From a virus, in IMG/VR virus record IMGVR_UViG_3300029395_000163: a DNA stretch of 64,000 nt. One strand, written 5' to 3'. Each line of letters starts with the position of its first letter. Position 1 is the stretch's first letter. Shown here piece after piece: positions 1 to 64,000 of the stretch. Under the pieces are notes generated by a model, which ran no database searches, was not told the origin of the DNA, and saw nothing but the letters and a program-made list of their open reading frames with translations. Position numbers and translations under genes: made by a program.

Positions 1-641
1 GTTTTGAAGAATGAATCCTGATCTTTCAATATTAAGATATTTTTAACTGGGATATGAATAGTGTCTACGATTGTAGACGTAGTAAGAGGGGCATAAGCTG
101 ACATTTCTACGATTTTCGCATCATTCTTCGGCATTTTATTACCGAGCCCCATTGTGAGCCAATCATATGCTTTATCATAAAGCTTCTCATTGATAAAGAT
201 AACCTGTCCGGATTTCGCTTTGGCGCTGGTTCGATACAACATACGATAATGGATGGTTTGAGAACTTTTAACGCTTCCGTCCTTTTTCTTAGTCGTATAA
301 GTGATGGAAACTCCTTCTTCGTAAAATTGTTCTCGAATCTCTCCGCGTTTTTTTGGCGCATATTTATTTTTGTTTCCTTCTATCTTTGCAACAACCTTCT
401 CAAGTTTCTTTCTTTCCTCTTCGTTTGCTGCGTTCTTAATCATTTTATTCAGTCGTTTTTTCTCGTCTTCATACGACCTACTTCCGAAATCAAAATCTAA
501 ACAAATAACATCTCTGGTAGATTCCCCTTTATACACCTTCATGCCGTTTTTTTGAAGGAAATAATAGAACAAACTATTGTTAAGCATTGCATCTGTATAA
601 GTAAAGTAATCTCTAATTCCGAGATTGACATCATAAAGCAT
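1..641 (-). CDS. Hypothetical protein, N-terminal portion (gene continues past the left window edge). Start is uncertain: Met codons at 641, 587 and 542 all lack a good RBS, and a GGAGG at about 691-695 could serve an ATT start near 683.
   Basis: Uninterrupted minus-strand frame from 722 to position 1, verified codon by codon over 1-190 and 360-722. K/E-rich sequence (..NEEERKKLEKVVAKIEGNKNKYAPKKRGEIREQFYEEG..). The F-rich plus-strand ORFs 249..500 and 370..555 are its antisense shadow. Confidence 0.5.
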   Translation of the reverse strand, partial: MLYDVNLGIRDYFTYTDAMLNNSLFYYFLQKNGMKVYKGESTRDVICLDFDFGSRSYEDEKKRLNKMIKNAANEEERKKLEKVVAKIEGNKNKYAPKKRGEIREQFYEEGVSITYTTKKKDGSVKSSQTIHYRMLYRTSAKAKSGQVIFINEKLYDKAYDWLTMGLGNKMPKNDAKIVEMSAYAPLTTSTIVDTIHIPVKNILILKDQDSFFK

Positions 642-687
642 TCCTGCGCTAATATTCTTTATTTTAATTCCGAATTCGCTAATATTG

Positions 688-924
688 CTACCTCCAGTCG
701 TAGTATTCTGCGGTTTTAACTTCTAAGTCGGTTTCTTCTAAGATTTCATCTACGGTCAAACACTTGAAGCAATTATAATGGTAGTAATTTCCCGCATAGG
801 TTTCTATGTAATCTGTTCCCGGCGATATATCCCCGCCGCAATATTTACACTTCATGTAAAATCTTGAATTTGAATAGTTGGGGCATCCGGGTGGGCATTT
901 TGGCTGCTTACATAAATCGCACAT
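688..924 (-). CDS. Small Cys-rich protein (78 aa, about 12 Cys), zinc-ribbon-like
   Basis: ORF-track ORF with CxxC / CPPGC / CKYC / CFKC motifs; sits in the leftward operon. Confidence 0.5.
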   Translation of the reverse strand: MCDLCKQPKCPPGCPNYSNSRFYMKCKYCGGDISPGTDYIETYAGNYYHYNCFKCLTVDEILEETDLEVKTAEYYDWR

Positions 925-926
925 TG

Positions 927-1232
927 TTAATCCTTGTATCCTATGGTTATTGCAGCAAGAATATTTTCATATTCGGCAATTTCTCGCGAAAATCCTGTTT
1001 CCGAATACATATCAGATATCTTCTTTGTCAATGTCATGAATAAATCCATTCGTTCACACGAAACAATAAATCTGTCAATAAAGTTCATGAAAGAATCTGA
1101 TTCTTTTTTCGTCATATACATTTCGGCGATATATTGAGAATTTCTTTTATCCCATTTAGCCATTACATAAATCTGATAGTCTTCGTCTAAATTAATAGAA
1201 ATAGTCTGTCCCTGATTGCTGTATCTAAGCAT
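927..1232 (-). CDS. Hypothetical protein (101 aa)
   Basis: ORF-track ORF, tightly packed in the leftward operon with a 4-nt overlap to the upstream gene. Confidence 0.5.
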   Translation of the reverse strand: MLRYSNQGQTISINLDEDYQIYVMAKWDKRNSQYIAEMYMTKKESDSFMNFIDRFIVSCERMDLFMTLTKKISDMYSETGFSREIAEYENILAAITIGYKD

Positions 1233-1440
1233 ATAAATCCTCCTCTAAATCTTTTGTATCTCTCTCAAGAATGTTAATCATGCACTGCATATCAAATACA
1301 CTGTCATTGATTATCTGGTTGATAATAGCCCCGGGAGTATCTGATTCTTCAAAGATAGTACATTGTTCCCGATGTAACCATTCTCTTGACTTAATTACTG
1401 GATTCTTATTAGTATCTTCTTTTTTATATGTATGAGTCAT
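1225..1440 (-). CDS. Hypothetical protein (71 aa)
   Basis: ORF-track ORF. The RBS GGAGGT sits 6 nt upstream of the ATG on the minus strand, and the 23-bp motif copy A is 32 nt further upstream. Confidence 0.5.
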   Translation of the reverse strand: MTHTYKKEDTNKNPVIKSREWLHREQCTIFEESDTPGAIINQIINDSVFDMQCMINILERDTKDLEEDLYA

Positions 1441-1472
1441 TTAGTTACCTCCATTTCTTGGTGTTTCCGCCT

Positions 1473-1495
1473 GCACTATATACTTCTGAAAACGG
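1473..1495 (-). promoter_or_regulatory. 23-bp conserved motif, copy A (plus strand GCACTATATACTTCTGAAAACGG), just upstream of the leftward gene 1225..1440. Putative promoter/operator.
   Basis: Exact 23-bp direct repeat of 2509..2531. Contains TATATA (-10-like) on the minus strand. Intergenic. Confidence 0.4.
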
Positions 1496-1527
1496 CGTGA
1501 TTTTTTTTGAATTTAGGCTCGCTTTCT

Positions 1528-2283
1528 TTATAGTAGTGCGTTTGCCGCGAGGAGTTCGCTTTCCCATCCGGGATTATTTTTAAGGATGGAGACAGCACCC
1601 TGTAGTTCTTTTTTCCAACCCACCTTATTAATAACAATAACTCGAGGAGAACATATAGGGCTGTTCTTGCTGGAGCGATGGATTATGTTACTTTTTATCA
1701 ATAATGGATTTGCTCCTTTACAAAGTTCTTCTATTGTGCCGTAAAAAGTATTGTAATGAATCCCAATTTCTTCTGCGGATACTTTTATATTTTTAAAAAA
1801 TGCTTCGGGATTTTCTAGTGTTTCCTCTTGATGGGATGATCTTTTTATAATATTTGCTTTTATATATAGATAGACACGAAGAAGAGTATCTTTGGTTATT
1901 GCAGAGTCAATCTTCATGATATTTAAGAGCTCTTTTTCAGTAAAAATAGTAAAATCACACGATGGATCAAAAGCGTCGCAAATCTGATATTTCAAAAACG
2001 ACTCATATCTTAAAACTGATGGTGTATTGAGTGAGCGTATAAGACCTAATTCTTCCAGTTTATTTATTGATTTAACGATATCGTTGAAAATTTTGGGCTT
2101 TCTAGAAGTACATTTTGCAGAATATATATCCATGATTTCTTTAATCGATATAAAGCTTTGGTTTCTAATGTTTCTATTATTGTTTAGCAAGTAATATATG
2201 ACATAGAACGAAGGTGTTACGTCAAAGTCTTTTTCAATATCGCATTTTATAAAATTGTTCGGAATTTTTACGAAATACTCCAT
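1528..2283 (-). CDS. Winged-helix DNA-binding protein, phage replication-initiator or transcriptional-regulator-like (251 aa from an internal start)
   Basis: The ORF-track ORF is 1528..2451, but Met57 at 2283 is preceded by AAGGAG with 7-nt spacing. Sequence is helix-rich (..SIKEIMDIYSAKCTSRKPKIFNDIVKSINKLEELGLIRSL..). It lies next to an ori-like non-coding region. Confidence 0.5.
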   Translation of the reverse strand: MEYFVKIPNNFIKCDIEKDFDVTPSFYVIYYLLNNNRNIRNQSFISIKEIMDIYSAKCTSRKPKIFNDIVKSINKLEELGLIRSLNTPSVLRYESFLKYQICDAFDPSCDFTIFTEKELLNIMKIDSAITKDTLLRVYLYIKANIIKRSSHQEETLENPEAFFKNIKVSAEEIGIHYNTFYGTIEELCKGANPLLIKSNIIHRSSKNSPICSPRVIVINKVGWKKELQGAVSILKNNPGWESELLAANALL

Positions 2284-2508
2284 AGAATTCTCCTTTCTTT
2301 TCGTACCGGACGTACTTTGCCCAGCAAATATGGGTGATTCAGTCTGGAACGACAATTTTGTGACATGACCCCCAGATAAGCACAGTCGAGATGTCATGTT
2401 TTTGTCACCAGAATGTGACCTATTAATATAAGACTTAATAAGATAAGACATTGTTTCGCCAAGTGGACTTTCGTGTTTTCGGCTAGAAAATGCCGAGCCA
2501 CGAGCGTC

Positions 2509-2531
2509 GCACTATATACTTCTGAAAACGG
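2509..2531 (-). promoter_or_regulatory. 23-bp conserved motif, copy B, about 226 nt upstream of the start of the leftward gene 1528..2283
   Basis: Identical to 1473..1495. Confidence 0.4.
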
Positions 2532-2599
2532 ACAGAATTTTTCTGCGATCTGACGGTTACGGTGAGATATTAGACAATTACTGTGCATATTATCCGTGC

Positions 2600-2637
2600 A
2601 ATAACAAAATAAAAAAGACTACACTCATATGTAGTCT
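2600..2637 (-). terminator. Rho-independent terminator for a leftward transcript
   Basis: 8-bp perfect stem AGACTACA/TGTAGTCT (2616-2623 / 2630-2637) with a 6-nt loop. An A-run on the plus strand at 2607-2616 gives a U-run on the minus-strand RNA. Confidence 0.45.
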
Positions 2638-2873
2638 ATAGAATACAAACGTAATTATCTTTTTTCTGCGAATACATCCAGATGTAATCTGAATATAGAT
2701 ACCAATTCACGCAAGAAAGTTTATTTATGAAAACACACACCTAACAGGATGATTCTTGAAAAGGAGTTCAGCGAGCTGAAAGGTTGTTGCAGATAAAGAA
2801 TCGGATTATATGCTGGAGCTAGAGATTATGCAATGATGTAGCGGCAAAAATTCATTTTTCTGAAAAATCGCAA

Positions 2874-2882
2874 ATTGTGGAT
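2874..2882. promoter_or_regulatory. DnaA box (TGTGGATAA, the reverse complement of the TTATCCACA consensus)
   Basis: Perfect 9-mer. It sits inside a 12-bp unit TTGTGGATAAGT that recurs at 2948..2959. Confidence 0.45.
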
Positions 2883-2949
2883 AAGTTTTTAGCAAAATTG
2901 AAAATCTTAGATAGGACCAGTGAATATACGTTCGGAATCATGTTGATAA

Positions 2950-2958
2950 CTTGTGGAT
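2950..2958. promoter_or_regulatory. DnaA box, second copy
   Basis: Perfect 9-mer TGTGGATAA, 76 bp from the first copy. Confidence 0.45.
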
Positions 2959-2959
2959 A

Positions 2960-3260
2960 AGTCGATTTTTGAGGTGAGGTAGGAATGTTTTTTCGGGCAG
3001 GAATAAAGACTAAAACGATGGGCTGTTCGACGGGTGGTTTGAGGTCTGAAATGTGTTTTTGAGCAGTGATTGTGAGGGAAGAGGGAGGTGTTTTTTGGTA
3101 TGAGGATTTTAAGTGAGTGTTTAAGGGGGCTAACTAATTCGATCCGCTAAAATAAAGGCTCTAAGCTAGGTTTTTGCCACCCCCTTATAAACCGTGACAA
3201 ATTTAGATTTGTGGGTGTTTTTGGGTAGGTGAAAAGTCCAAAATACCGCATAAACAAGCC
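2960..3260. repeat. G/T-rich iteron-like degenerate repeats of the form (A/G)TGTTTTT(T)(G/C)G, at least 4 copies. Possible origin iterons or bent DNA.
   Basis: Repeated motifs near 2981, 3047, 3083 and 3214, with strong G/T strand skew. No convincing ORF here (3300..3521 and 3481..3708 on the minus strand rejected). Confidence 0.3.
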
Positions 3261-3296
3261 ATATTTGAGAAAATCGAAAAAAATTGAAAAAAGGGC

Positions 3297-3324
3297 TTGT
3301 CAGATTTTATGCCGGTCATATAGT
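3297..3324 (+). promoter_or_regulatory. Sigma-70-type promoter (TTGTCA-N16-TATAGT)
   Basis: -35 at 3297-3302 and -10 at 3319-3324. Transcripts run rightward toward the leader and the 3727 gene. Confidence 0.5.
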
Positions 3325-3330
3325 AAGAGT

Positions 3331-3588
3331 GTAACTTGAAAATGAGCATTGAAACGAGAGAGAGGAGTAGAAAAGAAACCAGTCAACCAAACACAAAAGA
3401 CCTTCCCATAGGCATGATAAAACGATTTGAAACAAGTCAACAAAGCAACTAGAGACCCTCTAGTAAAACAGGGTTGCACCCTACACGCTAGGGTGTAGCG
3501 TTCCATGACAAACGAATACAAGAGCGGAAGGCAGGTGGTGTATCCCCGAACTTCCGAACCACTTTAGGGAACTAAAGTAGATTTTTTT
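3331..3588 (+). ncRNA. Putative small RNA or terminated leader of about 260 nt, running from the promoter to an intrinsic terminator
   Basis: No ORF with an RBS lies between the promoter at 3297 and the terminator at 3561-3588. The 3' part contains repeat copy 1 (GGTGGTGTATCCCC). Confidence 0.3.
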
Positions 3589-3606
3589 GGTGGTGTATCC
3601 CCAAAC
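3533..3606. repeat. Two direct copies of AGGTGGTGTATCCCC(G/A)AAC, at 3533-3551 and 3587-3606. They flank the leader terminator and are inverted relative to 4601..4622.
   Basis: Read directly from the sequence; the 14-bp core GGTGGTGTATCCCC is identical in both. Confidence 0.6.
3561..3588 (+). terminator. Intrinsic terminator or attenuator (stem ACTTTAG, loop GGAA, stem CTAAAGT, then T7)
   Basis: 7-bp perfect stem with a tetraloop, followed by AGATTTTTTT. Confidence 0.45.
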
Positions 3607-3726
3607 CAAGTCTTTTCCTTTGTGGGGCTGGAAGTGTTGGAAACTCTTGGAAATTCCATATTTTGTCAAAACATTACAAAACTGGGCTACAACTATGCCC
3701 AAAAACAAGAAAAAGGAGAAAAAATC

Positions 3727-4515
3727 ATGAAAACAATGAGTACTTTAAGAATCAGCAACACTAAAATTGAATCCGTAGAAGTTCCGGCTTATACTCTAGG
3801 CGTAAGCAATGAACACTTGTTTGCTAAAGCGGTTAATACTTTACGGCTTAAAGACGAAAAGTCTAAACTTGAGAAAGAGTTTTACAAGTTGACAATTCGT
3901 TTATCAGACGTTCGTAAGGCGGGCTATAACCCTGTGAAAGTATTTGACGACTTAGGCATGAATGAGTATGACGTGGATTCGTCTGTAATCGCAGACAGTT
4001 GTTCATATCTCAAAGCTTTGGACGAAATTTCCAAAGACTACTTATATGACGGCGAAATCCCCGACATCATCAAAACTCGTGCAAGCCTTTATATTGCGGC
4101 TATTGACGACAAAGTGTCTATTGGAACAGCTTTAAAGACTACAGGTAAAAAATTAGGGTTCGTTCCAAATCCTGTAAACTTTGGCAATGGTAGCACTGAC
4201 TTGTATGATATTGGCTTTGCTCATGGGACTTATGGACTCAACGAAGACGAAAAGAAGAACAAAGAAAAAGAGTTTGTGGAAGCGTTAAAAGTTTACGCTA
4301 AACAGTACGAAACGCAAAAAGGGGAACTCACAGACACTTATAAGTATAAGATAAACAAAAGGGTAGTCAACGCACTTCTTACACCTTTAGAAGAAACACT
4401 TGGAAGCGATAAGAAAACAGGCGAAATTGTATATATTCGTCTGAAAAATAAAGATAAGTGGTTGTGCGTTCTGGCTAGAGCGTTGTTTAGGATGCCAGAA
4501 CCTGAAACAAAATAG
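3727..4515 (+). CDS. Hypothetical protein (262 aa), a moron-like gene with its own terminators
   Basis: ORF-track ORF is 3622..4515. Met36 at 3727 is preceded by AAAAGGAGAAAAAATC. No recognisable domain. Confidence 0.6.
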   Translation: MKTMSTLRISNTKIESVEVPAYTLGVSNEHLFAKAVNTLRLKDEKSKLEKEFYKLTIRLSDVRKAGYNPVKVFDDLGMNEYDVDSSVIADSCSYLKALDEISKDYLYDGEIPDIIKTRASLYIAAIDDKVSIGTALKTTGKKLGFVPNPVNFGNGSTDLYDIGFAHGTYGLNEDEKKNKEKEFVEALKVYAKQYETQKGELTDTYKYKINKRVVNALLTPLEETLGSDKKTGEIVYIRLKNKDKWLCVLARALFRMPEPETK

Positions 4516-4585
4516 GCGACGTGCTAGCAAGAACTGAGTTTAGCATCCTAGCGCCCACCCAATTACAACGCCGCCAAAAACAGTG

Positions 4586-4628
4586 CGGTACCAAGAATAC
4601 AGGCTTGGGATACACCACCCACCTGTAT
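4586..4628 (+). repeat. Hairpin GAATACAGG..CCTGTATTC whose loop carries an inverted copy (GGGATACACCACCC) of the 3533/3587 repeat
   Basis: 9-bp perfect stem. The loop is the reverse complement of GGGTGGTGTATCCC. Confidence 0.55.
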
Positions 4629-4656
4629 TCAACACTAAAGCTAATATATCACAATT

Positions 4657-4714
4657 AGAGCTGGTCTGTCCAGCTCTTTTTTCGCACACAGGAGCGTACA
4701 TACGCTCTTTTTTT
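4657..4714 (+). terminator. Two tandem rho-independent terminators
   Basis: AGAGCTGG-tctgt-CCAGCTCT followed by T6, then GAGCGTA-ca-TACGCTC followed by T7. Confidence 0.65.
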
Positions 4715-4782
4715 ATTACAAAAATTTTTTCGCGTCACGTTTAACGCGAAAACCAAAATCCACCGTGAAAGGGGCTAATAGT

Positions 4783-5157
4783 ATGAAAATCCTAAATATG
4801 GCACTTTGCGCCAATAGACACAATATACCCGAAGCAACCGATGGCTATATTTTCCGCGAAATAGCCGACCCAACCAACACTTGGCGGCTCGAAAAACAGG
4901 CATTTTCCGCCATATGGGCTGCGTGCAACGCCAAAAAATACCTCGTGTATTTAGGTTCAATCAGTCCGCGATTTGGCAACTGCGATTTAGAAGACGCTTT
5001 ATGCATCGAGAAAGACGTGCATTTAAACCTGTACGTTACCGGATTAACTCCGGCTTTAATTGCAGTATTAAACATTTGCCGCGAAGAGTCAATCACGGTT
5101 GACTTATACCATTATGACCGCGAAACAGGCGGTTACTTTATTCAAAAGGTCAAATAA
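4783..5157 (+). CDS. Hypothetical protein (124 aa)
   Basis: ORF-track ORF 4765..5157 begins at GTG. The ATG at 4783 has a GAAAGGGG RBS with 8-nt spacing. Confidence 0.5.
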   Translation: MKILNMALCANRHNIPEATDGYIFREIADPTNTWRLEKQAFSAIWAACNAKKYLVYLGSISPRFGNCDLEDALCIEKDVHLNLYVTGLTPALIAVLNICREESITVDLYHYDRETGGYFIQKVK

Positions 5158-5184
5158 TCCAAATCCACGAAAGGGGTTAATGCC

Positions 5185-5778
5185 ATGAAATATAATAATT
5201 TTTACATGAGAAGCAATGATACAGACCAGCTTTACAAGTTTGTTCTTACACCGTTCCAGTGCGAGTTCTTGAAAGAAGTACTTTCACACTGTGACGTATT
5301 AGAGTACACAGCCGGAAGAAAGTGGCAGATGATTCAGCTTTCGGTAGCAATCAAGCTCAAAGGCTTTCAGATGCCGAAAAATAGTCTAGTAATATTCGAC
5401 AGGAATGGCTATATCTGGGCTTATACTCGTCTTTCCAGCTTTATCGGAAAGAAGAAGAATCTCAAGTATATGCGACTGGCGTGTTATGACCCGGATTTAG
5501 ACGAATGGTCTGATACGATTATCGGCAGAAATTCGCTGTCATTAAGCGTTTACGATGCCATTGTGCTTACCGGACGAAAGCGGACAAAACGTGCGTATGA
5601 CCCATCAAGGGAAAACTACTCAAAATGGATGAATCACGCAAGAAAAGCTAAAAAAGGAACCGGCGGACAGAGGGATTTTCCGGAAACCACAACAGAACAA
5701 CTCAATTATCGCGGATTCACGGACGAATCATATTGGGCTGGAATGGTTGGTTCAATGGTCGCAAACGGAATCAGATAA
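5185..5778 (+). CDS. Hypothetical protein (197 aa)
   Basis: ORF with an AAAGGGG RBS. Confidence 0.55.
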   Translation: MKYNNFYMRSNDTDQLYKFVLTPFQCEFLKEVLSHCDVLEYTAGRKWQMIQLSVAIKLKGFQMPKNSLVIFDRNGYIWAYTRLSSFIGKKKNLKYMRLACYDPDLDEWSDTIIGRNSLSLSVYDAIVLTGRKRTKRAYDPSRENYSKWMNHARKAKKGTGGQRDFPETTTEQLNYRGFTDESYWAGMVGSMVANGIR

Positions 5779-5840
5779 AACCAGCGGTAAAAAAAATAAA
5801 TGGGTAGGGAATACTCTGCCATTCTGAAGGGAGAAGAGAA

Positions 5841-6146
5841 ATGTTAGAGAAGTTATTATCATTATTTGCGGGAATCGGATTAGCAGTATTATTAATTATT
5901 GCAGCAAGCGGAAATTTGAGCAGCCAAAAGCAGGAAGTCAAAGCGGCAACAGAAACCACTATTGCAACAACCGAAAAATCGGAAGCTACAACTGCCGAAA
6001 AATCGGAAGCAAATACAGAAGAAGTATTTAGCAACGGAAACACAAAAGACACAATCAATATGAATACTGTTACAGATTTTGAAGTAGATGGGAATACATT
6101 AATCATCTATACAAATGACGGTAGTGCATACGAATGGGAAAGGTAG
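5841..6146 (+). CDS. Small membrane-anchored or secreted protein with a TTEKSEA tandem repeat (101 aa)
   Basis: N-terminal hydrophobic segment, GAAGGGAGAAG RBS, internal repeat ATTEKSEATTAEKSEA. Confidence 0.5.
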   Translation: MLEKLLSLFAGIGLAVLLIIAASGNLSSQKQEVKAATETTIATTEKSEATTAEKSEANTEEVFSNGNTKDTINMNTVTDFEVDGNTLIIYTNDGSAYEWER

Positions 6147-6155
6147 GTAAGACAA

Positions 6156-6626
6156 ATGAATAATGGACTTTATATGATGATTTCAGATAAGGAAGTAAGA
6201 GAAAACACGAGTAGAACGCCGGTGAGTAACTTATTAATTACATTAACACTTATTATGGTACTTGCGATGAATCCGGTAACCGTAAAAGCGAATACAAACA
6301 AGGATTTATCCGTTGCAACAACATATATTTCGCGGCATTATCCGGGATATAAAGTTCGGTTCGTTCCGGAAGGGAAGCCAAATACGATGAAGCTGCGGAC
6401 TCGCAAGGGAAAACGGATTGTTTATGTAGAGATTTTAAAGTCGCGCGCAAAGGGAAGCCTAAAAGGCAAACGGCGAAGCTGGGGAATCACGGCGAAAGGT
6501 TCGTATATTACATACAATCGGCGGGTAAAAATCGGCAAACGGGTTACTAGCTACTGTATATGGAATCCGAATAGCAATTACACGGACGACGTAGTTGCGG
6601 TAGTAGATAACGGGTTCATTCGCTAA
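6156..6626 (+). CDS. Secreted basic protein (156 aa) with a signal-peptide-like N-terminus
   Basis: Hydrophobic stretch LLITLTLIMVLAMNPVTVKA, then a K/R-rich body. Confidence 0.5.
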   Translation: MNNGLYMMISDKEVRENTSRTPVSNLLITLTLIMVLAMNPVTVKANTNKDLSVATTYISRHYPGYKVRFVPEGKPNTMKLRTRKGKRIVYVEILKSRAKGSLKGKRRSWGITAKGSYITYNRRVKIGKRVTSYCIWNPNSNYTDDVVAVVDNGFIR

Positions 6627-6707
6627 ATCGGAAGGCAAACGAGAAATAGGGTGGTACCGCAATTTAGCAAGGGAAACAAGCTTGATTTTGGTAAAGGAGG
6701 AATAGAA

Positions 6708-7388
6708 ATGGGATTAAAGGCAACAAATAATCTTCTTGGAATTGAAGACATAAGAGAGGAGTTGTTTTCATACTGCACAGCAACTTCATGTGGGGAATGT
6801 CTTTTTAAATTGTCATGTGATTTTTACGATATGGATGAAGAAGAAATTGAAATATACTATGCGTTAATTTTTGAGACAGATGAAATGAAGAGAGAAGATA
6901 AGGCGAAACTGATTTATGAGGTACAATGGCTTAAACAACATTGCTATAGAGGATGTGAAAATTGTGCTCTTGTTGATGTCGAGGATTGTTCTTGCTTTGA
7001 TAAAGAAGAAATTATTCATAGAAACTTTGATGCGATAATGAAAAAGAGAAAAGAAATTTTGGAATATTGCAAAAAACATAGCTGTGTTAGTTGTGCTGCG
7101 AATGATATATGCAATCGTAATATTGATCTCGACGACCCAGAGGTCTCTGATTCCTATATAGAGAGAGTTTACAAAAAAGCACTGAAAACCGTGCAGAATC
7201 ATGGGAAAGATGAGAAAACAGACACCAAAGTAAGAATAGAAGGCAAAGCAGATTCGGAAAATATTATACTGGAAAATTCAGCGGAAAACGAAACCGTAAT
7301 TAAAATTTCTTCAAACAGGAAAATTGATAACGTTACAATAGTTTTTGCAGAAGAGAAGGGAGAAAAGCACGATGGCGTACAGAAATAA
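6708..7388 (+). CDS. Cys-rich repeat protein (226 aa) with three CxxC-containing modules. Paralogous domain to 8350..8973.
   Basis: ORF-track ORF is 6651..7388. Met at 6708 follows AAAGGAGGAATAGAA. Motifs YCTATSCGEC, HCYRGCENC, YCKKHSCVSC. Confidence 0.5.
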   Translation: MGLKATNNLLGIEDIREELFSYCTATSCGECLFKLSCDFYDMDEEEIEIYYALIFETDEMKREDKAKLIYEVQWLKQHCYRGCENCALVDVEDCSCFDKEEIIHRNFDAIMKKRKEILEYCKKHSCVSCAANDICNRNIDLDDPEVSDSYIERVYKKALKTVQNHGKDEKTDTKVRIEGKADSENIILENSAENETVIKISSNRKIDNVTIVFAEEKGEKHDGVQK

Positions 7389-7749
7389 TATGAACCCCAT
7401 GAAGTTAATATTGGTAGTGATTTTTGCGGCAGTAATCGTATCTATGACGTTAACTGGCTGCAAAAAATGTGTGTCAACAGAATATGAATATGTTCCAGTA
7501 AAGATTATAGATGCAAAAAGACGATCGGCTTATTCATATCCAGTAAGAGTAGGGAAAACAACGTCAATTAGAGTTGTTCCTGCGTCATATAATACAGTCG
7601 TTGAGTATGATTCTGTGGAATATTCCCTTAGCAGTTCAGAAACGTATTACAAATACCGGGATAAAATCGGCAAAACCGCAAAAGGGAAATTAGAAACAAA
7701 GCGTTACGATGATGGAAGTACAAAAGTCCGAATTGTATCGCTAGAATAA
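7372..7749 (+). CDS. Lipoprotein (125 aa) with an LTGC lipobox
   Basis: ORF-track ORF is 7345..7749. Met at 7372 follows GAAGGGAGAAAAG. Signal plus lipobox VSMTLTGCKK. Confidence 0.5.
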   Translation: MAYRNNMNPMKLILVVIFAAVIVSMTLTGCKKCVSTEYEYVPVKIIDAKRRSAYSYPVRVGKTTSIRVVPASYNTVVEYDSVEYSLSSSETYYKYRDKIGKTAKGKLETKRYDDGSTKVRIVSLE

Positions 7750-7759
7750 GGAGGGAATT

Positions 7760-8311
7760 ATGATTTCACATATAAGATTATTTAAAATAAAGAGAGTTGG
7801 AGATGCGACATACGGCGAATTAAAAGCGATAGAAAGCTACCTAGCGTGGCTGAAATTAGAAAGGGAAATTGATTTTGAAGAGTATTCTCCTTTCAGGGAA
7901 TGTCATGTTAGAAAAGAATTGCTTTCGTTGTATAAAACGACGTACTTTTCGAATATTTGGGATTTTGAAAAATCGGCGGAGACAGTCGCAGAGCTTCCGC
8001 GTGGGAATTGTGCTTATGAATGGATTCTACGAAATAACCCCGAGATGTCTTTGTGTGGAGTCTATGAAATCACCAAAAGGGAAATAGAAAATTTGACAGA
8101 TGATTGTTCAAAAATGCTATTTTTTGTGAATATCAATCTAGAAAACATAGAGGATCTTCAAGACATGGTAACGGAATCGCTTCTCGGGTTTTATGATTAT
8201 GTAGCCGACTATGCATATGTATTACAAAATGTGCTTTGTATGCTGAAAGCAGTACTAAAAGAAACTAATTTCGAAGATGAGATGATACTGTACGAATATG
8301 TTTTAGAATAA
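7760..8311 (+). CDS. Hypothetical protein (183 aa)
   Basis: TAAGGAGGG RBS. Confidence 0.55.
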   Translation: MISHIRLFKIKRVGDATYGELKAIESYLAWLKLEREIDFEEYSPFRECHVRKELLSLYKTTYFSNIWDFEKSAETVAELPRGNCAYEWILRNNPEMSLCGVYEITKREIENLTDDCSKMLFFVNINLENIEDLQDMVTESLLGFYDYVADYAYVLQNVLCMLKAVLKETNFEDEMILYEYVLE

Positions 8312-8349
8312 ACGGTTAGTAAACTTAAAATAAGGAAAGGTGGGATTTT

Positions 8350-8973
8350 ATGGGATTATTTGATTTTTTGAAGAAAAGAAAACCGGAAGAAGTCAATGAG
8401 AGTACAGAAAAGATAAATGAAGTAGAATATCTGCCGGAACTTCCTCCGATGGAATTCAAAGAGATGAGAAGAATATTAGCTACATTATGTATGATTGAAT
8501 CAATAGAAGACTGTATGTACTGTCCTCTTGATGGAAATTGTCCTTTTTATAGGAAAACGCAGATTTGGGATATTAACGAAACGGAAGCTCGTCATCTTTG
8601 CGAAATACTTTTAAAGAAAGGAGTTCTTGATTACTATACAGATATAAAAATCAACAACGAAGACAGAAAAGAGGAACTTCAAGTATACTGCAATCATGTT
8701 AAATGCGAAAATTGCATTATGGCAAATAGAGGAAGCTGCGATTTTGATTCTATGACCGATAATAGAGAGATTCGTGCTCTTTACGAAGCAGTCTATTACG
8801 GGGAGATTGAACAAGCGGAAGAATATCTAAAGCAAAGAGTTCAGTTAATTGGAGAGGAGTTGGCGGTGGAGTTACCAAAAGATGTGGAAGACAAAAACGT
8901 AAAAATAACTTTTGTTAAATGTGACAAAACCAGAAGCGAACTGAAAGAACGCAAGAAAGGAGAGTCGAAATGA
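8350..8973 (+). CDS. Cys-rich protein (207 aa). Same Cys-module family as 6708..7388.
   Basis: Motifs DCMYCPLDGNCPFY and YCNHVKCENCIMANRGSC. Confidence 0.5.
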   Translation: MGLFDFLKKRKPEEVNESTEKINEVEYLPELPPMEFKEMRRILATLCMIESIEDCMYCPLDGNCPFYRKTQIWDINETEARHLCEILLKKGVLDYYTDIKINNEDRKEELQVYCNHVKCENCIMANRGSCDFDSMTDNREIRALYEAVYYGEIEQAEEYLKQRVQLIGEELAVELPKDVEDKNVKITFVKCDKTRSELKERKKGESK

Positions 8974-9191
8974 TTCCAAAATTTTTTAAGAAAAAAGAAG
9001 TGTAGCGAGAGTGGGGGGTCAAAGAAACTTCCAACTGCTAAAAGAATAGAAAATATAGCTCACGAGATAGATTCTAAACTTCAAAAAGGAATGGTGTTTA
9101 AACACACAACTAAGTAAAAATATTTCAAGCTAAATATGGAGTGAATTGGAAACATTATATGAAAAAAATGATTTTTTGGAGGTTTTTTAAA

Positions 9192-9341
9192 ATGGCAAAA
9201 GAAAATAAACCACGTTGGAAAAATCTTGATATGTGGGAAAGACTGGCTAGAAGATGTAAGCAGAACGGTGCATCAAAAGAAACCGTTGAACGTATTAGAG
9301 AACATGGAAATCAGAGAATGAAAGAAAGAGAATTAGAATGA
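9192..9341 (+). CDS. Small hypothetical protein (49 aa from an internal start)
   Basis: ORF-track ORF is 9141..9341. The TGGAGG RBS lies upstream of the ATG at 9192. Confidence 0.35.
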   Translation: MAKENKPRWKNLDMWERLARRCKQNGASKETVERIREHGNQRMKERELE

Positions 9342-9541
9342 AAGTGTTTTATTGGATAATGATATGTTTAACGTATTTACAAGGTATTGCTTTCGCCGTA
9401 TGGTCGATAGGATATGTAATATACTATTTCGTTAAATTACGTAAAGAATACGAGGAATTTGATGCAGGGATATATATATCTGTACTAATAGGACTTTCAT
9501 GGGGGATCGCGACTTCATTACTCCTTGCCGCGCTCTCTTAA
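9338..9541 (+). CDS. Small two-transmembrane-helix membrane protein (67 aa)
   Basis: Two hydrophobic helices; start overlaps the upstream stop (ATGA). Confidence 0.45.
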   Translation: MKVFYWIMICLTYLQGIAFAVWSIGYVIYYFVKLRKEYEEFDAGIYISVLIGLSWGIATSLLLAALS

Positions 9542-9632
9542 ACAATAACCTTTTAATTGATTGCGTCGCAACGGAAAGCGGCGCTATTTTTATGCCAAAA
9601 ATCAGAAAGACAAAAGAGAAATGGAGGGTAAA

Positions 9633-9815
9633 ATGAAAGAATTTTTATCAGTAATAAGCATGGTTCTTATGATTTATTTCGGAGCAGCATTTATTAATAC
9701 ATATGAAATCGAGTACTTTATTCCGGCGGCAATCTTTTTCATGTCAACAGTCGGGATCATTATTGCAGACACAATAAAAGGTTATAAGGAGGCGAGAGAT
9801 AATGACGAAGTTTGA
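9633..9815 (+). CDS. Small membrane protein (60 aa)
   Basis: ORF-track ORF is 9561..9815. GGAGGG lies upstream of the ATG at 9633. Two hydrophobic segments. Confidence 0.4.
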   Translation: MKEFLSVISMVLMIYFGAAFINTYEIEYFIPAAIFFMSTVGIIIADTIKGYKEARDNDEV

Positions 9816-10011
9816 AGAGATCGGTCAGAAATTCCAGATGCAAGCGTATGATATAGATTACGCAAAATGGAGCTTTAAAAACTCTTGTAACATTTGTTGT
9901 TCTAGAGGATTACACATTAAATGCGAAAATTGTGCTATTGCTCAGTCTCACGCGTTAGTTATAGCGGCGCTCGAAGAAGCGAAAAGGGAAAATAGACAGG
10001 CGGCAAATTAA
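9802..10011 (+). CDS. Small Cys-rich protein (69 aa)
   Basis: AAGGAGG RBS; CNICCS..CENC motif. Confidence 0.45.
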   Translation: MTKFEEIGQKFQMQAYDIDYAKWSFKNSCNICCSRGLHIKCENCAIAQSHALVIAALEEAKRENRQAAN

Positions 10012-10044
10012 ATGGTAAGATAGACAAAAAGGAGGAGTAAGAAG

Positions 10045-10419
10045 ATGAATAAAAAGAAAATTATTGCTATTGTTTGTCTTGTCGTTGTTGCCGTAGTTGC
10101 ATTTAGAACCTATTCGACTCAGTGCGTTTACTGGGAAAGAATAAACGGCGAAGGTGTTGTCACGGAGACATATCATCTAAGTAAAAGAAGACCGGAAGAG
10201 CCGGTGAAAAAAGCTATAAGTTTGCTGCGGTATCCACCGGAATATAAAGTGACAGTCACTTATGATAATGTTGATTACACTGTTGATGACGAACTGGTGT
10301 ATAATAAATTAAAGGACATGAAAGGGGAAAAAGTAAAAATAGAAATTAACCTAGAAAAATTGAGAAATGGCAATTATATAAAGAGAGTAATAGCCATTGA
10401 TGATGTTCCTTTAAAGTAA
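10045..10419 (+). CDS. Membrane-anchored or secreted protein (124 aa)
   Basis: AAAAAGGAGGAG RBS; N-terminal helix IIAIVCLVVVAVVAF. Confidence 0.55.
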   Translation: MNKKKIIAIVCLVVVAVVAFRTYSTQCVYWERINGEGVVTETYHLSKRRPEEPVKKAISLLRYPPEYKVTVTYDNVDYTVDDELVYNKLKDMKGEKVKIEINLEKLRNGNYIKRVIAIDDVPLK

Positions 10420-10432
10420 ATATAGACAATCA

Positions 10433-10466
10433 AGCATTCTGCGATTATGCGGGGTGCTTTTTTATT
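10433..10466 (+). terminator. Putative intrinsic terminator
   Basis: Imperfect GC-rich stem (G-U wobbles) followed by T7. Confidence 0.35.
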
Positions 10467-10492
10467 GCAATAATTTAAGAGAAAGGGGTTTT

Positions 10493-10726
10493 ATGATGAA
10501 TAAAATCGAACGCTTAGAAGATAGAATTCGCCGAAATAAAAGAGAAATCAAAAATCTAAAAAATATTCTGGTAAACACAGAAGATGAATATGAAGCCGAA
10601 AATTTAGCGGAAGACATTCTTTTGCGGCAACTAATTGTGACGGAAGCGAGAAAAGAACTCGACAAAATCATGATGGGTTGCGGATATGCCAGTTACGACG
10701 ATTACTTGGCTTCGGAATGTGCGTAG
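10493..10726 (+). CDS. Coiled-coil protein (77 aa)
   Basis: ORF-track ORF is 10454..10726. GAGAAAGGGG precedes the ATG at 10493. Confidence 0.45.
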   Translation: MMNKIERLEDRIRRNKREIKNLKNILVNTEDEYEAENLAEDILLRQLIVTEARKELDKIMMGCGYASYDDYLASECA

Positions 10727-10739
10727 AAAGGAGATTAAA

Positions 10740-11000
10740 ATGCCGTTAAAAATTGAACTTAAATCTAAGATATTGATGCGGCTGGAGCAGTCGGGAATTG
10801 ATAACTTAAAGGAATACGCGAAAATCTTAAAGAAAACGGCGCGATACAAGGATTTTGGCGTGTATTTATCTGCTCTGGTTAGAGATATTGTATTTGACCG
10901 GGATGATGTTTCGTCTTGGAAGTCTAAATACAAGGTAGACAGCGATGAAGCAATAAACATGATAAAAGATGCGTTAAGCGAATTGGAGGTACTTGCATGA
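10740..11000 (+). CDS. Hypothetical protein (86 aa)
   Basis: ORF-track ORF is 10686..11000. GAAAGGAG precedes the ATG at 10740. Confidence 0.45.
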   Translation: MPLKIELKSKILMRLEQSGIDNLKEYAKILKKTARYKDFGVYLSALVRDIVFDRDDVSSWKSKYKVDSDEAINMIKDALSELEVLA

Positions 11001-11127
11001 CAATTATGAATTTTATTCCGGCGGAATCTCAGGGAAGCGATTTCGTAAAAAACAAGAGAAATCACAGGAGAAAGCGCGAAAATGATCTTGTTATTAAAAG
11101 GGAAGTTCGCGCAAGGAGGAAAGCAAG

Positions 11128-11382
11128 ATGCAGCGAAAAATCTTGACAGGAGCAGCCAGAGAAGATTTAAAGAGTTTAATTTCAGATTTTTGTCTGAATA
11201 TTGACGCAGATAGATTCGTTGAAAGGCTCGAAATAGAAATCTCAGGGAAAAGAGTTCCTTCCTATTATAAAGGAATTAATAAGAAGTCGGATTATTGTTA
11301 CGATGTGGGATACCAGAGGTTATTGCCGAGAATAATTGATTCGATAGAGCAATACGATGAGAAAATTGCAAAAGTGGCTTAA
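11128..11382 (+). CDS. Hypothetical protein (84 aa)
   Basis: AAGGAGGAAAG RBS. Confidence 0.5.
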   Translation: MQRKILTGAAREDLKSLISDFCLNIDADRFVERLEIEISGKRVPSYYKGINKKSDYCYDVGYQRLLPRIIDSIEQYDEKIAKVA

Positions 11383-11394
11383 AGGAGGTGTTTT

Positions 11395-11694
11395 ATGTTT
11401 AAATATGATGATTCCGAAGAAATGAAGTCTTTTCTGGATAGAGTGGCGAAATGCGAAAATGAACAAGAAAGAGAGATGCTGGAACAGATTAAGCATTACC
11501 TAGATTATCCAGAGCAGTTATCAGCGATACATGCGGCAGAAAGCTTTTTGGGTATTAAATTAGAAATGAAGAAGCCTCCGAAAGATATTATCTGCAAAAT
11601 AGCTGAACAGATGTATGAGGAATTGGCGGAATTTCATGAGAATTGCGAGCAAAAAAATGGGGGATATTTTTTACGAAACATATTTAGTAGATGA
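11395..11694 (+). CDS. Hypothetical protein (99 aa)
   Basis: AAAGGAGGTG RBS. Confidence 0.5.
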   Translation: MFKYDDSEEMKSFLDRVAKCENEQEREMLEQIKHYLDYPEQLSAIHAAESFLGIKLEMKKPPKDIICKIAEQMYEELAEFHENCEQKNGGYFLRNIFSR

Positions 11695-11726
11695 ATTTAG
11701 AAGATATTTTGGATTGGGAGAATAAT

Positions 11727-12236
11727 ATGGCTACAATTACTTTAAATATGGAAAATCTGTCGAAAGTAGAGAGAGAACAGCTTTTATCTTTGGTTGAAAA
11801 AGCAAATAAGCCTAAAAGATTTTGCCTTGATGATATGAGAGATAAAGGAATCTTTTTCTTTATAGATCCGGCAGGCGGCGTATGGAAGAAAGAGTTCATT
11901 TCGAGCAACTCATGCGACGAAAATAAATTCCTTTTAGGAAACGCTTTCCCAACAAGGGAAGCTGCGGAATTTGAAGTAGAGCGACTTAAAGTGCTTCATG
12001 AAATCAAAGAGTTTATTGCAAAAAATGATGATAAAGAGATTGATTGGACGGATAGTGTTGAGTTCAAGTACGTTTTAACATACCTCATAGATGATAGTAA
12101 AGTATCTGCTGGCGTATTTTACAGTAGTATGAAATATCAAAAAGAACTTTGTGCTTCTTCTGAGAAGATTATAAACGATATGATTGAGACTGTCGGCGAA
12201 GAGCGAATCAAGAAATACTATTTCGGAATAGAATAA
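11727..12236 (+). CDS. Hypothetical protein (169 aa)
   Basis: ORF-track ORF is 11691..12236. GGGAGA precedes the ATG at 11727. Confidence 0.5.
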   Translation: MATITLNMENLSKVEREQLLSLVEKANKPKRFCLDDMRDKGIFFFIDPAGGVWKKEFISSNSCDENKFLLGNAFPTREAAEFEVERLKVLHEIKEFIAKNDDKEIDWTDSVEFKYVLTYLIDDSKVSAGVFYSSMKYQKELCASSEKIINDMIETVGEERIKKYYFGIE

Positions 12237-12248
12237 GCGAAACCATTA

Positions 12249-12273
12249 GGGCTACGAAAGTAGCTCTTTTTTT
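12249..12273 (+). terminator. Intrinsic terminator (GGGCTAC-gaaa-GTAGCTC followed by T7)
   Basis: 7-bp stem with a GAAA tetraloop and a T-run. Confidence 0.5.
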
Positions 12274-12345
12274 ATGCAAAAAAATAAAAGCGTTTTCAGA
12301 AGTAATAGTTGGAAGCGAAATAAAAAAGAGAAAAGGAGATTTATT

Positions 12346-14154
12346 ATGAACAATGATTTTTTACAGAAAGTAAATGAAGAAATTTTAGCAGAAGATAATT
12401 CACGGTTTACAAATCCGGACAAGATGGAACTTACGGCGGAAGTAAAAGCCGGATTAATTGATGAAATCTTAGAATTGCATCATGAGTTTGGATATGATTC
12501 TACGACATATGGAGTTGAGAAGATTGTTGATACTTGGTGGGAGAACAAGGGAAGATACATGACTCAGTTATTTGGAAATCATCCGAATTATGTACCGGGT
12601 AAATTTCAGATTGTATTTGACTCGGATTATAATCGAGAAATAGATTCGGCTGCAGTAAATGAATTTCTTGAATGGGTAAGAGATAGAATCATCGAGAAAT
12701 TTGAGACTTATACCAAAAGAGAAGCTGAACGTATTGGAAGTGCTGGATTTTATACAGTTGTAAGCAATGAATATCCTGCCGGTATCTGTATTTCTGGGGC
12801 GGATTGCCTCACTTTTAATAAAATATTCCGTTGTTTCGAAAGTGCTTTGAAAATAGGAACAACACATCTTTTAGAAGATAACGCTTCCAATATAATAAAC
12901 GAATACTTTACAGATATCAGATCCAGAGAAGGACAAAAGAAATCTCGAGTTATAGGGAAAATCTGTAAAACACTCAACATTGACAAACATGCAGATTACA
13001 ACAGAGAATACGCTAAGCTGTGCGACGCTGTAAATCCATTAAACATTGTAAGACATACGATAATTTCTTGGAATCCAGTAGACTATTACACGATGTCTTT
13101 CGGAAATTCTTGGTCTTCCTGTCATACAATCGACAAAGAAAACAAGAGAGGAAAATCATCTGGATATTCGGGCTGCTATAGCGGCGGAACTATCAGTTAT
13201 ATGCTCGATGAAGTTAGCGTTGTATTTTATACAGTTGACAAAAATTACGACGGAAGAGATTTTGAACTTCAGGATAAAATTAACCGATGCATGTTCCATA
13301 TAAGTCGAGAAAACGGATTTTTCGTACAGGGTAGGGTCTATCCTCAAGATAATGACGGATCAAACTCTGTATATAAGTCAATAAGGGAAATCATGCAGAA
13401 AATAATCGCGGATTCTTGGGGGGTAGAAAATCTTTGGGAAGCGCCGAAAAAGGGAGGAGAGTATTGCAGTATGGTAATTAATCACTGCGGGAAAAATTAC
13501 GCAGACTACTTCAATTACAAGAATTGCAATGTTTCGCTTCTTAAAGGGGAAAATATAGAAAATGTAAAAAAGATAAATGTTGGACATGATGGAATTTGTC
13601 CATGTTGCGGTAGAGAACACGACGAAGAAGAAACAATAACTTGCTATAGCTGTTACAACAAAACGTACAAATGTGAGTGTTGCGGTTATGAATATAGCGA
13701 AGATAATTTGTGGCTTATAGATGGATACTATTATTGCGCTGATTGCTGTAGCGAATGTAGTGATTGCGGCGAAAGAATGGTTAATGACAACGCAACTTAT
13801 GTTAGAAATTACGGAAACGTATGCGATCGTTGCTTGGAGTCAGGAGATTATGATGAGTGCGCTGAATGCGGCGAATGGATAAGAGTAAATAACTTGGAAA
13901 CAGTGATAGCAGAAGACGGAACTATTTTCTGCGATTATAGATGCGCCGAAAGCTCCGGTTATGTGTACGTATCAGAAACTGGAGAATATGTATCCGAAGA
14001 TGAGTGCGTTTATTGTTCAAACTGCGGAGAATATGTTTTGGAGGAAGACTTTGATTTTGAAGAGAGAATGTGTAACAGATGTATAAAAGAAATGAGCGAA
14101 AATCAAGATATTAATTTTTCAGATGAACCTATAAGACTTGAAGATATTGCGTAA
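12346..14154 (+). CDS. Large protein (602 aa) with a C-terminal array of more than ten CxxC zinc-ribbon motifs
   Basis: ORF-track ORF is 12274..14154. AAAAGGAG lies 8 nt upstream of the ATG at 12346. C-terminal 180 aa are packed with CxxC pairs (CPCCG, CYSC, CECCG, CADCC, CSDCG, CDRC, CAECG, CDYRC, CVYCSNCG, CNRC). Confidence 0.6.
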   Translation: MNNDFLQKVNEEILAEDNSRFTNPDKMELTAEVKAGLIDEILELHHEFGYDSTTYGVEKIVDTWWENKGRYMTQLFGNHPNYVPGKFQIVFDSDYNREIDSAAVNEFLEWVRDRIIEKFETYTKREAERIGSAGFYTVVSNEYPAGICISGADCLTFNKIFRCFESALKIGTTHLLEDNASNIINEYFTDIRSREGQKKSRVIGKICKTLNIDKHADYNREYAKLCDAVNPLNIVRHTIISWNPVDYYTMSFGNSWSSCHTIDKENKRGKSSGYSGCYSGGTISYMLDEVSVVFYTVDKNYDGRDFELQDKINRCMFHISRENGFFVQGRVYPQDNDGSNSVYKSIREIMQKIIADSWGVENLWEAPKKGGEYCSMVINHCGKNYADYFNYKNCNVSLLKGENIENVKKINVGHDGICPCCGREHDEEETITCYSCYNKTYKCECCGYEYSEDNLWLIDGYYYCADCCSECSDCGERMVNDNATYVRNYGNVCDRCLESGDYDECAECGEWIRVNNLETVIAEDGTIFCDYRCAESSGYVYVSETGEYVSEDECVYCSNCGEYVLEEDFDFEERMCNRCIKEMSENQDINFSDEPIRLEDIA

Positions 14155-14170
14155 ACAGGAGGGAAAAGAG

Positions 14171-15193
14171 ATGAGTAAGAAGACAAATAAAAAACATAAG
14201 TCCAATAAACAAATAATGAACAATATAAAGTTCAACGAGTGCAGTAATCAAGAATATTATGATTTTATACATATTTGCCAGATGACACAGAAGCAGCTTA
14301 AGACCTTCGTTTACTATAAGCTTAAATCTTATGAATATGAGCCAGAAAAGGGAGATGGCTGGGTATTTGCAGAAGGGAAGACACCGGTTCTTTTAACTGC
14401 TCATCTGGATACAGTACACAAAGTTCAGATGTATAGTTACATGGAATACGAAAACTCAAAGAAAGAACATATTCTGACTGCGAGTGACGGAATCGGAGGA
14501 GACGACCGGTGTGGTGTATATATGATTCTAGAACTAATCAGAAGAGGATTTCGCCCATCAATTCTTTTTTGCGAAGATGAAGAAAAGGGAGGAATCGGAA
14601 GCGATAAATTCATCGAAACAGAAACAGCGAAAAAATTGGCTGGATTGAATTACATGATTGAATTAGACCGTGCGAATTCCAAAGATGCAGTATTTTATGA
14701 ATGTGATAATAAAGACTTTACAGAATACATCACATCTTCCACAGGATATAAAGAGGCATATGGCAGTTTTAGCGATATTTCAACTTTGGCTCCTTTTGCC
14801 GGAATTGCGGCGGTAAACCTTAGTTGTGGATACTACAATGCTCATACGGTATACGAAGAAGTGAATATGGAAGAAATGTTTCACACAATCGACGTAGTTG
14901 GTGAATTACTGAAAAGCGAAAACGAAGATAGCAAGCAATTTGAGTATATTCCAGAAGTGTGCAGTGCAATAAGTTCTTATTATGGGTATGATTCTTATTA
15001 TGGCTATGATTGCGGAGAATGGTTTGAGCCGGATGCAACCACCGAACTTTATATCATATACGCAGAAAACAATGAAGAAAAAGAAGTATTGATTGAAGGA
15101 TGCAGTGAGTCAGATGCGTGGACAAACTTTTTTATGACGTACGGTGATATTTGTTACAACGATATTCTGGATTATTATGTGAGCAGAAATTAA
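14171..15193 (+). CDS. Dinuclear-zinc aminopeptidase-fold protein (M28/M42/M20-like), 340 aa
   Basis: Ordered metal-ligand motifs TAHLDTV (His-x-Asp), GGDDRCGV (Asp-Asp), CEDEEKGGIGS (Glu-Glu), then later Asp and His. Start at 14171 follows ACAGGAGGG. Confidence 0.5.
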   Translation: MSKKTNKKHKSNKQIMNNIKFNECSNQEYYDFIHICQMTQKQLKTFVYYKLKSYEYEPEKGDGWVFAEGKTPVLLTAHLDTVHKVQMYSYMEYENSKKEHILTASDGIGGDDRCGVYMILELIRRGFRPSILFCEDEEKGGIGSDKFIETETAKKLAGLNYMIELDRANSKDAVFYECDNKDFTEYITSSTGYKEAYGSFSDISTLAPFAGIAAVNLSCGYYNAHTVYEEVNMEEMFHTIDVVGELLKSENEDSKQFEYIPEVCSAISSYYGYDSYYGYDCGEWFEPDATTELYIIYAENNEEKEVLIEGCSESDAWTNFFMTYGDICYNDILDYYVSRN

Positions 15194-15206
15194 GGAGGTA
15201 GAACTG

Positions 15207-16112
15207 ATGATTTTTAAAATAGAAGAAGTGTTAGAAGAAATTCAAAGACAAGCCGAAGTATTTGGAGGATCAAGAGTGCTCGGTTCTTATGATAATTTTT
15301 CTGGATACATCGGAGCGCGCGATTCACACGTGCCATTTTCTAGAAATACTATATCTTCATTTTCCAATAAAAAAGAAATCTGTGAAGATAGTTCAAATAT
15401 AACATTAGAACAGTTTGTTTCAGGTTTTATAGATGAACTCATAGAGTCAAATTTCTCAAATATCCGTAGTAGAAATTATGAAGTGATAAAAAAGTTAGTA
15501 CATAAAACGGATCAATATAATTCTTTAGTATGCGAAGAAGTTTTTGGAGGTGAATTCGGTATTTGTTATCTCCTAAAATATGACTATAGACCTGCATTTT
15601 TTGTCGATAAGATTATTCTTAAAGCTCTTCATATGACAGAAGAAGAGTTTCTTGAGATGGCGAAAAAGAAAGAGAAATGTCGTTCATGTGCGAGATTTAC
15701 TCCAAAATCTTATGGCTTAGAAATAAAAACTAACGGGTTAGAACTTATGAGTGAGGTATTGAATAAAAGATTTTTAGACAGAATCGGAGAGAAACTGGAT
15801 TTTAAACCGTTTATTTTGGCTACTAGTCGTTACGGAAAAGCTGTAGCGCTTAAATGCGAGAACATAAAGATTGGATTGAATTCTTGCATTGCCTCAGAAG
15901 ATAGAAAGGTAAAAGAAGCTATCCAGAATATTGCTCATTTGACATTCTCAATTCGCTATGTTTTTTATTTCGACCCAAGAAAAAATTACTTTGCAAACAT
16001 AGGAAATAAGACGTTCACGATTAGAGATACAAGTAACATTTTTTACTCTATTTCCGATCATTATGATGAGAATTTAAGCTTTCCTATTAATTATCATATT
16101 AGGTTTGCATAA
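15207..16112 (+). CDS. DUF5688-like protein, paralog 1 (301 aa)
   Basis: N-terminal pattern E.L..IQ....FGG..L..YDN..G shared with 16134..17033 and 17421..18254. C-terminal YFDPRKNYF. Confidence 0.5.
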   Translation: MIFKIEEVLEEIQRQAEVFGGSRVLGSYDNFSGYIGARDSHVPFSRNTISSFSNKKEICEDSSNITLEQFVSGFIDELIESNFSNIRSRNYEVIKKLVHKTDQYNSLVCEEVFGGEFGICYLLKYDYRPAFFVDKIILKALHMTEEEFLEMAKKKEKCRSCARFTPKSYGLEIKTNGLELMSEVLNKRFLDRIGEKLDFKPFILATSRYGKAVALKCENIKIGLNSCIASEDRKVKEAIQNIAHLTFSIRYVFYFDPRKNYFANIGNKTFTIRDTSNIFYSISDHYDENLSFPINYHIRFA

Positions 16113-16133
16113 ATCATTGAACAGGAGGAAGAA

Positions 16134-17033
16134 ATGGACGAAAAACTTAAACTGTTTCTGGAAGAGCTGAATATACAAGCTAGGTGCTTGGGCGGCTTGT
16201 TGCAAAATTATGACGCAAATCTTGGATTTTATTACCTGATTGGATGTGACAGTAATGGGACTGCTGATAGGTTTTCAGAATCAGATATTACTAGCTATAT
16301 TCTGGACGAAACTAATTACGGAACGAAAATGATAGATATGAAAACATTAGTATCTAAATTTATCGAAAAAGATGTTGAAGCGGAATGCTGGTTTATCGAC
16401 GCTATTGATGAATTTGAAATAGTCAAAGATATGAATCCAACAGGATCAGAAAATAAAGATTGCGCTTCCAAAAAAGTTATGAATGGAGACTATTCTTTAT
16501 ACTTTTATTTTTTAGCTGTAAAAACAGGAGAAAAATATATAGTAACAGAAAAGATGCTGAGAAAAATGAGGGTATCTAAAGAAGAATTTTTGGACAAATA
16601 TGGTTCAAAGGCAAAATGGAATCCACAAAGTCGTATGAGAATTACAAGGGCGGGGGATTGTTGTTATTCAATAGTTCCTATGGAAAGCTTCCTGTCTAAT
16701 ATGAGGATAAGCAGTAGGACGCTCAATCGACTAAGCAAAAGGCTTGGGAATGAACCGTTCTTTATCCTATATGATGCTTCTCTTAACGCCGTAGCTCTTG
16801 AGGCGAGATATGTAGTTGACTATATACGAGATTTCCCTATTACAGTGAGAGAGCTTGGATTTAGGGCGATGGTTACATCGACAATGTGGATCACTGAAAA
16901 TTTTGGGATTTGCGCTGAAGCGTTTTACTATGATCCCAGAACGAGAACCCTATCGACTATAAGCGACGAAAAGATTAGCGCTTCAATAGAGAGAGAGGAG
17001 GTGACGTATGACCAGAGTAAAATCTTGGAATAA
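16134..17033 (+). CDS. DUF5688-like protein, paralog 2 (299 aa)
   Basis: Motifs shared with its neighbours (RVSKEEFL, YYDPRTRT). Confidence 0.5.
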   Translation: MDEKLKLFLEELNIQARCLGGLLQNYDANLGFYYLIGCDSNGTADRFSESDITSYILDETNYGTKMIDMKTLVSKFIEKDVEAECWFIDAIDEFEIVKDMNPTGSENKDCASKKVMNGDYSLYFYFLAVKTGEKYIVTEKMLRKMRVSKEEFLDKYGSKAKWNPQSRMRITRAGDCCYSIVPMESFLSNMRISSRTLNRLSKRLGNEPFFILYDASLNAVALEARYVVDYIRDFPITVRELGFRAMVTSTMWITENFGICAEAFYYDPRTRTLSTISDEKISASIEREEVTYDQSKILE

Positions 17034-17196
17034 AAGAGAATTTGAAAAGCTTCTAAGAAAAAACGGGTATAAATTAGACCGGATAAACGGAAGCCATTAT
17101 ATCTATAGCAACGGCGAAAAATCAATCGCCGTCAAACAAAAAATAAATAAGATGATCGCAAGGAGGCTCATCAAAGAAAACGATTTAAAACTTTAA
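17008..17196 (+). CDS. hicA: HicA-family mRNA-interferase toxin (62 aa)
   Basis: LLRKNGYKLDRINGSHYIYSNGEKSIAVKQ matches the HicA/YcfA signature (..GSH..). GAGGAGG RBS. Confidence 0.7.
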   Translation: MTRVKSWNKREFEKLLRKNGYKLDRINGSHYIYSNGEKSIAVKQKINKMIARRLIKENDLKL

Positions 17197-17206
17197 AGGA
17201 GAAAAT

Positions 17207-17407
17207 ATGTTTTTATGGTATTTTGCAAAGGCGGGTCAGATGGTAGATCACAGATTTACAGATGATGTGGCTATTGTTTTTGCGGCAACAAAAAGCGGCG
17301 CAATAAGAAAATTCCAGAACTTGTATTTAAGAGTCGAAGAGAGCGAAGTGCAGCCGGTTAGTTTGAGGAAGATTCTTAAGCGACCAGAAATTTTAACAGA
17401 TTATTAG
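17207..17407 (+). CDS. Putative HicB-like antitoxin (66 aa), assigned by position only
   Basis: Immediately downstream of hicA with an AAAGGAG RBS. Only weak resemblance to UPF0150/HicB folds. Confidence 0.3.
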   Translation: MFLWYFAKAGQMVDHRFTDDVAIVFAATKSGAIRKFQNLYLRVEESEVQPVSLRKILKRPEILTDY

Positions 17408-17420
17408 AAGGAGAAAGAAA

Positions 17421-18254
17421 ATGAGAAAAGAAAGAATCGAATCAATAATAAGGACGCTACAGATTACTCAGGAATTGAGAGCGAAAGGATATAATGCTGA
17501 AATGCGGATAGTCAATAAAAACGGGCTTGACATTTTTGGTATTGAGATAATAGAAGATGATTCTTCAAGTAATAAAATTTCTCCGGTGTACTATCCGGAC
17601 AAGTTTGACGGAGATACAAGAGAAATCGCGGACCAAATTATCGAGAATTATAAGAGCATGAAAATTCCAAAAGAAGAGATAATAGATGGAATATCTAAAT
17701 CTTTTGAAGAAGTGAAAGATAAGTTAATCATATGTTTGGAGCCTGTTCATGACGCGGATTATATCACGGGGAAATATTTAGATTTGCAATTATATATAAG
17801 ATATCGTATTTCAAACAATATGTCTGCGAAAGTGACAAAAGATCTGGCTGATATATGGAGAGTAAGCAAGGAAGAGTTGCTTAGTGCAGCGATAGAAAAC
17901 ACAAGAAAGAAAATTGTTGCAAAAAATCTGCAGGGTATGTTAGTTGATTTTGAGTGTATTGAAGATGCTCCTCCGTTGGTATTTTGCGGGAATAATGAAG
18001 GAATGTATGGAGCAGGTTATTTGGCATTAAAAACAAAAATTGAAGAGCTTTCTAGTATATTCGGAAGAGATTTATATATCCTTCCATCTAGTATTCATGA
18101 AGTTTTAGTAACTCCAGATAATGGACTTTATGAAGTAGAAGACTTAAAAAAGATGGTAAAAGAAGTGAATGATACAGAGGTGTCACCAGAAGAGAGATTG
18201 AGCTACAGTGTCTATAAATATTCTCGAAGAGATGCCGAAATCAAGGTTTTGTAG
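17421..18254 (+). CDS. DUF5688-like protein, paralog 3 (277 aa)
   Basis: WRVSKEELL, PPLVFCGNNEGMYGAGYL motifs. Confidence 0.5.
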   Translation: MRKERIESIIRTLQITQELRAKGYNAEMRIVNKNGLDIFGIEIIEDDSSSNKISPVYYPDKFDGDTREIADQIIENYKSMKIPKEEIIDGISKSFEEVKDKLIICLEPVHDADYITGKYLDLQLYIRYRISNNMSAKVTKDLADIWRVSKEELLSAAIENTRKKIVAKNLQGMLVDFECIEDAPPLVFCGNNEGMYGAGYLALKTKIEELSSIFGRDLYILPSSIHEVLVTPDNGLYEVEDLKKMVKEVNDTEVSPEERLSYSVYKYSRRDAEIKVL

Positions 18255-18282
18255 TAAAAAAATATAGAAGCAAGTATTTAGG

Positions 18283-18308
18283 AGGCGTATTTTTATACGT
18301 CTTTTTTT
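18283..18308 (+). terminator. Intrinsic terminator
   Basis: 8-bp stem AGGCGTAT/ATACGTCT (one G-U wobble), TTTT loop, T7 run. Confidence 0.45.
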
Positions 18309-18340
18309 GTATACAATTTAAAGAAAGAGAGATATAAAAG

Positions 18341-18598
18341 ATGATCAAAGATTCAAAGAAAACTACCAGAGCAATCAAGAGAAATGCGGCAATTAATGGA
18401 ATTTGCGAGGAGATTAATAAGGCAAGACAAAGAAAGCAAACAACTATTAATTTAAGCAGACGACATAAAGACTACATGGACATTGAACGAAAATTAGAAG
18501 GAAGGAGCCAGAAAGAATATATCCAGAAATTGATTGCAAAAGACATGAAGAGACATCCTAACGAAGCTGGTTTTGCGGAAGTGATAAAGGCAATCTAG
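18341..18598 (+). CDS. Ribbon-helix-helix (CopG/Arc-like) DNA-binding protein (85 aa)
   Basis: Beta strand TTINLS followed by two short helices (RSQKEYIQKLIAKDM). Confidence 0.45.
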   Translation: MIKDSKKTTRAIKRNAAINGICEEINKARQRKQTTINLSRRHKDYMDIERKLEGRSQKEYIQKLIAKDMKRHPNEAGFAEVIKAI

Positions 18599-18653
18599 TA
18601 ATATCAGATAATCGTTTATAAAAGTAAAGCATAAATAATAAGGAGAATTTAAA

Positions 18654-18920
18654 ATGGCAAGAAAACACTTTTTAGTAAAACCGGCAACAGGGAAATTATT
18701 AACAAAAATGGTAGTTGGAAGTTATCTCGAATCAAATAAAAAGAAGAAGATCGTACATAGTACATCTGTCGCTATTTTTGGAAAAGAGAAAAAGTTTCTG
18801 GATATTATGGCGCAGAAAACAGGCAAATCGGTTTCGGCATATGTTAGAGATTTAATTTCGGAAGATATGGAGCTGAATCCAGAAATTGTAGACGCATCTC
18901 GCTCTATTCAGTATATGTAA
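18654..18920 (+). CDS. Ribbon-helix-helix DNA-binding protein, paralog (88 aa)
   Basis: STSVAIFGKEKKFLDIMAQKTGKSVSAYVRDLISEDME. Confidence 0.45.
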   Translation: MARKHFLVKPATGKLLTKMVVGSYLESNKKKKIVHSTSVAIFGKEKKFLDIMAQKTGKSVSAYVRDLISEDMELNPEIVDASRSIQYM

Positions 18921-18973
18921 ACCCACAGAAAAAATACAGGTAAATATAGAAGTATATATCAGGAGGAAGAAAA

Positions 18974-19273
18974 ATGGCATTTAAAAATTATGGAAGTAAA
19001 AGAACATCAGACATTAACTACAAGGTTGTCGAAAAATATGGAAAACTTTCTAACAATGAAGGAAAAATGAATAAAGAGCTTAGAGTCGTGTCTTGGAACG
19101 ACGGGGAGCCGAAATATGACATCAGACCTTGGCAGGAGAACGAAGACGGAACAGAAAGATGCGGAAAAGGAATTACCTTTACGGCGGAGGAGCTGGCGAC
19201 ACTCTTTGATATTCTGAAAAATATTGACGAAGAGAACGCGGAAGAATCAGCCGAAGAAATTTGCGAAGAGTAA
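18974..19273 (+). CDS. YdbC/PC4-like ssDNA-binding protein (99 aa)
   Basis: KELRVVSWNDGEPKYDIRPW....KGITFTAEELATL matches the bacterial PC4-fold YdbC family. Confidence 0.5.
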   Translation: MAFKNYGSKRTSDINYKVVEKYGKLSNNEGKMNKELRVVSWNDGEPKYDIRPWQENEDGTERCGKGITFTAEELATLFDILKNIDEENAEESAEEICEE

Positions 19274-19292
19274 TAATCAGGAGGGAAATTAT

Positions 19293-21353
19293 ATGAACAA
19301 TTTTATTAAGTTTAAACAGGAATTACAGCGTCATTTTAACGAGATGGTATCTGATGCCGAAAAATTATTTGAGGTAGATGTAGATAAAGACGAATTATGG
19401 GAGATGTATTTAAGCAGTTTTCCGGCGGGAACAAACGGAATTTACAGACAGAGAAGGGAACATGATTGCGGAGTCTGCCGTCAGTTCATTAAGAACATTG
19501 GTGCTGCAGTAGCGATTAAAGACGGAGAAGTACATACGATTTGGGAGTTAGACTTAGGCGGCGATAAAACCTATCAGCCGGTATGTGATGCATTAGATGC
19601 ATTTGTAAAATCTCACAAAGTAAAAGATATCTACGTCAGTAAACTACCAAAAATCGGAGTTGATTTAAACAGAGAAAACGCCGGAGATAAGGTTATTACA
19701 TGGCATCACCTTTATTGCGAGTTACCAAGAAGACTGGTTGACAGAAGTGGAAGAACTGCCGGAGATATTAAGGGTGGATTTAGAGATACGAAAAATGTAT
19801 TTAAGCGCTCTTTAGATGAAATCTCTATGGAAGCTGTCGATACAATTCTTGAGCTGATTGCTTCAAATACTCTTTATAGAGGAGCCGAATGGAAATCAGC
19901 ACTGACCGAGTTTAAAAAGTACAAAGAGAAGTACGACAAAATCGAATCAGAAGAAAATAAGGAACTGTTTGCATGGGAAAATTCTCTAGCGGCAGGAATT
20001 TCAATCGGTAGAATTAGAAATCACAGCATTGGAGTTCTTTTAGTGGATGTGAGCGAAGGAGTCGATTTAGATACAGCGGTTAAGAGATATGAACAGATTG
20101 TTGCACCAGCAAATTACAAACGTCCGAAGGCAATCTTCACAAAGAAAATGTTAGAAGACGCAAAAAATACGCTCACAGAACTTGGATATATGAATTCCTT
20201 GCAGAGAAGATTTGCAAATCTTGACGATATTACAATTAATAATATTCTTTTCTCAAACAAAGATGCAGCTAAAAGAATTTCAAATGCCGGAGATATTTTT
20301 GGCGAGTTAGAAAAGGAAGTTGCAATTAATCCTAAGAGATTTTCGCGAGTCGAAGAAGTTGCCGCGCAGGATTTTATTAAGAATGTTCTTCCTACGGCAA
20401 GAGAAGTCGAAGCTTTTATTGAAAATAAACACAGCAAGAACTTTGTTTCTATGATTGCGCCGGTTGATCCGGAAGCTCCAACAATGTTTAAGTGGAATAA
20501 TGGATTGAGTTGGGCTTATAGCGGCAATATTGCTGATTCCGACTTAAAGCAGAATGTAAAAGCAGCAGGTGGAGCTATTGACGGTGTTTTAAGGTTTTCG
20601 ATTCAGTGGAATGAAAACGGAAATGATAATTGCGATTTAGATGCTCATTGTATTGAGCCAAATGGAAACGAAATTTTCTTTGGTAATTGCAGAAAACCCA
20701 GAAAATCTAGCTCTGGAGGACAGCTTGATGTAGATATTGTTGATCCATGTGGAACGATTGCAGTAGAAAATATTACTTGGGATAATTTATCTAAGATGAA
20801 ACCGGGCAAGTATAAGTTTTTCGTAAGACAGTATAGTGGAAGTGTCAAGAAAGGGTTTAGAGCAGAAATCGAATTTAACGGCGAAATCCATTCATTTGAT
20901 TATGGAAGAAGTATGAGATCCGGAGAAAACGTTACGGTTGCAGAAGTTACATTGGATAAGTATGGTAACTTTGCAATCGAGGAGAAATTAAGCGGAAACT
21001 CTTCAATTTCCAGCAGAGAGATTTGGGGTGTGAATACAAATCAGTTTGTTCCGGTATCCGTTATTAGTTATTCACCAAATTATTTTGACGAGCAAAAGGG
21101 AATTGGAAACAAACATTTGTTCTTTTTCTTAGATGGTTGCGTTAACGATGAAGAACCAAATGGTTTCTATAATGAATTCCTTAAAAATGAGCTTTTAGAG
21201 CATAAGAGAGTATTTGAAGCTCTTGGTTCAAAGTGCCATACAGAAGACACGGAAGACCAGCTTTCAGGAATTGGATTCAGCCTGACAAAGAGAGATGAAC
21301 TTATTGTTAAGGTCAAAGGAGCCACAGAGAGAATTATGAAAATTAAGTTTTAG
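19293..21353 (+). CDS. Large hypothetical protein (686 aa)
   Basis: ORF-track ORF is 19224..21353. CAGGAGGG lies 7 nt upstream of the ATG at 19293. No motif recognised. Confidence 0.55.
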   Translation: MNNFIKFKQELQRHFNEMVSDAEKLFEVDVDKDELWEMYLSSFPAGTNGIYRQRREHDCGVCRQFIKNIGAAVAIKDGEVHTIWELDLGGDKTYQPVCDALDAFVKSHKVKDIYVSKLPKIGVDLNRENAGDKVITWHHLYCELPRRLVDRSGRTAGDIKGGFRDTKNVFKRSLDEISMEAVDTILELIASNTLYRGAEWKSALTEFKKYKEKYDKIESEENKELFAWENSLAAGISIGRIRNHSIGVLLVDVSEGVDLDTAVKRYEQIVAPANYKRPKAIFTKKMLEDAKNTLTELGYMNSLQRRFANLDDITINNILFSNKDAAKRISNAGDIFGELEKEVAINPKRFSRVEEVAAQDFIKNVLPTAREVEAFIENKHSKNFVSMIAPVDPEAPTMFKWNNGLSWAYSGNIADSDLKQNVKAAGGAIDGVLRFSIQWNENGNDNCDLDAHCIEPNGNEIFFGNCRKPRKSSSGGQLDVDIVDPCGTIAVENITWDNLSKMKPGKYKFFVRQYSGSVKKGFRAEIEFNGEIHSFDYGRSMRSGENVTVAEVTLDKYGNFAIEEKLSGNSSISSREIWGVNTNQFVPVSVISYSPNYFDEQKGIGNKHLFFFLDGCVNDEEPNGFYNEFLKNELLEHKRVFEALGSKCHTEDTEDQLSGIGFSLTKRDELIVKVKGATERIMKIKF

Positions 21354-21368
21354 GAGGCAAAGAGTGGT

Positions 21369-21767
21369 ATGAAAGAAAAAATGAAACAGGAAGCCATTGA
21401 AAGAATGAAAATGCTAGGAATTTCTCCAAAGACAATAGAGGTGTTCGAAGAAACTGGAGAGATTGGACTGTCTATTGCTCCTTTTTCTATTTGTGGGATT
21501 ACTCCAGAATACGAAAAACTCATATCTGAATGGGAAGAAGAAACCGAATGTGTAGTATATCATGCCATATATAACGGAGCATCTGTTGGAGCTTTACTTA
21601 CTATTTTGTTCGTTTCTGATGATGAAGAGGAATGGGAATTAGACAGGAGAGATATGGAAGCAGGCTATCCAATGGCGTATGTATTTAATCTTGATATTCC
21701 TGAATTTTCAGAATATGGGGCAATCTCGGTAGAAAACATAGACGGCGTATTGAAAAGAATCGGTTAA
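21369..21767 (+). CDS. Acidic hypothetical protein (132 aa)
   Basis: ORF. Confidence 0.5.
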   Translation: MKEKMKQEAIERMKMLGISPKTIEVFEETGEIGLSIAPFSICGITPEYEKLISEWEEETECVVYHAIYNGASVGALLTILFVSDDEEEWELDRRDMEAGYPMAYVFNLDIPEFSEYGAISVENIDGVLKRIG

Positions 21768-21779
21768 AAGGAGAATACT

Positions 21780-22169
21780 ATGAAAAACAAAAATTTATTT
21801 GAAGTAGCAACAAGAAAACAGTACAGATTTCCATATAAAGGAAACGCATCTGTAGAAGATTTATGGCATCTGCCGCTTAAAGAATTAGACTCAATCTTTA
21901 AAACTCTTAATGCAGAAGCAAAAAAGACAGAAGAAGAAAGTCTTCTGAATACAAAAAGTGCTGAAGATGAAGTGGTCTTAGATAAAATCGAGATTGTTAA
22001 GCACATTGTCCGGGTAAAGCTCGAAGAGAAAGAAGCAAGAGAAAACGAGAAGAAAAACAGTGAATTAAAGCAGCGACTCCTCGGAATTAAGGCGAAAAGA
22101 GAAGATGAAGCACTGGAGAAGATGACTGATGAAGAACTGAATAAAGCGATTGCAGAATTAGAAGCGTAA
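21780..22169 (+). CDS. K/E-rich coiled-coil protein (129 aa)
   Basis: AAAAGGAGAA RBS. Confidence 0.5.
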   Translation: MKNKNLFEVATRKQYRFPYKGNASVEDLWHLPLKELDSIFKTLNAEAKKTEEESLLNTKSAEDEVVLDKIEIVKHIVRVKLEEKEARENEKKNSELKQRLLGIKAKREDEALEKMTDEELNKAIAELEA

Positions 22170-22221
22170 TTATTCTAGCTGGCTGGCTTAATGCTGGTCA
22201 GCTTTTTTTAAGGAGAATAAC

Positions 22222-22635
22222 ATGATTAGAAGAGACTTACTTAAAAAGGCACTCGACATTGACAAAGGATATTTTGAATATAAGAAATTTCATCTTCACA
22301 ATTCTTTAATTAATAGGTTGCGGAAACATTATAAGCTTTATGAAGCCGTCCAGAATTTTTATGATAACGAAGACATAGAAGACAAAGAGAGAAGGATGGA
22401 GCATCTTACATGGCAAGAACTTATTGGTCCCGGAATATGGTTTGCGACGCAAAAAGAAGCAGATGAACAGGCTCTTGATTGGCTTAAATGGATTAAAAGG
22501 TCAAGTATGTCGAAAAAAGACAGACTTTATATTGCAGAAAGAGACGGAGAAATCGGGATTTATTTTTACGGCAGAGATTATTGCGAGGATTATTACTTTC
22601 ATTTTGTGAAGAAAGAAAAAGAACTACTTGCATGA
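22222..22635 (+). CDS. Hypothetical protein (137 aa)
   Basis: TTAAGGAGAA RBS. A terminator-like GC stem with T7 lies at 22171-22210 upstream. Confidence 0.5.
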   Translation: MIRRDLLKKALDIDKGYFEYKKFHLHNSLINRLRKHYKLYEAVQNFYDNEDIEDKERRMEHLTWQELIGPGIWFATQKEADEQALDWLKWIKRSSMSKKDRLYIAERDGEIGIYFYGRDYCEDYYFHFVKKEKELLA

Positions 22636-22669
22636 AATGACGAGAAAATCAGAAAGGTAGGTAAATAAT

Positions 22670-23119
22670 ATGTTATTACATGAACAGAAGTCATTATACG
22701 TAATGGACGCTGAAGAAAAAGAAAATTTAAAGGATATGGTTCTTGTTGCAATCAATGAGCTTACGAAATTTGAGCCGGGTATAACCGATGAGGACAGAGA
22801 GGAATTTGGAGTAGAATTTTCAAATATACCGCCATTTAATCCGGGGATGATAGAAGATGTTCTTCTTGAGTTAGGATACAAAGAAGGAGAATTAGATACA
22901 AACGGATGCGAATATGATTACTGGTATCCTTTCACCCACCCAGACAAAAAGCACTTTCCTCCGGTTGAATTGGTAGGAACAGCGTGGATTCATAAATGTA
23001 AGCTGAATGGAATGTACGATGATCATAAGTCATATCCTCATCTGGAAGATAACCCGGAATACACACGTAGAATTAAACGCGGAAAAGAACTCTTAGCTAA
23101 AGCGATGGATAGAAAATAA
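22670..23119 (+). CDS. Hypothetical protein (149 aa)
   Basis: AAAGGTAGG RBS. Confidence 0.5.
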   Translation: MLLHEQKSLYVMDAEEKENLKDMVLVAINELTKFEPGITDEDREEFGVEFSNIPPFNPGMIEDVLLELGYKEGELDTNGCEYDYWYPFTHPDKKHFPPVELVGTAWIHKCKLNGMYDDHKSYPHLEDNPEYTRRIKRGKELLAKAMDRK

Positions 23120-23154
23120 ATTCTATAAAAATATTGTATAGGGAGGGGATAGAC

Positions 23155-23391
23155 GTGAGAGTAAAGTGGCAGATTATTAGCGAAGATAAAGATGGGAAAC
23201 CGACAAAATGGCGCGCAGAAATAAATAGCGAAAGATTTGGCAAATACGCATGGATAGAACTCATCCGAACAGAATCAAAAGGGAAAGAGTACGTGGTAAG
23301 CATTGAATGTTTAGAGAAAATAGAGATAGTTAACTGTACGTCTTTGGCTAGTGCGAAATCATGGATTAGAAAACATCTGGGAGGCAAGTAG
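23155..23391 (+). CDS. Hypothetical protein (78 aa), GTG start
   Basis: GGGAGGGG lies 6 nt upstream of the GTG at 23155 (ORF-track ORF 23134..23391). Confidence 0.45.
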   Translation: MRVKWQIISEDKDGKPTKWRAEINSERFGKYAWIELIRTESKGKEYVVSIECLEKIEIVNCTSLASAKSWIRKHLGGK

Positions 23392-23394
23392 ATT

Positions 23395-23685
23395 GTGGAC
23401 ACAAAGAAGATAACTGAGGGATTAGAAAGATGCGGATTCCGGTTAATAGAAAATTATGAAGATACTCATTTGCTTTTCCGCCGAGAAATAGAAAAGATTC
23501 CGTTTATTTTTGTAGTGGTTACAACGCATGAAGGAAATAGAAACAGGATTATGTTCAGAGCTGACCCGGAGGAAAATCATGACAGATGGTCTAATTGTGA
23601 TTTTCAGAGGTTTTATAAAAATGAAGATGACTTAATTAAGAACTGGAATCGTATCCTAATATTTGATTATGACGAATGTAATTAG
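23395..23685 (+). CDS. Hypothetical protein (96 aa), GTG start
   Basis: ORF. Confidence 0.45.
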   Translation: MDTKKITEGLERCGFRLIENYEDTHLLFRREIEKIPFIFVVVTTHEGNRNRIMFRADPEENHDRWSNCDFQRFYKNEDDLIKNWNRILIFDYDECN

Positions 23686-23700
23686 AAGGAGAAGAGAAAG

Positions 23701-23961
23701 TTGAAGGATGAAATTCGAGTAAAAGTAGATGGAGGGTATTTAATATCTGGCAGAAATGTAGATCCGGATTATGATGGCATATATGTTTGTTTTGAATCGG
23801 ATTCAGGATATATTGTAGATATTGCTATTGCAGAAGTAAAATTGGAAAACAATAAAGAAGTAATTGATATCTATAATTACGAAGATGTTAGTTCTGACGA
23901 GTGGACGAGCAAATTCTCCATTAAGACGAAAGATATTAAGGAGGCACTGCAGGATGGATAG
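23701..23961 (+). CDS. Hypothetical protein (86 aa), TTG start
   Basis: AAGGAGAAG RBS. Confidence 0.4.
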   Translation: MKDEIRVKVDGGYLISGRNVDPDYDGIYVCFESDSGYIVDIAIAEVKLENNKEVIDIYNYEDVSSDEWTSKFSIKTKDIKEALQDG

Positions 23962-24427
23962 CTTAATTTTAAAAACAATTAAAGAAGTAGAAGATTTAAA
24001 TTATGATACACCGGAAGGTATAATTCGGGATTCAGATACAATTCTCGTGGATTTGTTAAATGATAGTGATTTCGAATTTTCAGGGATTTCTCAGGACATT
24101 TTCAATATTTACAAAAAGAGCAAGGATAAAGAGGCTGTAAAAGAAATGTTCTTTGAATTTGTTGGAATGGAATTTGAAGAGTACTTAGTTAAATGTTTGA
24201 AAGAAATTACTCGAGGAAAAGAGTTATCTGGTAAGTTCATAGTATATTTAGAAAAAACTTGTAAAAATGAATATTTAGTCGAAGCTAATTCTGAAGAAGA
24301 AGCAGTACAGATTGTAAGCGAAAAATACGGCAATGCCTGCAAAAATACGGGATTTTTCAGTGAAAAATATTCTGTTAGACGACCAAATAAAAGTGATAAT
24401 TTAGATTTATGCGAGACATGTAACTAG
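23954..24427 (+). CDS. Hypothetical protein (157 aa)
   Basis: ORF-track ORF is 23864..24427. AGGAGG precedes the ATG at 23954. Confidence 0.45.
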   Translation: MDSLILKTIKEVEDLNYDTPEGIIRDSDTILVDLLNDSDFEFSGISQDIFNIYKKSKDKEAVKEMFFEFVGMEFEEYLVKCLKEITRGKELSGKFIVYLEKTCKNEYLVEANSEEEAVQIVSEKYGNACKNTGFFSEKYSVRRPNKSDNLDLCETCN

Positions 24428-24441
24428 AAAGGAGATTAATT

Positions 24442-24888
24442 ATGACGAGAGAACAGCTTAGAAAAACAACAGATTACACTGAGGCGATGAACAAAATCCG
24501 AAAATATTCAAGAGGTTTTCAGTTTACTTTATACTACAGCGAAATCCCGAAAGCAAAAGCAATTAACACGATCTGCGGAACCGGTAAGGACGCTTACGGT
24601 GTAATTAACTACCCAAACGGTACAAGTGTAAGGGTATCCGTTACAAATGATACCCAGCGCGACGCTTTCCGTAGATACTTTAGCGCCACAGAACGTAAGG
24701 AACTGGCAAGCGTGGAAGCAGATATTAAGGCTATTGAGGTTTCCCAGTTCAAGACCAGGGAAGACCTGGCAGCTGACTACGGTACAGAATGTAAGTACGA
24801 CGGAAAAGCCAGACGGTGGAAAGTAAAAACGCCACAGTATACCGAAGAAGAATTTAAGAAGTGGCAAGTTACCAAAATGAAGCATTAG
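24442..24888 (+). CDS. Hypothetical protein (148 aa)
   Basis: GAAAGGAGA RBS. Confidence 0.55.
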   Translation: MTREQLRKTTDYTEAMNKIRKYSRGFQFTLYYSEIPKAKAINTICGTGKDAYGVINYPNGTSVRVSVTNDTQRDAFRRYFSATERKELASVEADIKAIEVSQFKTREDLAADYGTECKYDGKARRWKVKTPQYTEEEFKKWQVTKMKH

Positions 24889-25034
24889 TAGTAATACGAG
24901 ACACTTGTAGTTCACAGATAGGATGCATCAAGTGTCCGATTGGAGACGATAGCGGAAGGTGTCTTATTCATGATAGATATCCAGCCGATTGGAAACTTAA
25001 AAATCCAGATGAAGTTGTGAGGTTAATGGAATAA
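24861..25034 (+). CDS. Possible small zinc-ribbon protein (57 aa), GTG start overlapping the end of the previous gene
   Basis: Motif CSSQIGCIKCPIGDDSGRCLIH. Shorter than the ORF-track cutoff, weak RBS. Confidence 0.25.
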   Translation: MASYQNEALVVIRDTCSSQIGCIKCPIGDDSGRCLIHDRYPADWKLKNPDEVVRLME

Positions 25035-25097
25035 TCAGATAAAATATACATAAAAGAAAGGGCGGCAAATAAGCTGCCTTTTTTATTTGGAGGGAAA

Positions 25098-25790
25098 TTG
25101 AGTAAGAGAAAGATAATTTTATTGCCAGACAAATTTAAAAAGAAAACAGGGATACATGTCGTTACTGCTCACAGAGGGAAAATGGAAGGAATGGCATCAA
25201 TTTCTACTTCCTGCCTCTGCAATAAACATTGTAAAGAATACAGTAAAAATAATGAAAACATATGTTCTTACTGTTATGCAAATACAAGTCTGAGAACTTT
25301 TACAGGGATGCAAGATAACTGCAAGAAGAACACAGAGATTTTAACCTCGAGAATTTTAACTCCAGAAGAGCTTCCAGTTTTGAACTATTCGTATTTCAGA
25401 TTTGAAGCATTTGGCGATTTAGTCAATGAAACACAACTTATTAACTATTTCAATATTTGCCGCAATAATAAGGGAACGCATTTCGCTTTATGGACCAAAA
25501 ACCCGTTTATTGTTCAGAGTGCTATATCTAAAGGATATAAGAAGCCGAGAAATCTAAATATAATTCTGAGTAGCATGAAGGTGAACAAACCGGCAGAACA
25601 CTCGAAATACGATTTCGTAGATAAGATTTTTACTGTGTATTCTGATGACTATATTTCTGAAAATAAAATAGAAATTAATTGCGGATCAAAATCATGTTTA
25701 TTGTGCCAGAAATGCTACCGCAAGACGAAAGAAAAAGAAATTAATGAGCGGTTAAAAGTAAGAAAAGTCAAAGGAGAAAATATTGCATAA
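25098..25790 (+). CDS. Cys-rich protein resembling the phage Gp37/Gp68 (DUF5131) family (230 aa)
   Basis: SCLCNKHC...ICSYCYA resembles the GC..S.GC.NCYA N-terminal signature. TTG start right after GGAGGG. Confidence 0.4.
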   Translation: MSKRKIILLPDKFKKKTGIHVVTAHRGKMEGMASISTSCLCNKHCKEYSKNNENICSYCYANTSLRTFTGMQDNCKKNTEILTSRILTPEELPVLNYSYFRFEAFGDLVNETQLINYFNICRNNKGTHFALWTKNPFIVQSAISKGYKKPRNLNIILSSMKVNKPAEHSKYDFVDKIFTVYSDDYISENKIEINCGSKSCLLCQKCYRKTKEKEINERLKVRKVKGENIA

Positions 25791-25865
25791 ACCTTACGTA
25801 AAACATCGAATTAAAAAGACAAAGCGGAGACTCTATGATATAATTTTTAGAAAGGAGGTATCAAT

Positions 25866-26591
25866 ATGGGAGTTAAAGGATACGCATCAACAGTAATAGT
25901 TACAGGAATTATATTAACGCCGTTTGTCGCAATAATTAGAGATGGACTACCTTTTGGAGTTATAGCATTATGGGTAATTTGCATATCGCTGGCTTGGAAG
26001 TCTAATTCTCTTGTGGTTAATTCGTGCAGGTATTTACGTGATAAATATGCAGAAAATCCGGGAGCTTATCTTCCTCCGAAATTCGTAGTTAAAATGGGGT
26101 TAGTGAATCTCGTTCCAAAGAAAGGAGTTGAAATTCCTAAAATTTACCAAATGGATAGATTTATCTGTCTAGCGGCTCAACATGTAATAGTTTACGATGA
26201 GAAATATCGCCACTTAAACATTGAAAAATCAAATTATTCGGCAGTTATAAAAATACTCTCGAGAGGAACATATTACGTTGACAATTTTGGAGTATACAGA
26301 AAAGGAAATGAAACTGTAGGAGAAATACCGCCGGGAAGTCAATTCGATGATAGTGTTGACCGGAAAAGAATATACATATCTTCCGTTGAAACGATTAAAG
26401 GGAATTTTAGTTTTGTTAAAAATCCTTATTGGCAAAGAGGAATCCCTACGACTGCAGAAAAGTCTAAGTATTTCAACTATTACAATGCTTATAAGTACAA
26501 TAAAAAAGATAAAAAATATTATTTTATAGACAACCCAATAGTAACGGATGAAAATAATAAAATACCGGAGGCGGATGTTGATTACAGATAA
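25866..26591 (+). CDS. Membrane protein (241 aa, two N-terminal TM helices plus a soluble domain)
   Basis: GAAAGGAGG RBS. A TATAAT-like promoter lies at about 25813-25848. Confidence 0.55.
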   Translation: MGVKGYASTVIVTGIILTPFVAIIRDGLPFGVIALWVICISLAWKSNSLVVNSCRYLRDKYAENPGAYLPPKFVVKMGLVNLVPKKGVEIPKIYQMDRFICLAAQHVIVYDEKYRHLNIEKSNYSAVIKILSRGTYYVDNFGVYRKGNETVGEIPPGSQFDDSVDRKRIYISSVETIKGNFSFVKNPYWQRGIPTTAEKSKYFNYYNAYKYNKKDKKYYFIDNPIVTDENNKIPEADVDYR

Positions 26592-26609
26592 AAGCGAGGA
26601 GGTGCGTAT

Positions 26610-27623
26610 ATGCAGGGAAGACTAGAGACGAAGTTAAAAACGGAAGCAAAAATTCGCAGCCAACTGGATGAAGCGCCGAAATACCTGCAAGATTATGCTT
26701 ATAACTTGTCGTCTTCAAAAGAACCAAGAACAGTTTTGGAATATATTAGAAAGATAAAATTGTTCTTAACATTCTTAAATGAAGACTACAATCAGATTGA
26801 TATTTCTAAAGTTACAGATTCAGATATCAGCCGGTATATCGCAAGCAGAGAAGTAAAAAAGGTAAAAGTGAAAAATAAAAGAACCGGAAAAGTAGAAGAA
26901 AAAATATCCGCTACTTCCGCTTCATACTTAAAGGGAACCCATACAGTGCTTATGGGTTTCTTTTCTTATCTGCAAGCGAAAGAATATATTAAGTCAAATC
27001 CAGTTCAAATGATTCAGCGAATCAGGAGGGAAGATACAATAAAAAGAAGGCGATTTAAAGAAGAAGACTTGAGAGAAATAATGAAGTCTGTAGATCGAAT
27101 CAATAAAGAAGGTAGCTATATCGGATATAGAGATAGAGCAATCATAATGTTGCTAATAAATACAGGAATGAGAGAAACTGCGCTGACAGAGATAAATGTA
27201 GGAGACATTAATTTTAACGACAACAAGTTAGTTATCATAGATAAGAGATATACAACTCATGAATATTATCTAAACCCAATGTTATCCAGCATATTAAAAG
27301 ATTATATCGAGAAGAGGGAAGAGTATCTAGTAGGAAGAGAAATAGATGCTCTTTTTGTTTCGCAGAAAAAGAACAGGATACATCCTAATTCTGTTGCGGA
27401 TTTAGTAAAAAAGTACACTCTTGATTCACTCGGCACACCGTTATCTCCTCATAAACTTAGAGCGGCGTTCTGCACTATACTTTACGATAAAACGAAAGAC
27501 ATAGAATTTGTTCGGGATGTTGTTGGACATAAAAGTGCATCTACGACAAGAAAATATATTGTTAAAGATGGAACTGAAAAAATGAAAGCATCAAATATGA
27601 TGGCAGATATATTCAAGCAATAG
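26610..27623 (+). CDS. int: Tyrosine recombinase / phage integrase (337 aa)
   Basis: C-terminal motif HKLRAAFCTILYDK....VVGHKSASTTRKYI (R..H..R..Y catalytic residues). GAGGAGG RBS. Confidence 0.8.
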   Translation: MQGRLETKLKTEAKIRSQLDEAPKYLQDYAYNLSSSKEPRTVLEYIRKIKLFLTFLNEDYNQIDISKVTDSDISRYIASREVKKVKVKNKRTGKVEEKISATSASYLKGTHTVLMGFFSYLQAKEYIKSNPVQMIQRIRREDTIKRRRFKEEDLREIMKSVDRINKEGSYIGYRDRAIIMLLINTGMRETALTEINVGDINFNDNKLVIIDKRYTTHEYYLNPMLSSILKDYIEKREEYLVGREIDALFVSQKKNRIHPNSVADLVKKYTLDSLGTPLSPHKLRAAFCTILYDKTKDIEFVRDVVGHKSASTTRKYIVKDGTEKMKASNMMADIFKQ

Positions 27624-27648
27624 ACCGGGGATTTTCTCCGGTTTTTCT
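27624..27648 (+). terminator. Putative intrinsic terminator after int
   Basis: 8-bp stem ACCGGGGA/TCTCCGGT with a T-run. Confidence 0.4.
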
Positions 27649-27715
27649 CATAAAAATTTGACCGAAAATGAGAAGTAGTAAGTAAAGGAACAATTAAAGA
27701 AAGAGAGAAAGGGTT

Positions 27716-28279
27716 ATGTTATATGTAATACAAAAAGGAAATCAATATATACGGTTGAGCGATACTGGAAAAGTAGATACCGTAGGATTAAAAAAAGCGA
27801 CAAAATTTACGCTGGATGAAGCAAGAAGAACAAAGTTAAAGGCTCCCGTAAAGACAAAAGGATTTGAAATACGCGAACAGCCTTTAAAAGATACTAAAGA
27901 GAAAAAGAAAAAAACTATACGAAAACAGTTCAGCGTGTCAGAGAGAAGTCAGGTTTATAGCAAGACAAATGGACATTGCGGAATTTGCGGCGAATTTGTT
28001 CCGTTCGATTCTTTTACGATAGACCATATTATTCCGATATCGAAAGGCGGAAGCAGCACAATAGATAATCTACAGTGTTCTTGCTTGGTCTGCAATCGAA
28101 TTAAACAAGATATTTTGCCGGAAGATTTGTTCGATAAGATTTCTGCAATAATTTCATATCAGCTTAAAATTGGCGGTAAAATCGAAGTAGACAGCCTTTT
28201 AAAAGATTGCATTAAAAAGAAAATGTCTCTAAAAATGTTTGGAATAAAAAAGAGGGGAAAACACAAGCATGACAAATAA
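27716..28279 (+). CDS. HNH endonuclease (187 aa)
   Basis: CGICG....DHIIPISKGGSSTIDNLQCSCLVCNRIK is an HNH His-Me finger. Confidence 0.75.
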   Translation: MLYVIQKGNQYIRLSDTGKVDTVGLKKATKFTLDEARRTKLKAPVKTKGFEIREQPLKDTKEKKKKTIRKQFSVSERSQVYSKTNGHCGICGEFVPFDSFTIDHIIPISKGGSSTIDNLQCSCLVCNRIKQDILPEDLFDKISAIISYQLKIGGKIEVDSLLKDCIKKKMSLKMFGIKKRGKHKHDK

Positions 28280-28460
28280 AGATTTGATTGATTTATGTAC
28301 CGAGCGCTGGGATAGAATTCATAAAATATATCCAGAAAGACCGTGTGAGGGATGTGAATACTATAAGCAGTGCACTATTTTCTGGAATAAATACCGGACG
28401 ACTCCCTACAAAGAACAATACAGTAAGTTACTGTATACTGACAAAAAAATACCGTATTAA
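28269..28460 (+). CDS. Small Cys-containing protein (63 aa)
   Basis: ORF overlapping the end of the HNH gene. Confidence 0.4.
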   Translation: MTNKDLIDLCTERWDRIHKIYPERPCEGCEYYKQCTIFWNKYRTTPYKEQYSKLLYTDKKIPY

Positions 28461-28508
28461 AATGGTAAAAGATACCACGGGAAACACGAACAAAAGTTCG
28501 GAAAATGC

Positions 28509-28538
28509 TTGACACTGTGCTGTAGTACATGGTATATT
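28509..28538 (+). promoter_or_regulatory. Strong sigma-70-type promoter (TTGACA-N18-TGgTATATT with extended -10)
   Basis: Consensus -35 plus extended -10, followed by about 400 nt of leader before the GTG at 28944. Confidence 0.5.
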
Positions 28539-28943
28539 ATGACAAGGAAAATAAAAAACCGCCCCTTTATAACGGTGTTGGAGCACCTTGGGGCGGAACG
28601 TAAAATGCTTTGTCCATAAAAGAACAAAGATTGTAAAGATATGTTGGAGCATATCCTTACGTTTCTTTATCTTACTATACAATTCTTTTAAGGTCAAATA
28701 AAATCTTTATTAAATATTTTCCAAAAAACGTAACTGAATAACAAAAGAAAGTCTCGGTGTAAAGATGTCTTTGTGCGGCGAACGCCTGTTTGCACCATAA
28801 AAACATTGAGAAATTACTTAGTTGACTTTCTAAAAACCGCATGGTTAAGCCATATTTCGGGGGTGAAATGCGTCCGTTATATGGAAACCTTGCCGGTAGA
28901 CTGTAGCACTTGAAAGTGTTAGTGTTCGAAAGAGAGGTTAGAA

Positions 28944-31202
28944 GTGAATACGGAAAAAAATGTCGAAGAGTATTATGCAAATAATGCTGCAAAAGTCAGA
29001 AAAATGGTTGATGATATCATTAAGCGGTACAGATTTAATATTACCGACAAAGATGATTTCTATTCAATCGCAAATGAAGTATTTGTAAAGATACTGGATA
29101 CTTACGACGGCAAAAGAGATTTTAAGGGATATCTATATTCTTGCTTAGAGAATCGAATCAAGCAGGAACAAACAAGGAGAAATGCTCTTAAAAACGGCGG
29201 AGATAAGCTCATATCGTCTTTAGATGATACTGAAAGTAATGAAGACATAAATCCTTATGAAGTTATTGAAGGAGCTATATCAGCAGAAGATGAATTTATG
29301 GAGAATTGCGGAGAATGGAGCAGTCCTGTAATTGCAGAATATTTTAGTAAGTTAAGTCCGATGCAGATGGAAATAGCCAAGCTCAAGTCAGAAGGATATT
29401 CGTTTGAAGAAATAGCGAAAAAACTTGGAATTACATTAAACAGATATTATGAATTATGTAATGATATGACATCAATAGAGAAGACAAGAGATTTAATCAG
29501 TTCAAAAAATAAAGCATTAAAAAAAGAATTTGTTATTAAAGGAGAACCATCTATGAATATTCCCAAAGCAGAAACCAGAACAACCACTACTAGTACAAGC
29601 GAAAAGACAAAAATGATTGCATTATCTGTAATATCTATATGTCTGCAATTAGATGCTCGTAGTATTTTGGATAATCACCCGCTTCAGAGAGCGTCTGGTC
29701 AATGGTCTAAAATCATGCAGAGCAATTTAATTTCAGATTTATTGCAAGGAAATGCAATTCCTCCGCTTTTGCTGGCAGAACAGTATATTAATGGGGTCGC
29801 CTATAAATGGCTTTTAGATGGTAAACAGCGACTTGTCGGAGCTATATATTCATATTTAAATGATGGGTTCAAAATCAGTAGAAATGTAGAGAGAAATATG
29901 ATTGAGTATCAAGCAAATGAACAAGATGAGAATGGTAACATTGTTTGCGACAGTTACGGAATCCCGAAGAAGATTAACTGCGAATTCGACATTAGAAATA
30001 AAAAGTTCTCTCAATTACCGAAAGAATTACAAGAGAGATTTAAAAATTACAACCTCCAGATAACTCTTAATCTAAACTGCACAAAGGAGCAGATTGAATA
30101 CGATATCAGAAGATACAATCAGTCTAAGCCGATGAGTGTTGCTCAGAAAGGAGTTACTTATCTTGGAGAAGATTTTACTAAAATCGTTAAGACTCTTTCA
30201 GCGAAACCGTTCTTTAAAGAAAAAGGTAATTATAGTCCATCAGAATCTTATAACGGCAAATTAGATAGGACAATTATTGAGTCTATTATGTCCATTAACT
30301 TTTTAGATAAATGGAATAAGAGTAATGACGTAAACTGTTCATATTTAAAAGAGAACGCAAAAGTGAAACAGTTTAACGTTTTAGAATCCATAATCGATAG
30401 ATTATACGATGTTGTTACTGACGAAGTAAATGACTTGTTTGATTCAAAGAATTCATTTGTCTGGTTTACTTTATTTGATCGGTTTACAAAGACTAAGATT
30501 GGTCGCTCGGAAACAGAAGATGAAAAGTTCGTAGAATTTTTGGCGGCATACAAAGAAGAACTACATAGCCGAAAAATTGACGGCATGACAACGGAAGACA
30601 TTGATTATAACGCTGGGACAAAAGGAAGAGTGGCGGTCAGAAAGAAACTCGAACATATTGAAGCACTCATGAATGAGTTTTTGGGAATTGAAGTTTCAGA
30701 AGGAGTCGAATCTTTCAATACTAATGACACAATCGATAGCTATATTTCGGAATTTTGCTCAACAAATCTTATGAACAATGCGGTCTCTGGAGATGTAAAT
30801 AAAGTAAGAGCCGCTGTCGGAAGTATGATGTTTGTAAATGGATTTAATGATTATTCAGATAAAGCTATTCAGGAGTATATCTCCGGCAATAACTATTCAG
30901 AGAATGATATTTCAGATATGGAATTGTATTCTTCTGTATTGAACGACTGGAGTTCAGATATTGACAAAAACTCAAGAATTTTCGACATGGAGAATATCCC
31001 AGTATTATTAAAAGTCATTTCTAAATCATATGAGAAGGAAATGGATGAAAACTTCTGTATTGAATGGTTTAAAGGAATCGTGGAAAACTACGGAACAAAC
31101 GTAAAATTTTCCGGCGTAAATACAGAAGATTATAATATGATGCTCAATAGTTTAAATAACTATGTGACATATAAAGAAGAGAAACTCGAAGATGCAGCAT
31201 AA
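28944..31202 (+). CDS. Fusion protein (752 aa): N-terminal ECF-like sigma-70 domain (regions 2 and 4) joined to a DUF262 / ParB-like (GmrS N-terminal type) domain and a long C-terminal region
   Basis: Region 2-like DDFYSIANEVFVKILDTYDGKRDFKGYLYSCLENRIKQEQTRR. Region 4 HTH LSPMQMEIAKLKSEGYSFEEIAKKLGITLNRYYEL. DUF262 signatures HPLQRASGQWS and, about 40 aa later, WLLDGKQRLVGAIY (cf. IP.YQR.Y.W ... IDGQQRLTT). GTG start with an AGAGAGG RBS. Confidence 0.6.
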   Translation: MNTEKNVEEYYANNAAKVRKMVDDIIKRYRFNITDKDDFYSIANEVFVKILDTYDGKRDFKGYLYSCLENRIKQEQTRRNALKNGGDKLISSLDDTESNEDINPYEVIEGAISAEDEFMENCGEWSSPVIAEYFSKLSPMQMEIAKLKSEGYSFEEIAKKLGITLNRYYELCNDMTSIEKTRDLISSKNKALKKEFVIKGEPSMNIPKAETRTTTTSTSEKTKMIALSVISICLQLDARSILDNHPLQRASGQWSKIMQSNLISDLLQGNAIPPLLLAEQYINGVAYKWLLDGKQRLVGAIYSYLNDGFKISRNVERNMIEYQANEQDENGNIVCDSYGIPKKINCEFDIRNKKFSQLPKELQERFKNYNLQITLNLNCTKEQIEYDIRRYNQSKPMSVAQKGVTYLGEDFTKIVKTLSAKPFFKEKGNYSPSESYNGKLDRTIIESIMSINFLDKWNKSNDVNCSYLKENAKVKQFNVLESIIDRLYDVVTDEVNDLFDSKNSFVWFTLFDRFTKTKIGRSETEDEKFVEFLAAYKEELHSRKIDGMTTEDIDYNAGTKGRVAVRKKLEHIEALMNEFLGIEVSEGVESFNTNDTIDSYISEFCSTNLMNNAVSGDVNKVRAAVGSMMFVNGFNDYSDKAIQEYISGNNYSENDISDMELYSSVLNDWSSDIDKNSRIFDMENIPVLLKVISKSYEKEMDENFCIEWFKGIVENYGTNVKFSGVNTEDYNMMLNSLNNYVTYKEEKLEDAA

Positions 31203-31211
31203 GGAGGGCTT

Positions 31212-31361
31212 ATGGCGAAGAAAATTGATTTGCAGCTCGGAGACAATGTAGTGATGATTGCTATGACTATTATCACAGATGACGGTAAAGACGCAGGAAC
31301 TTATTCCGTCGAACAGAGATTGTATACAACAGAGGATTTCGAGTCGGAGGATGAAACATGA
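31212..31361 (+). CDS. Small acidic protein (49 aa)
   Basis: TAAGGAGGG RBS followed directly by ATG. Not in the ORF track (under 60 aa). Confidence 0.4.
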   Translation: MAKKIDLQLGDNVVMIAMTIITDDGKDAGTYSVEQRLYTTEDFESEDET

Positions 31362-31412
31362 TATTCAAGGACTTGATAATCTGTTAAATATAAGAAGAGG
31401 AGGAAAGCAGTT

Positions 31413-31580
31413 TTGTTTGTGGTTTTTCTAATAGGGGTTTTTATTGCCGCCTTTATAGGTCTATTGCTAGTTTATATCGGCAACAAGGTTTTAAATGAGA
31501 TGAAGATGGATGATATGAACTCCGAAATGGAGATGAAAATTAAAAAAGAAATGACGAATTTTAAGGAGAAAAGCGAATGA
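31413..31580 (+). CDS. Small single-TM membrane protein (55 aa), TTG start, translationally coupled to the SPFH gene
   Basis: GAGGAGG RBS. Its stop overlaps the SPFH start (ATGA). Confidence 0.4.
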   Translation: MFVVFLIGVFIAAFIGLLLVYIGNKVLNEMKMDDMNSEMEMKIKKEMTNFKEKSE

Positions 31581-32440
31581 AAAAGATTATTGCACTTGTT
31601 TTAGTAGTAGTGTTTGCGATTTTTGGAGGAATTTTTGCGGTAACACACATAAAAGTTATTGATGCCGGGAAAGTGGGAGTTGTTTATTCTGCAAATGGAG
31701 GCGTTAAAGACGAGCTATATCGTCAGGGATGGCACTTTGTTCCTCCGATGCATAAAGTAAAAGAATTCACTGTTGGAAACGAGCAGTTAGTCCTTTCAAA
31801 AGATAAAAGAGAAGGATCTGAAGGAGATGATTCCTTTAAAGTTGCGACATCCGATGACGCAAGCATCGGATTAAGTTTCCAGATGAGCTATAGATTCATC
31901 GAAGAAAATGTTGCCGATACATATAAGAAATTTAAGGGTATGAGCGGAGAAGACATTGTAAATAATCGAGTAAAAACGGTTATCAAATCAAAAATCTCCG
32001 AAGTTACTACAAATTATAGCATGATGGATATTTATTCCGGAAACAGAAGCGAGATCAACCACAAAATCACAGAATATCTAAATAAAGATTTTAGCAGCAA
32101 GTACGGAATTGAAGTATTGGATGCTTCCATTATTGATGTCCATTTAGATAAAAAGTTAAAACAGGCGGTAGAGAACCGAGTGCAGGCGTTACAGAAAAAA
32201 CAGCAGGCACAGGTTGAACAGGAAACTGTAAAGGTAGAGAATGAAACCAAGTTATTGCAGGCAAAGAATGATGCTGAAATTAAGAAGACAAAAGCTGAAG
32301 CTGAAGCCGCATCTAATCAGACAATCGCAAAGAGTATCACAAAAGAATTAATCGAAATGAAACTAGCGGAAGCGAGACTTGAGCATGGTTGGATTACGAC
32401 TCAGGGAGCTGGAGCTGTGGTAACAAACGGAGGTAATTAA
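31577..32440 (+). CDS. SPFH / band-7 (flotillin/HflKC/prohibitin-like) membrane protein (287 aa)
   Basis: N-terminal TM, then VIDAGKVGVVYSANGGVKDELYRQGWHFVPPMHKVKEFTV..., typical of the SPFH domain, with a C-terminal coiled coil. Confidence 0.7.
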   Translation: MKKIIALVLVVVFAIFGGIFAVTHIKVIDAGKVGVVYSANGGVKDELYRQGWHFVPPMHKVKEFTVGNEQLVLSKDKREGSEGDDSFKVATSDDASIGLSFQMSYRFIEENVADTYKKFKGMSGEDIVNNRVKTVIKSKISEVTTNYSMMDIYSGNRSEINHKITEYLNKDFSSKYGIEVLDASIIDVHLDKKLKQAVENRVQALQKKQQAQVEQETVKVENETKLLQAKNDAEIKKTKAEAEAASNQTIAKSITKELIEMKLAEARLEHGWITTQGAGAVVTNGGN

Positions 32441-32443
32441 TTT

Positions 32444-32659
32444 ATGTGGTTATTTCTTTTGATATGCGAATTAGTATCTATAGCGATATGGTTCGTTATG
32501 TATATTGAAGATTTATTTTTCCAAATTATTCCCGGAAATAGGTCTAATGTAGAAGATAAGGTAATTGCCCTTTTATTTGTAGCCGTTTTCGCCGGATGGT
32601 TTCTGGTATGGTATTTCATATACCTTTTTATAAGAGCCATCAAAAAAATTACAGAATAA
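32444..32659 (+). CDS. Small two-TM membrane protein (71 aa), possible NfeD-like partner of the SPFH protein
   Basis: Two hydrophobic helices, tightly coupled to the SPFH gene. Confidence 0.45.
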   Translation: MWLFLLICELVSIAIWFVMYIEDLFFQIIPGNRSNVEDKVIALLFVAVFAGWFLVWYFIYLFIRAIKKITE

Positions 32660-32681
32660 GTTATTGCAGGAGGATTTTTTC

Positions 32682-33014
32682 ATGAGCAAACCAAATAAGA
32701 ACCGTAAGAAATACTACGAAACATACAAGCAGGAGAATCGCCTCTTAAAAAACAAAGAGAAGAAAAAAGAAAAGCATGAGAAAAGAATGGCGAAATTCGC
32801 AAAACGCCGAGAAGAAGGAAAGACTTATTCTTATAAGCCAAATCCATTTAAAAAGGACTCCGAGGAATACATTTTAGAGGAGAATAATAGAAGACGCAAA
32901 AATATCAGAGCTATTGACATTGGTAAATGGGATAGTGTTATGAGGAAGTTGCAGAATCGCAGAGATAAAGAGCTGGAATTAGCGAAAGCTCGAAAGGAAA
33001 GCAAAAGAAAATAA
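32682..33014 (+). CDS. Highly basic K/R/E-rich protein (110 aa)
   Basis: ORF-track ORF is 32664..33014. CAGGAGGA lies 7 nt upstream of the ATG at 32682. Confidence 0.5.
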   Translation: MSKPNKNRKKYYETYKQENRLLKNKEKKKEKHEKRMAKFAKRREEGKTYSYKPNPFKKDSEEYILEENNRRRKNIRAIDIGKWDSVMRKLQNRRDKELELAKARKESKRK

Positions 33015-33025
33015 ACCACTGAATT

Positions 33026-33050
33026 GCAGGGAGTTCATTTCCCTGCTTTT
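33026..33050 (+). terminator. Intrinsic terminator closing the sigma-DUF262 / SPFH transcription unit
   Basis: 7-bp perfect stem GCAGGGA/TCCCTGC, 7-nt loop, TTTT. Confidence 0.55.
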
Positions 33051-33076
33051 ATAAACAAAAAATAAAGGAGAAAATA

Positions 33077-33709
33077 GTGTCAGAAGAAAAAAATGTTTTT
33101 AAGATTTTGAATTCTATTGATGTGTCTGGAAAAGTAAAAGAGAAAAATAAGCTTTCATACCTTCCGTGGGCTTCCGCTTGGGCAGAAGTAAAAAAGCTGT
33201 ATCCGGATGCCTCATTTGAAATCAAGAAGCAGACAATGGAAAATGGCGTTGAAAGACCTTGGTTAGATGATGGGAAGACTGGCTGGGTAGAAGTTTCTGT
33301 TACGATTAGTGGTCAGACCATTACTGAAATGCTGGCGATTATGAACTTCAGCAACAAAGCTATTCCTGCCGATCAGATTACTGCGACAGATGCAAACAAA
33401 TCAATCAAAAGATGTCTTACAAAAGCGATTGCAATGCATGGATTGGGCTTATATGTGTACGAAGGAGAAGATATCCCAGAAGATACAGCAAGAACAATCG
33501 AATTAAAATCAGTCATCAAAGATATTGTTGCAAGAAAATGCTCAACAGAAAAAGGGAGAGCGAGAGTAGGAGAAATCTGTAAAGAAGCTGAAAAGAAAGC
33601 CTTCCCTATGATTTCAGAAGAAGACATCAGAGGGGATTATACAAAGATTGAAGATTTAGAGATTTTGCAGAATTTGAAAACTCAGCTTTTAGCATTAAGA
33701 ACAAAATAA
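33077..33709 (+). CDS. Putative single-strand annealing protein (Sak3/DUF1071-like, Rad52 superfamily), 210 aa
   Basis: KLSYLPWASAWAEVKKLYP.. N-terminal motif. It opens a recombination module (HD, Cas4-like exonuclease, SSB downstream). Confidence 0.45.
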   Translation: MSEEKNVFKILNSIDVSGKVKEKNKLSYLPWASAWAEVKKLYPDASFEIKKQTMENGVERPWLDDGKTGWVEVSVTISGQTITEMLAIMNFSNKAIPADQITATDANKSIKRCLTKAIAMHGLGLYVYEGEDIPEDTARTIELKSVIKDIVARKCSTEKGRARVGEICKEAEKKAFPMISEEDIRGDYTKIEDLEILQNLKTQLLALRTK

Positions 33710-33719
33710 GGAGATTCAT

Positions 33720-34355
33720 ATGTCTAACGAAAACGTATGTAGATTTGAAAAACTGCTACAAGGAGTGAAAAGAGAAGGAGTTGAAGAGCTTCTGAATTTT
33801 ATTAGAGGCTCTGACTTCTATACCGCTCCAGCCAGTACGAGATATCATCTGGCAGAAGAAGGCGGATTACTTAAGCATAGTCTTCATGTGTATGATTGCT
33901 TGATGAAGAAGAAAGAAAATCCTGTTTGGAAAGAGGCATTAAGCGACGTTTCAGACGATACTGTTATCCTAGTATCATTGCTTCATGATTTATGCAAGAC
34001 ATACTTTTATGGAGAAGAATTGAAAAACAGAAAAACATATGATGAAGAGAAGGTTAAGGCGGCGAACCCTAGAACAGTAAAAAGAGACGCTAACGGAGAA
34101 TTTATATGGGAAACCGTTCCTGCATATGTAGTAGATGATAAATACCCATTGGGGCATGGAGAAAAGAGCGTATTTTTTATAATGCAGTTTGTTAAGCTGA
34201 CGATGCTCGAAATCGCTGCGATTAAGCACCATATGGGGGCATATTGCGATTCTAGCCAATGGAATACTCTCGGGCAAGCGTATGAAAAATATCCTTTGGC
34301 ACTGGCACTTCACGAATCAGATCTTGAGGCGACATACTTACTAGAAACGGAATAA
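33720..34355 (+). CDS. HD-domain phosphohydrolase (211 aa)
   Basis: RYHLAEEGGLLKHSLHV plus LLHDLCK (the H..HD metal-binding motif). Confidence 0.6.
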   Translation: MSNENVCRFEKLLQGVKREGVEELLNFIRGSDFYTAPASTRYHLAEEGGLLKHSLHVYDCLMKKKENPVWKEALSDVSDDTVILVSLLHDLCKTYFYGEELKNRKTYDEEKVKAANPRTVKRDANGEFIWETVPAYVVDDKYPLGHGEKSVFFIMQFVKLTMLEIAAIKHHMGAYCDSSQWNTLGQAYEKYPLALALHESDLEATYLLETE

Positions 34356-34373
34356 GCGAAAGGAAGATAATAT

Positions 34374-35171
34374 TTGGCGGTTGATTCGCTAAAGAAACCT
34401 AGATACTCATTTAGCCGATTAGATTGCTTTGAAAAGTGCAAATACAGTTATTATTTAAAGTATGTACTTGGAGAAGACGGAGCGGATGAATATATAGCAG
34501 AAGGAAATTATTATGCCGAAGTTGGGTCTTTTATGCATGAGATTCTCGCAAAGATTTTTGAAGGCGAACTTTCTGCGGATGATGCTCCTAATTATTTTGT
34601 CGAGCATTACGATGAATTTGTATTTTATAAAGTCAAGAAGTCGATTATGGACAAGACCTATGATTTATGCTTGGATTATTTGGCTACAGAAGATTTTGGC
34701 TGGGCGGAAGGATACGAAGTGGTCGGCGTTGAGCTAAGAACAGAATTAGTAGTTCAAAAACACGACTTTATCGGATTCATTGATTTATTATTAAGAAACT
34801 TGAAAACTGGAGAATATTGGCTGATTGACCATAAGAGCGCGCCGTACCCGTTTAGAAAAGACGGGAAAGGGATTTTGGCTAAGTCTAAAAAGAGCTTTGA
34901 ATCATATAAAAGGCAAATGTATTTATATTGTCATGCAGTCAAAGAAATATACGGAGAATTCCCGCAAAAAATTACGTGGAATCACTTTAAAGAGAAGAAA
35001 CTTGCGACAATTCCATTTATGCAGGAAGAATATGAGGAAACGATGAAATGGTTTTTGGAGACTATAAAAAGAATAGAAAAAGAAAAATTCTTTGAGCCGA
35101 CAAAAGACTTCTTTCACTGTGCGTTTATCTGCGATTATAGAAATTGTTGCGAATATAAAAAATATGAATAA
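34374..35171 (+). CDS. PD-(D/E)xK exonuclease of the RecB/Cas4 type with Fe-S cluster cysteines (265 aa)
   Basis: N-terminal YSFSRLDCFEKCKYSYYLKY and C-terminal HCAFICDYRNCC give the Cas4-like Cys pattern. TTG start. Confidence 0.6.
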   Translation: MAVDSLKKPRYSFSRLDCFEKCKYSYYLKYVLGEDGADEYIAEGNYYAEVGSFMHEILAKIFEGELSADDAPNYFVEHYDEFVFYKVKKSIMDKTYDLCLDYLATEDFGWAEGYEVVGVELRTELVVQKHDFIGFIDLLLRNLKTGEYWLIDHKSAPYPFRKDGKGILAKSKKSFESYKRQMYLYCHAVKEIYGEFPQKITWNHFKEKKLATIPFMQEEYEETMKWFLETIKRIEKEKFFEPTKDFFHCAFICDYRNCCEYKKYE

Positions 35172-35185
35172 ATTGGAGGATACAT

Positions 35186-35599
35186 ATGAATCTTGTTGTA
35201 GAAATTGGAAGATTAACTAGAGACCCAGAAGTGAATAACGGAGCAGTTAGATTATCTATCGCTGTAACTAGAAGATTTAAAAACAAAGAAGGACAGTACG
35301 ATACTGATTTTATTAACTGTGTTTCATTTGCAAAAACAGGAGAATTTATCCAGAAGTATTTTCATAAAGGAGATAAGATTGCTATTACCGGAAGAATCCA
35401 GACAGGAAGCTATACAAACTCAGAAGGAAAGAAGGTATATACAACAGATGTGGTTGTAGATAATGCGGAATTCGTGGAAAGCAAAGGTGGTTCTGCACCT
35501 GACTCAACACCTTTAGGTCAGACAAAGAAAGAACCTACATCTAAGGATGATTTTATGCAGGTCCCGAGTGGAGACGATGACGAATTACCATTCAACTAA
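35186..35599 (+). CDS. ssb: Single-stranded DNA-binding protein
   Basis: OB-fold sequence with an acidic C-terminal tail ending DDDELPFN. Confidence 0.8.
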   Translation: MNLVVEIGRLTRDPEVNNGAVRLSIAVTRRFKNKEGQYDTDFINCVSFAKTGEFIQKYFHKGDKIAITGRIQTGSYTNSEGKKVYTTDVVVDNAEFVESKGGSAPDSTPLGQTKKEPTSKDDFMQVPSGDDDELPFN

Positions 35600-35628
35600 A
35601 AATTTGTTGAGGAGGTTAGGAGGGTGTA

Positions 35629-36129
35629 ATGCCCTCCGATTATAATATGGCGAAAGAAAAGATATATAAGTGTAGATATAATCATTGCAAACATGAGACA
35701 AAAGATGTTCTTGCTTCGGAAGCAGTCAAAGACGGAAACCGATATTTTCATAAAGATTGCTATAAGACAAAAGAAGAGATTAATAAAATTATAGAATTAT
35801 TCGCAGAATATATAAACCCGAATGTGGTTTTTGCTGTTTTGCGAAAGGTGGTAAATAATATTGTTTTTAATCGGGGAGTAGACAGCGGGTTGTTGCTATT
35901 TGGATTAAACTACTATATTGCCAACAAAATTACATTAAATTATCCTCAAGGATTATATTATGTGATTCAAAATAAAAATGTAATCAAGGGGTACAAAGAA
36001 AAGAAAAATAAAGAATACCTTATTGAACAGAAAAAGAATTTGCAAAAAGCTGAAGACGATACGGAAATGGTGTCTTCGTTTACATACAAACCTAACAAGC
36101 AAAAGAGTTTTGCGGATATTTTGAGATAG
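35629..36129 (+). CDS. Hypothetical protein with an N-terminal Cys/His cluster (166 aa), possibly a helicase loader or replisome organiser
   Basis: CRYNHCKHE...YFHKDCY motif; sits between ssb and the helicase. Confidence 0.4.
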   Translation: MPSDYNMAKEKIYKCRYNHCKHETKDVLASEAVKDGNRYFHKDCYKTKEEINKIIELFAEYINPNVVFAVLRKVVNNIVFNRGVDSGLLLFGLNYYIANKITLNYPQGLYYVIQNKNVIKGYKEKKNKEYLIEQKKNLQKAEDDTEMVSSFTYKPNKQKSFADILR

Positions 36130-36154
36130 GAGTGATATTCTGGCAGATTTATCG

Positions 36155-37483
36155 TTGATTTCAGATCAACAAGCGGAATCAGGTGTAATTGCGACATTGA
36201 TGTATCATCCAGATTTTATACTTCATACCGATTATCTTAAGCCGGGATATTTTTACGATGTATGCAATGGATGTATTTTTTGGGCTATACAAGAGTTATA
36301 CAAAAACGGAATAGAAACGATAGACGCAATAAATATAAGCAGTATGTTAAATTCGAACAGAGCAGTAAAGAAGAGAATCCAGTCATATAATTTAACAGAT
36401 ATTCAAGAATTCATAAATATGGCTCAATATGGGGCTCGGCATAGTTTGGAAGAGTACAAATTTTTGGTGAATATTGTAGTAACATGTTCATTTAAAAGAG
36501 ATATGTATAATAATGCTGCAGAGATCCAATCTCAATGCCTCAATCCAGATATTACGCTTAATGACTTAAACAAGTCGGTGAATGATAGAAACAGTAAGAT
36601 AACAGAACAATATCTCGTAAGTAATGAGATAGAAATGTTCGGAGATAAGATGGATCGTTTATGGGAAGAGATAGAGGAATCGCGAACAGATGACGGAATT
36701 TGCGGATTGCCTTCAAAGTTCCCGGCATTAAGCGAATATTTCACATATGAAAGGAAAGAGTTAGTATTATTAGTTGCAAGAATGAAAAAAGGTAAAAGCT
36801 TTTTCTTTCTGAATGAAGCCATGTTTCAGTTAAAACACGGCGTACCGATTTTATATCTTGACACAGAGATGTCTTCAAAAGCCTTTCTTCTAAGGGCATT
36901 ATCCAATTTAACAGGTCTTAGCATAAAGACGATCAAAAATGGTAAATATGACAAAGCAGGAGCAGAAAGATTAGCAAGAGCAAGAGCGTTCTTGAAACAA
37001 GCTCCGTTCGTTCATATGTATATTCCGAACTCGTCAAAGGAAGAAATATACTCTATTTGCAAAGTACTAAAATACAAGATGAATCTGGAATTGGTTATTT
37101 ATGATTACATAAAGGAAGACGAAGGAACATCTTCTGAAATTTATAATCAGCTTGGAGCTATGACGACATTTTTAAAGAACACGATTGGCGGAGAACTTGA
37201 TTTGGCTGTACTTGCAGGAGCACAGCTTAATAGACAAGATGAAATTGCCGATAGTGACAAAATTGCTCGATACGTTTCAACTATTATGCTTTGGCAGGAA
37301 AAGACATCAGAAGAGATACAGCAAGATGGAGGACTAGAATACGGAAATTTCGCTATAAGGATTCCGACAAATAGAAATGGTTGTCAGACAGGAGACGGAG
37401 AGTATATATCTATGTCATTTGACGGCGAAGTTGCGAGAATATGGCAACCTAAGCAGCCTCCTAGATTACCATTCATAGCATGA
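36155..37483 (+). CDS. DnaB-like replicative helicase (start uncertain)
   Basis: DnaB N-terminal domain (QQAESGVIATLMYHPD), a Walker-A-like ARMKKGKS, and a RecA-like C-terminal domain. Confidence 0.65.
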   Translation: MISDQQAESGVIATLMYHPDFILHTDYLKPGYFYDVCNGCIFWAIQELYKNGIETIDAINISSMLNSNRAVKKRIQSYNLTDIQEFINMAQYGARHSLEEYKFLVNIVVTCSFKRDMYNNAAEIQSQCLNPDITLNDLNKSVNDRNSKITEQYLVSNEIEMFGDKMDRLWEEIEESRTDDGICGLPSKFPALSEYFTYERKELVLLVARMKKGKSFFFLNEAMFQLKHGVPILYLDTEMSSKAFLLRALSNLTGLSIKTIKNGKYDKAGAERLARARAFLKQAPFVHMYIPNSSKEEIYSICKVLKYKMNLELVIYDYIKEDEGTSSEIYNQLGAMTTFLKNTIGGELDLAVLAGAQLNRQDEIADSDKIARYVSTIMLWQEKTSEEIQQDGGLEYGNFAIRIPTNRNGCQTGDGEYISMSFDGEVARIWQPKQPPRLPFIA

Positions 37484-37491
37484 GAAGGTAG

Positions 37492-38502
37492 GTGATTGAG
37501 ACGCATTACGACAGCGAAGCTCTTAAAGAGATGTGTGATCAAATAGATTTGCTTGAGTATGCAAAGCAAAGTGTTGATTTTACTAGAAGAGGTCGCGATA
37601 CTTATGCGGCTCATTGTCCTCTTCATGTAGATAAAACCCCGTCATTGTTTATAACGCCGAGCAGGAACGCATTTTATTGCCAGTCATGTCATCAAGGAGG
37701 CAATATTCTCACTTGGCTTATTAAGATGGAACACTTGTCTTTTAAAGAAGCGGCGGAAAAGATATGTCAGCTTTCTGGAAAAGATATTTCAAAAATGCAA
37801 ATATGCGAATCCCTTAGATATTATAAATCGTTAAAAAGGATGAAAGAAGATGAAGAACCTAAAATTATAAAAAGAGATATTTTACCAGAGCAAAGTATAG
37901 AAAAATATAGTGACGAGATTCCGCAGGAGTGGCTAGATGAAGGAATTTCTGCCGATATAATGAAGAAATTTCAGATAAGGATAGACAGATCGGCGAACAG
38001 AATTGTTTATCCGGTTCGCGATAAAAATTTCAATTTAATCGGATTCAAAGGAAGAACAAGATTTCAGAATTATAAAAGTCTAAACGTTCAAAAGTATATG
38101 AATTATACGAAAATCGGAACGATAGATTTTTTTGCAGGAATGAAAGAAAGCCATGATTATATAAAAGAAAAAAACGAAATCATAATCTTTGAGGGACTAA
38201 AGAGTGTGATGAAGTTATGGTCATGGGGAAAACAGTTTAATGCTGTCTCGTCAGAAACAAGTGTTTTAAACATGGAGCAAATAAAAATCATTTTAGAAAT
38301 GGGAATTAAGAATGTAGTCATAGCTTATGATAACGATGTCTATATTGGAGAAATAAGGAAAAAGATGCAATTCTTAAAACGCTTCGTAAATGTTTTTGCG
38401 GTTATAGATTCTAAGAAAATATTGAGTGGAGAAAAAATGGCTCCAGTTGATGATGGGGAAAAGATATGGAACGAGTTGTATGAAGGAAGAATTAAGATAT
38501 AA
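37492..38502 (+). CDS. dnaG: DnaG-type DNA primase
   Basis: Zinc-binding domain CPLHVDKTPSLFI....FYCQSCHQGGNILTWL, then a TOPRIM region IIIFEGLKSVMK...AYDNDVYIGE. Confidence 0.75.
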   Translation: MIETHYDSEALKEMCDQIDLLEYAKQSVDFTRRGRDTYAAHCPLHVDKTPSLFITPSRNAFYCQSCHQGGNILTWLIKMEHLSFKEAAEKICQLSGKDISKMQICESLRYYKSLKRMKEDEEPKIIKRDILPEQSIEKYSDEIPQEWLDEGISADIMKKFQIRIDRSANRIVYPVRDKNFNLIGFKGRTRFQNYKSLNVQKYMNYTKIGTIDFFAGMKESHDYIKEKNEIIIFEGLKSVMKLWSWGKQFNAVSSETSVLNMEQIKIILEMGIKNVVIAYDNDVYIGEIRKKMQFLKRFVNVFAVIDSKKILSGEKMAPVDDGEKIWNELYEGRIKI

Positions 38503-38507
38503 AAGGA

Positions 38508-38539
38508 GAGCTTAGTCAAAATAAATAAGCTCATTTTTT
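38508..38539 (+). terminator. Intrinsic terminator between primase and polymerase
   Basis: 7-bp stem GAGCTTA/TAAGCTC, 11-nt loop, T6. Confidence 0.45.
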
Positions 38540-38565
38540 GCGCTAAAAAACAGAAAAGGAGAACC

Positions 38566-41500
38566 ATGACAATCTTAGATTATGCAGTTAAAGCGAAAGA
38601 ACGGCTTGATTTTGTTTTCCCGTATGACTTAAAAGAATGGCTCGGAGATATGAATATGCTGATGGAAAACTATCATAAGCATACAACATGGTCTGATTTG
38701 GTTCAGATTGATTCCGCTACGAGCATGGAAGAATTTATAGAGTATTCAAAAGATTTGGGTTGCAAGAATTATTTTTCTGGAGAACATGGATATCAAGGGG
38801 AATGGCTTGCGGCGTATGACTTATGCACTCAAACAGGAGTAAATTTTAGATATTCAGTAGAAGCATATTGGGTAAAAGATATAAATAGTGTTACCACAGA
38901 AGAGTACATAGACAAAAAAGGAAACAAAAAAATAAGAGAAAAAAAAGACAATATGAATTGCCATATGATGATTGTTGCAAGGAATTACAAAGCAATGAGA
39001 AAGCTAAACTACATGATTTCGGTGGCTCATCAGGAAGGATTTTATTATAAGCCGCGAATCGACTTAAATATGCTTTTTGAGCTAGACGAAGATGACGTTT
39101 ATATTACATCTGCCTGCATTGCTGGGTGGAAATATGAGGATGCAACCGAAATTTGGTATAGAGTTGCAAAACATTTTGGAAGCAGCTTTTTTCTCGAATA
39201 TCAGGCAAACAATACAGATGAACAGAAGAAAATCAACAGTGTTATCTACGAGCTTTCTCAATCAGCCGGAATTAAAACAATTATTGGTTTGGATACTCAC
39301 TATATCAGTGAAGAAGATAGGATTAAAAGAGATAACCTTTTAAAGAGAAAAGGAATTCGATATCCCGAGGAAGATGGCTGGTATATGGATTTCCCGACTG
39401 GAACAGAAGTGTTTCAAAGAATGAATGAGCAAGGGGTTATACCTCCGGAAGAAATCATATATGCGATGATGAATACTCACGTATTTAACGAAGGATGTGA
39501 AGATCTAAACTACAATACAAAATTCAAAATACCAATCTTAGAAAAATACAAGGGTAAATCTTACGAAGAGAGATCGAAAATTTTGCTGGACTTGCTCAAC
39601 AAAAAATATAATGAAGAAGATTTTGAACATAGAACAGAAGACAGAAAAGAAGGTATGCTTTATGAATATTCTGAGATAGACGGAAGCGGAACGGTCGATT
39701 ATTTCTTAGATAATTACGAGCTTATTGATTTGGCGGTTAATAAATATGGAGGACACATAACTACTACTTCAAGAGGAAGTGCGAGTTCATATTATTCAAG
39801 TAAATTACTTGGATTTACAACTATGGATAGATTCGAAGCGGAAGTTCCTATTTACCCAGAAAGGTTTGTAACAAAGGACAGAATATTAAATTCCCATCAA
39901 ATGCCAGATATTGATATTAATTGCCAATCACAAGAGCCATTCGTTTTGGCAGGCAAAGAACTATGTGGAGAACATGGTTGTTATCCATTACTTGCTGTTG
40001 GTAGACTGAAGGAGAAGAACGGATTTAAGCTTTACGCGGGAGTGAACGGAATTGAACCTTCAGTAGCAAATGAAATTACTAAAAGTATTGATCGATATAA
40101 TGAGGCTCTCAAAAATGCAGAAGAAGAGGATAAAGACCTTATAAATATTGAAGATTATATTACAGATGAATATCATTTACAATTATTCAATGAAAGTAAG
40201 TCATATCAGGAAATCATTGAACAAGCGAAGGTTCATGCTTGTGGTTTTGCTTTATTTAACGGAGTTATTGGAGAAGAAGATGTTCCCGGATATGGAGATA
40301 TTCGATATGAGATAGGACTTATTCGTTGCCATTCCGAAAGTACAGGAAAGACAACCATTGTTGCAAATATTGAAGGAAGTTTGCTTGATAAATACGGATA
40401 TGTAAAAGACGATTTCTTAATCGTAGATGTTGTAGGTATTATACATAAGCTGTATTCAGCGATTGGGCGCGAAGTTCCGACTGTTACAGAATTAAGAAAA
40501 ATGGTAACTGATGACGAAAAAACATGGAAGATGTACGAAATTGGTGCGACATGTTGTTTAAATCAGTGCGAAAAAGCTTCTACTACTAAAAAGGTCATGA
40601 AGTTTAAACCGAAAAATATTAAGGAATTAGCTGCATTTATTGCAGGCATAAGACCCGGGTTTAAATCACTGATAGACGGATTTTTGGATAGAGTGGAGTA
40701 CACGAACGGAGAACCGGCAATCGACGATTTGCTGGAAGATTGTTTTCATTACATGTTGTACCAAGAAGCAGTAATGAAGATTTTTTCGTGGCTCGGAATC
40801 GAAATGAAAGATAGTTACGACACGATAAAGAAAATCAGCAAAAAGAAATTAAAAGGCGAAGCACTGCAGCACGTAGAAGACACGTTAAGAGAACATTGGT
40901 TACAAAATATCGGGAATCTAGATAATTTCGAACCAGTGTATAAAGTAATTAAGGATTCGGCGAGATATAGCTTCAATGCTCCTCATGCTCTGGCAATGGC
41001 GAACGACAGTTTATATGAAGCGTGGATGAAAGCGAATTATCCGTCTGTATTCTATGAAGTAACATTGAATCACTATCAAGAAAAAGGAGATAAGAATAAA
41101 GTCGCTGAGTTGATTCACGAAGCTAGAGTGGTTTTCGGCTATAAAATGGGAACCTATGAGTACGGCAAAGATAATACGAAATTTACGGTAGATGATTCAG
41201 ATAAGATTATTTATCCTAACTTATCAAGTGTTAAAAGCATTGGAGATAAAGCGGTAGAGGCTATGATGGAAATATCTAAAACTGATAAAAAAGATATTCT
41301 TGATATTTACGCCGCAATAAAGGGAACAAAAATAAATTCATCTGTATTCAGAAAACTTGTAAAGATTAATTATTTCAAGCAGTACGGAACTATTAAGTAT
41401 ATACTTCGATGCTTAGATGTTTACGACAAATGGGCGGGCAGAAAAACCATTTCAAAATCAGATATCCCGCAGTTAGGGTTACAGAACATAAACCTTAAGA

Positions 41501-41997
41501 AATATACAACAGATGTAACTCCAAAAGGAAATATAAGTAAAAAGAGATTGGTTATTTACGACATAATGGGGTTAATAAAGTCCATATGTTCGAATATATC
41601 AGAAGAAGAATTCCCGTCTCCAATCATGGCTCAGTTCCAGTATGAGATTCTTGGGTATATAGATTATAGGGACGAAGGAGTGATGGATGGATATAGGACG
41701 GTATGCGTAACCAATTTAGACACAAGATATTCCCCTAAATTTGATGCATATTGTATTAAGAATGGGGAGATTTCGGAAATGAAGATTCACAAGAAAAAGA
41801 ACTTCAGGGATAAAAGATGCAAAACCAGCTTTCAAGATTTAAAAATCCAAGACGGAGACATTATTTATATACGAGACTGCAAAAAAGAACCAAAAAGGCG
41901 AAAAACGGACAATGGATGGGAAGACATTCCAGATGCATACGATTGGTGGATTAAAGATTACGATGTCTTGTATAAAGCACATAAGGAGGCAGCTTGA
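38566..41997 (+). CDS. dnaE: DNA polymerase III alpha subunit (DnaE/PolC-type, PHP domain plus polymerase core), 1143 aa
   Basis: PHP motifs near the N-terminus (HKHTTWSD...GEHGY) and the FNAPHALAMANDSLYEAWMKANYP finger motif. Confidence 0.8.
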   Translation: MTILDYAVKAKERLDFVFPYDLKEWLGDMNMLMENYHKHTTWSDLVQIDSATSMEEFIEYSKDLGCKNYFSGEHGYQGEWLAAYDLCTQTGVNFRYSVEAYWVKDINSVTTEEYIDKKGNKKIREKKDNMNCHMMIVARNYKAMRKLNYMISVAHQEGFYYKPRIDLNMLFELDEDDVYITSACIAGWKYEDATEIWYRVAKHFGSSFFLEYQANNTDEQKKINSVIYELSQSAGIKTIIGLDTHYISEEDRIKRDNLLKRKGIRYPEEDGWYMDFPTGTEVFQRMNEQGVIPPEEIIYAMMNTHVFNEGCEDLNYNTKFKIPILEKYKGKSYEERSKILLDLLNKKYNEEDFEHRTEDRKEGMLYEYSEIDGSGTVDYFLDNYELIDLAVNKYGGHITTTSRGSASSYYSSKLLGFTTMDRFEAEVPIYPERFVTKDRILNSHQMPDIDINCQSQEPFVLAGKELCGEHGCYPLLAVGRLKEKNGFKLYAGVNGIEPSVANEITKSIDRYNEALKNAEEEDKDLINIEDYITDEYHLQLFNESKSYQEIIEQAKVHACGFALFNGVIGEEDVPGYGDIRYEIGLIRCHSESTGKTTIVANIEGSLLDKYGYVKDDFLIVDVVGIIHKLYSAIGREVPTVTELRKMVTDDEKTWKMYEIGATCCLNQCEKASTTKKVMKFKPKNIKELAAFIAGIRPGFKSLIDGFLDRVEYTNGEPAIDDLLEDCFHYMLYQEAVMKIFSWLGIEMKDSYDTIKKISKKKLKGEALQHVEDTLREHWLQNIGNLDNFEPVYKVIKDSARYSFNAPHALAMANDSLYEAWMKANYPSVFYEVTLNHYQEKGDKNKVAELIHEARVVFGYKMGTYEYGKDNTKFTVDDSDKIIYPNLSSVKSIGDKAVEAMMEISKTDKKDILDIYAAIKGTKINSSVFRKLVKINYFKQYGTIKYILRCLDVYDKWAGRKTISKSDIPQLGLQNINLKKYTTDVTPKGNISKKRLVIYDIMGLIKSICSNISEEEFPSPIMAQFQYEILGYIDYRDEGVMDGYRTVCVTNLDTRYSPKFDAYCIKNGEISEMKIHKKKNFRDKRCKTSFQDLKIQDGDIIYIRDCKKEPKRRKTDNGWEDIPDAYDWWIKDYDVLYKAHKEAA

Positions 41998-42529
41998 TAT
42001 TTTAGATTTATACAAATACACAGATAAAGAAAAGGAATTATTATTAGAATCTATGGTTATTTTGATAGACACAAGAGAGAAGAAAATAGATCATATAATT
42101 AGCAGTTTCGATAAAGCTGGGATTAAATACAAAATAAAGACATTAAAATATGGAGATTACAGTTTTTTGCTGACTAAAAATCCCGAGCTGGGAATTCCGA
42201 GAGACATATCTTTTGAAGGAAAGGTAGTCGTTGAAAGAAAAGGCAGTTTAGAGGAGCTGTCTACGAATCTAACAAAAGGAAGAGATAGGATTGAAAAGGA
42301 GTTTGCTCTTGCCCCATATGAAAAAGTCTTGCTCGTAGAAAACGCCGGCTATTCAGACATAGCGGATGGGAACTACAGAGGAGATTATAATAAAAAGTCT
42401 TTTCTTGCATCAATTCATACATTTTGGTTTAAATATCATATCCCTGTATTCTTCATGCCGGATCACAAATATTCTCCGCTTTTTATTAAAAAATATTTCG
42501 AATATTATTTAAAAAATTATATGAGGTAG
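41912..42529 (+). CDS. ERCC4/XPF-Mus81-type (restriction-endonuclease-fold) nuclease. Start is uncertain; the TAAGGAGG at 41982 suggests initiation near 41999.
   Basis: Motif order IDTREKK ... GDYSF ... VVVERKGSLEELSTNL matches the D..RE / GDY / ERK..DL..S pattern of the ERCC4 domain. Confidence 0.45.
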   Translation: MDGKTFQMHTIGGLKITMSCIKHIRRQLDILDLYKYTDKEKELLLESMVILIDTREKKIDHIISSFDKAGIKYKIKTLKYGDYSFLLTKNPELGIPRDISFEGKVVVERKGSLEELSTNLTKGRDRIEKEFALAPYEKVLLVENAGYSDIADGNYRGDYNKKSFLASIHTFWFKYHIPVFFMPDHKYSPLFIKKYFEYYLKNYMR

Positions 42530-42532
42530 ATT

Positions 42533-42736
42533 ATGAAAAATTACTTAGTATCAGCAAGAATTGTTCTTCCCGTATTAGATGTAGCTAACAAAGACGAAGC
42601 CGAAAACTTCATTAGAAATACTTTTAGAGCGTTCTCTCCAAGATTAAATTTAGACATTTATGCGGTTGATGATTTCGATGACATAACAATAGAGGACGAA
42701 TCAGAGAAAAAACAAGAGGAAATTCAGAAGATATAA
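42533..42736 (+). CDS. Small acidic protein (67 aa)
   Basis: ORF with a GAGGTA RBS. Confidence 0.45.
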   Translation: MKNYLVSARIVLPVLDVANKDEAENFIRNTFRAFSPRLNLDIYAVDDFDDITIEDESEKKQEEIQKI

Positions 42737-42757
42737 TTGCAGAAAGGGGATGGTTAT

Positions 42758-43495
42758 ATGTTCATGATAACAGGAGATACTCACGGAGACTGGATAAGAA
42801 GATTAAGGAAGGAATCTTTTCCAGAGCAGAAAGTCATGACTAGAGACGACTATGTGTGTATTGCCGGAGATTTTGGAATCTGGAATAATTCAGCGGAAGA
42901 AAATTATAAGCTAGATTGGCTGGAAGAGCGTAATTTTACGACTTTATTCGTTGAAGGAAATCACAGCAATTATGACATATTAGACAATGTTCCTGTAAAA
43001 ACGTGGAACGGCGGAAAAGTACATTTTATTCGTCCGCATGTGATTCATCTCATGAGAGGACAAGTTTATAACATCGACGGGAAAAAGATATTTACTTTTG
43101 GCGGCGCAAAAAGCCACGACATCCAAGATGGGATTCTTGAGATAGGAGATTCAAGGATTAAAAAGTGGATAGCTGACCCGTACAAGATGTTTCGAGTCAA
43201 TCATTTGAGCTGGTGGAGTCGTGAACTACCAAATGATGCAGAAATGTTAGAAGGAATTCATAATTTGGAGGAAAATGACAATATAGTAGATTATATTATT
43301 ACTCATTGCACATCTACTTCTTTACAGGACAAAATGTCTAATGGATTTTTCAAATCAGATAAGTTAACTGATTATTTCGATAATATAAGGGAAAAGACAG
43401 ATTTTAGTTGCTGGATTTTCGGTCATTACCACGATAATTTGAAGGTAACTGAACGAGATATATGTTTGTACGAACAGATAGTCAGATTATTTTAA
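42758..43495 (+). CDS. Calcineurin-like metallophosphoesterase (245 aa)
   Basis: GDTHGD, GDFG, GNHSNYD and GHYHD motifs. Confidence 0.65.
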   Translation: MFMITGDTHGDWIRRLRKESFPEQKVMTRDDYVCIAGDFGIWNNSAEENYKLDWLEERNFTTLFVEGNHSNYDILDNVPVKTWNGGKVHFIRPHVIHLMRGQVYNIDGKKIFTFGGAKSHDIQDGILEIGDSRIKKWIADPYKMFRVNHLSWWSRELPNDAEMLEGIHNLEENDNIVDYIITHCTSTSLQDKMSNGFFKSDKLTDYFDNIREKTDFSCWIFGHYHDNLKVTERDICLYEQIVRLF

Positions 43496-43505
43496 GGAGA
43501 AATAT

Positions 43506-44000
43506 ATGAAAAGACAAATTAGAAGAAATGTTTTCGAAACCAATTCAAGTTCAATGCATAGCTTATCAATCAAAGGAAGAAAGGGAATAACGGAGTATCT
43601 CCCTGTAGATACGGATAGCAATAAAGTAATTACGAAATTTGGTGAATTTGGGTGGGGATACGAAAGGTACAAGGACCCAGAAACTAAATTATCATATCTT
43701 GCGACGATGCTTATAGAAACGCATCCATTTTGTTTCTCTCTCGAAGAATTGTATGAAACTGAAGATTTCAAGAAAATCAATGACGTTGTTGCTTCAAGAT
43801 GTAAATGTGACGGAATCATAATTAATGAAGAAATAAAAGAGGTTTGCTATGAAGGTATGAGCTGGGCAGACCACGATGGCTATATTGATCATCTATCAGT
43901 AAAAAGAATAGACGATTTGATGAAAGAATATGGCTGCACAATAGAAGAATTTATTTTCGATAAAGGAATTAAGCTGATAATTGATAACGACAATCACTAG
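43506..44000 (+). CDS. Hypothetical protein, paralog A (164 aa), with a conserved N-terminal 25-aa tag
   Basis: MKRQIRRNVFETNSSSMHSLSI... shared with 44010..44420. TAAGGAGAA RBS. Confidence 0.55.
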   Translation: MKRQIRRNVFETNSSSMHSLSIKGRKGITEYLPVDTDSNKVITKFGEFGWGYERYKDPETKLSYLATMLIETHPFCFSLEELYETEDFKKINDVVASRCKCDGIIINEEIKEVCYEGMSWADHDGYIDHLSVKRIDDLMKEYGCTIEEFIFDKGIKLIIDNDNH

Positions 44001-44009
44001 GAGGAATAT

Positions 44010-44420
44010 ATGAAAAGACAGATTAGAAGAGGGACATTTGAAACTAATAGTAGTAGCACCCATAGTTTGTCAATCTGTAGCGAAGAGAAATTCAATCAGT
44101 GGGAAAATGGAAAGCTCGCTTATAGAGAGTATGAAGATGAGTTTGTAAAGATTCCAGATTTATCGCGAGACGAAAAAGAAAGAGCTCGACAAGATTACGA
44201 GGATCACAAAGATGAGTACGCTAAAGACTGGGATGAGTTATCTGAGGATTTAAAAGAAAAATATTATACTAAATATTCAGAAGATATTCATGCTGAGGAT
44301 ATTGATGCAGAGACCTTCAGAGAATGGAGTCATGATTGTTATCTTGAAACGTTTGTAAAACATTATACTACAGAAAGTGGAGATAAAATCGTTGCGTTTG
44401 GAAAGTGGGGATATGAATAA
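44010..44420 (+). CDS. Hypothetical protein, paralog B (136 aa), with the same N-terminal tag and a divergent acidic body
   Basis: MKRQIRRGTFETNSSSTHSLSI...; the nucleotides differ at synonymous sites. Confidence 0.55.
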   Translation: MKRQIRRGTFETNSSSTHSLSICSEEKFNQWENGKLAYREYEDEFVKIPDLSRDEKERARQDYEDHKDEYAKDWDELSEDLKEKYYTKYSEDIHAEDIDAETFREWSHDCYLETFVKHYTTESGDKIVAFGKWGYE

Positions 44421-44467
44421 TAGCAAGATGATTTGAGTTAGTAAGAGTATTTTTGGAGGATATAAGA

Positions 44468-45364
44468 ATGGAACTGTTAGGAAAATATAAAAATGGAAAT
44501 TATACCGTTTCAATTTTTTCGGACGGTACAAAAGTCAGAGAGACAAACGAGGATTGGTTCTGTCCGGAATGGGCTGAAAATATGGATATAAAGATAACGA
44601 ACGAATGTTCTATGAATTGCGCTTTTTGTCACGAAGGAAGCACTCCAGCCGGAAAACACGGAGATATCCTAAATGAAAAATTTGTTGACACGTTGCATCC
44701 ATATCAAGAAGTCGCAATCGGCGGCGGAAACGTATTAGAACATCCAGATTTAATTTTGTTTCTTGAAAAGCTTAGAGATCGAAAAGTGATTGCAAATATT
44801 ACAGTTAACCAAGTTCATTTTGAACAGAATTTTAAACTTATCCAAAAGCTTGTAAGCGAAAAACTGATTTACGGGCTTGGCGTTTCACTGGTAAATCCGA
44901 CAGGAGATTTTATATCAAAAATTTCTACTATACCAAATGCAGTAATTCACGTAATTAACGGAATTTTGAAGCCAGAAGATATTGAAAGCTTAAGAGATAA
45001 AGATTTAAAGATTTTGATTCTTGGATATAAGCAATTAAGAAGAGGATTTGATTATCTTATCGAATCTTATGAAGAAGTAAGAGAAAACCAGAAGTGGCTG
45101 TACGATACTCTTTCGGATATCCTTTCAATGTTTAAAGTCGTGAGTTTTGACAATCTCGCTATTGAGCAGCTCGAAGTAAAAAGACTCGTGAAAGACGACG
45201 AATGGGAAGAATTTTACATGGGAGACGATGGAAATTTTACTTATTATATAGATATGGTTGAAAGAAAATTTGCCCAAAGCTCAACTGCTCCGTTCGATAA
45301 GAGACACGACTTGTTGGATTCAGTGGATGAGATGTTTAAAATAATTGGAGTCACCCATAAATAG
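44468..45364 (+). CDS. Radical SAM enzyme (298 aa)
   Basis: CSMNCAFC (Cx3Cx2C) near residue 50 and GGGN, with GGAGGA 7 nt upstream of the ATG. No SPASM-like extra Cys cluster. Confidence 0.65.
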   Translation: MELLGKYKNGNYTVSIFSDGTKVRETNEDWFCPEWAENMDIKITNECSMNCAFCHEGSTPAGKHGDILNEKFVDTLHPYQEVAIGGGNVLEHPDLILFLEKLRDRKVIANITVNQVHFEQNFKLIQKLVSEKLIYGLGVSLVNPTGDFISKISTIPNAVIHVINGILKPEDIESLRDKDLKILILGYKQLRRGFDYLIESYEEVRENQKWLYDTLSDILSMFKVVSFDNLAIEQLEVKRLVKDDEWEEFYMGDDGNFTYYIDMVERKFAQSSTAPFDKRHDLLDSVDEMFKIIGVTHK

Positions 45365-45372
45365 GAAGAAAT

Positions 45373-45954
45373 ATGAATTACTACATAAGCGATACTCACT
45401 TAGGTCATAAAAATATTATGAAGCTCGATGAACAGGACGGCGGAAGACACTTTGAAAATATTGAAGAACATGACAATTTGATCGTTGAAAACTGGAACAA
45501 AACAGTAACATCAAGCGATAAAGTATATATCCTCGGAGATTTTAGCTGGATGAATGCTCGTGATACGGAAGAGATTCTTCGAAAGCTTAATGGAGTGAAA
45601 TTCCTTATAAAAGGAAATCACGATGGATGGAGTGAAAACAGTAACTGTAGAGGATATTTTCAAGGAATTTATGATTATAAAATGATTAAAGATAATGGTA
45701 GGAAAGTTGTTTTGAGTCATTATCCGATTCTTTTCTATCAGAATCAGCATAAAGGAGCGATTCATTTGTACGGACATGTCCATAACACAAAGGAAGAGGA
45801 ATTGTTCCAAATAGCAATCACAAATGTTTCCTCAGACATAGGTATCCCAGTGAATTCTTATAATGTAGGCTGTATGCTTAAACATATGGATTACACTCCG
45901 AGAACTTTAGATCAAATCCTAAAACAGAAGGAAGATATAATAATTAGAAAATAA
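45373..45954 (+). CDS. Calcineurin-like metallophosphoesterase (193 aa)
   Basis: SDTHLGH, GDF, GNHD and GHVH motifs. Confidence 0.65.
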   Translation: MNYYISDTHLGHKNIMKLDEQDGGRHFENIEEHDNLIVENWNKTVTSSDKVYILGDFSWMNARDTEEILRKLNGVKFLIKGNHDGWSENSNCRGYFQGIYDYKMIKDNGRKVVLSHYPILFYQNQHKGAIHLYGHVHNTKEEELFQIAITNVSSDIGIPVNSYNVGCMLKHMDYTPRTLDQILKQKEDIIIRK

Positions 45955-45988
45955 AGATTACTTGATAGATAGGGAGGTTGTTGCGAAA

Positions 45989-46357
45989 ATGCACGATAAA
46001 ATATTAATATTGGCAGCTATGATTCTGGGACATATTTTAGCTGATTATAACCTACAGGGTTGGCTTGCTTCTGCAAAGCAGAGAAAATACTGGAAAGAAA
46101 ACGCTCCTAAGAAAATGTATCAATACGATTATATCATGGCATTATTTATGCATAGCTTTTGCTGGACATGTTTAATAATGATACCGGTACTGATTAGTGA
46201 GCAGCATATTTATTTTTGGATGTTAGCTTTTCTCAATACCGCAATACATATGTATGTGGATAATGAGAAGGCAAATAAAGAAACGATAAATTTAGTTGAA
46301 GATCAAATTATTCATTTAATTCAAATATTTTTAACTTGGAGCATACTCATATTGTAG
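45989..46357 (+). CDS. Polytopic membrane protein, DUF3307-like (122 aa)
   Basis: HILADYNLQGW motif and four hydrophobic helices. GGGAGG precedes the ATG at 45989. Confidence 0.45.
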   Translation: MHDKILILAAMILGHILADYNLQGWLASAKQRKYWKENAPKKMYQYDYIMALFMHSFCWTCLIMIPVLISEQHIYFWMLAFLNTAIHMYVDNEKANKETINLVEDQIIHLIQIFLTWSILIL

Positions 46358-46607
46358 TAACAGAAACCATTAACGCCAAGTATGGATTAAAGAACAGGTT
46401 TAGTTTTATAGCGATTATGGTAATTATAGTAATCAGCGGTTTATTTGATTTTTCTGGTAAATGGTTAGTGGAATATATCTTTAAATGGAGACATATCAAT
46501 GGTTGAGTTAAATAAGTTATCTACATGTTATAGCAGAGACAAACCACTGCTCGAAGATTTTAATTATAAGTTTAATACGAGAATGTATGAGATATTAGGA
46601 GAAGTAT

Positions 46608-46907
46608 ATGGATAAAGCTGCATTATTTATGGATATGCCGGAAACCTGTGCGGAGTGTATGTTTTCTCGAAAGCTACCAGGAGGGATTACTGCTTGCTGC
46701 GAGATAGAGTCCGAGCCGTTAAATGAACGTCTTTGCAGGGTAATTGATCTAAAAGCCGGATATTTCAAGAAAAGGCAGACATGGTGTCCTCTGAAGAGAT
46801 TCTCAGGCGTAAAATGTGACAAATGTTTCAATATTTTTTTGCACGGGTATCAGTGCGGATGGGATGACTTTAAAAGACAAATGTTAAATGATGAGATGGA
46901 GGAGTAA
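46608..46907 (+). CDS. Cys-rich small protein (99 aa)
   Basis: CAEC, CC, C..C and CDKC motifs. Confidence 0.5.
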   Translation: MDKAALFMDMPETCAECMFSRKLPGGITACCEIESEPLNERLCRVIDLKAGYFKKRQTWCPLKRFSGVKCDKCFNIFLHGYQCGWDDFKRQMLNDEMEE

Positions 46908-46911
46908 GCGC

Positions 46912-47616
46912 TTGAGAAAGAAGAAGGAAACAATCGAAGTTCTAGAACAAGAAGAATTAAGGAATTTTATAAAATTTAGCCCCCAAATAGCCAAATGCAA
47001 CTTATGTAATAATGACCCGCAGATTATAAAAAAGACAGGAGTTGATAAGTACGGGTTTGAAGAAGCGAAATATAAAATATATTGTCCGACTTGCCAAGTA
47101 GGAACAGGATTTTCTTCATTTAATGGTACGGCAATAGATAAATGGAATAAGAAAATGTCTCCCATTAAGTATAAAGATTGTCACATATATGCGTTTACTC
47201 CGTCGGACGAACAATCAGATATTCTAATGGAAGACTATAAGCTTAACTTCTCGTTGCGAGAATATGAGATTGTTCATGGGAAGGGAGGAAGTCACTTTTT
47301 GTACTATATATACGACAAAAAAGAGCGAAAACTGAATCAAGATATTTTTGTCGATGATGTCGCACTATATGGTGCTAATTCGTTTTCCATGTTTATAGAT
47401 GGAATCCCTAAATTTAAAGTTTGCGTTGTTATTGCTAACAATAAAGAAGATGCAGCGAAAATGCTAAATAAAAGATTAGGAGATTTTTTTAAAGAGGGTA
47501 GAAAAACTTTAAATAAAAAGATAGAGAATTATGAGGAACTTTTGCATAATGCAGAACTTAAACTAAAAAAATACAATGACTATATAAACGAAATTTCAAA
47601 AAATAACAGCTTATAA
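46912..47616 (+). CDS. Lar-family-like zinc-ribbon domain (restriction alleviation type) fused to a roughly 150-aa C-terminal domain (234 aa)
   Basis: CNLCNN......YKIYCPTCQVGTGFSSFNGTAIDKWNKK resembles the Lar signature (C..C ... C..C ... A...WN). TTG start with GGAGGA at 8-nt spacing. Confidence 0.45.
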   Translation: MRKKKETIEVLEQEELRNFIKFSPQIAKCNLCNNDPQIIKKTGVDKYGFEEAKYKIYCPTCQVGTGFSSFNGTAIDKWNKKMSPIKYKDCHIYAFTPSDEQSDILMEDYKLNFSLREYEIVHGKGGSHFLYYIYDKKERKLNQDIFVDDVALYGANSFSMFIDGIPKFKVCVVIANNKEDAAKMLNKRLGDFFKEGRKTLNKKIENYEELLHNAELKLKKYNDYINEISKNNSL

Positions 47617-47631
47617 TATATGGGAGCGGAT

Positions 47632-48462
47632 ATGCAGAATATAAAAGATTATTGGACAGGCAAAGAAAAAAGAGCGGAAATTGCGAAAGTTCATACGAAA
47701 GAGATGGAAGAAAAATACTCGAAAGAAATAAAGTATTCCATTAAAAATACAGAAATCTGCAATTCTATAGATATCTTAAAAACAGAAAAAGAAGAGACAG
47801 AGAACACTACGGTAGAGGCTCAAATTTATGTCTGCGATATAGATACAGTTGGAGCAATTTTAGAGTTCGCTTCAAAAGATAAAAGAATTGCGGCTTTAAA
47901 TTTTGCTTCATACAAAAATGCCGGCGGAATGTTTATTAAAGGAAGTAGAGCGCAGGAAGAATGTCTCTGTCACGAGTCATTTTTATATAATGTGCTAAAA
48001 GAAGCGGAGCCATATTATGAATTAAACAGAAAAAGTAAAAATCATGCATTATATCATAACAGAGCCCTTTATTCTCCAGATATTATTTTTGAAAGAGAAG
48101 GCAAAATATGTTATTGCGACGTAATTACTTGTGCCGCTCCTAACAAGAGAGCAGCTCAAAAATATTGTAACGTCTCTGATGAAGAAAATTCGAGGGTTTT
48201 AGAATCGAGAATTGATTTTGTCTTAGACATAGCAAAAGGGCATAAAATAGATATTCTGATCCTTGGCGCTTTCGGATGCGGAGTTTTCGGACAAAGCGGA
48301 GAGGAAGTTGCAAAAATATTTCATAAGCTGTTATTGCGAGAAGAATATGGTTGTTTTGAGAGTGTCGTATTTGCTGTTCCTGCAAGTAAAAACGGGAATT
48401 TTCAGAGCTTTTACGATTGCTTTAGCGGTGAAATTTTAGAAGTGAAACATAATAGTCGATAA
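47632..48462 (+). CDS. Macrodomain protein of the bacterial-type poly(ADP-ribose) glycohydrolase family (DUF2263/TIGR02452-like), 276 aa
   Basis: LNFASYKNAGGMFIKGSRAQEECLCHESFLY matches the PARG signature GGG-x6-8-QEE. Confidence 0.6.
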   Translation: MQNIKDYWTGKEKRAEIAKVHTKEMEEKYSKEIKYSIKNTEICNSIDILKTEKEETENTTVEAQIYVCDIDTVGAILEFASKDKRIAALNFASYKNAGGMFIKGSRAQEECLCHESFLYNVLKEAEPYYELNRKSKNHALYHNRALYSPDIIFEREGKICYCDVITCAAPNKRAAQKYCNVSDEENSRVLESRIDFVLDIAKGHKIDILILGAFGCGVFGQSGEEVAKIFHKLLLREEYGCFESVVFAVPASKNGNFQSFYDCFSGEILEVKHNSR

Positions 48463-48488
48463 TCAAATTTTCTATACGGAGGAATTTT

Positions 48489-49814
48489 ATGTACTGTGCT
48501 TATATTACTACTATCAGAAAAATTAGAAAACATAGCAACGCAGACAGATTACAGTGCGTTGAGGTATTTGGACAGAATGTAATTGTCGATTTGAGTTACA
48601 AAGAAGGACAGAGGGTAGTATTTTTCCCGACAGACGGGCAGTTATCCGCTGAATATGCGGAAGAAAATAACCTTGTAAGAATTAAAGACGAAAATGGAAA
48701 TAATGTTGGCGGATACATGGACGAAAACAAAAGAAATGTTACTGCAATCAAATTAAGGGGAGAGAAGTCAGAAGGTCTTGTTCTTCCAATCGAAACGCTG
48801 GCTAAATATACAGATATCGAGAAATTAAAGGATGGAGACCAGATTACCGTTTTAGGCGGTCATGAAATTTGTCGTAAATATATTCCTAGAAAAAATGAGA
48901 GAAGTAGTTCTAACTATTCAGGAAGCAAAAATAGTAAAAGAAAGAATAAGAAGAAATTAGCTGTAGTTTATCCGTTCTTTAAGGAGCATAAAGATACCGC
49001 CCAGTTAGCTTACAATATGAATGCTTTTAAGCCGGGCGACACGATTTACATCACTCGTAAAATGCATGGGACTTCCGCTCGAACAGCTAAGACCGTAAAA
49101 GTTGAAGATAAGAATAGTTTTGTTAGAACATTGCTCCGAATGAAACCTAAGAAAGAGAAAAATATTGCGATTGTATCTGGAAGCAGGAGAGTGATTTTAG
49201 AAGACGTAACCAGAAATGATGGATATTACTCCGATAACTCATTTAGAAGAAAATATCATGAGCTGCTTAAAAATCGAATCCCAGAAGGAATGGAAATCTT
49301 TTATGAGATTGTTGGATGGGTAAACGAATCAACTCCAATTATGCCATCTGTTTCAAACAAGAAAGTCAAAGATAAAGAGTTTTCAAGAAAATTTGGCGAT
49401 TCAACCGTTTTTGCTTACGGATGCGAGCCGGGAGAATCAGAAATGTATGTTTATAGAATGACGATGACTTCACCAGATGGAACAGTAATTGAACTTCCGT
49501 GGGAAACAGTTAAGATTTGGTGCGAGAAACTCGGAGTCAATCATGTTCCAGAACTTGAGAAGTTTATGTTCACAACGCAGGAAGACTTAAAAGAAAGAGT
49601 AGATAAATACATTACTGGAATGCCAGCGGATGAAATTGGTAAGACCCATATTGCAGAGGGCGTAGTTGTCAGAATTGACAATAGAGAAAGCTTTACAGCC
49701 TTTAAAGATAAGTGCTTTGAATTTAAGGTTTGCGAAGGAATCATCAAAGATACATCCGACGTTCCAGATATGGAAGAAGCTGAAGAAGTTATGGAGGAAA
49801 ATATAAGTGCATAA
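48489..49814 (+). CDS. ATP-dependent RNA ligase (Rnl5/DraRnl-like; N-terminal OB-like domain plus nucleotidyltransferase), 441 aa
   Basis: Motif I KMHGTS (cf. T4 Rnl2 KIHGTN). Domain order resembles DRB0094-type ligases. Confidence 0.6.
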   Translation: MYCAYITTIRKIRKHSNADRLQCVEVFGQNVIVDLSYKEGQRVVFFPTDGQLSAEYAEENNLVRIKDENGNNVGGYMDENKRNVTAIKLRGEKSEGLVLPIETLAKYTDIEKLKDGDQITVLGGHEICRKYIPRKNERSSSNYSGSKNSKRKNKKKLAVVYPFFKEHKDTAQLAYNMNAFKPGDTIYITRKMHGTSARTAKTVKVEDKNSFVRTLLRMKPKKEKNIAIVSGSRRVILEDVTRNDGYYSDNSFRRKYHELLKNRIPEGMEIFYEIVGWVNESTPIMPSVSNKKVKDKEFSRKFGDSTVFAYGCEPGESEMYVYRMTMTSPDGTVIELPWETVKIWCEKLGVNHVPELEKFMFTTQEDLKERVDKYITGMPADEIGKTHIAEGVVVRIDNRESFTAFKDKCFEFKVCEGIIKDTSDVPDMEEAEEVMEENISA

Positions 49815-50802
49815 AAGAATACCTCGTTTAATTGTGATGGTTGGGCTTTCTGCGAGCGGGAAGTCTAGCTACGCAAAAGAACTTGAAAAGGAAAATCCGA
49901 CAAACACGATCGTAATTTCATCTGACGCAATAAGAGAAGAGATATGCGGAAGAGTGGAAGATCAATCTAAAAACGGAGAAGTATTTAGAATTTTCCACGA
50001 AAGAATTCGAAGAAATCTTGAAAAGAAAAAAGATGTTATTGCAGATGCAACAAATATTACGATGAAATCTCGCCGAGCAATTCTAAATCGTGTAAATGGC
50101 TTAGACGTACATAAAGAATGTTATATCATGTCAAAACCATTTAGTTATTGCGTGGAAGATAATAAAGATAGAGAGCATCCGGTTCCAGAAAGTGTTCTGT
50201 ATAAACAATTATTCAAATTCCAGATTCCATTCTATGAAGAAGGATGGGATTATGTTTCTATAGTGGCACGTCATGACTTCGACGACCTTTATAGAGCCTT
50301 TTCCGTTTCAGATTTGTTTAGTCGTATGTATCAGTTCGATCAAAAAAATCCACATCACAATAGAACACTGGACGAACATTGCTCAGAAGCATACGAATGT
50401 TTTTGCAAAATGAGAGGATATAATGCTCACTTCTTAAGATTAGCCAGTCATTTTGCCGTAGGAGCGTTCCTTCACGATATCGGAAAAGTGTTTACTCAAA
50501 AAATTGACGAAGATGGAATCGCCCATTATTACGGACATGCGGAAGTTGGAAGTTATATGGTTCTCACTGAATTGCAAAGACCAGATGATTTAAGAGGAAG
50601 TATGCCCCTTCTTGATTGTTGCTTTTTGATAAATTATCATATGTTGCCGTTTGGCTGGAATAGCGAAAAATCTATACGCAAATGGAGAAGTAGATTTGGA
50701 GACAAGAAATTTGAAGTTTTGCGAGATTTCCACCAGTGCGATATCGCAAGAGACAAAGCAAAAGAAATGGAGAAATCTATTGAGAGATGTAAGCAGGATT
50801 AA
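49807..50802 (+). CDS. Polynucleotide kinase (P-loop) fused to an HD-domain phosphohydrolase (331 aa); RNA end-healing enzyme
   Basis: Walker A GLSASGKSS at the N-terminus. C-terminal HHNRTLDEH...FLHDIGK...HYYGHAEVGS is an HD domain. GTG start with GGAGGA. Confidence 0.65.
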   Translation: MHKRIPRLIVMVGLSASGKSSYAKELEKENPTNTIVISSDAIREEICGRVEDQSKNGEVFRIFHERIRRNLEKKKDVIADATNITMKSRRAILNRVNGLDVHKECYIMSKPFSYCVEDNKDREHPVPESVLYKQLFKFQIPFYEEGWDYVSIVARHDFDDLYRAFSVSDLFSRMYQFDQKNPHHNRTLDEHCSEAYECFCKMRGYNAHFLRLASHFAVGAFLHDIGKVFTQKIDEDGIAHYYGHAEVGSYMVLTELQRPDDLRGSMPLLDCCFLINYHMLPFGWNSEKSIRKWRSRFGDKKFEVLRDFHQCDIARDKAKEMEKSIERCKQD

Positions 50803-50995
50803 AGAGTTTACGGATGAACTCGCAGAGATTTGGGCAGATGAATTTCCGGATTGGAGATTTGGGCAGTTAATGAATAATTTTTTAGCATGGCTGTCTTCAT
50901 ACAAGAAAACAGATTGCTTCTTTCCAGAAGAAAAAGAAATGATGGAATTGTTTAAAGAGTACGCAGGTAGAAAAACAGATATCACAAAGGAGTAG
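50773..50995 (+). CDS. Possible small protein (about 74 aa) overlapping the end of the kinase gene
   Basis: ORF-track ORF 50651..50995 lies in another frame. A plausible TTG start follows GGAG. Confidence 0.25.
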
Positions 50996-50998
50996 TAT

Positions 50999-52975
50999 TT
51001 GGAAAGTTACAGAAAAATCGAAAAAATTAAAGCTTTAATAAAAACTCTTAATGAAGCTTCTGAAGCATATTACAACTATGGGAACTCGGTTATGAGCGAT
51101 GCAGAATTCGACAAAAAAATAGGCGAGCTGAAGAAGTTAGAGTCAGAAACAAAATTTTATTCATCTAATAGCCCTACTCAAAATGTAGGAGCTACAATTC
51201 TAAAAAATATCCCAGAAGTAAAACATGATATTCCAATGCTTTCGCTTGATAAGTGTCATTCGATAGAGGAAGTAGTTGAATTTTCTAAAGGAAAAAATTC
51301 TGTTGCCTCTATCAAGCTTGATGGAATGAGTGTCCGACTAATTTACAAAAATGGCGATCTTCTTAAAGCAGTTTCAAGAGGAAATGGAATCGTCGGAAAT
51401 GATATTACGGAAGCTGCCAAACAGTTTATGAATGTGCCGCTACATATAAACAAAGAAGGCATCTATAAAATAAATGGTGAAGCGCTTATTAAGCTAGATG
51501 ACTTTAAAGAAGTAAATAAAAACGGAGAATATAAAAATAGTCGCAATTTAACTGCAGGAACATTATCTACGTTAGATACAAGCGTGGTAAAAAACAGAAA
51601 AATTAGCTGGTATGCATGGGAAGTAGTCGAAGGAGCTAAAGATTCTTTGTTTTCTTTGCAACTATCTGAAGCAGAATCTCTTGGCTTTGATGTTGTTCCG
51701 TTTAGTGGTGTTGTTTATGGAATGACAAAAATCGATGAAGTAATAGAGTTTTTTATCAAGAAAGCGGATGAAATGAATCTGCCGCAGGACGGAGTTGTCT
51801 TCAAATTTCAAGACGTAGACTACGGAAAATCTCTTGGATACACGAGTCACCATTTTAGAAACGGAATTGCATGGAAAGCAAAGAACGATGATATGGAGAC
51901 AAAGTTAAAGAGAATCGAATGGACAATGGGAAAGACAGGAAGTCTCTGTCCGACAGCTATTTTTGAGCCGGTAGGACTAGAAGGTACTACGGTAGAAAGA
52001 GCGTCTCTTCATAATATTTCCGTCATGAGAGAAACACTTCATCAACCATTCGAAGGACAGGTTATTGCAGTATATAAAAGCAATTTGATCATTCCTCAGA
52101 TAAGATGGGGCGAATATCTATCAGCGGAAGAATTAAAAAATAAAATGCTTATTAATCCTCCAGATAAGTGCCCATTATGCGGCGGCGAGACAGGGATTGT
52201 AAAGGAAAATAACAGCGAAGTTCTTATTTGCAAAAACCCTGATTGTCAGGGAAAACTGCTTGGCAAACTTTCTCATGCAGTGAGTAAAAATGCGCTAGAT
52301 ATAGACGGATTATCAGATGCTACATTACAGAGATTTATTAATAAGGGCTGGATTTGTTGTATTAAAGATATTTACCATCTCAACAAATATAAGAATAGTA
52401 TTCTCAGAATGGATGGATTTGGAAAAAAATCAGTTGAAAACTTGTTGGGCAGTATAGGGAGATCAAGAATTATTTCATTTGATAGATTTCTTGCCGCATT
52501 ATCAATCCCTTTGATTGGAACATCTGCAAGCAAAGACATGGCTAAAATGTGCAATTACGATATCGAAAAATTCAAGCAAATCATGGGAGAAAGTCCGTAT
52601 AAATTTACTGCAATAGATGGGTTCGGAGATAAAATGGCTCATTCGCTATTTGTGTGGTGGAGTAATAATTGCGACAAATTCCTTGAGTTGGAGAAAGAAT
52701 TCTTTTTTGAAAAAGTAGAGGAAAATCCGGCAGAAAATAAATTAGAAGGGAAGAATTTTGTGATTACCGGAAAGCTACATCAGTTTGCAAATAGAAGTAA
52801 GCTAAAAGAAAAAATTGAACAACTTGGCGGTAAGGTTGTCGGTTCTATTTCATCTAAAACAGATTATTTAATTAATAACGATAAAAATTCTACAAGCAGT
52901 AAAAACATCAAAGCAAAACAGTTGAATATACCGATTATTTCGGAAGAAGATTTTTTAGAAATTATAGAGGAATAA
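50999..52975 (+). CDS. ligA: NAD-dependent DNA ligase
   Basis: Domain Ia (YYNYGNSVMSDAEFDKKIGELKKLE), PMLSLDK, the adenylation motif KLDG, a Zn finger CPLCGG...C, and a C-terminal BRCT. Confidence 0.8.
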   Translation: MESYRKIEKIKALIKTLNEASEAYYNYGNSVMSDAEFDKKIGELKKLESETKFYSSNSPTQNVGATILKNIPEVKHDIPMLSLDKCHSIEEVVEFSKGKNSVASIKLDGMSVRLIYKNGDLLKAVSRGNGIVGNDITEAAKQFMNVPLHINKEGIYKINGEALIKLDDFKEVNKNGEYKNSRNLTAGTLSTLDTSVVKNRKISWYAWEVVEGAKDSLFSLQLSEAESLGFDVVPFSGVVYGMTKIDEVIEFFIKKADEMNLPQDGVVFKFQDVDYGKSLGYTSHHFRNGIAWKAKNDDMETKLKRIEWTMGKTGSLCPTAIFEPVGLEGTTVERASLHNISVMRETLHQPFEGQVIAVYKSNLIIPQIRWGEYLSAEELKNKMLINPPDKCPLCGGETGIVKENNSEVLICKNPDCQGKLLGKLSHAVSKNALDIDGLSDATLQRFINKGWICCIKDIYHLNKYKNSILRMDGFGKKSVENLLGSIGRSRIISFDRFLAALSIPLIGTSASKDMAKMCNYDIEKFKQIMGESPYKFTAIDGFGDKMAHSLFVWWSNNCDKFLELEKEFFFEKVEENPAENKLEGKNFVITGKLHQFANRSKLKEKIEQLGGKVVGSISSKTDYLINNDKNSTSSKNIKAKQLNIPIISEEDFLEIIEE

Positions 52976-52977
52976 AT

Positions 52978-53199
52978 ATGAAAATTTCAATGAGAACGAG
53001 AGAGGTAGTAGAGGTAGATGCATTTACCATTCTTTCAAATATAAGACATCGTTTGGGATTAGCTGGCTATTTTATGGAAGACAATAAAGTCTACGAATTT
53101 CTTGATGGGCAAGAGATAGAGGCACCCGACTATATCCAAGAAAAGAAAGAAGTTATTAATGCATTTGAAATACTAGAAGAAGAACTGAGAGACAAATAG
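52978..53199 (+). CDS. Hypothetical protein (73 aa)
   Basis: ORF. Confidence 0.45.
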   Translation: MKISMRTREVVEVDAFTILSNIRHRLGLAGYFMEDNKVYEFLDGQEIEAPDYIQEKKEVINAFEILEEELRDK

Positions 53200-53208
53200 G
53201 AGAGCTTT

Positions 53209-53889
53209 ATGAACAAAATAACGAAATTATTACTTGCGGGAGCTTTTTCTTCTGCGCTAAGTGTCGTCCCTGTTTCGGCGGGGACAGTAAATTTTCAGAC
53301 ATACTTTAAGCCGGACAAGGTAATTGTACAGAATGAGCATAATGGGTATTTAAATGTTTATAACGAAGAAAACGGAGAAAAACTGTATTCAGCAAAAAGA
53401 GACGTTAAATACCTATATTCTACAGCATCTTTAAATATAAGAAAAACTCCTTCTATTAATGGGGAAATACTTCAAACGGTTAGAATCGGAACAAAACTAA
53501 AAAGGATAGGAGATGCTTCTTGCGGCTGGGATATAGTAAAGCTTGCAGATGGAACAAAAGGGTTTGTGTGGAACGAATACTTAAGCGAGCAAAATCCGGT
53601 GATTCCTATGGGGAGATTTAAAATTACTTATTATTGCAACTGCGATAGCTGTAGCGAAGGATATGGAAGACTTACCAGCACGGGGCACACTTGCAAGAGC
53701 GATTATACTATAGCGGTTGATCCGTCCGTTATTCCTTATGGGACGACAGTTTATATAAACGGGGGAGAGTACCTTGCGGATGATTGTGGTGGAGCAATTA
53801 AAGGGAACATTATAGATGTCTACGTGGACCATCATGAGCTAACGGAAAAGAATGGCGTTGACTATTACGATGTTTACATAAAAAGATAG
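53209..53889 (+). CDS. Secreted SH3b plus 3D-domain protein (YuiC / MltA-like cell-wall binding or lytic), 226 aa
   Basis: Signal peptide, SH3b-like segment, then YYCNCDSC...IAVDPSVIPYGTTVYINGGEYLADDCGGAIKGNIIDVY (3D domain). Confidence 0.55.
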   Translation: MNKITKLLLAGAFSSALSVVPVSAGTVNFQTYFKPDKVIVQNEHNGYLNVYNEENGEKLYSAKRDVKYLYSTASLNIRKTPSINGEILQTVRIGTKLKRIGDASCGWDIVKLADGTKGFVWNEYLSEQNPVIPMGRFKITYYCNCDSCSEGYGRLTSTGHTCKSDYTIAVDPSVIPYGTTVYINGGEYLADDCGGAIKGNIIDVYVDHHELTEKNGVDYYDVYIKR

Positions 53890-53898
53890 GAGAACAAT

Positions 53899-54147
53899 TT
53901 GATTAAGAAAACGTTTTTATTGGATTTATCTAATATTTGTGATTTACAGAATTTCGTTAACGATTTGAATACGTATGTAATTGCCGATGTAGATGCAATA
54001 GTTGGAAGATATGTCGTGGACGCTAAATCGGTTCTTGGGATGATGTCAATATGCAACAGAAATATTAGAGTTGGGATACATAGTTGTTCGCAGAGAGGTC
54101 TTGAGACATTCGAAGGTATCTGCAAGAAATACGAGGTATCTGAATGA
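53899..54147 (+). CDS. HPr-fold protein of the Crh type (lacks His15, keeps Ser46), 82 aa
   Basis: Aligns to HPr: KTF..., ADVDAIVGRYVVDAKSVLGMMSI matches ..NLKSIMGVMSLG. The GIHARPA segment is replaced by NICDLQN. TTG start with an AGGAGAA RBS. Confidence 0.45.
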   Translation: MIKKTFLLDLSNICDLQNFVNDLNTYVIADVDAIVGRYVVDAKSVLGMMSICNRNIRVGIHSCSQRGLETFEGICKKYEVSE

Positions 54148-54317
54148 CGAATAGAGAAAGAATACGAGTTTTAAAAGAAATTAGAGATAGATACTTAATT
54201 CTAGGAGAGAACATGGCAGGTTCAGGACATGAACTCAATCTTTTAAAAAAAGAAATAGAGGCTCTGAATTGGGTGATTAAAGCCTGTGACAAATATGAAA
54301 AGCAAACGAGAAGTTGA
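54144..54317 (+). CDS. Small hypothetical protein (57 aa)
   Basis: ATG overlaps the upstream stop (ATGA); under the ORF-track cutoff. Confidence 0.3.
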   Translation: MTNRERIRVLKEIRDRYLILGENMAGSGHELNLLKKEIEALNWVIKACDKYEKQTRS

Positions 54318-54331
54318 GAGGTGGAAGCTTT

Positions 54332-54505
54332 ATGGCTATTAAAATTATTCAACACGGAAGATTAAGGAAGTGTGCTTGCTTTAATTGTGGATGCATTTTT
54401 TCGTTTGAAAGAGAAGATACGAAAGAAGAATTAGTAGGTATTTCAGAATATGCAACATGCGTAGAATGTCCAGAGTGCGAAGAAAGGAATATTATAAGTC
54501 TATGA
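54332..54505 (+). CDS. Small zinc-ribbon protein (57 aa)
   Basis: CACFNCGC....CVECPEC; GAGGTGG RBS. Confidence 0.45.
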   Translation: MAIKIIQHGRLRKCACFNCGCIFSFEREDTKEELVGISEYATCVECPECEERNIISL

Positions 54506-55239
54506 TTAAATTAGAAAATGTAGTTTTAGCGAATCCAGGGCAAATGGAGTTTATTATTGAAGGCATGAGGAATCCTATGAACTCATGGGAGAAGAGTGAT
54601 AGTGGCGTTTGTTTAAAAAGTTTACCATGTCACAGTTGTCATGAAAATAGAAATGACTGCAAGAAAAATATCGATTCTGGTTATGTTCTCGGAGAAAACG
54701 ACCACTCGCTCATGCAGCGCTTAGCTAAGGCTGGCACCGACCATAGAAAATTTATGAGAATGATGCCGGTGTATGTGAGAATTACGGCTCCTTTGTATTG
54801 GTGGAAAGAGTTTGATACTTATAAAGTGGCGACCGTTTCCAATAGTTGTTCGACAATGCACAAGATAGATGCAAAAAAATTTGTATTAGATGATTTTTCC
54901 TATGAACATCTGATAAATAATGAAGAAATTACATATCCAAACTCAGACGGTGGAGATGATGAATGGGGTTCTTTGGATATTTTAGATTTGACTATGGATG
55001 CCCTTAACCACTATAGGGATTTATACTTGAAAACAAAAAACAAGAAATATTGGTGGCAGATGATTCAACTATTGCCATCTTCATATAATCAGACTCGTAA
55101 TGTTTTTTTGAATTATGAGGTTCTGGCAAATATCTATAAATCTCGCAAAAATCATAAACTAGATGAATGGAGAGAATTCTGCAAATGGATTGAGAGTCTG
55201 CCATACAGAGAATTAATTACAGGGAAAAATGATGACTAA
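54502..55239 (+). CDS. Hypothetical protein (245 aa) with a weak ThyX-fold-like pattern but no RHR..S..SxRY motif
   Basis: DHRKFMRMMPVYVRITAPLYWWKEFDTYK loosely resembles FEH..FHVKAPIFVARQWFRHR of ThyX. Confidence 0.4.
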   Translation: MIKLENVVLANPGQMEFIIEGMRNPMNSWEKSDSGVCLKSLPCHSCHENRNDCKKNIDSGYVLGENDHSLMQRLAKAGTDHRKFMRMMPVYVRITAPLYWWKEFDTYKVATVSNSCSTMHKIDAKKFVLDDFSYEHLINNEEITYPNSDGGDDEWGSLDILDLTMDALNHYRDLYLKTKNKKYWWQMIQLLPSSYNQTRNVFLNYEVLANIYKSRKNHKLDEWREFCKWIESLPYRELITGKNDD

Positions 55240-55391
55240 TATTTTGGCATCAGTGCGGATAACGTGTCAGTCATATCTTTTCTTTAAATTTTTTCAAAGA
55301 CTTGCAAGCGGAGATTACGATATAGCCGCTTTTGCAGGCTTTTCTTTTATTCTATTAACAATCGTAATGTTTTCATAAGAAAAGGAGATAT

Positions 55392-55955
55392 ATGTTAATA
55401 ATCTTAGGTAAAACAGCAAGTGGGAAAAACACAATAGTAAACGAACTTGTTAAGAATTATGGGTTTAAGCAATTAGTTACTTATACTACTCGCCCCAAGA
55501 GGAAAGGTGAAATTGAAGGAATTACATATCATTACATTTCGTTAGAAGAATTTAAAAAGAAAGACAGAGAAGGTTTTTTTGCTGAATCAAGTTATTTCTG
55601 TCCGGCATCCGGCGGAGAATGGGCTTATGGAACAAGCTTAGAGGATTTTAAAAAAGCTGATGATAAAACAGTTTTAATTACTAATCCAAGAGGATACGAT
55701 TCTCTTTTAAGTAATATTGGGCTTGGTCATGCCTGCTCAATATATATTATAGCAAAGGAAGATATTCTTCTTGATAGATTAGAGGAGCGAGGAGATTCCT
55801 TTTTAGAAGCACAACGTAGAATTGTCGCAGATAGAGAGGATTTTGAAGATGTAGGGAACTATGTGGATTTTTGGATTGCAAATGACGGAATGCTTTCTAT
55901 AGAGGAGATTGCAGCCGCAATAAATCGACGAATTGAAAACAAAGAATGCAAATAA
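55392..55955 (+). CDS. Guanylate-kinase-like (d)NMP kinase (187 aa)
   Basis: P-loop GKTASGKNT and YTTRPKRKGEIEGITYHYISLEEF. Confidence 0.65.
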   Translation: MLIILGKTASGKNTIVNELVKNYGFKQLVTYTTRPKRKGEIEGITYHYISLEEFKKKDREGFFAESSYFCPASGGEWAYGTSLEDFKKADDKTVLITNPRGYDSLLSNIGLGHACSIYIIAKEDILLDRLEERGDSFLEAQRRIVADREDFEDVGNYVDFWIANDGMLSIEEIAAAINRRIENKECK

Positions 55956-55987
55956 ATACAACGACATTTTAATTAAAGCAGGAGAGT

Positions 55988-58249
55988 GTGTGTATATTGG
56001 TAAAAGTTATTAAAAGAGACGGAAGTTATGTGGATTTTTGTTCTGATAAAATTTATAAAGCTATTTTAAAGGCGATGCCTTCTGGTTCTGGAGTAGATAA
56101 AAAAATAGCATTAGAAGTTGCGGAAGAAATAAAAGCTGAATGTTGCATCGAAGAAGAAATAGATATTTCCGAGATTGAATCAATGGTCTATGACAAATTA
56201 ATAGACAAAGGACATAGGCTGACAGCAAAATCCTACGAAGGATACAGGAGAATCAGAGAATTTCAGCGTGAAAATAAAAATACAACAGATGAACAAATTA
56301 TCCGATTAGTAGAAGACTCCGATGAATATTTGAAGGATGAAAATGCGAATAAAAACCCCGTATTGAATCCAACAAAAAGAGATTATATTGCCGGATCAGT
56401 AAGTTCAGATGCAACAAAAAGATATTTGCTTTCCCCAGATATTGTACAGGCACATACGGATGGACTAATTCATTTTCATGATTCAGATTATTTTATTCAA
56501 CACATGCATAATTGCGACTTGATTAATCTCGAAGATATGCTTCAGAACGGAACAGTAATTAGCGACGTTATGATTGAAAAGCCGCATAGTTTTTCTACAG
56601 CCTGCAATATTGCAACTCAGGCAGTAGCTCAAATCGCCAGTAATCAGTATGGGGGGCAGAGTATTTCTCTTGCTCATTTGGCTCCATTTGTGGAAGTTAG
56701 TAGAAAGAAAATTCGAAAAGAAGTAGAGCATGAATTGCGTGATATAGCCAACACAGTATTAAAAGGTGAAGAGTTTGAAAGGGTAGCCAACAAAATTACA
56801 GAAGAAAGACTCAGGAAAGAGATCGAAAAGGGTATTCAGACAATTCAGTATCAGTTAGTAACTCTTATGACGACAAATGGACAAGCGCCTTTTATTACTA
56901 TTTTCATGTATTTAAATGAAGCAAAAAACAAAAGCGAAAAGAAAGATATTGCAATGCTCATCGAAGAAATGTTGAAACAGAGAATTCAAGGAGTTAAAAA
57001 CGAAGACGGAGTTTATATCGCTCCGGCATTTCCTAAATTAATATATGTTTTGGAAGAAGACAATATCAAAGAGAATTCTACATACTGGTATCTTACAAAA
57101 TTGGCGGCAGAGTGTTCTTCTAAAAGGCTCGTACCAGACTATATCTCTGAAAAAATAATGCTTGAGCTGAAGGGCGACGTTTACACTTGCATGGGATGCA
57201 GGAGTTTTCTTACTGTTGACAGGTTTACGAGCGAGGTAGGTAATATTGCAAATGCAAAAAACTTTGACACCGACAAGCATAAGTATTACGGACGTTTTAA
57301 CCAAGGTGTCGTAACGATCAGCTTACCTGATATTGCTTTGTCGTCTAACGGAGATTTTGATAAGTTTTGGGATATATTTGAAGAAAGAACAGAGTTGTGT
57401 CATAAAGCATTAAGAGCAAGACATGATAGGCTTTTAGGAACTTCATCAGACGTTGCACCTATCTTATGGCAGCATGGAGCTCTTGCGAGACTCAAAAAGC
57501 ACGAGAAAATTGACCGCCTTCTTTACGATGGATATTCCACCATCTCTCTTGGCTATGCCGGACTGTATGAATGTGTCAAATTTATGACCGGATGCTCTCA
57601 TTCAGACGAAGGAAAAGGAGAAGAATTTGGCTTGCAGGTAATGCAGGCATTAAATGATAAATGTAATCAGTGGAAAGAAGCAGAAAATATTGATTACAGT
57701 TTGTATGGAACGCCGCTGGAAAGCACAACATATAAGTTCGCAAAATGTTTAAAATCTCGTTTTGGAGAGGACATCTTTGTTAAATTAGATGGATTTGATA
57801 GGAATTATATCACAAATTCTTACCATATTCCTGTTTTTGAACCAATTACTGCATTTGAAAAACTCAGAATTGAATCTAAGTTTCAGAAATTAAGTCCTGG
57901 AGGGGCAATTTCCTACATTGAAGTGCCAAGCATGAGCCATAATATTCCCGCATTGTTAAATGTTATTGAATTTATATATAACAATATTATGTATGCTGAA
58001 ATCAATACAAAAAGCTGTTATTGCGAAAAATGTGGATTTGACGGGGACATTCCTCTCGTAGAAGATGCAAACGGAAAACTTAAATGGCAATGCCCTAATT
58101 GCGGCAATGATGACAATACAATGATGGACATTGCATTCAGGGTTTGCGGATATATTGGAACTGCAAAAAATGGAGGAAATCAAGGCAGATATGGAGATAT
58201 ACACGATAGAGTGTATCATTTAGACGATATGGAATATGAGGAGGATTAA
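55988..58249 (+). CDS. nrdD: Anaerobic ribonucleoside-triphosphate reductase (class III)
   Basis: ATP-cone-like start VKVIKRDGSYVDF, glycyl radical region, and a C-terminal zinc ribbon CYCEKCG....CPNCG. Start is GTG 55988 or TTG 55997. Confidence 0.8.
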   Translation: MCILVKVIKRDGSYVDFCSDKIYKAILKAMPSGSGVDKKIALEVAEEIKAECCIEEEIDISEIESMVYDKLIDKGHRLTAKSYEGYRRIREFQRENKNTTDEQIIRLVEDSDEYLKDENANKNPVLNPTKRDYIAGSVSSDATKRYLLSPDIVQAHTDGLIHFHDSDYFIQHMHNCDLINLEDMLQNGTVISDVMIEKPHSFSTACNIATQAVAQIASNQYGGQSISLAHLAPFVEVSRKKIRKEVEHELRDIANTVLKGEEFERVANKITEERLRKEIEKGIQTIQYQLVTLMTTNGQAPFITIFMYLNEAKNKSEKKDIAMLIEEMLKQRIQGVKNEDGVYIAPAFPKLIYVLEEDNIKENSTYWYLTKLAAECSSKRLVPDYISEKIMLELKGDVYTCMGCRSFLTVDRFTSEVGNIANAKNFDTDKHKYYGRFNQGVVTISLPDIALSSNGDFDKFWDIFEERTELCHKALRARHDRLLGTSSDVAPILWQHGALARLKKHEKIDRLLYDGYSTISLGYAGLYECVKFMTGCSHSDEGKGEEFGLQVMQALNDKCNQWKEAENIDYSLYGTPLESTTYKFAKCLKSRFGEDIFVKLDGFDRNYITNSYHIPVFEPITAFEKLRIESKFQKLSPGGAISYIEVPSMSHNIPALLNVIEFIYNNIMYAEINTKSCYCEKCGFDGDIPLVEDANGKLKWQCPNCGNDDNTMMDIAFRVCGYIGTAKNGGNQGRYGDIHDRVYHLDDMEYEED

Positions 58250-58251
58250 GC

Positions 58252-58746
58252 GTGAGGTATGCAAAAATCAGGAGTATGGATATTAGTAATGGAGAGGGCG
58301 TAGGTGTCGCTCTCTTCGTTCAAGGATGCCATTTTCATTGCAATAACTGTTTTAATTCCGAAACATGGGATTTTAATGGCGGCAAAGAATGGACAGATAA
58401 AACCGAAGAAGAGTTTCTAGAGCTTGTAAATAGACCGTATATTCAAAGAATCTCTATTTTGGGCGGGGAACCTTTAGAAAATTGCAATATTTCGTATTTA
58501 AAAAATTTGCTGTTTAAAATCCCACCAAATAAAACCGTCTGGCTATACAGCGGGTTTACATGGGAAGAGATTTCGGAGGTTAGAGAGAAAGAAAGACTTG
58601 TTATATTATGTGATGTCTTAGTGGATGGAAGATATATCCACGAATTAAGAGATATGAATCTCAAGTTCAGAGGAAGCAGTAATCAGAGGATCATTGACGT
58701 TAAAAAATCTTTAGAATCAGGAGAAGTTGTTCTATGGGATATCTAA
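58252..58746 (+). CDS. nrdG: Anaerobic RNR activating enzyme (radical SAM)
   Basis: GCHFHCNNCFN Cys motif; GTG start directly after nrdD. Confidence 0.75.
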   Translation: MRYAKIRSMDISNGEGVGVALFVQGCHFHCNNCFNSETWDFNGGKEWTDKTEEEFLELVNRPYIQRISILGGEPLENCNISYLKNLLFKIPPNKTVWLYSGFTWEEISEVREKERLVILCDVLVDGRYIHELRDMNLKFRGSSNQRIIDVKKSLESGEVVLWDI

Positions 58747-59369
58747 TCAGCCACTTCAAAGGTAAATATCGGATTCTCTGCCCACATAATCAATACAATC
58801 AATTCTCCAGAGACTTAAAAGGAAACTTTGAAGAAATAGATTGCTATATAAAATGTGCGAATAAAGTAACAATTTCATACTATGGGAAAGGAATATTAGA
58901 AGCCTATGTTCCATCTATCGGGAAAGGCAGAAACATTCTTCGAGCGATTGAAGAAGATGGCATGAGCGACAAAATCACAAAAAATTTTGAGACGGATTCA
59001 GAAGTAATCATTAGGTTCCCGGCGAAAGAGATGGATAAGTTCGAAAAATACTTCAAGCCACTCACGTCAGGAGCCGGAATAAGCCCCTTTTCAACGAAAA
59101 ACTTGCCAAAAACAGATTATATCATCGAAGAGGATAAATTGGAGGAGTATAAAAAAATAATCTCGGAATTAGGCTCTGAGACACCGATAGGTATAGCACA
59201 TCTGACTAATACATTTATTAAATCTCTTGCGACAAAAAGAAACCCGTTAGAGAAAATAAAAGCAGATATGCAAATGAAAGGATTGAGAGGGAAAGAATAT
59301 ATAGACAAAATCGGGCAGTGGGATAACTATATAAGATTCTTAAAAAGGAGTATGAAATGTTCGGATTAA
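58734..59369 (+). CDS. Hypothetical protein (211 aa)
   Basis: ORF. Confidence 0.5.
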   Translation: MGYLISHFKGKYRILCPHNQYNQFSRDLKGNFEEIDCYIKCANKVTISYYGKGILEAYVPSIGKGRNILRAIEEDGMSDKITKNFETDSEVIIRFPAKEMDKFEKYFKPLTSGAGISPFSTKNLPKTDYIIEEDKLEEYKKIISELGSETPIGIAHLTNTFIKSLATKRNPLEKIKADMQMKGLRGKEYIDKIGQWDNYIRFLKRSMKCSD

Positions 59370-59476
59370 TTATGGGCATGTCAGCAATGTTTATGGTAGG
59401 TGCTTGCATCGGAATAGGCATGACAGCACTTTGTAGCGCAAGTAGAGAAGCAGAAAATATGGAGGAAAATTTGAAT

Positions 59477-59923
59477 ATGAAAAACGTACAGGATATTTTA
59501 ATCAAGAAACTCACAGATACAGCAGTAATTCCAACAAGAGGAAGTAGTGAAGCAGCAGGAGTTGATTTGTACGCAAATATTTCGGAAGAAATCAAGATTA
59601 AGCCGCATGAAACAAAAAAGATTGGAACTGGAGTCGCAATGAAACTGCCAAAAGGAACATTTGGAGCTATCTTTGCTCGAAGCGGATTAGCAACGAAAAA
59701 TGGGTTAAGACCTGCTAATTGTGTAGGAGTGTGCGATTCCGACTACAGAGGAGAGTATATCGCTCCGTTACATAACGACACAGAAGAAATTCAGGTAGTT
59801 AAGCCGGGAGACAGAATTGCTCAGTTGGTTTTGATGCCATACATTCCAATGGATTTTATTGAAGTAGTCGAGTTAGAAGAGACAGAAAGAGGAACTGGCG
59901 GCTTTGGCTCAACAGGAGAGTAG
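59477..59923 (+). CDS. dut: dUTP diphosphatase. The frame is open from 59357, and a 40-aa hydrophobic N-terminal extension cannot be excluded.
   Basis: Trimeric dUTPase motifs (AAGVDLYA, RSGLA, GVCDSDYRGE, GDRIAQLV, RGTGGFGSTG). GGAGGA precedes the ATG at 59477. Confidence 0.75.
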   Translation: MKNVQDILIKKLTDTAVIPTRGSSEAAGVDLYANISEEIKIKPHETKKIGTGVAMKLPKGTFGAIFARSGLATKNGLRPANCVGVCDSDYRGEYIAPLHNDTEEIQVVKPGDRIAQLVLMPYIPMDFIEVVELEETERGTGGFGSTGE

Positions 59924-60205
59924 TATTACTAGGAAGGAGCTAATTTGATGGGTGCTGCATTGGCAATTATATTAGGTGCAATCACAGGAAGAATTATTTA
60001 TCTTATTATGGAGAAATTTCTATGGTAAAAGAAATCAATACTGTTCAAGATTTAATTAATGAACTAAAAAAGTTCCCTTTAGAAATGGAAGTTAGAGATT
60101 ATTGTTTCGACAAAATTGAAGAAGTAAAAATAAAAACATGGACGCACGATAATTATCCATATAATTTGCCAGACAAAGATTACGTCTGTCTTGAGTGAGG
60201 TAAAA

Positions 60206-60424
60206 ATGTTTGTATATATTAAGACAAAAAATCTAATTAAAGGAGTGAATGAATTTTCTTTTAATATAGATACGAAACGAGAAGAGTGTTTGTATATAGA
60301 AGATGGGAATATAGTACTTATTAGAGGGTACAGAGGAATTTTATTCTGTTGTTCCATGGAAAATATCGAATATATAGTAAAAGAAGATGGCATAGAAGCA
60401 GAATCAGATGAGTCATTTCAGTAA
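60206..60424 (+). CDS. Hypothetical protein (72 aa)
   Basis: ORF-track ORF is 60191..60424. GAGTGAGG precedes the ATG at 60206. Confidence 0.4.
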   Translation: MFVYIKTKNLIKGVNEFSFNIDTKREECLYIEDGNIVLIRGYRGILFCCSMENIEYIVKEDGIEAESDESFQ

Positions 60425-60448
60425 ATAAAAAAAGGAGTTTTGATTTAT

Positions 60449-60616
60449 ATGAAGGTTCAAGAATTAATTTCTAAATTAGAAGGAGAATGCATTTGTCGAG
60501 GTTTATATCCAGACGAAGTAGATGTATGCGTCATAGACGACCAAGATTTCATATTTGAAGAATTCAATATTAGATATGAGAGTAAGGATTTGCCATTTAT
60601 AAGCATTGAATTATGA
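60449..60616 (+). CDS. Small hypothetical protein (55 aa)
   Basis: AAAAAGGAG RBS; under the ORF-track cutoff. Confidence 0.4.
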   Translation: MKVQELISKLEGECICRGLYPDEVDVCVIDDQDFIFEEFNIRYESKDLPFISIEL

Positions 60617-60662
60617 TGCAAAACAATTGGAACTATTATTTTCATGCAGAGGAGGTAGATAC

Positions 60663-60959
60663 ATGAAGGAGCGTTTTCAGAACTTAGAGCCGGGAGATAT
60701 CCTGTTCGTAACAGAGGAGGGAGCAAAAACGACGATTCCATATTTAATCATGTATGATAATAGATGGAATTTGATATGTCTAGCCTGTGGAGGAATCACG
60801 GGAAGTTTTAAATCCAAAGAAGAATTGTATGAAGCTGTTAAAGAATGCGTAATAGATATAATTCCGCGCCAAATAGCGACTAATATGATGAATGCCCAGC
60901 TTAGAGGGAGATTCAAATATCCTATAGTAGCTCACGATAACGGTACTTATGTTGGATAG
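60663..60959 (+). CDS. Hypothetical protein (98 aa)
   Basis: ORF-track ORF is 60606..60959. GAGGAGG precedes the ATG at 60663. Confidence 0.5.
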   Translation: MKERFQNLEPGDILFVTEEGAKTTIPYLIMYDNRWNLICLACGGITGSFKSKEELYEAVKECVIDIIPRQIATNMMNAQLRGRFKYPIVAHDNGTYVG

Positions 60960-60967
60960 GAGGGAAA

Positions 60968-61444
60968 ATGGTAGGAATAGGATTTCTTACATTTGTTATT
61001 GTACTTATGGCTGTTGTGTTTATGGATGATATTCCAAATTCCATAAAGAAACAACTATACATTAAAAAACATCCAGAGATTAAGATATTTTTGAACACAT
61101 ATAAACAGCTAAATGAGCGAAGAAAATCGGATTGTGAAGCAATGAGAAGACTGCGTAGCGCAATGGAATGTGTTCCGGAAGAAGAAAGACAGAGCTTAAA
61201 TGATGTCCATTTCAATTTTTTAAAAGACTCTAAGAAAATGGAACGCTGTATGGAAAGTTTTTGCGAAACAAATAAAAACGTGATTCGAGACGCACAAAAG
61301 ATTTTTCTCGATGAATTTGATTGTCGAGCAATGCGATGGGCTGAAAGGGCGCGAGTACAGCAAAAAATCGAAGTTAAAAAACAGAAGAGTATAGCGCAGG
61401 CTGAAAGGAGGAGCTTATGGAAATCAAAGAAATTAGAGAAATAA
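60968..61444 (+). CDS. N-terminally membrane-anchored protein (158 aa)
   Basis: TAGGAGGG RBS; TM helix followed by a charged coiled coil. Confidence 0.5.
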   Translation: MVGIGFLTFVIVLMAVVFMDDIPNSIKKQLYIKKHPEIKIFLNTYKQLNERRKSDCEAMRRLRSAMECVPEEERQSLNDVHFNFLKDSKKMERCMESFCETNKNVIRDAQKIFLDEFDCRAMRWAERARVQQKIEVKKQKSIAQAERRSLWKSKKLEK

Positions 61445-62421
61445 TTAAGGGTAGTGAATATAATTTTCTCCGCAATAACGAGCATTTGTGGAAGAACGTG
61501 ATATTGCTTGGATTAGGAGGGAGTCATGCGTATGGATTAAATACGCCAGAATCAGATATAGACATTAGAGGATGCGCTTTGAATTCCAAAAGAGAGATCC
61601 TATTAGGAAAAGGTTTCGAACAGGTAGAAAATAAAGAAACAGATACCGTAATATATTCGTTCAATAAAATGATTTCTCTATTGTGTAATTGCAATCCTAA
61701 TGTCTTGGAAATTTTTGGTTTGAAACCAGAACACTACTTGTACATATCTCCATTCGGACAAGAATTATTAGATAATAAAGACTTATTTCTTTCTAAGAGA
61801 GCGATAAAGTCATTTGGCGGTTACGCTGTGAGTCAACTATATAGGCTCCAGCAAAAAACTCTATGCGCGTTATCAGAAGAAGAATACAACGAACATATTT
61901 GTAAAGTTATCAATCAAATGATATTTAAACTAGAAAGTAGATACGGTTTAAAAAATGTTAAAGTGTTTGTGGAAAACGGCGAACTGAAGATAACGACCTC
62001 TATAGAGGATTTTCCTCTTGAAGATTTGGCGGGATTATTAAGTGAAATCAACAATACTTCAAGAGATTATAAGAAAAAATCGAAACGCAATGAATACGCA
62101 ATAAATCACAAAAAAGCTGCAAAACATAGCGTTAATCTAATTCGCCTCCAGATGATGGCGATCGATCTCCTAGAGAATAAAGAGATTATCACATATAGAG
62201 AAAAAGAGCATGATTTACTAATGGATATCAGACTCGGAAAATATTTAGACTCAGATGACAAGCCGAATTCTGCATTCTTTGATATCGTGCATGAATATGA
62301 GAAAAAATTTGATTACGCAAAAAATAATACTGAGCTTCCAGAAGAACCAGATATGGACAAGATTAATGACTTTGTTATGTCTGTAAATGAAAGGATTGTA
62401 AGAGGAAGCACATTTGATTGA
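61417..62421 (+). CDS. Pol-beta-superfamily nucleotidyltransferase, RlaP-like (RNA-ligase-associated), 334 aa
   Basis: LLGLGGSHAYGLNTPESDIDIRGC is the GS...D.D nucleotidyltransferase motif. Confidence 0.55.
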   Translation: MEIKEIREIIKGSEYNFLRNNEHLWKNVILLGLGGSHAYGLNTPESDIDIRGCALNSKREILLGKGFEQVENKETDTVIYSFNKMISLLCNCNPNVLEIFGLKPEHYLYISPFGQELLDNKDLFLSKRAIKSFGGYAVSQLYRLQQKTLCALSEEEYNEHICKVINQMIFKLESRYGLKNVKVFVENGELKITTSIEDFPLEDLAGLLSEINNTSRDYKKKSKRNEYAINHKKAAKHSVNLIRLQMMAIDLLENKEIITYREKEHDLLMDIRLGKYLDSDDKPNSAFFDIVHEYEKKFDYAKNNTELPEEPDMDKINDFVMSVNERIVRGSTFD

Positions 62422-62454
62422 TAGCAGAGAAAAAGTTGAAGGAGATAAATAACA

Positions 62455-62724
62455 ATGATTGAGATTCTAAAACCGATTTTCATGACAATAGGTATATCTA
62501 CAGTTGGCTTTATGATTTATGTAGTAGTCTGCGAGATAATCAACAAATTCAATAGATGGCGCAAGAATGGCTGCAAAATTAAATGTCTTTGTAAACCTCA
62601 TATTTATGAATTTTATTGGTTCTTTCCTAATTCTGGGGAGTTAGCATTAAAGTGCAAAAAATGTGGGAAAATAAAAAAAATTATAGTTGATAAAGAATCT
62701 TTTGATACCGGGATGTGGAAGTGA
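62455..62724 (+). CDS. Small TM plus Cys protein (89 aa)
   Basis: ORF. Confidence 0.45.
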   Translation: MIEILKPIFMTIGISTVGFMIYVVVCEIINKFNRWRKNGCKIKCLCKPHIYEFYWFFPNSGELALKCKKCGKIKKIIVDKESFDTGMWK

Positions 62725-62826
62725 ATATGGGAAATAAAATTGAAAAAGTGATTGGTGTGCTACCTATCACAAATAGAATATGTTATGGAAAAGTAGATAA
62801 AGAAAATAGATGAGAGAGATGAAAAG

Positions 62827-63096
62827 ATGACTAACGAAGAAGCAATAAAAGAATTAAGTTATGATGATACGGCTTACGGAGGTAATTGTACCTATGAAGT
62901 CAGAATGGAAGCAATTAAGGCGTTGGAAAAACAGATTCCTAAGAAAGTCACAAATATGAAACGTATTCTTGATTTTTCTGGAAACTATTATACTTCAAGA
63001 GGAAATTGTCCTTGCTGCAAAGAAGGACTTAATAGGTCTTTTATTTATTGTAATAAGTGCGGACAAAAACTTGATTGGGGAGGAATAAATGGATAG
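62827..63096 (+). CDS. Small zinc-ribbon protein (89 aa)
   Basis: CPCCKEG....CNKCGQ. Confidence 0.45.
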   Translation: MTNEEAIKELSYDDTAYGGNCTYEVRMEAIKALEKQIPKKVTNMKRILDFSGNYYTSRGNCPCCKEGLNRSFIYCNKCGQKLDWGGING

Positions 63097-63352
63097 AAGA
63101 AATAGAAAATATTATTTGGTGAGATTACCATATTATCATAATACATGTGTTAAAAAATTAAAAGAAATTAAAACGGTAAAGATTGCAAATCCTTATGATT
63201 TTGATAAAGATAGGAAGTATGGATACGCAAACTGTTTAATTGGATTTTCTAATAATGTAGAAAATTCTGTTCTTACAATTTTAAATTCAAAATGGGAGTA
63301 TGGTTATAAACCAAAATATAAAGAAATTACTAAAGAAATGATTGGACATTAG
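63089..63352 (+). CDS. Hypothetical protein (87 aa)
   Basis: ORF. Confidence 0.45.
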   Translation: MDRRNRKYYLVRLPYYHNTCVKKLKEIKTVKIANPYDFDKDRKYGYANCLIGFSNNVENSVLTILNSKWEYGYKPKYKEITKEMIGH

Positions 63353-63370
63353 GAAAGATACAAATAAAAA

Positions 63371-63874
63371 ATGGGAAAATCATTAGAATTTATTAAAGAG
63401 AGAATCAAATCAGGTGGGACAAACGGTATGGAGAATAATAAATATAACTGGATGGAAGAACAAACACCGTTTGAAGTTCTCAAAGAATCATTAAAATTAG
63501 CAATTACAGGTTCTATCTTATGTAACCAGACATTTAAATATAACATTCTAAACAAAGGTACATTTAAGGTAAAACTTATTTATAATCCAGATGCCGAATA
63601 TGATTATTTTACAATGCAACATTGCTCATCTGATGGAACTTATGCACATCTTTATGAGTTGATGGAAATATGTGTAGAAAACATCATTAATCTTAAAACT
63701 TATTTTAAATCTGTAAAAATTCCAAAAGATCTATCAGAACATACTATAATTTATACCATAGGTGATTTTGTATTAGCTTCTGAAACGGATAGGAAAAAAT
63801 TTAAAACAGAGGATAAACCTTGGTTGGATTGTAGATTTACTGCAATGTTGCCTATTAAATTTGAGATTAAATGA
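63371..63874 (+). CDS. Hypothetical protein (167 aa)
   Basis: ORF. Confidence 0.5.
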   Translation: MGKSLEFIKERIKSGGTNGMENNKYNWMEEQTPFEVLKESLKLAITGSILCNQTFKYNILNKGTFKVKLIYNPDAEYDYFTMQHCSSDGTYAHLYELMEICVENIINLKTYFKSVKIPKDLSEHTIIYTIGDFVLASETDRKKFKTEDKPWLDCRFTAMLPIKFEIK

Positions 63875-64000
63875 TGCCTGAAACGGCAGTTTTATTTGGA
63901 AAATAAAATATATAATAATATAAGAATAGGAGAAATTTAGAACAGATGAATTAACAATCATGGCAAGGAAGGATAATAAATTAAATATGAAAAGTATATT

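Follow-up and report, generated by a model that had tools for sequence, protein, structure and literature searches.

Which ADP-ribose would a phage have to remove, and from which molecule? This question is raised by a gene on the plus strand of a virus genome fragment whose product resembles the bacterial poly(ADP-ribose) glycohydrolases (PARGs). The fragment, hereafter called the window, comprises 64 kb from a large gut phage whose complete genome has a probable length of 110–170 kb. A first-pass annotation had recognized a PARG-like macrodomain at 47632..48462 and had proposed an antidote to DarTG-like DNA ADP-ribosylation or to other ADP-ribosyltransferase (ART) toxins. For comparison, we used 77 IMG/VR loci with a PARG homologue and 80 bacterial loci, the individual loci being numbered L001 and so forth.

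The family assignment (DUF2263/PF10021/TIGR02452) was borne out by profile searches. The ORF product scores 99.9 bits against PF10021 (PARG_cat_microb; E 2.3e-28, cutoff 23.5) and 197.1 bits against TIGR02452 (E 3.8e-58, cutoff 50), with profile positions 24–263 of 266 covered in the latter case; the generic Macro profile PF01661, which requires 22 bits, gives no more than 15.3. PDB sequence searches retrieved the PARGs of D. radiodurans (DrPARG, 5zdf, E 1.6e-27) and T. curvata (TcPARG, 3sig, E 1.9e-22), in both cases with the QEE motif of the query aligned on QEE, and a PHROGs search yielded no functional family. The AF2 model (pLDDT 83.9, pTM 0.85) folds as a macrodomain that is extended by helices at its N-terminus, and it superposes on the solved bacterial PARGs. 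Along this line, the top 13 Foldseek matches in the PDB are all TcPARG or DrPARG (TM 0.70–0.84), and generic macrodomains come next at a TM of about 0.4. The best structural match is TcPARG (3sig/3sih; TM 0.80/0.81, rmsd 2.5 Å, 277 aligned columns, 30% identity), the founding bacterial-type PARG structure, which has the macrodomain core, the QEE motif and the helices added at the N-terminus in common with the window PARG. TcPARG has been characterized as a PAR hydrolase of the exo-acting type whose C-terminus forms a ribose cap, and its genomic context is unlike that of the window gene. PAR hydrolysis was the activity first demonstrated for DUF2263 proteins, namely those of T. curvata, H. aurantiacus, C. 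difficile CD160, and D. radiodurans. Enzyme activity on PAR, 2'-O-ADP-ribosylated RNA or phosphate-linked ADP-ribose is known for the homologues SCO0909, DRB0099, TcPARG, HaPARG, and CdPARG. Judged by profiles, alignments and model, the window gene is an intact bacterial-type PARG, i.e., a predicted O-glycohydrolase acting at C1'' of ADP-ribose.

The ORF extends over 47620..48462 on the plus strand (280 aa), and position 47632 is the first base of its Met5. This ATG is probably the true start, giving a gene of 276 codons (47632..48462), because it is preceded at a distance of 5 nt by an SD-like GGGAG, and because close homologues have a length of 276 aa and start with MQ.IKDYW. The upstream ATG at 47620 is an alternative start with a product of 280 aa, and residue numbers in this text refer to the 280-aa frame.

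The catalytic-loop segment LNFASYKNAGGMFIKGSRAQEECLCHES (47896..47979, plus strand) aligns with NFASAKNPGGGFLGGAQAQEEDLC of DrPARG. The first-pass annotation had described it as a Gly-rich loop followed by QEE, which is correct for the QEE, while the loop reads GGM-X7-QEE instead of the canonical GGG-X6-8-QEE and thus lacks the third Gly. Since M, K, R or G occupies this position in the phage/Bacillota clade, the third Gly of the signature appears to be dispensable. The codons of Q112-E113-E114 (47953..47961) specify the predicted catalytic Glu-Glu, which is aligned with the QEE of DrPARG and invariant in both of our alignments (A1 and A2); among 14 diverse PARG sequences including DrPARG, G102, G103, Q112, E113, and E114 do not vary. 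The placement of the Glu pair on the PARG active site is thereby confirmed, in agreement with the fold. A second Gly-rich loop, GAFGCGVFG (48265..48291, plus strand), is aligned with GAWGCGVF of DrPARG, with G216, A217, G219, C220, G221, and F223 invariant in the PARG alignment that includes DrPARG; we regard it as the macrodomain loop that binds the diphosphate. In SCO0909 and DRB0099, mutation of the main catalytic Glu abolished activity (PMC11833690).

The two genes that follow PARG point to RNA repair. An ATP-dependent RNA ligase of the Rnl5 type (DraRnl-like) with an N-terminal OB domain is encoded at 48489..49814 on the same strand, separated from the stop codon of PARG by 26 nt. It matches PF09414 (E 1.4e-12, 48.5 bits vs cutoff 27) and the PHA02142 OB-fold, and its OB domain matches Naegleria Rnl5 (E 0.01). 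BLASTP against DraRnl (DRB0094) gives E 4e-10 over the OB domain and motif I, where TRKMHGT is aligned with TEKLHGT and the nucleotidyltransferase lysine is present. The next gene (49807..50802, plus strand) begins within the end of the ligase gene, with an overlap of 8 nt that includes the stop codon, and encodes a P-loop polynucleotide 5'-kinase fused to an HD phosphohydrolase domain. The kinase is supported by AAA_33 (E 2.8e-22, 80 bits) and by a match to the Pnkp kinase domain of C. thermocellum (4gp6, E 1.9e-12); the HD domain is marginal (23.9 bits vs cutoff 22) and is the candidate 2',3'-phosphoesterase. Thus, by their predicted activities, the parts needed for healing and sealing of RNA ends lie directly behind PARG. 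The sole terminator-like match in the PARG-ligase-kinase stretch is weak and located inside the kinase-HD ORF, the count of the scan as a whole being within the range of shuffled sequence, and a promoter scan returned fewer candidate sites than it did after shuffling. Further downstream follows the NAD+-dependent DNA ligase LigA (50999..52975, plus strand; DNA_ligase_aden E 6e-43, with OB, HhH, and BRCT domains), whose membership in the cassette is uncertain. About 13 kb downstream, the window carries another RNA-repair gene, the RNA-ligase-associated Pol-beta nucleotidyltransferase RlaP (61417..62421, plus strand; PF10127 E 1.7e-15), and Band_7 and metallophosphoesterase genes are present as well. 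No tRNA genes were found in the 64 kb.

A comparable set of linked activities is known from D. radiodurans. On its megaplasmid MP1, the ligase DRB0100, the PARG DRB0099 and the HD-PNK protein DRB0098 are adjacent, and DraRnl (DRB0094) is encoded 3.3 kb further, so that PARG, DRB0098, and DRB0094 all lie within 6 kb. DRB0099 is 40.7% identical to the window PARG over 66% of the query (tblastn), and its structures match the window model with TM 0.76–0.84. The kinase domains are homologous (29% identity with DRB0098, E 2e-16), an HDIGK motif is common to both proteins, and DraRnl, a member of the Rnl5 family, is a homologue of the window ligase. Several differences stand against this likeness: the Deinococcus genes reside on a bacterial megaplasmid and the window genes in a phage-like genome; the gene order is ligase-PARG-HD/kinase in Deinococcus but PARG-ligase-kinase/HD in the window; the kinase and HD domains are swapped within the protein; the adjacent ligase is of LigB type in the former and of Rnl5 type in the latter; and DrPARG has GGG where the window PARG has GGM. 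We considered the window ligase as a counterpart of the LigB ligase DRB0100 and rejected this (best E 0.019, no significant match). Homologues of all three DRB0100–DRB0098 genes are hence not assembled in the window, where an Rnl5 ligase homologous to DRB0094 stands in for LigB. For this reason the window module, as far as sequence comparison can tell, is functionally parallel to DRB0100–DRB0098 and not orthologous to it.

The Deinococcus operon is radiation-induced, and a role in RNA/DNA repair has been proposed for it. DRB0099 and SCO0909 strip the 2'-O-ADP-ribose made by the RNA ART toxin RhsP2 from dsRNA, take ADP-ribose off 5'-phosphate ends of RNA and DNA, and rescue E. coli from RhsP2 (PMC11833690). 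Because bacterial PARGs are published to remove 2'-O- and 5'-phosphate-linked ADP-ribose from RNA, the three adjoining window genes can be read as a deblock-heal-seal series. On balance, we favor a window PARG that de-blocks RNA as one step in the work of a phage repair cassette rather than DarT-type reversal. During infection, host RNA needed for translation would be nicked by abortive-infection RNases, and the same RNA might be ADP-ribosylated, at the ribose 2'-OH by ART toxins and at 5'- or 2'-phosphate ends by KptA/Tpt1-type enzymes. PARG would cut the C1''-O bond and leave a clean 2'-OH or phosphate end, the kinase-HD protein would phosphorylate 5'-OH ends and take off 2',3'-phosphates, and the Rnl5-type ligase would close the nick in duplex RNA. 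We infer the substrate in the window phage, the succession of these steps, and their purpose in counter-defense.

The bacterial loci offer a second line of evidence for an RNA-repair context. Operons that combine KptA/Tpt1 RNA repair with NAD+/ADP-ribose genes (KptA with Thg1, macrodomains, ARH, NADAR, cREC) hold PARG homologues 32–54% identical to that of the window. KptA/Tpt1 occurs within 6 kb of the PARG homologue, on the same strand, at 13 of the 80 bacterial loci, which stem from four phyla, Bacillota, Bacteroidota, Verrucomicrobiota, and Myxococcota. In L083, L098, L115, L116, and L129 it directly adjoins PARG. The gene order is RtcB...AAA_33-Thg1-PARG-KptA in L162 and KptA-LigB-HD/PNK...PARG in L123; L114 contains Band_7, PARG, cREC+ARH, and KptA, and L089 contains PARG and KptA with an RlaP homologue directly upstream of PARG. 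RtcB, Thg1, cREC, ARH, and NADAR genes are likewise found in loci of this type. Reviews describe the linkage between KptA and macrodomains in general terms only, and a literature search found no paper singling out the PARG-type macrodomain. From the repertoire of these operons, the window possesses Rnl, PNK/HD, RlaP, Band_7, and metallophosphoesterases; in contrast, KptA, 2H, cREC, ARH, and NADAR genes were not detected in the 64 kb, and for KptA this holds for both a phmmer search of the ORFs of at least 70 aa and the Pfam scans. A PNK/HD-like neighbor of PARG is rare among bacteria (3 of 80 loci), and some bacterial contexts are unrelated to RNA repair, e.g., MoxR-PARG-PP2C-PASTA kinase.

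Among viruses, annotated close relatives do not exist as judged by megablast, since the region 44000–53000 matched none of 50,697 GenBank phage records. At the protein level, phage matches are limited to Lak megaphages, gp114 of Bacillus phage G and a few uncultured phages, almost without useful annotation; for a radical-SAM protein and FETNSSS-motif ORFs, which the window has in common with Lak phages, PDB sequence searches gave nothing usable. The order PARG-Rnl-PNK/HD-LigA is kept in L001–L004 and L052, and the tight adjacency of PARG, ligase and kinase-HD is confined to the window's own lineage (6 genomes). The linkage may consequently reflect, in part, no more than a common location in a region where related phages keep accessory genes. 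In relatives whose identity is about 53%, the genes for ligase and kinase-HD are 6–8 kb off or beyond reach, and the nearest PARG neighbors are orphan DNA methyltransferases and small ORFs without assigned function. Across the 77 viral loci no gene is a universal direct neighbor of PARG, small ORFs and DNA methyltransferases being the commonest. Within 8 kb, Rnl5, PNK, RlaP, Thg1, KptA or Band_7 occurs at 25 of the 77 loci, with an RlaP homologue at at least nine of them; in L175, RlaP and a CCA-adding enzyme are located upstream of PARG.

Two ORFs precede PARG in the window. The nearer one (46888..47616, plus strand) ends 4 nt before the ATG at 47620, has a zinc-ribbon-like N-terminus with a weak Lar_restr_allev match (20.3 bits, cutoff 28.6), and has no homologue in the 77 viral loci. 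The other is a small Cys-rich ORF of 99 aa (46608..46907, plus strand) with no Pfam match and with tblastn matches in 11 viral loci (L009, L010, L014–L018, L029, L031, L043, L051). There, its homologues lie directly upstream of PARG, and the distance from their end to the start of PARG is 5–25 nt or about 500 nt.

Three other substrates have to be weighed against RNA. [quoted passage not shown] The O-glycosidic bond that joins the riboses in 2'cADPR and 3'cADPR is of the type that PARG cuts in PAR, and the 2'-OH to C1'' ribose-ribose bond is the linkage of both PAR and the RhsP2 product (PMC11833690). A phage glycosidase of another fold, RyDEP, cuts this bond in 2'cADPR and 3'cADPR, evades Thoeris and feeds NARP1, and published comparative genomics predicts that phage Macro domains mostly target soluble ADP-ribose derivatives. 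Several PARG contexts hold genes for NAD+ salvage and for processing of soluble ADP-ribose, for which a small-molecule substrate fits equally well: in L175, PARG stands beside nicotinamidase-like, NAPRTase, NMNAT-like, and NAD synthase genes, and in L098 beside Prs-like, NADAR, Macro+ARH, and NAMPT genes. The window PARG, however, adjoins RNA ligase and kinase-HD genes and has no NAD+ salvage or NARP neighbor, and the literature yielded no report of a PARG-type enzyme that cuts cADPR isomers. We consider soluble ADP-ribose derivatives unlikely substrates of the window enzyme.

The canonical role, removal of ADP-ribose from proteins, appears quite improbable to us. PARG would here reverse poly- or mono-ADP-ribosylation for which an ART toxin or a PARP-like enzyme of the host is responsible, or tune an ART of the phage itself. 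PAR was the first substrate established for DUF2263 PARGs, and phages are known to use ARTs on host proteins. Yet the count of bacterial PARP homologues known by 2018 was only 28, from 27 species, while the PARG family is confirmed at at least 591 places (one genome per species) and comprises about 6,750 protein clusters, so that most PARGs must be without a PARP partner. Furthermore, neither an ART nor a PARP was detected among the window ORFs scanned, and the recurrent partners of PARG are RNA-repair and KptA genes.

An orphan DarG-like antidote, which would strip DarT-made ADP-ribose from phage DNA bases and permit replication on DarTG hosts, is very improbable, given that PADLOC models for DarG or other defense-system macrodomains do not match the window PARG at E <= 0.01 and that the protein is single-domain, without a DarT-binding extension and without DarT nearby. 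Such a role would suit the surroundings, as the window PARG is placed among DNA replication and ligase genes, and that of related phages among orphan DNA methyltransferases, which are typical anti-restriction genes. It also has precedents in the NADAR protein AdfN, a proven counter to DarTG1, and in a DarG2-like macrodomain of chimalliviruses. AdfN and the chimallivirus protein resemble the window PARG as stand-alone phage ADP-ribose erasers, probably of bacterial origin, with a nucleic-acid substrate that in the window's case is predicted. Both are experimentally proven, adopt a NADAR or a DarG/TARG1-like fold and cleave a base N-glycosidic bond; the window enzyme is PARG-like and is predicted to cleave at C1'' an O-linkage to ribose or phosphate. 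In DarT adducts, ADP-ribose is N-linked to the base of thymidine or guanosine, and its erasers are DarG macrodomains/TARG1 or NADARs, each base-specific. Macrodomain and ARH hydrolases failed on guanosine-linked RNA ADP-ribose, whereas PARG types act on 2'-O-ribose and 5'-phosphate linkages (PMC11833690). For thymidine-linked ADP-ribose, the assay is described with a series of hydrolases that includes fly Parg, in a passage followed as far as the words "only Targ1". The DarTG target put forward by the first-pass annotation is thus unsupported: it has neither a PADLOC match nor a DarT-like neighbor, and the literature consulted assigns DarT adducts to other erasers and describes no assay in which an enzyme of PARG type acted on them. 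Counter-defense in the broad sense stays plausible in this phage-like setting, in a genome region of replication and nucleotide-metabolism genes. The fallback to other ART toxins survives, most plausibly for RNA-targeting ones, in a context of RNA repair and of ADP-ribose processing linked with KptA.

What bacterial-type PARGs do in the cell has been a puzzle ever since a structure first became known in 2011, as most PARG-bearing bacteria lack a PARP. A 2025 NAR study proposed a role in repair or immunity on the basis of a single Deinococcus operon (PMC11833690). This proposal gains two independent genomic supports, the phage PARG-Rnl5-kinase-HD cassette and the PARG-KptA linkage in four phyla, which together outline a concrete, testable pathway with a small protein set for reconstitution. 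If the RNA-repair reading is true, phage counter-defense by ADP-ribose erasure extends from DNA (NADAR, DarG-like) to RNA, and host defenses that ADP-ribosylate RNA are to be predicted in gut Bacillota. More tentatively, and with rather low expectation that it holds in full, the cassette might represent the first phage deblock-heal-seal pathway and its PARG the first viral RNA-ADP-ribose eraser, directed against an undiscovered defense of Lachnospiraceae-type hosts in which an RhsP2-like or KptA-like ART would modify the 2'-OH or terminal phosphates of tRNA/rRNA. By extension, if this were true, most orphan bacterial PARGs would be enzymes of nucleic-acid repair or immunity and not PAR-metabolizing ones.

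The PARG gene is under purifying selection, with dN/dS = 0.12–0.15 in comparison with five close relatives. Its product is about 92% identical to the L001 counterpart, and the products of its neighbors are 98–99% identical to theirs. Diversifying selection as a cause of this gap was rejected in view of the dN/dS values and of the surplus divergence being synonymous (dS 0.30 vs 0.04). The synonymous nature of the surplus indicates a recombination mosaic.

Judged by profile matches, alignment and predicted fold, the protein encoded at 47632-48462 (+) is a member of the bacterial-type poly(ADP-ribose) glycohydrolase (PARG) family, which bears out the PARG-like macrodomain assigned there by the first-pass annotation. 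Scores lie far above the cutoffs for both PF10021 (PARG_cat_microb, formerly DUF2263; Pfam), with 99.9 bits where the gathering score is 23.5 (E 2.3e-28), and TIGR02452 (NCBIfam), with 197 bits against 50 (E 3.8e-58) and almost the entire model covered. Two PARGs of solved structure are matched as well, that of Deinococcus radiodurans at E 1.6e-27 and that of Thermomonospora curvata at E 1.9e-22; the QEE with its predicted catalytic Glu-Glu aligns with the active-site QEE of both. The complete ORF spans 47620-48462 (+; 280 aa, the frame used for residue numbers), of which 47632 is codon 5. GGGAG is found 5 nt upstream of 47632 and the closest homologues, 276 aa long, begin at the equivalent Met; translation thus probably begins at 47632.

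Across 14 aligned sequences of diverse origin (phages, bacteria and Deinococcus), residues N94, F95, S97, G102, G103, Q112, E113 and E114 are invariant, as is a second loop, G216-A217-x-G219-C220-G221-x-F223. The Gly-rich loop followed by QEE, which had been read from the peptide encoded at 47896-47979 (+), is therefore present in its first two glycines and its QEE, but not in its third glycine: the signature is GGM-X7-QEE versus the textbook GGG-X6-8-QEE. Met104 (47929-47931) stands at the third position, where phage and Bacillota homologues carry M, K, R or G, the first two glycines being invariant among them. This is the sole departure, and in every other testable feature of sequence and fold the protein agrees with bacterial-type PARGs. 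The best PDB match of an AlphaFold2 model (pLDDT 83.9, pTM 0.85) is T. curvata PARG (TM 0.80/0.81, rmsd 2.5 A); twelve entries for D. radiodurans PARG rank next, and ordinary macrodomains reach only a TM of about 0.4. The protein is not a DarG-type macrodomain. Against five relatives of about 90% identity, dN/dS is 0.12-0.15, and the gene is thus under purifying selection.

The PARG stop codon at 48462 is followed, after a gap of 26 nt, by the gene of a 441-aa RNA ligase (48489-49814, +) with PF09414 and an N-terminal OB domain. This architecture, a weak match to Naegleria Rnl5 and a BLASTP alignment with D. radiodurans DraRnl that covers the OB domain and motif I (E 4e-10) place it in Rnl5, a family whose RNA ligases seal nicks. 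Its stop codon is overlapped by 8 nt by the gene of a 331-aa kinase-HD protein (49807-50802, +), in which a P-loop polynucleotide-kinase domain (AAA_33, E 2.8e-22; Clostridium thermocellum Pnkp kinase domain, E 1.9e-12) precedes an HD phosphohydrolase domain. Next comes LigA, a DNA ligase that depends on NAD+ (50999-52975, +), and the order PARG-Rnl-PNK/HD-LigA recurs in all five close relatives. A 114-aa ORF (50651-50995) occupies most of the 196-nt gap before LigA and extends, in a different frame, into the end of the kinase-HD gene. Upstream, a Cys-rich ORF of 99 aa (46608-46907) has no Pfam match; its homologues directly precede PARG in 11 IMG/VR loci. Possibly a conserved partner or regulator, it is separated from PARG in the window by an inserted zinc-ribbon ORF (46888-47616) that is absent in the relatives.

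Bacterial-type PARGs have been assayed on RNA. Among the hydrolases tested in PMC11833690 (2025), only SCO0909, DRB0099 of D. radiodurans and human PARG removed the ADP-ribose placed by RhsP2 on the 2'-OH of dsRNA, and SCO0909 and DRB0099 also cleared ADP-ribose from 5'-phosphate ends and protected E. coli from RhsP2. As far as sequence can tell, these two are the functional likeness of the window PARG. In a radiation-induced operon, DRB0099 is flanked by DRB0100, a ligase, and DRB0098, an HD-phosphatase/polynucleotide kinase (PMC11833690). The DRB0098 kinase domain is homologous to that of the window protein (29% identity, E 2e-16) and the two proteins share an HDIGK motif, but their domain order is swapped. 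The window ligase has no detectable relationship to DRB0100; its relative is DraRnl (DRB0094), 3.3 kb beyond the DRB0100-DRB0098 operon. Therefore, the phage set is not an orthologous copy of the Deinococcus PARG/end-healing/ligase cluster but its compact counterpart in predicted function.

On balance, we lean towards a phage RNA-repair cassette in which PARG does the de-blocking. The enzyme would cut the C1''-O bond and release ADP-ribose from the ribose 2'-OH or the terminal phosphates of RNA; end healing by the kinase-HD protein would follow, and the Rnl5 ligase would finally seal the nick. tRNA and rRNA could thus stay usable despite host abortive-infection nucleases or RNA-directed ADP-ribosyltransferases (ARTs). 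The protein's identity is established here; for the substrate chemistry we draw on characterised homologues, and the in vivo substrate and purpose are those we infer. The finding would not surprise a specialist, but it makes the role of bacterial PARGs accessible to a concrete experiment with three proteins.

The family comprises 6,758 protein clusters (E <= 0.001) and at least 591 confirmed places in a collection with one genome per species. Among the 80 best bacterial loci, 13 carry the RNA 2'-phosphotransferase KptA/Tpt1 within 6 kb of PARG, on the same strand in all 13 and directly adjoining in five; they belong to Bacillota, Bacteroidota, Verrucomicrobiota and Myxococcota. The chance of KptA in a random 12-kb neighbourhood is well under 1%, an estimate rather than a computed control, with a single copy assumed in a genome of a few megabases. 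A gut Bacillota chromosome shows the order RtcB ... AAA_33 kinase - Thg1 - PARG - KptA, a Dysgonomonas locus KptA - LigB-like - HD/PNK ... PARG, and a Lachnospiraceae locus PHP, RlaP, PARG, an R2K ATP-grasp protein, KptA and a metallophosphoesterase. A verrucomicrobial locus (L114) combines Band_7, two genes upstream of PARG, with PARG, cREC+ARH and KptA; the window also encodes a Band_7/SPFH protein (31577-32440, E 2.6e-29). An 11-kb co-directional run in Flavobacterium reichenbachii (L098, 1685-12518) is a dense ADP-ribose-processing and NAD+-recycling cluster, with a Prs-like pyrophosphokinase, Nuc_deoxyri_tr2, NADAR, a Macro+ARH fusion, PARG, KptA, ARH, an adenylosuccinate-synthetase-like protein and NAMPT. 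Reviews describe RNA-repair operons in which KptA accompanies Thg1, and NAD+/ADPr operons in which it accompanies macrodomains, ARHs and NADARs; the PARG type clearly takes part in such operons. In Anabaena, deletion of trcR, encoding a repressor of translation-related genes, de-represses a TIGR02452 gene together with RtcB and a slipin. Our literature search found no description of a phage-encoded PARG-type enzyme and no report singling out the PARG-KptA linkage; both nonetheless extend known themes.

Among 77 viral loci, 25 have at least one repertoire gene (Rnl5, PNK, RlaP, Thg1, KptA or Band_7) within 8 kb of PARG. Other contexts count against a role in RNA repair. Only the window's own lineage has the tight PARG-ligase-kinase arrangement. 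In phage relatives of about 53% identity, ligase and kinase lie 6-8 kb away or out of reach, and PARG adjoins small uncharacterised ORFs as well as orphan DNA methyltransferases of the N4/N6, C5 and Dam types, a neighbourhood resembling an anti-restriction island. The flanks in L013, L016, L020 and L040 carry N6_N4_Mtase, C5 DNA_methylase and D12 Dam-type orphan enzymes. A PNK/HD-like neighbour occurs in only 3 of 80 bacterial loci, some contexts are unrelated to RNA repair (e.g., MoxR-PARG-PP2C-PASTA kinase), and neither KptA nor a recognisable ART nor a tRNA gene was found within the 64-kb window.

Soluble ADPr derivatives, including the cADPR isomers of Thoeris, are a possible though rather doubtful substrate. 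The ribose-ribose bond of these isomers is cut by a phage glycosidase, one of another fold, and the frequent NAD+ salvage and ADPr-processing genes are as compatible with a soluble substrate as with one linked to RNA. In two 206-kb phage-like contigs (L175 and L176), PARG is flanked upstream by RlaP and a CCA-adding enzyme and followed (6001-12000) by a nicotinamidase-like isochorismatase, NAPRTase, an NMNAT-like CTP_transf protein and NAD synthase. These four genes are a Preiss-Handler-type NAD+ salvage set, which equals none of NARP1, NARP2 and NARP3 as described in PMC13464706. De-(poly)ADP-ribosylation of proteins we consider unlikely. The DarTG antidote suggested by the first-pass annotation, whose PARG identity stands, is very improbable, since DarT adducts are base-linked and, in the literature consulted, reversed by DarG or TARG1 and NADAR enzymes; the window PARG matched none of the PADLOC defence-system models (E <= 0.01).

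The G+C content of the window is 35%, its GC skew is strongly positive, and almost all genes lie on the plus strand. Among its products are a Sak annealing protein, a PD-(D/E)XK nuclease, DnaB, DnaG and a PolIII-alpha-type polymerase, with Gmk, NrdD/NrdG and dUTPase for nucleotide metabolism. It is therefore fairly described as a phage replication and nucleotide-metabolism region; its earlier label, "early", is something we infer. Two metallophosphoesterases, a radical-SAM protein, DUF3307, the NAD+-dependent DNA ligase and RlaP (61417-62421, +) complete the picture. A tyrosine recombinase (26610-27623) lies just upstream of a 752-aa protein (28944-31202) with weak sigma-70 region 2/ECF matches and a GmrSD_N (DUF262-like) match, a combination that may point to a lifestyle of the temperate or plasmid-like kind, or to a phage-borne nuclease.

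No close GenBank phage was found at the DNA level. In IMG/VR, the five syntenic relatives lie on contigs of 87-129 kb, and about 70 further viral contigs that bear PARG are more distant and mostly 100-195 kb long. Between 42737 and 55952, neighbouring genes of one genome pair (L001-L004 and L052 against the window) differ up to about 50-fold in synonymous divergence: dS is 0.04 for LigA and 0.30 for PARG against L001, and about 2 for a metallophosphoesterase against L002. This indicates that related phages recombine frequently. The radical-SAM protein (44453-45364) has homologues of 50-52% identity (E about 1e-100) in the Prevotella megaphages Lak-B6 and Lak-A1, 5-7 kb from the Lak PARG homologue. 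Beside them (L169, 10.8-15.4 kb; L170, 10.8-14.2 kb; compared with window 43506-45364) lie several paralogues of the window ORFs 43506-44000 and 44010-44420, all with the N-terminal motif MKRQIRR..FETNSSS.HSLS. Thus, the radical-SAM/FETNSSS gene block is common to very distant phage lineages.
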